The notes below the pieces were generated by a model. It ran no database searches, was not told the DNA's origin, and worked only from the letters and a program-made list of their open reading frames with translations. From Streptococcus mitis (lineage in GTDB: Bacteria > Bacillota > Bacilli > Lactobacillales > Streptococcaceae): a DNA stretch of 24,000 nt. Made by a program: the position numbers and the translations under genes. The DNA lies in assembly GCF_047465045.1 (NCBI RefSeq), contig NZ_JASHAR010000001.1:87758-111757 (forward strand), written 5' to 3'. Below, piece after piece: positions 1-24,000 of the stretch; the stretch's first letter is position 1; every line of letters begins with the position of its first letter.

Positions 1-2
1 CG

Positions 3-227
3 ATGGTTCAAACCTTTGCGATGGCTCTTCTGACGAATCAGTATGATTTTCAACCTAAACAATTGGAAGTGATGCCAACTGAATCAGATGATGTGATTCA
101 ATTTTTGGTTGTTCTAACTAAAAATGGAGAAGAGAACAGCTATTTCGTTGGAAATTTCAATACTACGGTTCAACAAATCCAGCTAAAAGCCTATGTTGGC
201 GGAAATATAGGTGGTACATACGGATAA
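3..227 (+). CDS. 3' end of an unidentified CDS (5' end outside the window)
   Basis: ORF is open to the left window edge and stops at TAA 225-227. The 234-261 hairpin follows directly. I recognise no motif in the 74 aa. Confidence 0.35.
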   Translation: MVQTFAMALLTNQYDFQPKQLEVMPTESDDVIQFLVVLTKNGEENSYFVGNFNTTVQQIQLKAYVGGNIGGTYG

Positions 228-233
228 TAAGTT

Positions 234-261
234 GCACAAAAAGTTATATAACTTTTTGTGC
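234..261. repeat. 28-bp perfect palindrome gcacaaaaagttata|tataactttttgtgc; could be a terminator for the upstream CDS, an operator, or both
   Basis: Read directly: the two 14-nt arms are exact reverse complements and are followed by a T-rich stretch. It contains the 15-mer aaaaagttatataac, which recurs at 307-321 and 3660-3674. Confidence 0.8.
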
Positions 262-268
262 TTTTATA

Positions 269-297
269 TTGACAAACAAAGTTGTTTCAGTTATAAT
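269..297 (+). promoter_or_regulatory. Consensus sigma-A promoter for the parA-like operon
   Basis: TTGACA (269-274), 17-nt spacer, TATAAT (292-297). It lies ~55 nt upstream of the parA-like ATG. Confidence 0.7.
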
Positions 298-298
298 T

Positions 299-323
299 AA
301 GTATATAAAAAGTTATATAACAA
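299..323. repeat. Left copy of a 25-bp direct repeat (aagtatataaaaagttatataacaa)
   Basis: Identical 25-mer at 3652-3676, compared base by base. Confidence 0.9.
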
Positions 324-350
324 AATATACAATTATCCAAGGAGGGAATC

Positions 351-1169
351 ATGAAGATTCAGACTACAAACTTAGGAAAAGGTGGCGGTGGTAAGACTAC
401 AGATACCTTTAATGAAGGGGATTGGTTGGCACGTGTTAAGGGGCTTAGAACACTACTAATTGATGGAGCTTGGGAATGTAATTTGACAAGAACATTTGAT
501 GTAAAATGCGAGAAAACTGTCTATGATATATTTACGACTGGAGAGTATGAGATTGTTCCAATATCAGAAAATCTCAGTTTGATTTGTGGTGATGAGCGTT
601 TGACAGATGAGCAGTTAGATCTTGCCAGTCGAAACAACAAGTATCTCCAGTTGTTTATGTGGTTTAGCGAACATTACGAAGAGTTAGAAGCACAATTTGA
701 TGTCATTCTGATTGATACGCACAATGATGAGAGTTTAGTTACAGCAAATTTTATAGCTGTATCAGATATTGTCTTGGCTGTTTCTGATGCCTCTCTTAAT
801 GGTTTTCGTGCCTGGTTATCTTTGAAAAATTTTGTAGATTTCATTAAGAGCGAAGCTATCGAAGTGATTACTAAGAAAAGCTATGTTAAAGCAGAACCTT
901 ATCTTATTGGAAATAAGATCAAGTACGTTGGAAACAATGTAACAGACACTTGTAAACAATTTTTAGAAGTTGTTGAAGAAGATCAGGCTTATCTGGGATC
1001 TATCCAGGAGAAAGAGCTCATGGCCAAGAGTCTTGTGATTAGTCAGAGTGTTTTTGAGCAGCATGAAGAGATGACAGCTAACCAACAAGAGACACATAAA
1101 AAGTTTTATGATAATATAAACTATGTATATGAAAATATTTTGAGTGTGTTAGAAGGAGAGGTAGCATGA
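351..1169 (+). CDS. parA: ParA/Soj-family partition ATPase (plasmid type Ib-like)
   Basis: N-terminal deviant Walker A LGKGGGGKTT, later hydrophobic-D motif ILIDTHND, ~270 aa. Strong RBS aaggaggg before the ATG. ATGA overlap with the next gene. Confidence 0.75.
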   Translation: MKIQTTNLGKGGGGKTTDTFNEGDWLARVKGLRTLLIDGAWECNLTRTFDVKCEKTVYDIFTTGEYEIVPISENLSLICGDERLTDEQLDLASRNNKYLQLFMWFSEHYEELEAQFDVILIDTHNDESLVTANFIAVSDIVLAVSDASLNGFRAWLSLKNFVDFIKSEAIEVITKKSYVKAEPYLIGNKIKYVGNNVTDTCKQFLEVVEEDQAYLGSIQEKELMAKSLVISQSVFEQHEEMTANQQETHKKFYDNINYVYENILSVLEGEVA

Positions 1170-1438
1170 CAGAGAATCGATTCGCACAAGTAAAACAAAC
1201 ATTCCAAAGTACACCAAAGAGAGAGAAGACCCCTTCGTCGAGGAAACAAAATCAGGAGGCTAGAAAGTCTCCTGAAAGCTATAACAAAAAGCAAAGATAT
1301 CCATTCTCTTTACATCATAATGTTCGATACGATATGTTAGATGCTTTAGTAGAGTATCACGGTGAAAAATCAGCTTCATCTTATCTCGAGAATCTGATTA
1401 TAAGAGAATGGGAAAAGATGGAGCGAAAGAAAAAATAG
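1166..1438 (+). CDS. Small basic protein with a C-terminal ribbon-helix-helix-like fold; candidate ParG/omega-like centromere-binding partner
   Basis: Translationally coupled to parA (ATGA overlap at 1166-1169). Basic, disordered N-terminus. The C-terminal pattern YPFSLH / VRYDMLDALVEYHG / SASSYLENLIIREW fits strand-helix-helix by eye. Confidence 0.5.
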   Translation: MTENRFAQVKQTFQSTPKREKTPSSRKQNQEARKSPESYNKKQRYPFSLHHNVRYDMLDALVEYHGEKSASSYLENLIIREWEKMERKKK

Positions 1439-1464
1439 CGTTCCATAAGAAAGGAAATGCAGCA

Positions 1465-1845
1465 ATGAAATACTTATCAAATCTATCAGATATTCCTGAA
1501 TTTTCTTCAGCAGCAATAGATTCAGGACAAATTGTCATCCCTCGTCCAATAATAGACAACCCACAGTTCAATGATTTGAAGAGTAGTGGAATTTTTCTCT
1601 ACATGCTTTTATTAAATCGTTTAAGAGCTGCAGTTGACTTTGAATTAAAAGGATATGATGAAAATGGAAATACTTTTGTATGTTACCCTATAGAGGAGCT
1701 AATGGAGTCTCTTCAATCAGGTAAAAGTAAAGTGATTTCTTTGAAAAAGAAGCTAAAGAATCATGGTTTAATTGAAGAAGTACGCCAAGGATCCAATCTA
1801 CCCAATAGAATTTACCTAACAGATGAGATTTTAAAATATTACTGA
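1465..1845 (+). CDS. RepA_N-domain (Firmicute plasmid replication-initiator N-terminal domain) protein, short form
   Basis: Pattern IPRPIIDNPQF..LKSSGIFLYMLLLNRL..DENGNTFVCYPIEELMESL..SKVISLKKKLKNHGLIEEVRQGSNLPNRIYL matches my memory of the RepA_N winged-helix signature. I place the start at ATG 1465 (RBS aaagga) rather than the ORF-track start at 1408. At 126 aa it is much shorter than full Rep proteins. Confidence 0.55.
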   Translation: MKYLSNLSDIPEFSSAAIDSGQIVIPRPIIDNPQFNDLKSSGIFLYMLLLNRLRAAVDFELKGYDENGNTFVCYPIEELMESLQSGKSKVISLKKKLKNHGLIEEVRQGSNLPNRIYLTDEILKYY

Positions 1846-1862
1846 TGAAGTAGGAGGAATCT

Positions 1863-2192
1863 ATGATGATTTTCATTGATATTAAAAGACTTGTTCAGCT
1901 GTTCTTTATTTTTATCGGAGCTATAGCAATCTATGTGTTCTATAAAACATTTGGGCTTAGTATGGTGTTTATAATTGTTTTAGGATTGGCCGTTTTAAGA
2001 TTCGCTCCAGCTTTCCTTCCAGTTGTATTATTACTGTATTTGGGACTTCACTTTACAGGTGGTTTTTCCTTTATTGCAGATGGAATTGTGACGGTTTTAT
2101 GGAGTATTATTTTGATTCCTATGGGGATAGCTACTATTGAAATGAGCAAATCCTATTTGAGTAAGAAAGAGAAACCCTGGTATGACAAGTAA
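1863..2192 (+). CDS. Small integral membrane protein (3-4 predicted TM helices), function unknown
   Basis: Strong RBS aggagg before the ATG. The sequence is almost wholly hydrophobic. A terminator follows directly. Confidence 0.55.
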   Translation: MMIFIDIKRLVQLFFIFIGAIAIYVFYKTFGLSMVFIIVLGLAVLRFAPAFLPVVLLLYLGLHFTGGFSFIADGIVTVLWSIILIPMGIATIEMSKSYLSKKEKPWYDK

Positions 2193-2223
2193 GAGTTTAT
2201 CTGAAAAGATAGGCTCTTTTTTT
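2193..2223 (+). terminator. Rho-independent terminator
   Basis: gagtttatct-GAAA-agataggctc forms a 10-bp stem (two G-U pairs) with a GAAA loop, followed by a run of 7 T. Confidence 0.7.
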
Positions 2224-2301
2224 GTCAGAACAAAGGATTATTTGAACATTCAGGTCAAAATTTATTAAAATAAGCGTAATTTTAATAAGGGAGGATTCTG
2301 A

Positions 2302-3639
2302 ATGGCTTTCTTTGATGAGAGAGAATTAAAAAATCAATTGCTGTTTCAAAATGCAAAAGAATTTTATAACTTTGTTTCTAGGTATGATGAGGAGATGATT
2401 CCGGTCATGAAAGCAAAGGGATATACCTGTATTCATTCAATGGAGCGAACCGTCGCTTTTACATTTGGAGAGTTTACTTTCAGAAGAAGACGTTGGAAAA
2501 AGGGAGATCATTGGGTCATTCCAGTAGATGAAAAGTTAGGGCTCCAGAAGAACGTCCGCTTCTCCTGGGAATTTATGTATCAGGTGGCCAAATTATCTAC
2601 TTTGATGCCATATGATAAAGTAACTCAGGTGATCCAATTGACTTATCACATCTCTATCACAAAGCCAATTGTGGTAAAAGCTGTAAAAATCTGTGAGAAG
2701 TTATTGGAGGAAAGAGAAGGCTATCGATATTATGAAGAGAATAGAGAGGTTAGCAAAAGAAAAGCCCAGGTTATTTATATTGAGGGTGATGGTGTGATGG
2801 TTAAAGCACGTGACACACAAAAGGATAATAAACATTATGATTTATCCCATTTTGTAGTTCATACAGGAAGCCAGAAAGTTGGCAGCAATCGATTTGAACT
2901 CCAGGACAAAAAAGAATTTATTGGCCTTGACAACCGATTAGTGAGGGAGCAGGTGATCGATTATCTATTCAATAATTATGAAGTTACGGATAGGACTTTA
3001 TTGATTACGAACTCTGATGGAGGTCATGGATATACACCCTATGTTTTCAAAGAGATTGCGAAGGTTTTGCGAATTAAACGCCACGAACATTTCTGGGATG
3101 AGTACCATGTAAATAAAGAGTTAAAGAATTATCTAAAATTTTACTCTGAAGATCTATTAGAGAGAGCTTTCCAGGCGATTAAGCAACATGATAAGCAGTT
3201 AATGAGAACTGTCCTAGATACGACCGAAAGTTATATCGAGACAGAAGAAGAACAAGAGTTATTTGAGAAGTTCAAGAGTAAAATATTGAGAAATTTCCAA
3301 TATACTAAACCAGCCGAACAAAGGGGATTCAGTCATGCAGGAATCGGGATAATGGAGAGTCAGCATCGTAAGGTCACTTATAGAATGAAAAAAAGAGGAA
3401 TGTACTGGACTCTTGCTGGAGCTGAAACGATGAGTCGGATAATTGTTTTGAATTATGAGGATTCCTTGAGGGAACTATTCTTTGGCAACTGGAGAGAGGA
3501 CTATGAAAAATTTATTTCTTTAGAGGAAGTTTCTGCTTATACCATTAAAAAAAGAATGAGTAAAACGGAAAAAGAAAATACATCTAGATATCAATGTTAC
3601 CCTGATAGTAAAAGATTATCTTACTTCCGAAAACAATAG
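2302..3639 (+). CDS. ISLre2 / UPF0236-family transposase (intact ORF)
   Basis: 445 aa with RBS gggagg. The segments RTVAFTFGEFTFRRRRW and YIEGDGVMV resemble conserved blocks I recall for ISLre2-family DDE transposases. I could not identify terminal inverted repeats. Confidence 0.55.
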   Translation: MAFFDERELKNQLLFQNAKEFYNFVSRYDEEMIPVMKAKGYTCIHSMERTVAFTFGEFTFRRRRWKKGDHWVIPVDEKLGLQKNVRFSWEFMYQVAKLSTLMPYDKVTQVIQLTYHISITKPIVVKAVKICEKLLEEREGYRYYEENREVSKRKAQVIYIEGDGVMVKARDTQKDNKHYDLSHFVVHTGSQKVGSNRFELQDKKEFIGLDNRLVREQVIDYLFNNYEVTDRTLLITNSDGGHGYTPYVFKEIAKVLRIKRHEHFWDEYHVNKELKNYLKFYSEDLLERAFQAIKQHDKQLMRTVLDTTESYIETEEEQELFEKFKSKILRNFQYTKPAEQRGFSHAGIGIMESQHRKVTYRMKKRGMYWTLAGAETMSRIIVLNYEDSLRELFFGNWREDYEKFISLEEVSAYTIKKRMSKTEKENTSRYQCYPDSKRLSYFRKQ

Positions 3640-3651
3640 AAGTACATAACA

Positions 3652-3676
3652 AAGTATATAAAAAGTTATATAACAA
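3652..3676. repeat. Right copy of the 25-bp direct repeat
   Basis: Identical to 299-323. A further shared 11-mer ctttttgtgct follows at 3697-3707, also present at 252-262. Confidence 0.9.
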
Positions 3677-3726
3677 TAACCTTTGTAAAAGAAGGTCTTT
3701 TTGTGCTACAATTAAACATAAAATGC

Positions 3727-3755
3727 TTGCACGGTATGTAAAAATGTGTTATAAT
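3727..3755 (+). promoter_or_regulatory. Strong orphan promoter (extended -10)
   Basis: TTGCAC (3727-3732), 17-nt spacer, TGtTATAAT (3747-3755). No ORF with an RBS follows. Confidence 0.6.
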
Positions 3756-3761
3756 TTACTT

Positions 3762-3912
3762 AAATTAATCGAATAAAAAAAGACGAAAAGTGCGCTAACA
3801 CTTCTCGCCTTACCGAGTAAGAACTCGTCCTTCTTACTCAGTCTTTAATTAATGATACCTGATAAGTGTATCAATGTCAAGACTGAGCAAGAAATTTGTT
3901 CAGTCTTTTTTT
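3762..3912 (+). ncRNA. Candidate ~150-nt small RNA or attenuator-like transcript (unnamed)
   Basis: Lies downstream of the 3727-3755 promoter. Hairpins at 3784-3807 and 3815-3839. A 12-bp terminator stem at 3879-3907 is followed by a T-run to 3912. Segment 3837-3845 is an exact complement of the terminator's 5' arm (3879-3887). No plausible coding frame. Confidence 0.4.
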
Positions 3913-4014
3913 AAAACTCGGTGATGTTCTCCTAAAAATTGTATGAATTTAGGCGTTCTAAAAAATTCTACCGCATACCTAGTCCCGTTTTAGAGTGACT
4001 CAGGGGGCTTTTTT

Positions 4015-4023
4015 TGATATAAT
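4015..4023 (+). promoter_or_regulatory. Extended -10 element, probable rnc promoter
   Basis: TGaTATAAT at 4015-4023, ~35 nt upstream of the rnc ATG. RBS agaggt. Confidence 0.4.
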
Positions 4024-4057
4024 AAAAAGGACTGTTATCAGTTAGAAAGAGGTTGGT

Positions 4058-4756
4058 ATGAAAGAATTACAAACTGTACTAAAGAACCATTTTGCAATCG
4101 AATTTGCAGACAAAAATTTACTGGAGACTGCCTTTACTCATACGAGTTATGCCAATGAGCACCGCCTCTTAAAAATTTCACACAATGAACGCTTGGAATT
4201 TTTAGGAGACGCTGTTCTACAGTTATTGATTTCAGAATATCTGTATAAAAAATATCCTAAAAAGCCTGAGGGTGACTTGTCTAAACTCCGTGCCATGATT
4301 GTCCGCGAGGAAAGTTTGGCTGGTTTTGCGCGTGATTGCCAGTTTGATCAGTTTATCAAACTTGGTAAAGGGGAAGAAAAGTCTGGTGGACGCAATCGTG
4401 ATACCATTCTTGGTGATGCCTTTGAAGCCTTTCTTGGTGCCCTTCTTTTGGACAAGGATGTGGCCAAGGTCAAGGAATTTATCTATCAAGTCATGATTCC
4501 TAAGGTTGAAGCAGGCGAATTTGAGATGATTACAGACTACAAAACCCATCTCCAAGAGTTACTTCAGGTCAATGGCGATGTGGCTATTCGTTATCAGGTG
4601 ATTTCTGAAACGGGTCCTGCCCACGATAAGGTCTTTGATGTAGAAGTTCTTGTCGAAGGTAAGAGCATTGGTCAAGGTCAAGGTCGTTCTAAGAAACTAG
4701 CAGAGCAGGAAGCTGCCAAAAATGCCGTTGAGAAAGGGCTGGATTCATGTATTTAA
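4058..4756 (+). CDS. rnc: Ribonuclease III
   Basis: RNase III signature [11 protein letters not shown], second catalytic block [11 protein letters not shown], and a C-terminal dsRBD-like tail ([12 protein letters not shown]). 232 aa. Confidence 0.95.
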
Positions 4757-7700
4757 AGGAAATCGAAATTCAGGGATTCAAGTCTTTTGCTGATAAGACC
4801 AAGGTCGTCTTTGACCAAGGTGTGACGGCAGTTGTTGGACCCAATGGATCTGGAAAGTCGAATATTACAGAAAGTCTGCGTTGGGCTTTGGGGGAGTCTA
4901 GTGTCAAGAGTCTCCGTGGGGGCAAGATGCCGGATGTCATCTTTGCTGGAACTGAAAGTCGCAAACCGCTCAATTATGCTTCTGTAGTTGTGACTCTGGA
5001 TAATCATGACGGATTTATCAAGGATGCAGGTCAAGAAATCAGGGTAGAACGTCATATCTACCGTAGTGGAGATAGCGAATACAAGATTGACGGCAAGAAA
5101 GTCCGTCTGCGTGATATTCATGATCTTTTCTTGGATACAGGTTTGGGACGAGATTCCTTCTCTATCATTTCCCAAGGGAAGGTTGAGGAGATTTTTAATT
5201 CCAAGCCTGAGGAACGCCGAGCTATTTTTGAAGAAGCTGCTGGAGTTTTGAAATACAAGACTCGTAGAAAAGAGACTGAGAGCAAATTGCAACAAACTCA
5301 GGATAATCTGGATCGTCTTGAAGACATTATCTACGAGTTGGATAATCAAATCAAACCTCTTGAGAAGCAAGCTGAGAATGCCCGTAAGTTTTTAGACTTG
5401 GAAGGTCAACGCAAGGCTATTTATTTAGATGTGCTGGTTGCTCAAATCAAGGAAAATAAGGCTGAACTAGACTCGACAGAAGAAGAGTTGACTCAGGTTC
5501 AGGAACTCTTGACGAGCTACTACCAAAAGCGTGAAAAATTAGAAGAAGAAAATCAAGCTCTTAAAAAGCAACGCCAAGATTTACAGGCTGAAATGTCCAA
5601 AGACCAAGGCAGTTTGATGGATTTGACCAGTCTGATTAGTGATTTAGAGAGAAAATTAGCCCTATCGAAACTGGAATCTGAGCAAGTAGCCCTGAATCAA
5701 CAGGAAGCACAAGCTCGTTTGGCTGCTTTGGAGGATAAGAGAAATTCACTCAGCAAAGAAAAATCTGATAAGGAAAGCTCTTTAGCCCTCTTAGAGGAAA
5801 ATCTAATCAAAAATAATCAAAAACTCAATCGTTTAGAAGCTGAATTACTGGCTTTTTCAGATGATCCTGATCAGATGATTGAGCTCTTGCGTGAACGCTT
5901 TGTGGCGCTTTTACAGGAAGAAGCGGATGTCTCAAACCAACTGACTCGTATTGAGAATGAGCTGGAAAATAGTCGTCAGATTTCTCAAAAACAAGCAGAT
6001 CAACTAGAAAAGCTGAAAGAACAGCTGGCTACAGCTAAAGAAAAGGCAAGTCAGCAAAGGAATGAGCTTGAAACTGCCAAGGAGCAGGTTCAGAAATTAT
6101 TGGCTGACTATCAAGTCTGTGCCAAGGAGCAAGAGGAGCAGAAAACTTCCTATCAAGCTCAACAGAGTCAACTCTTTGATCGTCTGGATAATCTCAAAAA
6201 CAAACAGGCTAGAGCCCAAAGTTTGGAAAATATCCTTAGAAATCACAGTAACTTTTATGCAGGTGTTAAGAGTGTTCTCCAAGAAAAAGATCGCCTTGGT
6301 GGGATTATTGGTGCAGTCAGTGAGCACCTGACTTTTGATGTGCATTATCAAACTGCCCTAGAGATTGCGCTTGGAGCTAGTAGTCAGCATATCATCGTAG
6401 AAGATGAAGAGTCGGCAACCAAGGCGATTGATTTCCTCAAACGAAATAGAGCTGGTCGTGCAACCTTCCTTCCTTTAACGACTATCAAGGCGCGTACGAT
6501 TTCTAGTCAGAATCAAGATGCTATTGCTGCAAGTCCAGGATTTCTGGGTATGGCAGATGAGCTGGTTACTTTCGATACTAGACTGGAAGCTATTTTCAAG
6601 AACTTGCTAGCTACGACGGCTATTTTTGACACCGTGGAGTATGCGCGTGAAGCTGCTCGACAAGTTCGTTATCAGGTTCGCATGGTGACATTGGATGGGA
6701 CAGAGCTGCGTACAGGTGGTTCCTATGCAGGTGGAGCCAATCGTCAGAATAATAGCATTTTCATCAAGCCAGAACTGGAACAATTACAAAAAGAAATTGC
6801 TGAAGAAGAAGCAAGCTTGCGTACAGATGAAGCGAGTTTGAAGAACTTGCAAGATGAGATGGTTTCATTGACAGAAAAGTTAGAAGCCATCAAATCTCAG
6901 GGAGAGCAAGCTCGTATCCAGGAGCAGGGCTTGTCCCTCGCTTATCAGCAGACCAGTCAGCAAGTTGAAGAACTGGAAACTCTTTGGAAACTCCAAGAAG
7001 AGGAATTAAATCGTCTTTCTGAGGGTGATTGGCAAGAGGATAAGGAAAAATGCCAAGAGCGCCTTACTACTATCGCCAGTGACAAGCAAAATCTGGAAGC
7101 TGAGATTGAAGAGATTAAGTCTAATAAAAACGCCATCCAAGAACGCTATCAAAACTTGCAGGAAGAGGTAGCACAAGCTCGCTTGCGTAAGACTGAACTG
7201 CAAGGACAAAAACGTTATGAAGTAGCTGATATTGAGCGTTTAGGCAAGGAATTGGACAATCTTGATCTTGAGCAAGAGGAAATCCAGCGCCTTCTTCAAG
7301 AAAAGGTTGATAATCTGGAGAAGGTTGATACAGAATTGCTCGGTCAACAGGCGGAAGAGGCCAAAACTCAGAAAATGAACCTCCAACAAGGTTTGATTCG
7401 CAAGCAGTTTGAGTTGGATGATATTGAGGGTCAGCTGGATGATATTGCCAGTCATTTGGACCAAGCTCGCCAGCAGAATGAAGAGTGGATTCGCAAGCAA
7501 ACTCGTGCTGAAGCCAAGAAAGAAAAGGTCAGCGAGCGCTTGCGCCATCTACAAAGTCAATTAACAGACCAGTACCAGATTAGCTATACTGAAGCTCTAG
7601 AAAAGGCGCATGAATTGGAAAATCTCAATCTGGCAGAGCAAGAGGTTAAGGATTTGGAGAAAGCTATTCGCTCACTGGGTCCTGTCAATTTAGACGCTAT

Positions 7701-8286
7701 TGACCAGTACGAAGAAGTTCACAATCGTCTGGATTTCCTAAATAGCCAACGAGATGATATTTTGTCAGCGAAAAATCTGCTCCTTGAAACCATTACAGAA
7801 ATGAACGATGAAGTCAAGGAACGATTTAAATCAACCTTTGAAGCTATTCGTGAGTCCTTTAAAGTGACCTTTAAGCAGATGTTTGGTGGAGGTCAGGCTG
7901 ACTTGATTTTGACTGAAGGAGACCTGCTGACAGCTGGGGTTGAGATTTCTGTCCAACCACCAGGCAAGAAAATCCAGTCTCTCAACCTTATGAGTGGTGG
8001 GGAAAAAGCCCTATCGGCTCTTGCTTTGCTTTTCTCCATTATTCGTGTCAAGACCATTCCATTTGTTATCTTGGATGAGGTAGAGGCTGCGCTAGACGAA
8101 GCCAATGTTAAACGTTTTGGAGATTATCTCAACCGCTTTGATAAGGACAGTCAATTTATTGTCGTAACCCACCGTAAGGGAACCATGGCAGCGGCTGATT
8201 CCATCTATGGAGTGACCATGCAGGAATCAGGTGTTTCGAAGATTGTTTCGGTTAAGTTAAAAGATTTGGAAGAAACAGTAGACTAG
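4747..8286 (+). CDS. smc: Chromosome condensation/segregation protein SMC
   Basis: 1179 aa. Walker [10 protein letters not shown], long E/Q/K-rich coiled coils, a central hinge, signature [15 protein letters not shown] and Walker [13 protein letters not shown]. Its start overlaps the rnc stop by 10 nt. Confidence 0.95.
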
Positions 8287-8296
8287 TTACCAAACG

Positions 8297-8325
8297 ATAG
8301 CATCTCTTAGGGGATGCTATTTTTT
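8297..8325 (+). terminator. Rho-independent terminator after smc
   Basis: atagcatc(tc)-ttag-(gg)gatgctat stem followed by a T-run. Confidence 0.7.
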
Positions 8326-8414
8326 AAAACTAACATCTTGAATGATTTTTTAAGGTCAGTTCAGGGGCAAAAAATGACATTTGGGATTTCCTTTTAGCGA
8401 AAAGGCTTTCTCTA

Positions 8415-8423
8415 TGATATAAT
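8415..8423 (+). promoter_or_regulatory. Extended -10 (TGaTATAAT) placed 6 nt before the ribF ATG; leaderless configuration
   Basis: TATAAT at 8418-8423, agtttc, ATG at 8430. There is no Shine-Dalgarno sequence. Confidence 0.5.
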
Positions 8424-8429
8424 AGTTTC

Positions 8430-9365
8430 ATGATTACAACAGTACCTATAAAAAACGCAAAAGACATCGCAGTACCTGATAAAACAGTTCTTGTATTAGG
8501 CTATTTTGACGGTATTCATAAGGGACATCAGAAGCTTTTTGAAGTAGCTAGCAAGGCTTCTATGAAAGATTATCTACCAGTTGTCGTGATGACCTTTACA
8601 GAGTCCCCTAAGCTTGCTTTGCAACCTTACAAGCCAGAATTAATGCTTCATATTGTCAGCCATGAAGAACGAGAACATAAGATGAAATGGCATGGAGTAG
8701 AGGCTCTTTTCTTACTTGACTTTAGTAGTAAATTTGCTAGTTTAACGGGTCAAGAGTTCTTTGATACTTATGTTAGAGCATTAAAACCAGCGATTATTGT
8801 AGCGGGATTTGATTACACGTTTGGTTCTGATAAGAAAACTGCAGATGATCTGAAGGACTACTTTGATGGAGAAATCATCATTGTTCCTCCTGTTGAGGAT
8901 GAAAAGGGGAAAATTAGTTCTACTCGTATTCGTCAAGCTATTCTTGATGGGGATGTCAGAGAAGCTGGTCATTTACTTGGCACTCCTCTACCATCACGCG
9001 GAATGGTTGTTCATGGCAATGCTCGTGGACGGACTATCGGTTACCCAACAGCAAACTTAGTTTTAAGAGATCGAACCTATATGCCAGCAGATGGTGTTTA
9101 CGTAGTCGATATTGAAGTTCAGCGTAAAAGATATCGTGGAATGGCGAGTGTCGGGAAAAATGTTACTTTCGATGGAGAAGAGCCACGTTTTGAAGTCAAT
9201 ATTTTTGATTTTTCAGATGACATTTACGGTGAAACAGTCATTGTCTACTGGCTGGACCGTGTCCGTGAAATGGTCAAATTTGACTCCGTTGATGAACTGG
9301 TAGACCAACTCCAGAAAGATGAAGAAATTGCTCGGAATTGGAAGGATGGATATTCTGTCATTTAA
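8430..9365 (+). CDS. ribF: Bifunctional riboflavin kinase / FMN adenylyltransferase
   Basis: N-terminal GYFDGIHKGHQ adenylyltransferase motif and a C-terminal riboflavin kinase block (GRTIGYPTANL, FEVNIFDF). 311 aa. Confidence 0.9.
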   Translation: MITTVPIKNAKDIAVPDKTVLVLGYFDGIHKGHQKLFEVASKASMKDYLPVVVMTFTESPKLALQPYKPELMLHIVSHEEREHKMKWHGVEALFLLDFSSKFASLTGQEFFDTYVRALKPAIIVAGFDYTFGSDKKTADDLKDYFDGEIIIVPPVEDEKGKISSTRIRQAILDGDVREAGHLLGTPLPSRGMVVHGNARGRTIGYPTANLVLRDRTYMPADGVYVVDIEVQRKRYRGMASVGKNVTFDGEEPRFEVNIFDFSDDIYGETVIVYWLDRVREMVKFDSVDELVDQLQKDEEIARNWKDGYSVI

Positions 9366-9516
9366 AGGTCTCAGGTATAGAAAACGTCTGAAAAAGCTAC
9401 TAGATGGATTAGTTATTTTGGTAGTAGTTTTGATAGTTTGATACAAAGCACTTTCAGTCCTCCTAGTTTCCTATTTTAGTAACTGTTTATGTTCAAATTA
9501 TAGACGAGGCTTTATT

Positions 9517-10290
9517 ATGCAAACGCAAGAAGAAATGAATGTACTGGTACCTGAAAAATTAGCAGAAATTGAGCGTGATTTCGATGTCACAGTTTTGTGG
9601 GCTATTGAGTCTGGTAGTCGTGCTTGGGGCTTTGAGTCTCCCGATAGTGACTTTGATGTACGATTTATCTACAAACACAAGCAAGATTTTTATCTCCGTT
9701 TGAATGAACAGCGCGATGTTATCGAACTACCAATTGACGATACTTGGGATGTGAGTGGCTGGGATTTAGACAAGACTTTAAAACTTTTTTATAAGTCTAA
9801 TCCTACACTATTTGAATGGTTACAGTCACCAATTGTTTATCAACAAACGGATTTTATCGAGCACATACGTCCACTTGCAACCCAGTATTTTTCTGAGAAA
9901 AAAATGCCGTACCATTACTTGAACACTGCAAGAACTCAAATGAATAAGTATCTTTCAGGAGATAAGGTCAAACCTAAAAAGTATTTCTATGCGCTGCGTC
10001 CTATTTTGGCTTGTCGCTGGATTGAAAAATACCATTCTGTTCCACCGATTTTGTTTGATGATTTGGTCAAAGAATTACTTCCGTCTCAAATGCAGGAGCA
10101 TGTTTCAAGCTTGCTAGACATTAAGATAAATGGGCCTGAAGGTATGGAAATTGATCCGATAATGCCAATCCAGCACTACATCATCAAAAACATCAAAGAG
10201 CTGGATGCATACGTTCAAAGTGTTACCGAGGTGAAGAAAGACTGGAAAGCTCTAAATCAATTTTTTCTTGAAGAATTAGGGCATGACTGA
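9517..10290 (+). CDS. Pol-beta-superfamily nucleotidyltransferase (COG3541 / PF10127 RlaP-like, by eye)
   Basis: GSRAWGFESPDSDFDVRFIY gives the G-S ... D-x-D minimal nucleotidyltransferase signature. A helical C-terminal region follows. 257 aa. Confidence 0.6.
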   Translation: MQTQEEMNVLVPEKLAEIERDFDVTVLWAIESGSRAWGFESPDSDFDVRFIYKHKQDFYLRLNEQRDVIELPIDDTWDVSGWDLDKTLKLFYKSNPTLFEWLQSPIVYQQTDFIEHIRPLATQYFSEKKMPYHYLNTARTQMNKYLSGDKVKPKKYFYALRPILACRWIEKYHSVPPILFDDLVKELLPSQMQEHVSSLLDIKINGPEGMEIDPIMPIQHYIIKNIKELDAYVQSVTEVKKDWKALNQFFLEELGHD

Positions 10291-10298
10291 GGTTGTTT

Positions 10299-11351
10299 AT
10301 GGGTAAATGGACATGTAAATGCGGGCAAGCGATGAACGACCATAGGTCGCCCGATTCAAATGCTTATTCAGTTTACTCGGATGAGTTGTTAGTAGAAATC
10401 ATGAATAAAAAAGATGGTAATGATTCAATTTCTTATGAAGACATTTCAGAGGCTTCATTTTATATGTGGAAGTGTCCTGAATGCGGTAGTTTCATGGTTT
10501 TTGGCGAAGACGGAGATGGAGATCGCTTTACTTTTTATGAACGCCAAGAAGTTGAAAAGGTCGAGCCTCTCTTTGATCCGGATCAAGATTTAAATATCGT
10601 TGTTGTTGAGTTTCAGGAGGGAGCAAATGGCTATACTTATATCTGCGATGACCCAAATATCCATATTGGGCATGCAGTTATTGTCCCAGTAGGAAAGGAA
10701 AATACTGAAAAAACTGCTTTAGTTGTGCAGAAGTATCATGCCTTACCAAAGGATATCACTTTTCCTGTTGAAAAGTTAAAACGTGTCATCCGTAGGTATT
10801 CACATTTCGACCCAATCACTTCGAAAAACGTTTGTAGAAATTTAATTAAGCTTAGAAGAATTTTTGATGCTTGCTCTAATAACAATAAACCTGCGCCTCA
10901 GCAAACATATTACGTTATCAAAACTCCCTTAGGCTATTTTTGGTTAGAATTAAATGGAGTTCCGATTACAATGAAAATCACACAGATTCAAGTCAAAGAT
11001 AAAAAGTACCAAGTAGATAGCGCCCTTTATATAAAGCCTTCAGAGATTAACTGTAGAAGATTCTATGAACTAGAGTTGTGTGCTGATTTTGATATTGATG
11101 CCTCGAGATGGATCGATGTTCTCTCGGATGAAAACGTTTGGGGCAATAGCTGGGAACTAAATGGCCTTCAATTTGGTATTACTGCAGGGGAGTCTCCAGA
11201 ATTTGAAGACGAAGTTGTAGCAAGAAAGTATAGTCGTGTCCCACTTTATTATGACTGGCACCCTGAATTTGAAGATTATTATGGATTCAGCTTAGCTTGG
11301 AAAAAATACGAATCTGATAGCGATTTGTCGATAGATTTTTATACAACATAA
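10299..11351 (+). CDS. Uncharacterised multidomain protein with an N-terminal CxC...CxxC zinc-ribbon-like motif
   Basis: CKC (residues 6-8 from ATG 10299) and CPEC about 55 aa later. ATG 10299 has a GAGG 6 nt upstream that overlaps the nucleotidyltransferase stop codon. The ORF-track TTG start at 10293 is less likely. I recognise no family for the rest. Confidence 0.55.
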   Translation: MGKWTCKCGQAMNDHRSPDSNAYSVYSDELLVEIMNKKDGNDSISYEDISEASFYMWKCPECGSFMVFGEDGDGDRFTFYERQEVEKVEPLFDPDQDLNIVVVEFQEGANGYTYICDDPNIHIGHAVIVPVGKENTEKTALVVQKYHALPKDITFPVEKLKRVIRRYSHFDPITSKNVCRNLIKLRRIFDACSNNNKPAPQQTYYVIKTPLGYFWLELNGVPITMKITQIQVKDKKYQVDSALYIKPSEINCRRFYELELCADFDIDASRWIDVLSDENVWGNSWELNGLQFGITAGESPEFEDEVVARKYSRVPLYYDWHPEFEDYYGFSLAWKKYESDSDLSIDFYTT

Positions 11352-11401
11352 GAAAGTTATAAAACATCAAAAATGACATCTTACTATAGACTATTTAATA
11401 A

Positions 11402-11457
11402 AAAACGAACAGGCTCTTTTTCTGTCATTCAGAAGAGAACTTGTTCGTTTTGTTTTT
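11402..11457. terminator. Bidirectional terminator between convergent genes
   Basis: aaaacgaaca (11402-11411) pairs with tgttcgtttt (11442-11451), with imperfect inner pairing. An A-run lies upstream and a T-run downstream. Confidence 0.6.
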
Positions 11458-11476
11458 TATGGATTTAGTTTGCTTT

Positions 11477-12292
11477 TTAAAACACGCGATACACATAGGG
11501 ATTTTCTGGTTTATCGACCTTGGTAAAGCTGTCGATTTCCAAGGTTGGGAGGTTTTGTTTGAGTTCTTTATGATAGTGATTGACTAATTTTCCTTTGGCT
11601 GTTATCCAGGTGTTATTCTCATACTGACGGGTATTTCCCTTGGTCAGCAATCCATAGACACCTGAATCCGCGATACAGTGAATAATGCCGAAGCGGAATA
11701 GAAATTGGCTATTGGCATGACTGGGGTCGTTATAGACAAAGCCTGTGAACTGGACTGTCTTGCCCTCAAATTCATCTGGATAGTCGTAGATAGCCTCCAT
11801 GACTTCCATATAGTTTTCATTAGTGATCTGAATACTATCTTGGGACAAGTATTTATCCGCCGCAGTTCGCATTTCCTTTTCATAGGCTGATTTTGAAAAA
11901 TAAGAACTGGTATCTGGTTTCAAATATTGGCTTGTTGTCCCTTCACTTGTCTGAATGGCTTGATCCGTGCCTTCTGATAAGGGGAAATGATAGCCTTTGG
12001 CTGAAACGGTCTGAGAATCCAAGCTAACAGTTGGAAAAGTTAAGCCAACGACAATTGGAATGGCAAGAAGAGCAACACTCGTCACCTTAGCCATTCGGCT
12101 GTTCAGATGGCTATGGGTTTTGACTTGCTTCATCCAGATATACAATTGAACAATAGCCAAGATAAAGGAAAGTACCATGGAAATATAGGCCAGATAGGAA
12201 TAGTGCATGTTGATGTACTGGTTTAATTTGCCCGACAGATGGAGATAAATAGTCAATTCAAAATAGCCAGCTAAAACTAAAAATCGAATCAT
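11477..12292 (-). CDS. TIGR03943-family membrane protein (two-component permease complex subunit, SMU_746c-like)
   Basis: Two N-terminal TM helices. The C-terminal domain carries IIHCIADSG, matching the family's conserved C-x-x-D block. It overlaps the upstream permease by 4 nt. Confidence 0.7.
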   Translation of the reverse strand: MIRFLVLAGYFELTIYLHLSGKLNQYINMHYSYLAYISMVLSFILAIVQLYIWMKQVKTHSHLNSRMAKVTSVALLAIPIVVGLTFPTVSLDSQTVSAKGYHFPLSEGTDQAIQTSEGTTSQYLKPDTSSYFSKSAYEKEMRTAADKYLSQDSIQITNENYMEVMEAIYDYPDEFEGKTVQFTGFVYNDPSHANSQFLFRFGIIHCIADSGVYGLLTKGNTRQYENNTWITAKGKLVNHYHKELKQNLPTLEIDSFTKVDKPENPYVYRVF

Positions 12293-13194
12293 AGGATGAC
12301 TCCAATCAAGAGAGAATACACTAAGACGACAAGAGTCACAATCATAATGAAGTGACTGATAAATCGTGCTTTCAAGTAATTTTTCATCATGAGAATATTT
12401 TTGATATCCAGCATTGGGCCAATGACGAGAAAGGCCAAAACTGGTGCTAAGCCGAAACTCGATAGAAGAGAAGCCCCGATAAAGGCATCCGCCTCACTAC
12501 AGAGCGACAGAAGAAAGGCCAAAAGCATCAAAAGCAGGATGGCAAAAAGAGGGGTTGCGCTGATAGAGGTTAGAATCCGAGTCGGAACATAAACCTGTAT
12601 AACAGAGGCAAAGAGACAGCCAAATACCAAATAACGCCCCGTATCAAAAAATTCATCAATGGCTTGCACAAAAACTTGAAAAACTTTTTTTGCAGGACTC
12701 AAATGAGAAAAATCGTGCTCATGACAGGCCAAACGATTTTCTTTTTGAATCGGTTCTTGCCAGAAAAATCCTAGAAAAATCCCAAGTATCACAGCCACAA
12801 GAATGGACCCTAGAGCTCGTAACAGGGCGACGTGGAATGAGTTTCCAAAGGCAGAATAGGTCGCAAAGAGAACAATAGGATTGATAACAGGTGCTGTTAC
12901 AAGAAAGGGAAAAGCCGTATAACTGGGAACCTTTTTTTCCAGAAAACGATTGATAATGGGGACAATCCCACATTCACAAGAAGGGAAAAGTATCCCAACG
13001 AAGGTGCCAAAAAAGATTCTCCCCCAACGATTTCGAGGGAGAAAATGATAAACCTTTTCAGGTGTGATATAAACCTCAATCAGTCCTGAAACAATACTTC
13101 CTATCAGAACGAAGGGTAGGGCTTCAATAATTATAGAGAGAAAAATAGCCCCAGTCTGAAGCACACTAGACGGGAGTTGTTGGAAAGCAGTCAT
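12289..13194 (-). CDS. Permease of the PF03773 (ArsP_1/DUF318) type (SMU_747c-like)
   Basis: 301 aa polytopic membrane protein with the characteristic FPSCECGIVPI motif. Paired with the TIGR03943 gene. Confidence 0.75.
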   Translation of the reverse strand: MTAFQQLPSSVLQTGAIFLSIIIEALPFVLIGSIVSGLIEVYITPEKVYHFLPRNRWGRIFFGTFVGILFPSCECGIVPIINRFLEKKVPSYTAFPFLVTAPVINPIVLFATYSAFGNSFHVALLRALGSILVAVILGIFLGFFWQEPIQKENRLACHEHDFSHLSPAKKVFQVFVQAIDEFFDTGRYLVFGCLFASVIQVYVPTRILTSISATPLFAILLLMLLAFLLSLCSEADAFIGASLLSSFGLAPVLAFLVIGPMLDIKNILMMKNYLKARFISHFIMIVTLVVLVYSLLIGVIL

Positions 13195-13326
13195 CTAGTT
13201 TTTCTTTTCTGCTTTGGCTTTTTTCTCTTTGTCATCAGGGAAAGTGACTTGTTTCAAATCAGGGAGTTTAGCAAACTCTTCAAACATCTTGTCCAAGTCA
13301 TCAGTTTTTGTAAATTTTACAGCCAT
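13195..13326 (-). CDS. Unannotated 43-aa hydrophilic small protein, first gene of the permease operon
   Basis: My own translation of the minus strand gives MAVKFTKTDDLDKMFEEFAKLPDLKQVTFPDDKEKKAKAEKKN. RBS gaggtg sits 5 nt upstream. The TAG stop directly abuts the permease ATG. It falls below the ORF-track length cutoff. Confidence 0.5.
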   Translation of the reverse strand: MAVKFTKTDDLDKMFEEFAKLPDLKQVTFPDDKEKKAKAEKKN

Positions 13327-13478
13327 AGGTGCACCTCGATTCTAAATTCTACTTCTATTATACTATTATTTTAAGGAAAAGGGAAAAGTTAAAATTGAGT
13401 ATCTAACGAATAATAGAGCGTGATATATCCTAATATACACTATGATTGTGATATAATAATTTTGGAATAACGGAGGGA

Positions 13479-13862
13479 ATGATGGAACATAAAAAGATCG
13501 GTCAGGTTACTGACGAAGTAAAAGAAATTTTTAATATTGTTCTTGAAGCTAGTGATATCAAAGTTAACAAAGAAGGTTTAAGAAGTCATATGTTGAAACG
13601 GCATCATAATGACGTGATTCATCATATCGAAGATCTGGAACTTATACTAAGTAATCCAGATTTCGTTGGGGTCAATCCACGAGAGAAAGATGCTAGTTTT
13701 GAATATGTTAAAAGATTTGATGATAATGTTCTTGTTGCGATTAAGTTACATAAAAGTGGTGATTTCTTTTATGTTCCGACCATGTATCGTTTACAAGATT
13801 TCAAGTTACAAAGTCGTATTAAGTCTGGTAGATTGAGAAAGCTTGACAAAAAAAGTAGATAG
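13479..13862 (+). CDS. Small PBECR-like (phage-Barnase-EndoU-ColicinE5/D-RelE-like) putative nuclease
   Basis: 127 aa with RBS ggaggg. The layout (H-rich helix ..HMLKRHHNDVIHHIEDL.. then ILSNPDFVGVNPREKDASFEYVKRFDDNVLVAIKL...YVPTMYRL) resembles small PBECR-type proteins as I recall them. This is a by-eye call only. Confidence 0.35.
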   Translation: MMEHKKIGQVTDEVKEIFNIVLEASDIKVNKEGLRSHMLKRHHNDVIHHIEDLELILSNPDFVGVNPREKDASFEYVKRFDDNVLVAIKLHKSGDFFYVPTMYRLQDFKLQSRIKSGRLRKLDKKSR

Positions 13863-13871
13863 TGCTAGAAT
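13843..13871 (+). promoter_or_regulatory. Near-consensus promoter embedded in the 3' end of the preceding CDS
   Basis: TTGACA (13843-13848), 17-nt spacer, TAGAAT (13866-13871). Confidence 0.55.
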
Positions 13872-13877
13872 AACATT

Positions 13878-14001
13878 AACGAAAGACATTTGAGGGCAGA
13901 AAGGTTCCTGCCGCACCTTGAATAAGGTATCTGAGATGCTGGGTACACCGACCAGCCAAGTGTCCGTTATTTCAAAGGAGGGGCTTAAATGCTCCTTTTT
14001 T
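13878..14001 (+). ncRNA. Candidate ~120-nt RNA or 5' leader of unknown class
   Basis: Lies downstream of the 13843-13871 promoter. Short hairpins at 13895-13912, 13915-13928 and 13938-13956. It ends in aaaggag/ctccttt (13974-13998) plus a T-run, and that stem contains an AAGGAGG. I could not match it to any riboswitch or sRNA family I know. Confidence 0.25.
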
Positions 14002-14271
14002 ATTTGAAATTTCAAGATAGATTACACTCACTGCAGGCTCAGGCTTGCGATTTTTTATTTGCTCTGAAAATTGATTCGTTAACTTCAACAAATAGCTTTA
14101 TAAAGCGGTTTGTAAAAAATAAAAACAGTGAAATTACTCATAGATTCTTTTGTAATCTAGTAGAATTTTAAATTGAAACCTTCTCAATAAATAGAATATT
14201 GAAATGAAGCAAATTTATTCACCAACTTATGTTTTAAAATTGTAAGAGATAATTTGAATAAGATTGGCTTA

Positions 14272-14280
14272 TGGTATAAT
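14272..14280 (+). promoter_or_regulatory. Extended -10 (TGgTATAAT) placed 6 nt before the tex ATG; leaderless configuration
   Basis: TATAAT at 14275-14280, agattc, ATG at 14287. There is no Shine-Dalgarno sequence. Confidence 0.5.
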
Positions 14281-14286
14281 AGATTC

Positions 14287-16416
14287 ATGGATAAAAAATA
14301 TGAAAAAATCTCCCAGGATTTGGGAGTGACGTTAAAGCAAATTGATACCGTTCTAAGTTTAACAGCTGAAGGGGCGACGATTCCCTTTATCGCGCGTTAT
14401 CGCAAGGACATGACTGGTAGTCTGGACGAGGTGGCGATTAAGGCCATTATTGATTTGGATAAAAGTCTGACCAGCCTCAACGACCGTAAGGAAGCTGTCT
14501 TGGCTAAGATTCAAGAACAAGGCAAGCTGACCAAGGAATTGGAGGAAGCTATCTTAGCTGCCGAAAAATTAGCTGACGTAGAAGAACTCTACCTTCCTTA
14601 CAAGGAAAAACGTCGAACCAAGGCAACTATTGCCCGTGAAGCCGGACTCTTTCCGCTTGCTCGCTTGATTTTGCAGAATGTAACTGACTTAGAGAAGGAA
14701 GCTGAAAAGTTCGTCTGTGAAGGATTTGTGACTGGTAAGGAGGCCTTGGGTGGTGCAGTTGATATCTTGGTCGAAGCCTTATCGGAAGATGTGACCTTGC
14801 GTTCCATGACTTATCAGGAAGTTCTGAGACACTCTAAACTCACTTCTCAAGTCAAGGATGAAAGTCTTGATGAAAAGCAGGTTTTTCAAATTTACTATGA
14901 TTTTTCAGAGACAGTTGGAAATATGCAGGGTTATCGTACCTTAGCCCTTAATCGTGGGGAGAAGCTAGGTGTCTTGAAGGTCGGTTTTGAACATGCAACG
15001 GACCGCATTCTTACCTTCTTTGCAGCTCGTTTCAAGGTAAAAAATACCTATATTGATGAAGTTGTTCAACAGTCAGTTAAGAAAAAAGTTTTGCCTGCTA
15101 TCGAGCGACGTATTCGGACAGAATTGACTGAGAAAGCAGAAGAAGGGGCTATCCAACTCTTTTCGGACAATCTGCGCAATCTTCTCTTGGTTGCTCCGCT
15201 GAAAGGGCGCATGGTTCTTGGGTTTGACCCAGCCTTTCGTACAGGTGCCAAGCTAGCTGTCGTGGATGCAACAGGAAAAATGCTGACAACTCAGGTCATT
15301 TATCCTGTCAAACCAGCATCAGCTCGTCAAATCGAAGAAGCTAAGAAAGATCTGGCAGACTTGATTGGTCAATACGGCGTGGAAATCATTGCCATCGGAA
15401 ATGGTACTGCTAGTCGTGAAAGTGAAGCCTTTGTGGCGGAAGTTCTTAAAGATTTCCCTGAAGTCAGCTATGTTATCGTCAATGAAAGTGGTGCTTCTGT
15501 CTATTCTGCTAGTGAATTAGCTCGTCAGGAGTTTCCAGACTTGACCGTTGAAAAACGCTCTGCTATTTCTATCGCCCGTCGTTTACAAGATCCCCTTGCG
15601 GAATTGGTCAAAATCGATCCTAAGTCAATTGGGGTCGGTCAGTACCAGCACGATGTCAGCCAGAAGAAATTGTCTGAAAGTTTGGACTTTGTCGTCGATA
15701 CAGTGGTAAACCAAGTCGGTGTCAATGTCAATACGGCCAGCCCAGCTCTACTTTCACACGTAGCTGGACTCAACAAAACTATCTCTGAAAATATTGTCAA
15801 ATACCGTGAAGAAGAAGGGAAAATCATTTCACGCGCCCAAATCAAGAAAGTTCCTCGTCTGGGAGCCAAGGCCTTTGAACAGGCTGCTGGTTTCCTTCGT
15901 ATCCCTGAAAGTAGCAATATCCTTGATAATACAGGAGTTCACCCAGAAAATTACTCTGCCGTTAAGGAACTCTTCAAACGTTTAGATATTAAAGACCTAA
16001 ACGAAGAAGCCCAAAGCAAACTCAAGTCGATTTCAGTCAAAGATATGGCGCAAGAGCTAGACCTTGGTCCAGAAACTCTTAAAGATATCATTGCCGATCT
16101 TCTCAAACCAGGTCGAGATTTCCGTGATTCCTTTGACGCACCTGTGCTTCGTCAAGATGTCTTGGATATTAAAGACTTAAAAGTCGGCCAGAAGCTGGAA
16201 GGTGTTGTGCGTAACGTCGTTGACTTCGGTGCATTCGTTGATATCGGGATTCACGAGGACGGCTTGATTCATATTTCCCATATGAGTCGCAAATTTATTA
16301 AACACCCAAGCCAAGTGGTGTCCGTCGGAGATTTGGTAACAGTTTGGGTTAAGAAAATCGATACTGAACGTGAAAAAGTCAATCTGTCGCTCCTCGCTCC
16401 AAATGAAACTGACTGA
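14287..16416 (+). CDS. tex: Tex-like transcription accessory protein (S1 RNA-binding domain)
   Basis: N-terminal [16 protein letters not shown], a central YqgF/RuvX-like region and HhH regions, and a C-terminal S1 domain ([16 protein letters not shown]...GLIHIS). I place the start at the first in-frame ATG (14287) rather than the ORF-track TTG at 14254. Confidence 0.9.
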
Positions 16417-16852
16417 TTATGTTAAGCAGGTTTCACTAGAAGACTTCGGCAGACCTTTTATCCATCATGTCCAGTGGAATAGGCGTCTACGTTCGACAGG
16501 TGGGCGTTTTTTCCCTAAAGATGGGCATTTAGATTTTAACCCTAAGGTTTATCAAGAACTGGGTTTGGATGTTTTTAGGAAAATTGTCCGACATGAACTC
16601 TGTCATTATCACCTCTATTTTCAAGGGAAGGGCTATCAACACAAGGATCGGGATTTTAAGGAACTGTTGAAAGCAGTGGATGGATTACGCTTTGTACCCT
16701 CCTTGACAAATAGCCACTCTAAACCACTCAAACTCTATCGTTGTCAATCCTGCCAGCAAAGGTATCAGCGTAAGCGAAAGATTGATACCAAACGCTATCG
16801 CTGTGGAGTTTGTAGAGGTAAATTGCTACTAATAAATCAGCCTGAGGACTGA
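16403..16852 (+). CDS. SprT-like zinc metalloprotease-domain protein
   Basis: HELCHYH (HExxH) and a C-terminal Cys4 ribbon (CQSCQ...CGVCRG). I place the start at ATG 16403 (MKLTDYV...), which overlaps the tex 3' end. The ORF-track GTG at 16370 is less likely. Confidence 0.8.
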
Positions 16853-16910
16853 TGAAAGCCGAGCCTACCCGTGATATACTGTGTCTAACCTAGTAGAAAG
16901 AGGAAAAATC

Positions 16911-17183
16911 ATGAACAGTAAATTTTATAAAATGAGACGAAATCGCATGATTTCAGGAGTTCTGGCAGGTCTGTCAGATAAGTGGAACTTTGATGTTACC
17001 CTTGTTCGTTTCTTGTTTGCCATTTTTACAGTTGCAAACTTTGGACTTGGCGTGATTATCTATATCATCCTAGCTTCTGTCATGCCGACTAAGGAAGAAA
17101 TCGAAGCAGAAATGTATGGAACAGGCCCACGCAAACGCAAGGAAGCCCAAGCCATTGACGATAATGAAGGCTGGTTTTGGTGA
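16911..17183 (+). CDS. PspC-domain membrane protein
   Basis: RNRMISGVLAGLSDKWNFDVTLVRFLF PspC motif followed by one TM helix. ATG 16911 has RBS agaggaaa. A TGaTATACT -10 lies at 16872-16880. Confidence 0.8.
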   Translation: MNSKFYKMRRNRMISGVLAGLSDKWNFDVTLVRFLFAIFTVANFGLGVIIYIILASVMPTKEEIEAEMYGTGPRKRKEAQAIDDNEGWFW

Positions 17184-17199
17184 GGTAAATAATGAAATA

Positions 17200-17232
17200 A
17201 GCTTTGTTTTATAAAAGACAAGGCTTTTTTTT
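17200..17232 (+). terminator. Rho-independent terminator after the pspC-like gene
   Basis: agctttgtttt-ataa-aaagacaaggct stem (11 pairs including G-U) followed by a run of 8 T. Confidence 0.7.
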
Positions 17233-17236
17233 CATC

Positions 17237-17266
17237 TTGTCAGAATCTATGCCTAAATGGTATAAT
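17237..17266 (+). promoter_or_regulatory. Promoter of the three-gene island operon
   Basis: TTGTCA (17237-17242), 18-nt spacer, TGgTATAAT (17258-17266). It lies ~35 nt upstream of ATG 17301. Confidence 0.6.
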
Positions 17267-17300
17267 AAGCGTATAAAAATAATTTGACAGGAAATGTATT

Positions 17301-18935
17301 ATGGCTAATGAGAATGAGTTACTCGCATTACGATCATCAAATATTGAGATTGAATACGACGAATTGCTTAATTTAGAAAATTCTCTAGAAAATAATCTCA
17401 AAGATCTTATTAAAGATATAGAAAAAATTGATTTAGATAGGGAAAAATTACAAAATAATGAATACCTTCAAGAATCTATTGAGAATATAGTCTGGGAGCA
17501 AGTGCAACTTCAACTTGCTGCCCAAATTGGTGATGAGTTTATTAAAGAGAACAACGGACAAACCCTAGATTTACGAAAAGAAGCACATATACAAACTGCT
17601 GAAAACTTTGAAAAAGGTAAATTTGCAACCCATAATAGAGATGTTAATTATCAAGAAAGATATGCTAAATGGCAAGATAACTTTACTACTAATAAAGATG
17701 GCGAAAGAGTTCTTAAAAGTGATGCTCGTGATTTCTTTGATAAAGGTAGAGACAAAGGTTCAGGAGCAGTTCATAAAGACCATACGGTTTCTATAAAGGA
17801 ACAATTAAATGATGTTGAAATGGCAACATTTTTCTCAAAAGAACAAGTTAAAGAGTTTGCTAATAGTTCTAAAAATCTACATGATTTAGATGCATCTGCT
17901 AATATGTCCAAGGGCGATAAAACTATGACTGAATTTTTGAATTCAGAAAGAGATGGATTAAAGCCTGAAGAGCGATTTAATATTGATAGAAAACAGTTAG
18001 AAAAAGATGACCGAGAGGCTAGGGAAGAACTTCAAAAAAGGAAACAAGAAAATAAAGATACTGCTATAAAATCAGGTAAAAAATCACGACGCGATGAGGC
18101 ATTAAAAATTTCCGGAAAAGCTTTGAAAGCAGTGCTTTTACAGTTATTATCAGAATTTTTGCGAGAATTGATTTCTAAATTTATCTCTTGGCTAAAAGAT
18201 ACAGAAAGAAACTTATCGACTTTTATTGATAAAATAAAAGAGGCTATCATATCTTTTGTAAATAACTTAGCAAATCATGTATTAAATGTCGGTAAATCTG
18301 TAGTTACAATGATTGCGTCTGCAATAGTTGGACCTGTAATTAATACAGTTCTTAAAGCTTGGACATTTATACACCAAGGTTGGAAATCTTTGAAAGAAGC
18401 AATAGATTATATAAAGAATCCTGAAAATAAAGATAAAAGCCTTGATATTATGATGTTAGAGGTTGGAAAAATTATTGTTGCGGGTTTAACAGCTACAGGT
18501 GCAATTGTAGTTGGGGAAGCTTTAGGAGCATCCCTCACAGCAAGTTTTCCAGTTTTGGCTATTTCAATACCACTTTTGGGAACAATCGGTAGCGTCATTG
18601 GAACATTTATGGGAGCAACTTTATCAGGAATTATTGGCGCTTTCGTATTAAAAATGATTGATCAGCAAATTGTCAATAAACAGATTACTGAATTAAGTTC
18701 TAAGAAAATTGATCAAAATAATGAAGTGTTAGTAATCAAAGATCAATTACTAGATGTAAAGAGCATAAAGCTTCAAGTAGAAAAAGATTCTGTTATCAAT
18801 ACTATTAAGGAAAGACATGATATGGCTGCTTCAATAATGAAAGAAAAGTTATCAGATATTTTTACAGAATCTACAAGAGACGATAAAAGTGACTTTGATG
18901 AGATTGATAGTTTATTACAAGAATTATTAGATTAG
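17301..18935 (+). CDS. Island gene A: 544-aa coiled-coil protein with an HNH/His-Me-finger-like motif and a glycine-zipper multi-TM block; no family recognised
   Basis: N-terminal heptad-like acidic region. The motif is HKDH (aa 158-161), then N192, then N201-x-x-K-G-x-K. A Lys/Arg-rich linker follows. The hydrophobic Gly/Ala/Ser-rich block spans aa ~333-453 (e.g. GLTATGAIVVGEALGASL, LLGTIGSVIGTFMGATLSGIIGAF). The tail is an acidic C-terminal coiled coil. Confidence 0.7.
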   Translation: MANENELLALRSSNIEIEYDELLNLENSLENNLKDLIKDIEKIDLDREKLQNNEYLQESIENIVWEQVQLQLAAQIGDEFIKENNGQTLDLRKEAHIQTAENFEKGKFATHNRDVNYQERYAKWQDNFTTNKDGERVLKSDARDFFDKGRDKGSGAVHKDHTVSIKEQLNDVEMATFFSKEQVKEFANSSKNLHDLDASANMSKGDKTMTEFLNSERDGLKPEERFNIDRKQLEKDDREAREELQKRKQENKDTAIKSGKKSRRDEALKISGKALKAVLLQLLSEFLRELISKFISWLKDTERNLSTFIDKIKEAIISFVNNLANHVLNVGKSVVTMIASAIVGPVINTVLKAWTFIHQGWKSLKEAIDYIKNPENKDKSLDIMMLEVGKIIVAGLTATGAIVVGEALGASLTASFPVLAISIPLLGTIGSVIGTFMGATLSGIIGAFVLKMIDQQIVNKQITELSSKKIDQNNEVLVIKDQLLDVKSIKLQVEKDSVINTIKERHDMAASIMKEKLSDIFTESTRDDKSDFDEIDSLLQELLD

Positions 18936-18945
18936 GGAGATAAAT

Positions 18946-19674
18946 ATGGAAGAAGAAGTATTTGAGCAAGAGCAAGAACAAGAAACAATTGAAATAAACA
19001 TTAGAAAACATGATTTCGATGAAGCGAAAGAGCATCTGAAAGAGTTTGCTGAACAAAGTCAAGATGAATTGTATTTTGATACAGTTAGAACTCATGAAGA
19101 CTTCTTTGGTTTTGAATTTGCTGAACATGGGGTTACTGGTAAAGAGTTTAATACTTTAGTTGAACAAACTCAAAATTACATTTCAAAATTTTATGATAAT
19201 CAACAAACACTTATTGAAGAATTTGGTCAAGTTTATAAAGCTTTAGAAGCTCTTGATAAAGGTCATATTCAAGCAATTCTTTCTTCTGTAGCAGCAATTG
19301 ATCATACAAATAAAAAAATATTAAAAGAACAAGTACGTATTGATAAAACCATTGAGAAACAAAAAGCAACTCTAGTAGCTCTTAAGCAATTTAAAGAGAA
19401 ATTTAACGAAGAAAATAGCAAAAACTCTATCGAAAAACATGAGGTAATACTTTCTAAATTCAATGATAGACTTGTAAATCTAGAACAATTCGCAAGTACT
19501 CTTCCTTCAGAACCAGTTTCAAATACTGGAGAAATTGAGCAACTTAGGAGAGAATTGAACGAAAGTAAACAACAAATTCAATTTATTTCAAATCGCCTCC
19601 TAATAGTCTTTGTTGTTTCTGGAATTTCTATTGGTATGTTAGTGATTGCCTTGCTTTTCATGTTATTGAGGTAA
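18946..19674 (+). CDS. Island gene B: 242-aa acidic coiled-coil protein with a single C-terminal TM anchor (tail-anchored)
   Basis: RBS gggaga 5 nt before the ATG and only a 10-nt gap after gene A. The N-terminus is E/Q-rich. The only hydrophobic segment is LLIVFVVSGISIGMLVIALLFMLL at aa 218-241. Confidence 0.65.
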   Translation: MEEEVFEQEQEQETIEINIRKHDFDEAKEHLKEFAEQSQDELYFDTVRTHEDFFGFEFAEHGVTGKEFNTLVEQTQNYISKFYDNQQTLIEEFGQVYKALEALDKGHIQAILSSVAAIDHTNKKILKEQVRIDKTIEKQKATLVALKQFKEKFNEENSKNSIEKHEVILSKFNDRLVNLEQFASTLPSEPVSNTGEIEQLRRELNESKQQIQFISNRLLIVFVVSGISIGMLVIALLFMLLR

Positions 19675-19677
19675 GAT

Positions 19678-20799
19678 ATGTCAACTTCTCGAGATAAATT
19701 AATTTGTAGCGCAAAGAAATTAGACCTCTATTTTGGAAAAGAAAATAATTATCTGGATAAAGTAAATAATATTATAAAAAATCATACTGATACAAAATCA
19801 GTAGCAGAATTATATAAATCTATTTTTTTATTACAGCAAATTAACAAACGAAACAAGCTTACACCTTTATTAAAAGATTTATCTGATAATCTAGCTAGTT
19901 TCCTTGGATATACTTATCTATTTGATACTTTAGAAAAAGAGTTGAGTCACCAAAAGAAATCGTCTTTAGACGACCTTTTGGTGGAACTAAATCAGTTAGT
20001 AGGTTTAGAGAAGGTAAAAAAAGAAGTTAATCGTTTAATTATTTATCAAAAAGTTCAGTCAAAAAGGAAAGAGTCTGGCTTAAATATTCCTAAAAGAACT
20101 TTACACATGGCTTTTATGGGAAATCCAGGAACAGGAAAAACAACTGTTGCTAGAATTATTGGAAGAATGTACTACCAATTGGGACTTTTATCCAAAGGAC
20201 ATTTTATGGAAGTCTCCAGAACAGATTTAATTGCAGGTTACCAAGGACAAACTGCACTGAAAGTTAAAGATATCATAGAAAAGGCGAAAGGTGGAGTTCT
20301 CTTTATTGATGAGGCGTATAGTATTACTGAAAATGAAAATACTGATTCATATGGTCGAGAATGTTTAACAGAACTTACAAAGGCCTTAGAAGATGCACGA
20401 GATGATTTAATTGTTATTGTAGCTGGTTATACCGAACCAATGAACCATTTCTTTGAATCAAATCCTGGTTTGAAATCTCGATTTAATTATTTTATTAATT
20501 TTGAAAATTATTCTTCTACAGAATTGTTAGATATTTTTGAAACATTAGCAAGAAAAGACGACTACCATACAGATGACAAGCTGAAAGAAGTATTATTAAA
20601 TTATTTTAATGAAAAGTTAGAAAGTAATCTCACCAATTTTTCTAACGGTCGCTTTGTTCGAAATCTATATGAAGATTTAATAATGAATCAAGCTGTCCGA
20701 CTTAACCAAAGTGAAGCTGTGAGTTCAAAAGAATTAACTTTGTTGATTAAAGATGATTTTTGTATAAATGAAAATCGTTCTAGTGACATAGATTTATAA
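19678..20799 (+). CDS. Island gene C: AAA+ ATPase of the CbbX/SpoVK/EccA-C-terminal type with a unique ~100-aa N-terminal domain
   Basis: 3-nt gap after gene B, with the GAGG RBS inside the gene B 3' end. Motifs: L..LVGLEKVKKEV, Walker A GNPGTGKTT, Walker B VLFIDEAY, VIVAGY, NPGLKSRF and NGRFVRN. Confidence 0.8.
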   Translation: MSTSRDKLICSAKKLDLYFGKENNYLDKVNNIIKNHTDTKSVAELYKSIFLLQQINKRNKLTPLLKDLSDNLASFLGYTYLFDTLEKELSHQKKSSLDDLLVELNQLVGLEKVKKEVNRLIIYQKVQSKRKESGLNIPKRTLHMAFMGNPGTGKTTVARIIGRMYYQLGLLSKGHFMEVSRTDLIAGYQGQTALKVKDIIEKAKGGVLFIDEAYSITENENTDSYGRECLTELTKALEDARDDLIVIVAGYTEPMNHFFESNPGLKSRFNYFINFENYSSTELLDIFETLARKDDYHTDDKLKEVLLNYFNEKLESNLTNFSNGRFVRNLYEDLIMNQAVRLNQSEAVSSKELTLLIKDDFCINENRSSDIDL

Positions 20800-20871
20800 T
20801 CAAATGAAATAATGAATCTTCAAACTGTTTATGAATGTATTATTGACCGTTGCAGCTAATTTACGAATCTG

Positions 20872-20900
20872 AACCCTTGTATCTGCAAGGGTTTTCTTCT
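20872..20900 (+). terminator. Rho-independent terminator closing the island operon
   Basis: aacccttg-tatctg-caagggtt stem followed by the T-rich ttcttctt. Confidence 0.6.
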
Positions 20901-20951
20901 TACTTTCTTTTTATGGTAAAATATTTTTAATAAAATATCTACATTTCCCCC

Positions 20952-20994
20952 AATCTTACAAAAATGTAAGATTAAAGTCTCTTTTGTAAGATTA
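20952..20994. promoter_or_regulatory. BceR-type response-regulator operator: inverted repeat plus an extra half-site
   Basis: aatcTTACA-aaaa-TGTAAgatt (20952-20973) is a perfect 9-bp inverted repeat fitting the published TNACA-N4-TGTAA consensus for BceR-like regulators. tgtaagatta repeats at 20985-20994, exactly 20 bp later. The site is upstream of the BceAB-type genes. Confidence 0.6.
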
Positions 20995-21057
20995 GGTTAT
21001 GGCAAGCGGTCTTTTTTTGATGTAAACTAGACTCATAAAGAACAAAGGAGTAACATC

Positions 21058-21168
21058 ATGAAACAAATCTTACAGAAGAAAACAAGAAAACCAAGCCATA
21101 AAGATATCGAGCGCGTTCAGCTGGGATGCGCTATGATGCAAGAGACATTTCATTTGATGGGATATTAA
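21058..21168 (+). CDS. 36-aa upstream small ORF (MKQILQKKTRKPSHKDIERVQLGCAMMQETFHLMGY), function unknown
   Basis: My own translation. Strong RBS aaaggag 7 nt upstream. The stop lies 14 nt before the ABC ATPase start. It sits between the operator and the transporter genes. Confidence 0.35.
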   Translation: MKQILQKKTRKPSHKDIERVQLGCAMMQETFHLMGY

Positions 21169-21182
21169 GAAAGGAGATTCTC

Positions 21183-21941
21183 ATGACACTTTTAGATGTA
21201 AAACACGTTCAAAAAATTTATAAAACTCGTTTTCAGGGCAACCAAGTAGAAGCTCTCAAGGATATTCACTTTACCGTCGAAAAGGGTGACTACGTTGCCA
21301 TCATGGGTGAGTCTGGTTCTGGTAAATCAACTCTTCTCAATATCCTAGCTATGCTGGATAAACCAACTCGTGGTCAGGTTTACTTAAATGGAACGGACAC
21401 CGCAACCATTAAAAATTCACAAGCCTCTAGCTTCCGTCGTGAAAAGCTAGGATTTGTCTTCCAAGACTTTAACTTGCTAGATACTCTCTCTGTAAAAGAC
21501 AATATCTTGCTTCCGCTTGTCTTGTCAAGAAGACCCATTACGGAAATGATGAAGAAATTGGTGGTGACAGCTGAGAATCTGGGAATCAACCAATTGCAAG
21601 AGAAGTACCCTTACGAGATTTCTGGTGGTCAGAAACAGCGTGTAGCAGTAGCACGCGCTATCATTACAGAACCTGAAATTCTCCTTGCGGATGAGCCAAC
21701 AGGAGCCCTTGACTCCAAGTCCTCTGCAGCCTTACTTGATGTCTTTGATGAAATCAATGAGCGTGGCCAAACCATTCTTATGGTAACCCACTCAACAGCA
21801 GCAGCTAGCAGAGCTAAACGTGTACTCTTTATCAAAGACGGCATTCTTTACAACCAAATCTACCGTGGAGAGAAGACAGAACGTCAGATGTTCCAAGAAA
21901 TCTCTGATACCTTGACTGTCATGGCAAGCGAGGTGAATTAG
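21183..21941 (+). CDS. BceA/VraD-type ABC transporter ATP-binding protein (peptide-antibiotic resistance type)
   Basis: Walker [10 protein letters not shown], signature [14 protein letters not shown], Walker [14 protein letters not shown] place the start at ATG 21183 (RBS aaaggag) rather than the ORF-track start at 21126. An FtsX-type permease follows immediately. Confidence 0.85.
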
Positions 21942-21942
21942 T

Positions 21943-23931
21943 ATGTTTCGATTAACCAATAAGTTAGCGGTATCGAACTTGATTAAAAACCGCAAACTCT
22001 ACTATCCTTTTGCGCTGGCTGTTCTCTTGGCAGTCACCGTCACCTATCTCTTTTACTCCTTAACCTTCAATCCCAAGATTTCGGAAATCCGTGGAGGGAC
22101 AACCATTCAAGCTACTCTAGGATTTGGTATGTTTGTCGTCACCCTTGCGTCAGCCATTATCGTCCTCTATGCCAATAGTTTTGTCATGAAGAACCGTTCC
22201 AAGGAACTAGGAATTTATGGCATGTTGGGCTTGGAGAAGCGTCATCTAATCAGTATGACCTTTAAAGAGTTAGTGCTATTTGGAATTTTAACTGTTGGAG
22301 CAGGTATCGGTATTGGAGCCTTGTTTGACAAGTTAATTTTCGCTTTCTTGCTCAAACTGATGAAATTGAAGGTGGAACTGGTCGCTACCTTCCAGATGAA
22401 AGTTGTCATTACAGTACTTGTTGTCTTCGGTTTGATTTTCCTAGGCCTCATGTTACTGAATGCCCTTCGAATCGCCCGTATGAATGCCCTCCAGCTCTCG
22501 CGTGAGAAAGCTAGTGGTGAGAAAAAAGGACGTTTCCTTCCTCTCCAAACTATTCTTGGTGCGATTAGTTTAGGTATTGGTTATTATCTTGCGCTTACTG
22601 TAAAAGATCCTCTTACAGCCCTAACAATCTTCTTCTTAGCTGTTTTGCTGGTTATCTTTGGTACTTATCTTTTGTTCAATGCAGGAATTACAGTTTTCCT
22701 TCAAATCTTAAAGAAAAACAAGAAATACTATTACCAGCCCAATAACCTTATCTCAGTGTCCAACTTGATTTTCCGTATGAAGAAAAATGCGGTTGGACTA
22801 GCAACTATCGCTATTTTGTCAACAATGGTTTTGGTAACCATGTCAGCAGCGACTAGTATTTTCAATGCCTCAGAAAGCTTTAAAAAAGTTCTAAATCCTC
22901 ATGATTTTGGGGTTTCAGGACAAAATGTTGAAAAAGAAGACTTGGACAAACTCTTGAGCCAGTTTGCAAGTGACAAAGGTTATAAGATTAAAGAGAAAGA
23001 AGTTCTTCGTTACGCTTACTTTGGTGTTGCAAACCAAGAAGGTAGCAAGTTAACCCTTTTTGAAAAAGGACAAAATCGTGTCCAACCCACAACAGTTTTC
23101 ATGGTATTTGACCAAAAAGATTATGAAAATATGACTGGCCAAAAATTGTCTCTATCAGGAAATGAGGTCGGACTCTTTGCAAAGAATGAGGGAGTTAAAG
23201 AACAGAAAGCTCTAACTCTAAATGATCATCAATTTTCTGTCAAAGAAGAATTTACTAAAGATTTCATTGTAAACCATGTTCCAAATCAGTTTAATATTTT
23301 GACTGCTGATTACAATTACCTTGTTGTACCTAATTTACAAGCCTTTTTGGATCAATTCCCAGATTCGGCTATCTATAATCAGTTTTACGGTGGTATGAAT
23401 GTAAATGCCAACGAAGAAGAACAACTCAAGGTCGCTGAAGAATATGATAAATACCTCAATCAGTTTAATGCTCAATTAAACACGGAAGGTAGCTATGTTT
23501 ACGGTAGCAATCTAGCAGATGCTAGTTCTCAGATGAGTGCCCTCTTTGGTGGTGTCTTCTTTATCGGTATTTTCCTATCCATTATCTTTATGGTCGGAAC
23601 TGTTCTGGTCATCTACTACAAACAAATTTCTGAAGGCTATGAAGACCGTGAGCGCTTTATTATCTTGCAGAAAGTCGGTTTAGATCAAAAGCAAATCAAG
23701 CAAACTATTAACAAACAGGTTTTAACTGTTTTCTTCCTTCCTTTGCTTTTTGCCTTCATACATCTAGCCTTTGCCTACCATATGCTTAGTCTGATTTTAA
23801 AAGTGATTGGTGTAATAGATACGAATATGATGTTGACTGTGACCTTGTCTATCTGCGCTATCTTCCTCATCGCCTATGTGCTGATTTTCATGATTACTTC
23901 AAGAAGTTATCGCAAGATTGTGCAAATGTAA
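21943..23931 (+). CDS. BceB/VraE-type FtsX-family ABC permease
   Basis: 662 aa. The TM clusters are separated by a large hydrophilic loop (about aa 310-520), which is the typical BceB architecture. Its start lies 1 nt after the ATPase stop. Confidence 0.85.
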   Translation: MFRLTNKLAVSNLIKNRKLYYPFALAVLLAVTVTYLFYSLTFNPKISEIRGGTTIQATLGFGMFVVTLASAIIVLYANSFVMKNRSKELGIYGMLGLEKRHLISMTFKELVLFGILTVGAGIGIGALFDKLIFAFLLKLMKLKVELVATFQMKVVITVLVVFGLIFLGLMLLNALRIARMNALQLSREKASGEKKGRFLPLQTILGAISLGIGYYLALTVKDPLTALTIFFLAVLLVIFGTYLLFNAGITVFLQILKKNKKYYYQPNNLISVSNLIFRMKKNAVGLATIAILSTMVLVTMSAATSIFNASESFKKVLNPHDFGVSGQNVEKEDLDKLLSQFASDKGYKIKEKEVLRYAYFGVANQEGSKLTLFEKGQNRVQPTTVFMVFDQKDYENMTGQKLSLSGNEVGLFAKNEGVKEQKALTLNDHQFSVKEEFTKDFIVNHVPNQFNILTADYNYLVVPNLQAFLDQFPDSAIYNQFYGGMNVNANEEEQLKVAEEYDKYLNQFNAQLNTEGSYVYGSNLADASSQMSALFGGVFFIGIFLSIIFMVGTVLVIYYKQISEGYEDRERFIILQKVGLDQKQIKQTINKQVLTVFFLPLLFAFIHLAFAYHMLSLILKVIGVIDTNMMLTVTLSICAIFLIAYVLIFMITSRSYRKIVQM

Positions 23932-23937
23932 AAAAAG

Positions 23938-23970
23938 ATACCTCGACTTCAAAATCGAGGTATTTCTTGT
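23938..23970 (+). terminator. Rho-independent terminator
   Basis: atacctcga-cttcaaaa-tcgaggtat stem followed by T-rich sequence. Confidence 0.65.
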
Positions 23971-24000
23971 ATTTTATACTCAATGAAAATCAAAAAGCAA
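23969..24000. repeat. Probable start (boxA module) of a pneumococcal-type BOX repeat, cut by the window edge
   Basis: tatactcaatgaaaatcaaaaagcaa closely resembles the boxA start (ATACTCAATGAAAATCAAAGAGCAAAC...) as I remember it. Only ~30 nt are visible. Confidence 0.45.

Follow-up and report, generated by a model that had tools for sequence, protein, structure and literature searches.

Three tightly packed genes, here called A, B and C, lie in this order on the forward strand of the Streptococcus mitis stretch (24,000 nt at full length, referred to as the window). The coordinates of the genes and their features are given in Table 1. The gaps measure 10 nt between A and B and 3 nt between B and C. 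GGGAG was found upstream of B, and GAGG upstream of C, just 5' of the stop codon of B. The reading frames, close packing, gaps and ribosome-binding sites of the initial annotation agreed with our analysis almost to the base, and H161 of gene A as well as K154 and E212 of gene C are at the positions named there.

Table 1. Genes and features of the three-gene locus (positions in the window)
Feature	Position	Strand	Basis and remarks
Inserted islet	17188..20869	+	3,682 bp, GC 0.30; BLASTN against empty-site loci
Intrinsic-terminator-like hairpin with T-run	17199..17226	+	left islet end, within islet-specific DNA
Candidate sigma-70-type promoter for the trio	17237..17266	+	TTGTCA, 18 nt, TATAAT, upstream TG
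Gene A	17301..18935	+	544 aa; ORF, family alignment, AF2 models
HNH-like (ββα-Me) domain cassette of A	17658..18056	+	residues ~120-252; two divergent allelic types in streptococci
D160-H161 codons, predicted catalytic Asp-His pair	17778..17783	+	conservation in family alignment
Glycine-zipper hydrophobic membrane region of A	18297..18647	+	residues ~333-449; hydropathy scan; GTIGSVIGTFMGATLSGIIGAF
Acidic amphipathic C-terminal tail of A	18891..18932	+	ends …DFDEIDSLLQELLD; tails compared in ~38 loci
Gene B	18946..19674	+	242 aa; conserved N-terminal domain, variable coiled coil, C-terminal anchor
Conserved N-terminal domain of B	19003..19395	+	residues ~20-150; alignment of homologues
C-terminal transmembrane anchor of B	19576..19671	+	hydropathy scan
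Gene C	19678..20799	+	373 aa; helical N-domain ~1-100, then AAA+ module with AAA_lid_6
Walker A of C	20119..20142	+	GNPGTGKT, K154
Walker B of C	20296..20313	+	VLFIDE, E212
Terminator hairpin serving the trio	20871..20894	+	ancestral backbone; pspC terminator in empty-site strains

The borders of the islet were determined by BLASTN against empty-site loci (L085, L090, L092, L093). Homology to these loci stops at 17187 and restarts at 20870-20872, and the islet stands in place of about 55 bp present in the empty-site strains. No terminal direct or inverted repeats were found at its ends. The GC content of the islet is 0.302, compared with 0.44 for tex, 0.41 for pspC and 0.43 for bceA (tex, sprT, pspC and bceA together: 0.41-0.44). 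The AT-richness of the unit had been read from spot counts of 60-nt lines, and these were exact (18, 20, 26 and 30).

The hairpin at the left islet end is, judged by its sequence, a probable islet-borne replacement terminator that now ends pspC. The trio had been credited with its own promoter and terminator. The promoter candidate is the top match of the region (11/12), but it is only plausible as the trio promoter, since promoter-like matches in the region are not more numerous than in shuffled sequence. The terminator hairpin is real, but it belongs to the backbone and not to the islet, because the empty-site homology restarts at 20870 and the same hairpin follows pspC in strains without the trio.

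Predicted functions of the three proteins

Gene A has homologues in 397 representative clusters. The protein consists of an N-terminal coiled coil, the HNH-like domain, a long helix, glycine-zipper membrane helices, a C-terminal coiled coil and the acidic tail, and its AF2 model is made up mostly of long helices. A hydropathy scan revealed three to four hydrophobic helices, and residues ~395-450 form a block rich in GxxxG; G427 and G443 are at least 90% conserved. AF2 confidence is low over the membrane region (pLDDT <50 across residues 326-449). The conserved ββα-Me (HNH) motif is predicted to be cytoplasmic to the glycine-zipper anchor, the topology of which is poorly modelled.

A His-Me/HNH-like motif had been proposed for A, centred on H161, and this residue is indeed near-invariant across the family. 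In 42 sequences, reaching down to ~25% identity, K204 never varies, and D160, H161, N188, N192 and N201 each show conservation of 90% or more; H161 is invariant in the 31-sequence domain alignment. The model of the HNH domain (pLDDT 89, pTM 0.81) has a strand-strand-helix arrangement around D160-H161 ... N201/K204. Its top Foldseek matches were the Cas9 HNH, SspE and Gme HNH, none of them significant (best E = 0.31). The domain profile matched the GmrSD-type restriction enzyme 7p9k at the HNH motif (E = 8e-4). Among the family domains, 6 of 31 matched Pfam HNH_4 and 5 of 31 GmrSD_C; these matches (E 4e-4) came from divergent members only, and the A protein of the window itself matched no HNH model. 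Each single similarity score is marginal. From alignment and model, the best reading of gene A is a predicted membrane-anchored HNH nuclease.

The domain is laid out like the HNH domains of GmrSD/BrxU (DUF1524) and Cas9 (HNH_4), with D-H at a strand end, N-L and then N-x-x-K on the next helix. As in these domains, zinc-binding cysteines are absent, and divergent family members carry a Cas9-like 'D-x-Y-T-G-K ... D-H-V' signature. However, the likeness is limited to ~70 residues with marginal scores. A lacks a DUF262 NTPase partner domain, a RuvC domain and a guide RNA, and in contrast to GmrSD/BrxU and Cas9 its HNH domain forms part of a membrane protein with coiled coils.

Gene B had been described as an acidic coiled coil with a C-terminal anchor. 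The anchor was recovered as a single hydrophobic helix at the C terminus of the B protein of the window (~211-242), and 35 of 37 B-position genes encode a C-terminal transmembrane segment. The description is incomplete in that B also has a conserved globular N-terminal domain. Conserved here are F24, H61-x-V-T-G-x-E-x-N69, Y97 and L103-D-K-x-(H/Y)-I108, and the domain matched nothing in Pfam or among PDB sequences. B homologues are 209 to 753 aa long, except for a single outlier that reaches 1,579 aa.

Gene C had been assigned to the CbbX/SpoVK/EccA clade, and matches in NCBIfam and the PDB agree with this. Pfam returned AAA (5e-19) and AAA_lid_6 (2e-15). The NCBIfam models for SpoVK (1e-83), EccA (2e-68) and CbbX (2e-67) were all matched below their equivalog cut-offs, the SpoVK model with 280 bits against a cut-off of 423 bits. 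Among solved structures, CbbX (1e-53) and EccA1 (3e-45) were found. The likeness to the classic-clade AAA+ proteins CbbX, SpoVK and EccA covers the full ATPase module (1e-67 to 1e-83), with Walker A and B intact in C. An NPGLKSRF segment is also present, together with a CbbX-like GYxGxT segment that is taken to be pore loop 1. By these motifs C is predicted to be an intact remodelling-type AAA+. In contrast to EccA, which has a TPR domain at this place, C begins with a family-specific N-domain of ~100 residues, and unlike CbbX, SpoVK and EccA it has no link to Rubisco, sporulation or type VII secretion genes. By analogy, C should remodel a specific partner protein via a terminal peptide. An acidic tail motif is common to A and to the small 'x' protein of four-gene variants (~38 loci), and x resembles the C terminus of A (E = 6e-7).

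Inheritance, mobility and neighbourhood of the trio

The three genes had been taken for one unit. Of 71 loci whose sequence runs on for 3.5 kb or more downstream of A, 69 have C within the first 6 kb, and tblastn placed a B homologue between these two genes in 67 of the 71. The gene order A-(x)-B-C was seen in Streptococcus, Lactococcus plasmids, Clostridia, Paenibacillus, Treponema, Prevotella, Phocaeicola and Muribaculaceae, and the trio spans Bacillota, Bacteroidota and Spirochaetes. A, B and C are thus inherited as one unit across phyla, in accessory or mobile contexts. At the pspC-bceA junction, strains with identical PspC are empty or hold other cargo. The streptococcal site is a polymorphic hotspot, in line with the patchy, horizontal acquisition suggested before. 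Elsewhere, the trio was found on two Lactococcus plasmids, one of which carries IS982 copies and a type I R-M system beside it. It also forms the last piece of cargo in an element that encodes two large serine recombinases, and there the far flank of the trio differs between contigs.

Two HNH cassette types occur in streptococci. They are 23-46% identical and keep the catalytic residues, and exchange of the cassette, within and between streptococcal species, is uncoupled from the remainder of A and from B and C. The exchange suggests an arms-race signature. Cassette-wise swapping is also polymorphic-toxin-like, and in an interbacterial or intracellular toxin module A could be a polymorphic nuclease and pore-forming toxin that an EccA-like chaperone ATPase (C) helps to deliver or insert, with B as immunity protein or scaffold; or the trio could be an addiction cassette stabilising mobile elements. 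However, the variable cassette is internal and not C-terminal, B and C remain ~95% identical across both types, and no neighbour gene co-varies with the cassette. C does belong to the clade of the type VII secretion ATPase EccA, but no EssC/EccC ATPase lies near the trio and A has no signal peptide and no LXG, WXG100 or Rhs-type delivery domain. Bacteriocin-like proteins often have glycine zippers, an ABC + DUF1430 cassette is one alternative cargo at the streptococcal hotspot, and the location on plasmids and recombinase elements would suit a toxin or addiction function. Diderm Bacteroidota/Spirochaetes and monoderm Bacillota nevertheless share one architecture, which speaks against export by a dedicated route across the envelope. 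A role as toxin or addiction cassette is unlikely.

Outside the streptococci, HTH-WYL-WCX regulators adjoin the module in 12 of 41 loci (10 Pfam-verified). They are BrxR-like, and several lie 4-29 nt upstream on the same strand. Pycsar, AbiLi, AriA, type II REase and mad2 genes were found within three genes of the module in some loci. Defence neighbours occur in a minority of loci and the flanking genes are mostly housekeeping genes.

The immediate neighbours in streptococci have to do with envelope stress or resistance to peptides and not with defence; they are pspC and bceAB, joined in S. parasanguinis by bceRS. Here, the trio sits between the PspC-domain gene and bceAB in S. mitis, and in S. 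parasanguinis 16 nt after a BceS-like histidine kinase gene, upstream of bceAB. This would fit a membrane-stress or remodelling module, in which A and B polymerise on damaged membrane and C disassembles them, ESCRT-III/Vps4- or PspA-like, in cooperation with PspC and the BceAB peptide-resistance transporter. The acidic amphipathic tails of A and x resemble ESCRT-III C-terminal motifs recognised by AAA+ partners, and the long helices of the A model agree with such a role. The neighbourhood is, however, not constant. The trio is missing from related strains in which PspC and BceAB are identical, and neither PspC nor a close BceAB homologue adjoins any of ~40 non-streptococcal loci (0 of ~40); weak ABC-ATPase similarity (25.9-33.3% identity) was present in the flanks of only three. 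Moreover, between the trio and bceAB lie a terminator and an inverted repeat close to bceA. A and B matched neither PspA nor Snf7 in Pfam, and the N-domain of C gave no MIT-like match. A membrane-stress function would leave the near-invariant HNH motif and the cassette swapping without a role, and the WYL regulators and mobile-element contexts point another way. We regard it as improbable.

A predicted nuclease anchored in the membrane could also belong to a non-immune DNA-processing machine that serves the mobile element or the host, for example by processing or excluding DNA when cells conjugate or are naturally transformed; the HNH domain would then be a nickase. Streptococcal hosts are naturally competent. 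The module is present on mobilizable plasmids, and relaxase, MobC and NikA genes as well as serine recombinases are found in some flanks. Yet mobilisation genes adjoin only 2 of ~38 loci, and the majority of copies lie on chromosomes, away from genes for conjugation or competence. Control of the WYL/BrxR type and diversified cassettes are more characteristic of immune systems, and excluding incoming DNA would in practice be defence, an overlap with the reading that we prefer. We give little credence to a purely non-immune function.

A candidate defence module and its relation to known systems

Our preferred reading is that the trio is an uncharacterised, mobile anti-phage/anti-plasmid defence module with a membrane-anchored HNH nuclease as effector; we put its probability at about 0.6. 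The WYL/BrxR-like regulators, the defence and mobile-element neighbours and the HNH cassette swapping lend it circumstantial support. In such a module, a complex of A and B at the inner membrane face would hold the nuclease inactive, and an infection or DNA-entry cue would be sensed at the membrane. By its layout, with a conserved head and a coiled-coil stalk of variable length, B is the best candidate for the sensor. Like CbbX and EccA, C would form a hexameric ATPase that threads its substrate, and it would grip a terminal peptide, most plausibly the acidic C-terminal tail common to A and the optional x. Remodelling or extraction of a subunit would then license or reset the nuclease, and the active HNH domain would cleave invading DNA near its entry point. 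Unrestrained activation could lead to cutting of host DNA and to glycine-zipper pores, and thus to abortive infection. In many species a BrxR-type WYL repressor may govern expression.

We compared the trio with described systems. Septu (PtuA ATPase and PtuB HNH) likewise combines an NTPase and an HNH nuclease in a mobile, patchy operon. In contrast to Septu, with its ABC/AAA_21 ATPase, the trio has an AAA+ unfoldase, its nuclease is an integral membrane protein, and a tail-anchored third component is obligatory; PADLOC gave no meaningful PtuA or PtuB match. Zorya and Kiwa have membrane components with long coiled coils together with an activity that targets DNA, and probably work close to where the DNA of the phage enters. 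The trio lacks a MotAB-like ZorAB and homology to KwaAB, its nuclease is itself membrane-embedded, and it includes an AAA+ unfoldase. The only ZorA matches in PADLOC were from a Lactococcus B homologue to the coiled-coil tail (E ~2e-4), with none for the B of the window. The Type III-A CoCoNuT cassette has a SpoVK-family AAA+ beside a bacteriocin-like glycine-zipper protein, a pair read by the authors as a possible stand-alone defensive add-on (PMC11090510). Of the tandem AAA+ domains in the cassette ATPase, only that at the C terminus is active (PMC11090510). In contrast to the trio, the cassette is described with neither an HNH domain nor a tail-anchored partner (PMC11090510); its likeness to the trio is one of described gene content.

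The initial annotation held that no described system has this composition. This stands insofar as PADLOC, NCBIfam, Pfam, PHROGs and the literature yielded no named defence, secretion or toxin system matching the trio. It has to be modified in that A is distantly related to the PADLOC candidate PDC-M40B (E = 9e-11, 39 bits, ~27% identity over part of its length). The computational candidate PDC-M40, for which we found no published experimental test in the literature, is the nearest catalogued entry, as a distant relative. No PDC-M40A partner was detected at the S. mitis locus or at L003, the one strong PDC-M40B-type locus examined, which in contrast to the trio has no AAA+ and no B homologue. 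The PDC-M40B profile covers most of A and of the Lactococcus homologue (2e-12). A relative on a Paraclostridium plasmid matches it strongly (6e-88) and shares with A the D-H...N...N...K motif and hydrophobic C-terminal helices. This relative adjoins a Sau3AI-family REase and a glycine-zipper protein.

Boundaries of the trio islet and its insertion site

The three genes A, B and C (the trio) have the layout described in the initial annotation, with intergenic gaps of 10 and 3 nt. Shine-Dalgarno-like sequences (GGGAG and GAGG) adjoin or slightly precede the upstream stop codons, in agreement with the ribosome-binding sites proposed there. The unit had been called AT-rich on the basis of four spot counts, and these counts were exact (18, 20, 26 and 30 of 60). 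The trio genes have a GC content of 0.29-0.31, compared with 0.44 for tex, 0.41 for pspC and 0.43 for bceA. The residues that had been named for mutagenesis, H161 in A and K154 and E212 in C, were also found in their places. The coordinates of all features are collected in the table.

Coordinates of the trio, its surroundings and further features
Feature	Sequence	Coordinates	Strand	Size or content
Gene A	window	17301-18935	+	544 aa
Gene B	window	18946-19674	+	242 aa
Gene C	window	19678-20799	+	373 aa
Insert (islet)	window	17188-20869		3,682 bp
pspC terminator brought by islet	window	17199-17226		
Promoter candidate	window	17237-17266		TTGTCA, 18 nt, TATAAT, upstream TG
Membrane region of A	window	18297-18596	+	residues ~282-432
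Hairpin behind C	window	20871-20894		backbone sequence
Inverted repeat	window	20949-20996		15-nt, CCCAATCTTACAAAA / TTTTGTAAGATTAGG
Small ORF before bceA	window	21058-21168		36 codons (36 aa)
RlaP-family islet	window	9517-11351		two genes
PBECR3/PBECR2 gene	window	13479-13862		127 aa
Low-GC stretch	window	351-3639		
ABC-ATPase + DUF1430 cassette	L084, L087, L089	about 6378-9025	opposite	
S. parasanguinis locus	L026	6341-7985		
S. parasanguinis locus	L039	5912-7556		
Longest B-position gene	L081	9709-14448		1,579 aa

The boundaries were mapped by comparison of the window to streptococcal relatives whose genomes code for an identical PspC but lack the trio (empty-site strains). Homology to these genomes ends at 17187, four bases past the pspC stop codon, and restarts at 20870. 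These two points delimit the insert, which replaces about 55 bp of empty-site sequence. The hairpin behind C had been taken for the trio's own terminator. This did not hold, since the same hairpin directly follows pspC in empty-site strains and thus belongs to the backbone. The islet brought a new pspC terminator, along with a putative promoter of its own. Here the earlier claim stood in part. The best candidate in the islet has 11 of 12 matches and ranks at the top of the region, but the total of promoter-like sites was no greater than in shuffled sequence. This promoter is thus plausible, not proven. No terminal direct or inverted repeats, as marks of a transposon or an integrase site, were found at the islet ends. 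Homologous recombination mediated by the flanks is the likelier acquisition route in these streptococci.

Presence/absence polymorphism at the pspC-bceA junction had been proposed as a check. We surveyed ten distinct contexts with identical PspC, and the junction was variable among them. It was empty in L085, L090, L092 and L093, it carried a cassette of an ABC-ATPase and a DUF1430 membrane protein on the opposite strand in L084, L087 and L089, and it held small genes of no known kind in L086, L088 and L091. The pspC-bceA site is a hotspot for cargo genes, and genes of 65 and 186 aa without a Pfam match on record occupy it in further strains.

Two small features were seen between the trio and bceA. 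Following the hairpin, there is an inverted repeat that looks like a BceR-type operator candidate for the bceAB promoter. As such an operator, it would make bceAB regulation separate from the trio. A short ORF before bceA is called as a gene in other strains, too.

In S. parasanguinis, the trio lies between a BceRS-like two-component system and bceAB, and only 16 nt lie between the end of the BceS-like histidine kinase ORF and A. Compared with S. mitis, the left flank is thus wholly different and the right flank is the same. Both an insertion preference upstream of bceAB and a co-transfer with bceAB are possible. The position next to pspC and bceAB in S. mitis, and shortly behind the kinase gene and upstream of bceAB in S. 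parasanguinis, would suit a module that acts in membrane stress. Several observations weaken this explanation. The pspC-bceA junction is polymorphic, and outside streptococci the module has no such neighbours. Neither A nor B gave a Snf7 or PspA_IM30 match in Pfam, and the N-domain of C had no MIT-like sequence match; an assignment to ESCRT-III/Vps4 or PspA/IM30 was rejected on the same results. A membrane-stress module would also leave the HNH motif of A without a role. We consider this explanation quite improbable.

Distribution, co-inheritance and genomic neighbourhood

An exhaustive search (E of 1e-3 or better) recovered homologues of A in 397 representative clusters at 50% identity. For the analysis of loci, one genome per species was scanned with a closer A alignment as query, which resulted in 80 loci. 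These were detected in mitis-group and parasanguinis streptococci, in other Bacillota (Paenibacillus, Clostridium, Lachnospiraceae, Eisenbergiella, Eubacterium, Ruminococcus), in the spirochaete Treponema and in Bacteroidota (Prevotella, Phocaeicola, Muribaculaceae, Porphyromonadaceae). Co-occurrence was determined in the 71 loci with at least 3.5 kb of sequence downstream of A. A C homologue was present within 6 kb of A in 69 of these, and a B homologue was detected by tblastn in 67. The trio is thus co-inherited, which had been one of the proposed checks. Outside streptococci, C is still 49-61% identical to window C. Two gene orders were observed, A-B-C and A-x-B-C, where x is a small protein (93-146 aa) that has a membrane helix at its N-terminus. 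Among the loci with ample downstream sequence, only L003 and L073 had an A homologue and neither B nor C. In L073 (uncultured Clostridiales), A is followed by short ORFs only, and this locus may be decayed.

The module is mobile. Two Lactococcus plasmids carry the four-gene form, with identities to the window proteins of 34% (A), 29% (B) and 54% (C). On one of them, pUC073A, the module adjoins a type I R-M system and IS982 copies. Elsewhere the module is the terminal cargo of a serine-recombinase element, with a small HTH gene ahead of it and a far flank that varies by contig. This element encodes two large serine recombinases, a family-A DNA polymerase and a PD-(D/E)xK nuclease. A phage origin was rejected: a search of 50,697 phage genomes gave 0 matches, there were 2 matches among 2.9 million viral contigs, and no PHROG was informative. 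The distribution is patchy and horizontally mobile, with presence/absence polymorphism, as for a defence-type module. We conclude that the trio forms a genuine module with clear limits and a wide distribution.

To analyze the neighbourhood, we pooled the products of genes at most three positions away from the module, which gave 150 proteins from about 38 non-streptococcal loci. The commonest family was WYL (9 proteins), several of them with a WCX domain and an N-terminal HTH. When loci added by homology are included, an HTH-WYL-WCX regulator adjoins the module in 12 of 41 non-streptococcal loci. Often it immediately precedes the module on the same strand, at distances of 4-29 nt, and in the P0312 contigs (Prevotella sp. 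MAG per NCBI) a WYL regulator lies just downstream. BrxR/CapW-type HTH-WYL-WCX proteins are established defence-island regulators. A Pycsar pair, AbiLi, AriA, a type II restriction enzyme and mad2 were also encoded nearby, as were four large serine recombinases and two relaxase sets. The type I R-M system, Pycsar, AbiLi, AriA, the restriction enzyme and mad2 occur at a single locus each, and most neighbours of the module are housekeeping genes. A role in DNA uptake or conjugation finds little support in this neighbourhood and overlaps as a reading with defence; we regard it as very unlikely.

Features of the A, B and C proteins

Window A matches no Pfam or NCBIfam model, HNH models included. 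An HNH-like motif had been noted at H161, and this observation was borne out by its conservation, by a domain model and by three further lines that are individually marginal. In an alignment of 42 A sequences, reaching down to about 25% identity, D160, H161, N188, N192 and N201 were at least 90% conserved and K204 was invariant. Two glycines of the membrane block were conserved as well. When 31 sequences of the HNH domain were aligned, the His, two Asn and the Lys were invariant. AlphaFold2 modelled residues 90-260 confidently, and the isolated domain reached a pLDDT of 89 and a pTM of 0.81. In the model, D160-H161 terminate one strand, residues 193-197 form another, and the helix at 198-204 carries N201 and K204. 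This predicted structure has ββα-metal topology.

A Foldseek search with the domain returned nothing significant (best E = 0.31). Among the top PDB matches, 15 of 21 were HNH domains, including those of GeoCas9, ThermoCas9, SaCas9, NmeCas9 and NbaCas9, the C-terminal nuclease of SspE and Gme HNH. Named viral fold matches were mostly HNH or GmrSD_C proteins. The domain profile aligned with the GmrSD-type restriction enzyme 7p9k (E = 8e-4) on the D-H...N-L...N-x-x-K motif. Searching Pfam with the 31 domain members gave HNH_4 for 6 and GmrSD_C for 5, with a best E of 4e-4 and for divergent members only. These divergent members carry a Cas9-like 'D-x-Y-T-G-K ... D-H-V' signature. Since the conserved motif, the ββα model and three marginal match lines agree, A likely carries an HNH-type nuclease domain, albeit without any single significant score.

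The rest of A is predicted to consist of long helices and 3-4 hydrophobic helices that contain GTIGSVIGTFMGATLSGIIGAF, and was poorly modelled. A full-length fold search matched condensin, the alpha-pore-forming toxins AhlB, SmhB and MakA, and ExbB. These PDB matches were helix-driven and non-significant (E at least 0.1), and a pore-toxin or ExbB fold was not accepted. Some sources name A homologues 'cation diffusion facilitator family transporter' or 'gas vesicle protein', for which neither Pfam nor NCBIfam gave support.

In streptococci, A is a mosaic. The A proteins of L012, L015 and L019 are 86-100% identical to window A outside residues ~120-252, but only 23-46% identical within this stretch, which is the HNH domain. 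Conversely, S. parasanguinis L026 has the window-type HNH cassette (82-96%) in an otherwise 36-76% identical A. The catalytic residues are kept in both cassette types, and B and C do not co-vary with them. Exchange of the HNH domain with a preserved active site would be the pattern expected of an arms race. The membrane region of A also comes in two divergent streptococcal forms (compared with L011, L020, L026 and L039). They share 46-63% identity, versus 73-100% among same-type loci, and are distributed independently of the HNH cassette type.

B had been described as an acidic coiled coil with one C-terminal anchor. The tail anchor stood, and a C-terminal hydrophobic anchor was found in 35 of 37 B-position genes. 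The description has to be extended by a conserved N-terminal domain (residues ~20-150) with the near-invariant residues F24, H61-x-V-T-G-x-E-x-N69, Y97 and L103-D-K-x-(H/Y)-I108. A profile of this domain gave only coiled-coil noise against Pfam and PDB sequences, e.g. Mce4_CUP1. Behind this domain come a spacer that varies in length and the tail anchor, and B proteins have 209 to 753 aa. An outlier is the 1,579-aa product of the B-position gene in Ihuprevotella massiliensis (L081). It has about seven times the length of streptococcal B and no predicted C-terminal anchor, and is either an extreme coiled-coil spacer extension or a fusion.

C is a classic-clade AAA+ protein (PF00004 5e-19; AAA_lid_6, PF17866, 2e-15) with intact Walker A (GNPGTGKT, K154) and Walker B (VLFIDE, E212) motifs. 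Its nearest NCBIfam relatives are SpoVK (1e-83), EccA (2e-68) and CbbX (2e-67), with FtsH far behind (3e-9). Against the PDB, CbbX (1e-53) and EccA1 (3e-45) scored best, compared with 6e-11 for VCP-like proteins. The AAA core and AAA_lid_6 therefore place C in the CbbX/SpoVK/EccA clade, as had been proposed. C was not accepted as an equivalog of any of the three. All scores fell under the curated cut-offs (280 versus 423 bits for SpoVK, 232 versus 467 and 228 versus 459 for the other two), and sporulation, Rubisco or ESX genes were absent from all neighbourhoods examined. The N-domain of C, about 100 residues, is family-specific, and its profile matched only a designed repeat protein among PDB sequences, so that an MIT-like domain is unsupported.

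A and x end in a common acidic amphipathic motif, roughly (F/L)(D/E)x(I/M/L)xxxLxxLL, and x resembles the final membrane helix and C-terminus of A (E = 6e-7). The same terminal peptide on two membrane proteins suggests a common reader. CbbX and EccA act on terminal peptides of their substrates, and by analogy C is the obvious candidate for reading this tail.

The relation of C to EccA, the glycine zipper in A and the swapping of cassettes would also be compatible with a toxin, secretion or addiction module. A delivery domain, an EssC or WXG100 gene or a co-varying immunity gene was not found, and the architecture is common to monoderm and diderm bacteria. We therefore judge such a module improbable. 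Type VII secretion (ESX/Ess) in particular was rejected, since no EccC/EssC, WXG100 or membrane core components were detected among the 150 flanking proteins and annotated contigs.

Known systems, proposed function and further features

The initial annotation knew of no described system with this composition. We likewise found none in PADLOC v2, NCBIfam 20, Pfam, PHROGs or the full-text literature, and the trio is not described in recent surveys of defence systems in lactococci and S. thermophilus. The nearest catalogued entry is the PADLOC phage-defence candidate PDC-M40, itself only a candidate with components PDC-M40A and PDC-M40B. Window A matches PDC-M40B weakly (E = 9e-11, 39 bits). In contrast, the match was strong (6e-88) for the relative on a Paraclostridium plasmid (L003), the one locus examined for this comparison. 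The neighbours of this relative include a Sau3AI-family enzyme and a glycine-zipper protein, and its locus has neither an AAA+ nor a B. PDC-M40A matched neither B, C nor any neighbour, and none was identified in the Paraclostridium locus. We thus did not assign the trio to PDC-M40, as PDC-M40A was not found and the trio has an AAA+ and a B that are missing from L003. Septu was rejected as well, with no PtuA match and a sole PtuB match, on B, at noise level (E = 0.2). In the literature we found a single echo, likened to the trio by description: some CoCoNuT systems have an attached gene pair for a SpoVK-family AAA+ and a glycine-zipper protein (PMC11090510).

An architecture that joins a remodelling AAA+ and a tail-anchored partner to a predicted integral-membrane HNH nuclease is previously undescribed. 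Its parts are of familiar kinds (HNH effector, NTPase, membrane component), and the trio is therefore not categorically new. A defensive role is plausible and still unproven. In the explanation that we favour, with a probability of roughly 0.6, the trio is an anti-phage or anti-plasmid module, so far uncharacterised, with an HNH effector anchored in the membrane.

In such a module, A and B would form a membrane complex, and the B head on its variable stalk could sense a cue. C would then thread the conserved tail or extract a subunit and thereby license or reset the nuclease. The outcome would be cleavage of the entering DNA or abortive infection. A more specific proposal is a membrane-resident HNH nuclease that is restrained by the tail-anchored partner, gated by the AAA+ and cuts at the site where phage or plasmid DNA enters. 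Here C would switch the nuclease on or off, either through a pull on a conserved C-terminal tail or through extraction of the tail-anchored subunit. This proposal is tentative and rather unlikely. If true, bacteria would have a counterpart to membrane-protein remodelling of the Msp1/Vps4 style that licenses DNA cleavage, and exchangeable HNH cassettes would let strains evade phage-encoded nuclease inhibitors.

As a defence system, the trio would enlarge the bacterial immune repertoire by a widespread module, with at least 397 clusters at 50% identity. It occurs in oral and gut streptococci, Clostridia, Bacteroidota and spirochaetes, and also on dairy Lactococcus plasmids. Known roles of CbbX/SpoVK/EccA-type ATPases are Rubisco activation, sporulation and type VII secretion. 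The trio makes testable what such ATPases do beyond these roles, and also how membrane defences sense infection. The allelic HNH cassettes of mitis-group streptococci are a natural experiment for finding phage-encoded inhibitors. The copies on Lactococcus plasmids have possible relevance to phage resistance of dairy starter cultures.

Further features were seen elsewhere in the window. Between ribF and the DUF1980/ArsP_1 genes, another variable islet with an RlaP-family nucleotidyltransferase (Pfam 6e-84) and a 352-aa gene without Pfam match is present in L091 and absent in L087, L090 and L092. Upstream of tex, a small protein has a PBECR3/PBECR2 (barnase/EndoU/colicin-E5/RelE-like) nuclease domain. 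Its gene occurs in some related strains and is absent in L089-L091; L088 has a DUF1919 gene instead. A low-GC stretch that precedes rnc and smc looks like a plasmid or integrative-element remnant. Its genes specify a ParA-like ATPase (AAA_31), a fragment of a RepA_N replication initiator, a protein of unknown kind (109 aa) and a UPF0236 transposase-like protein.
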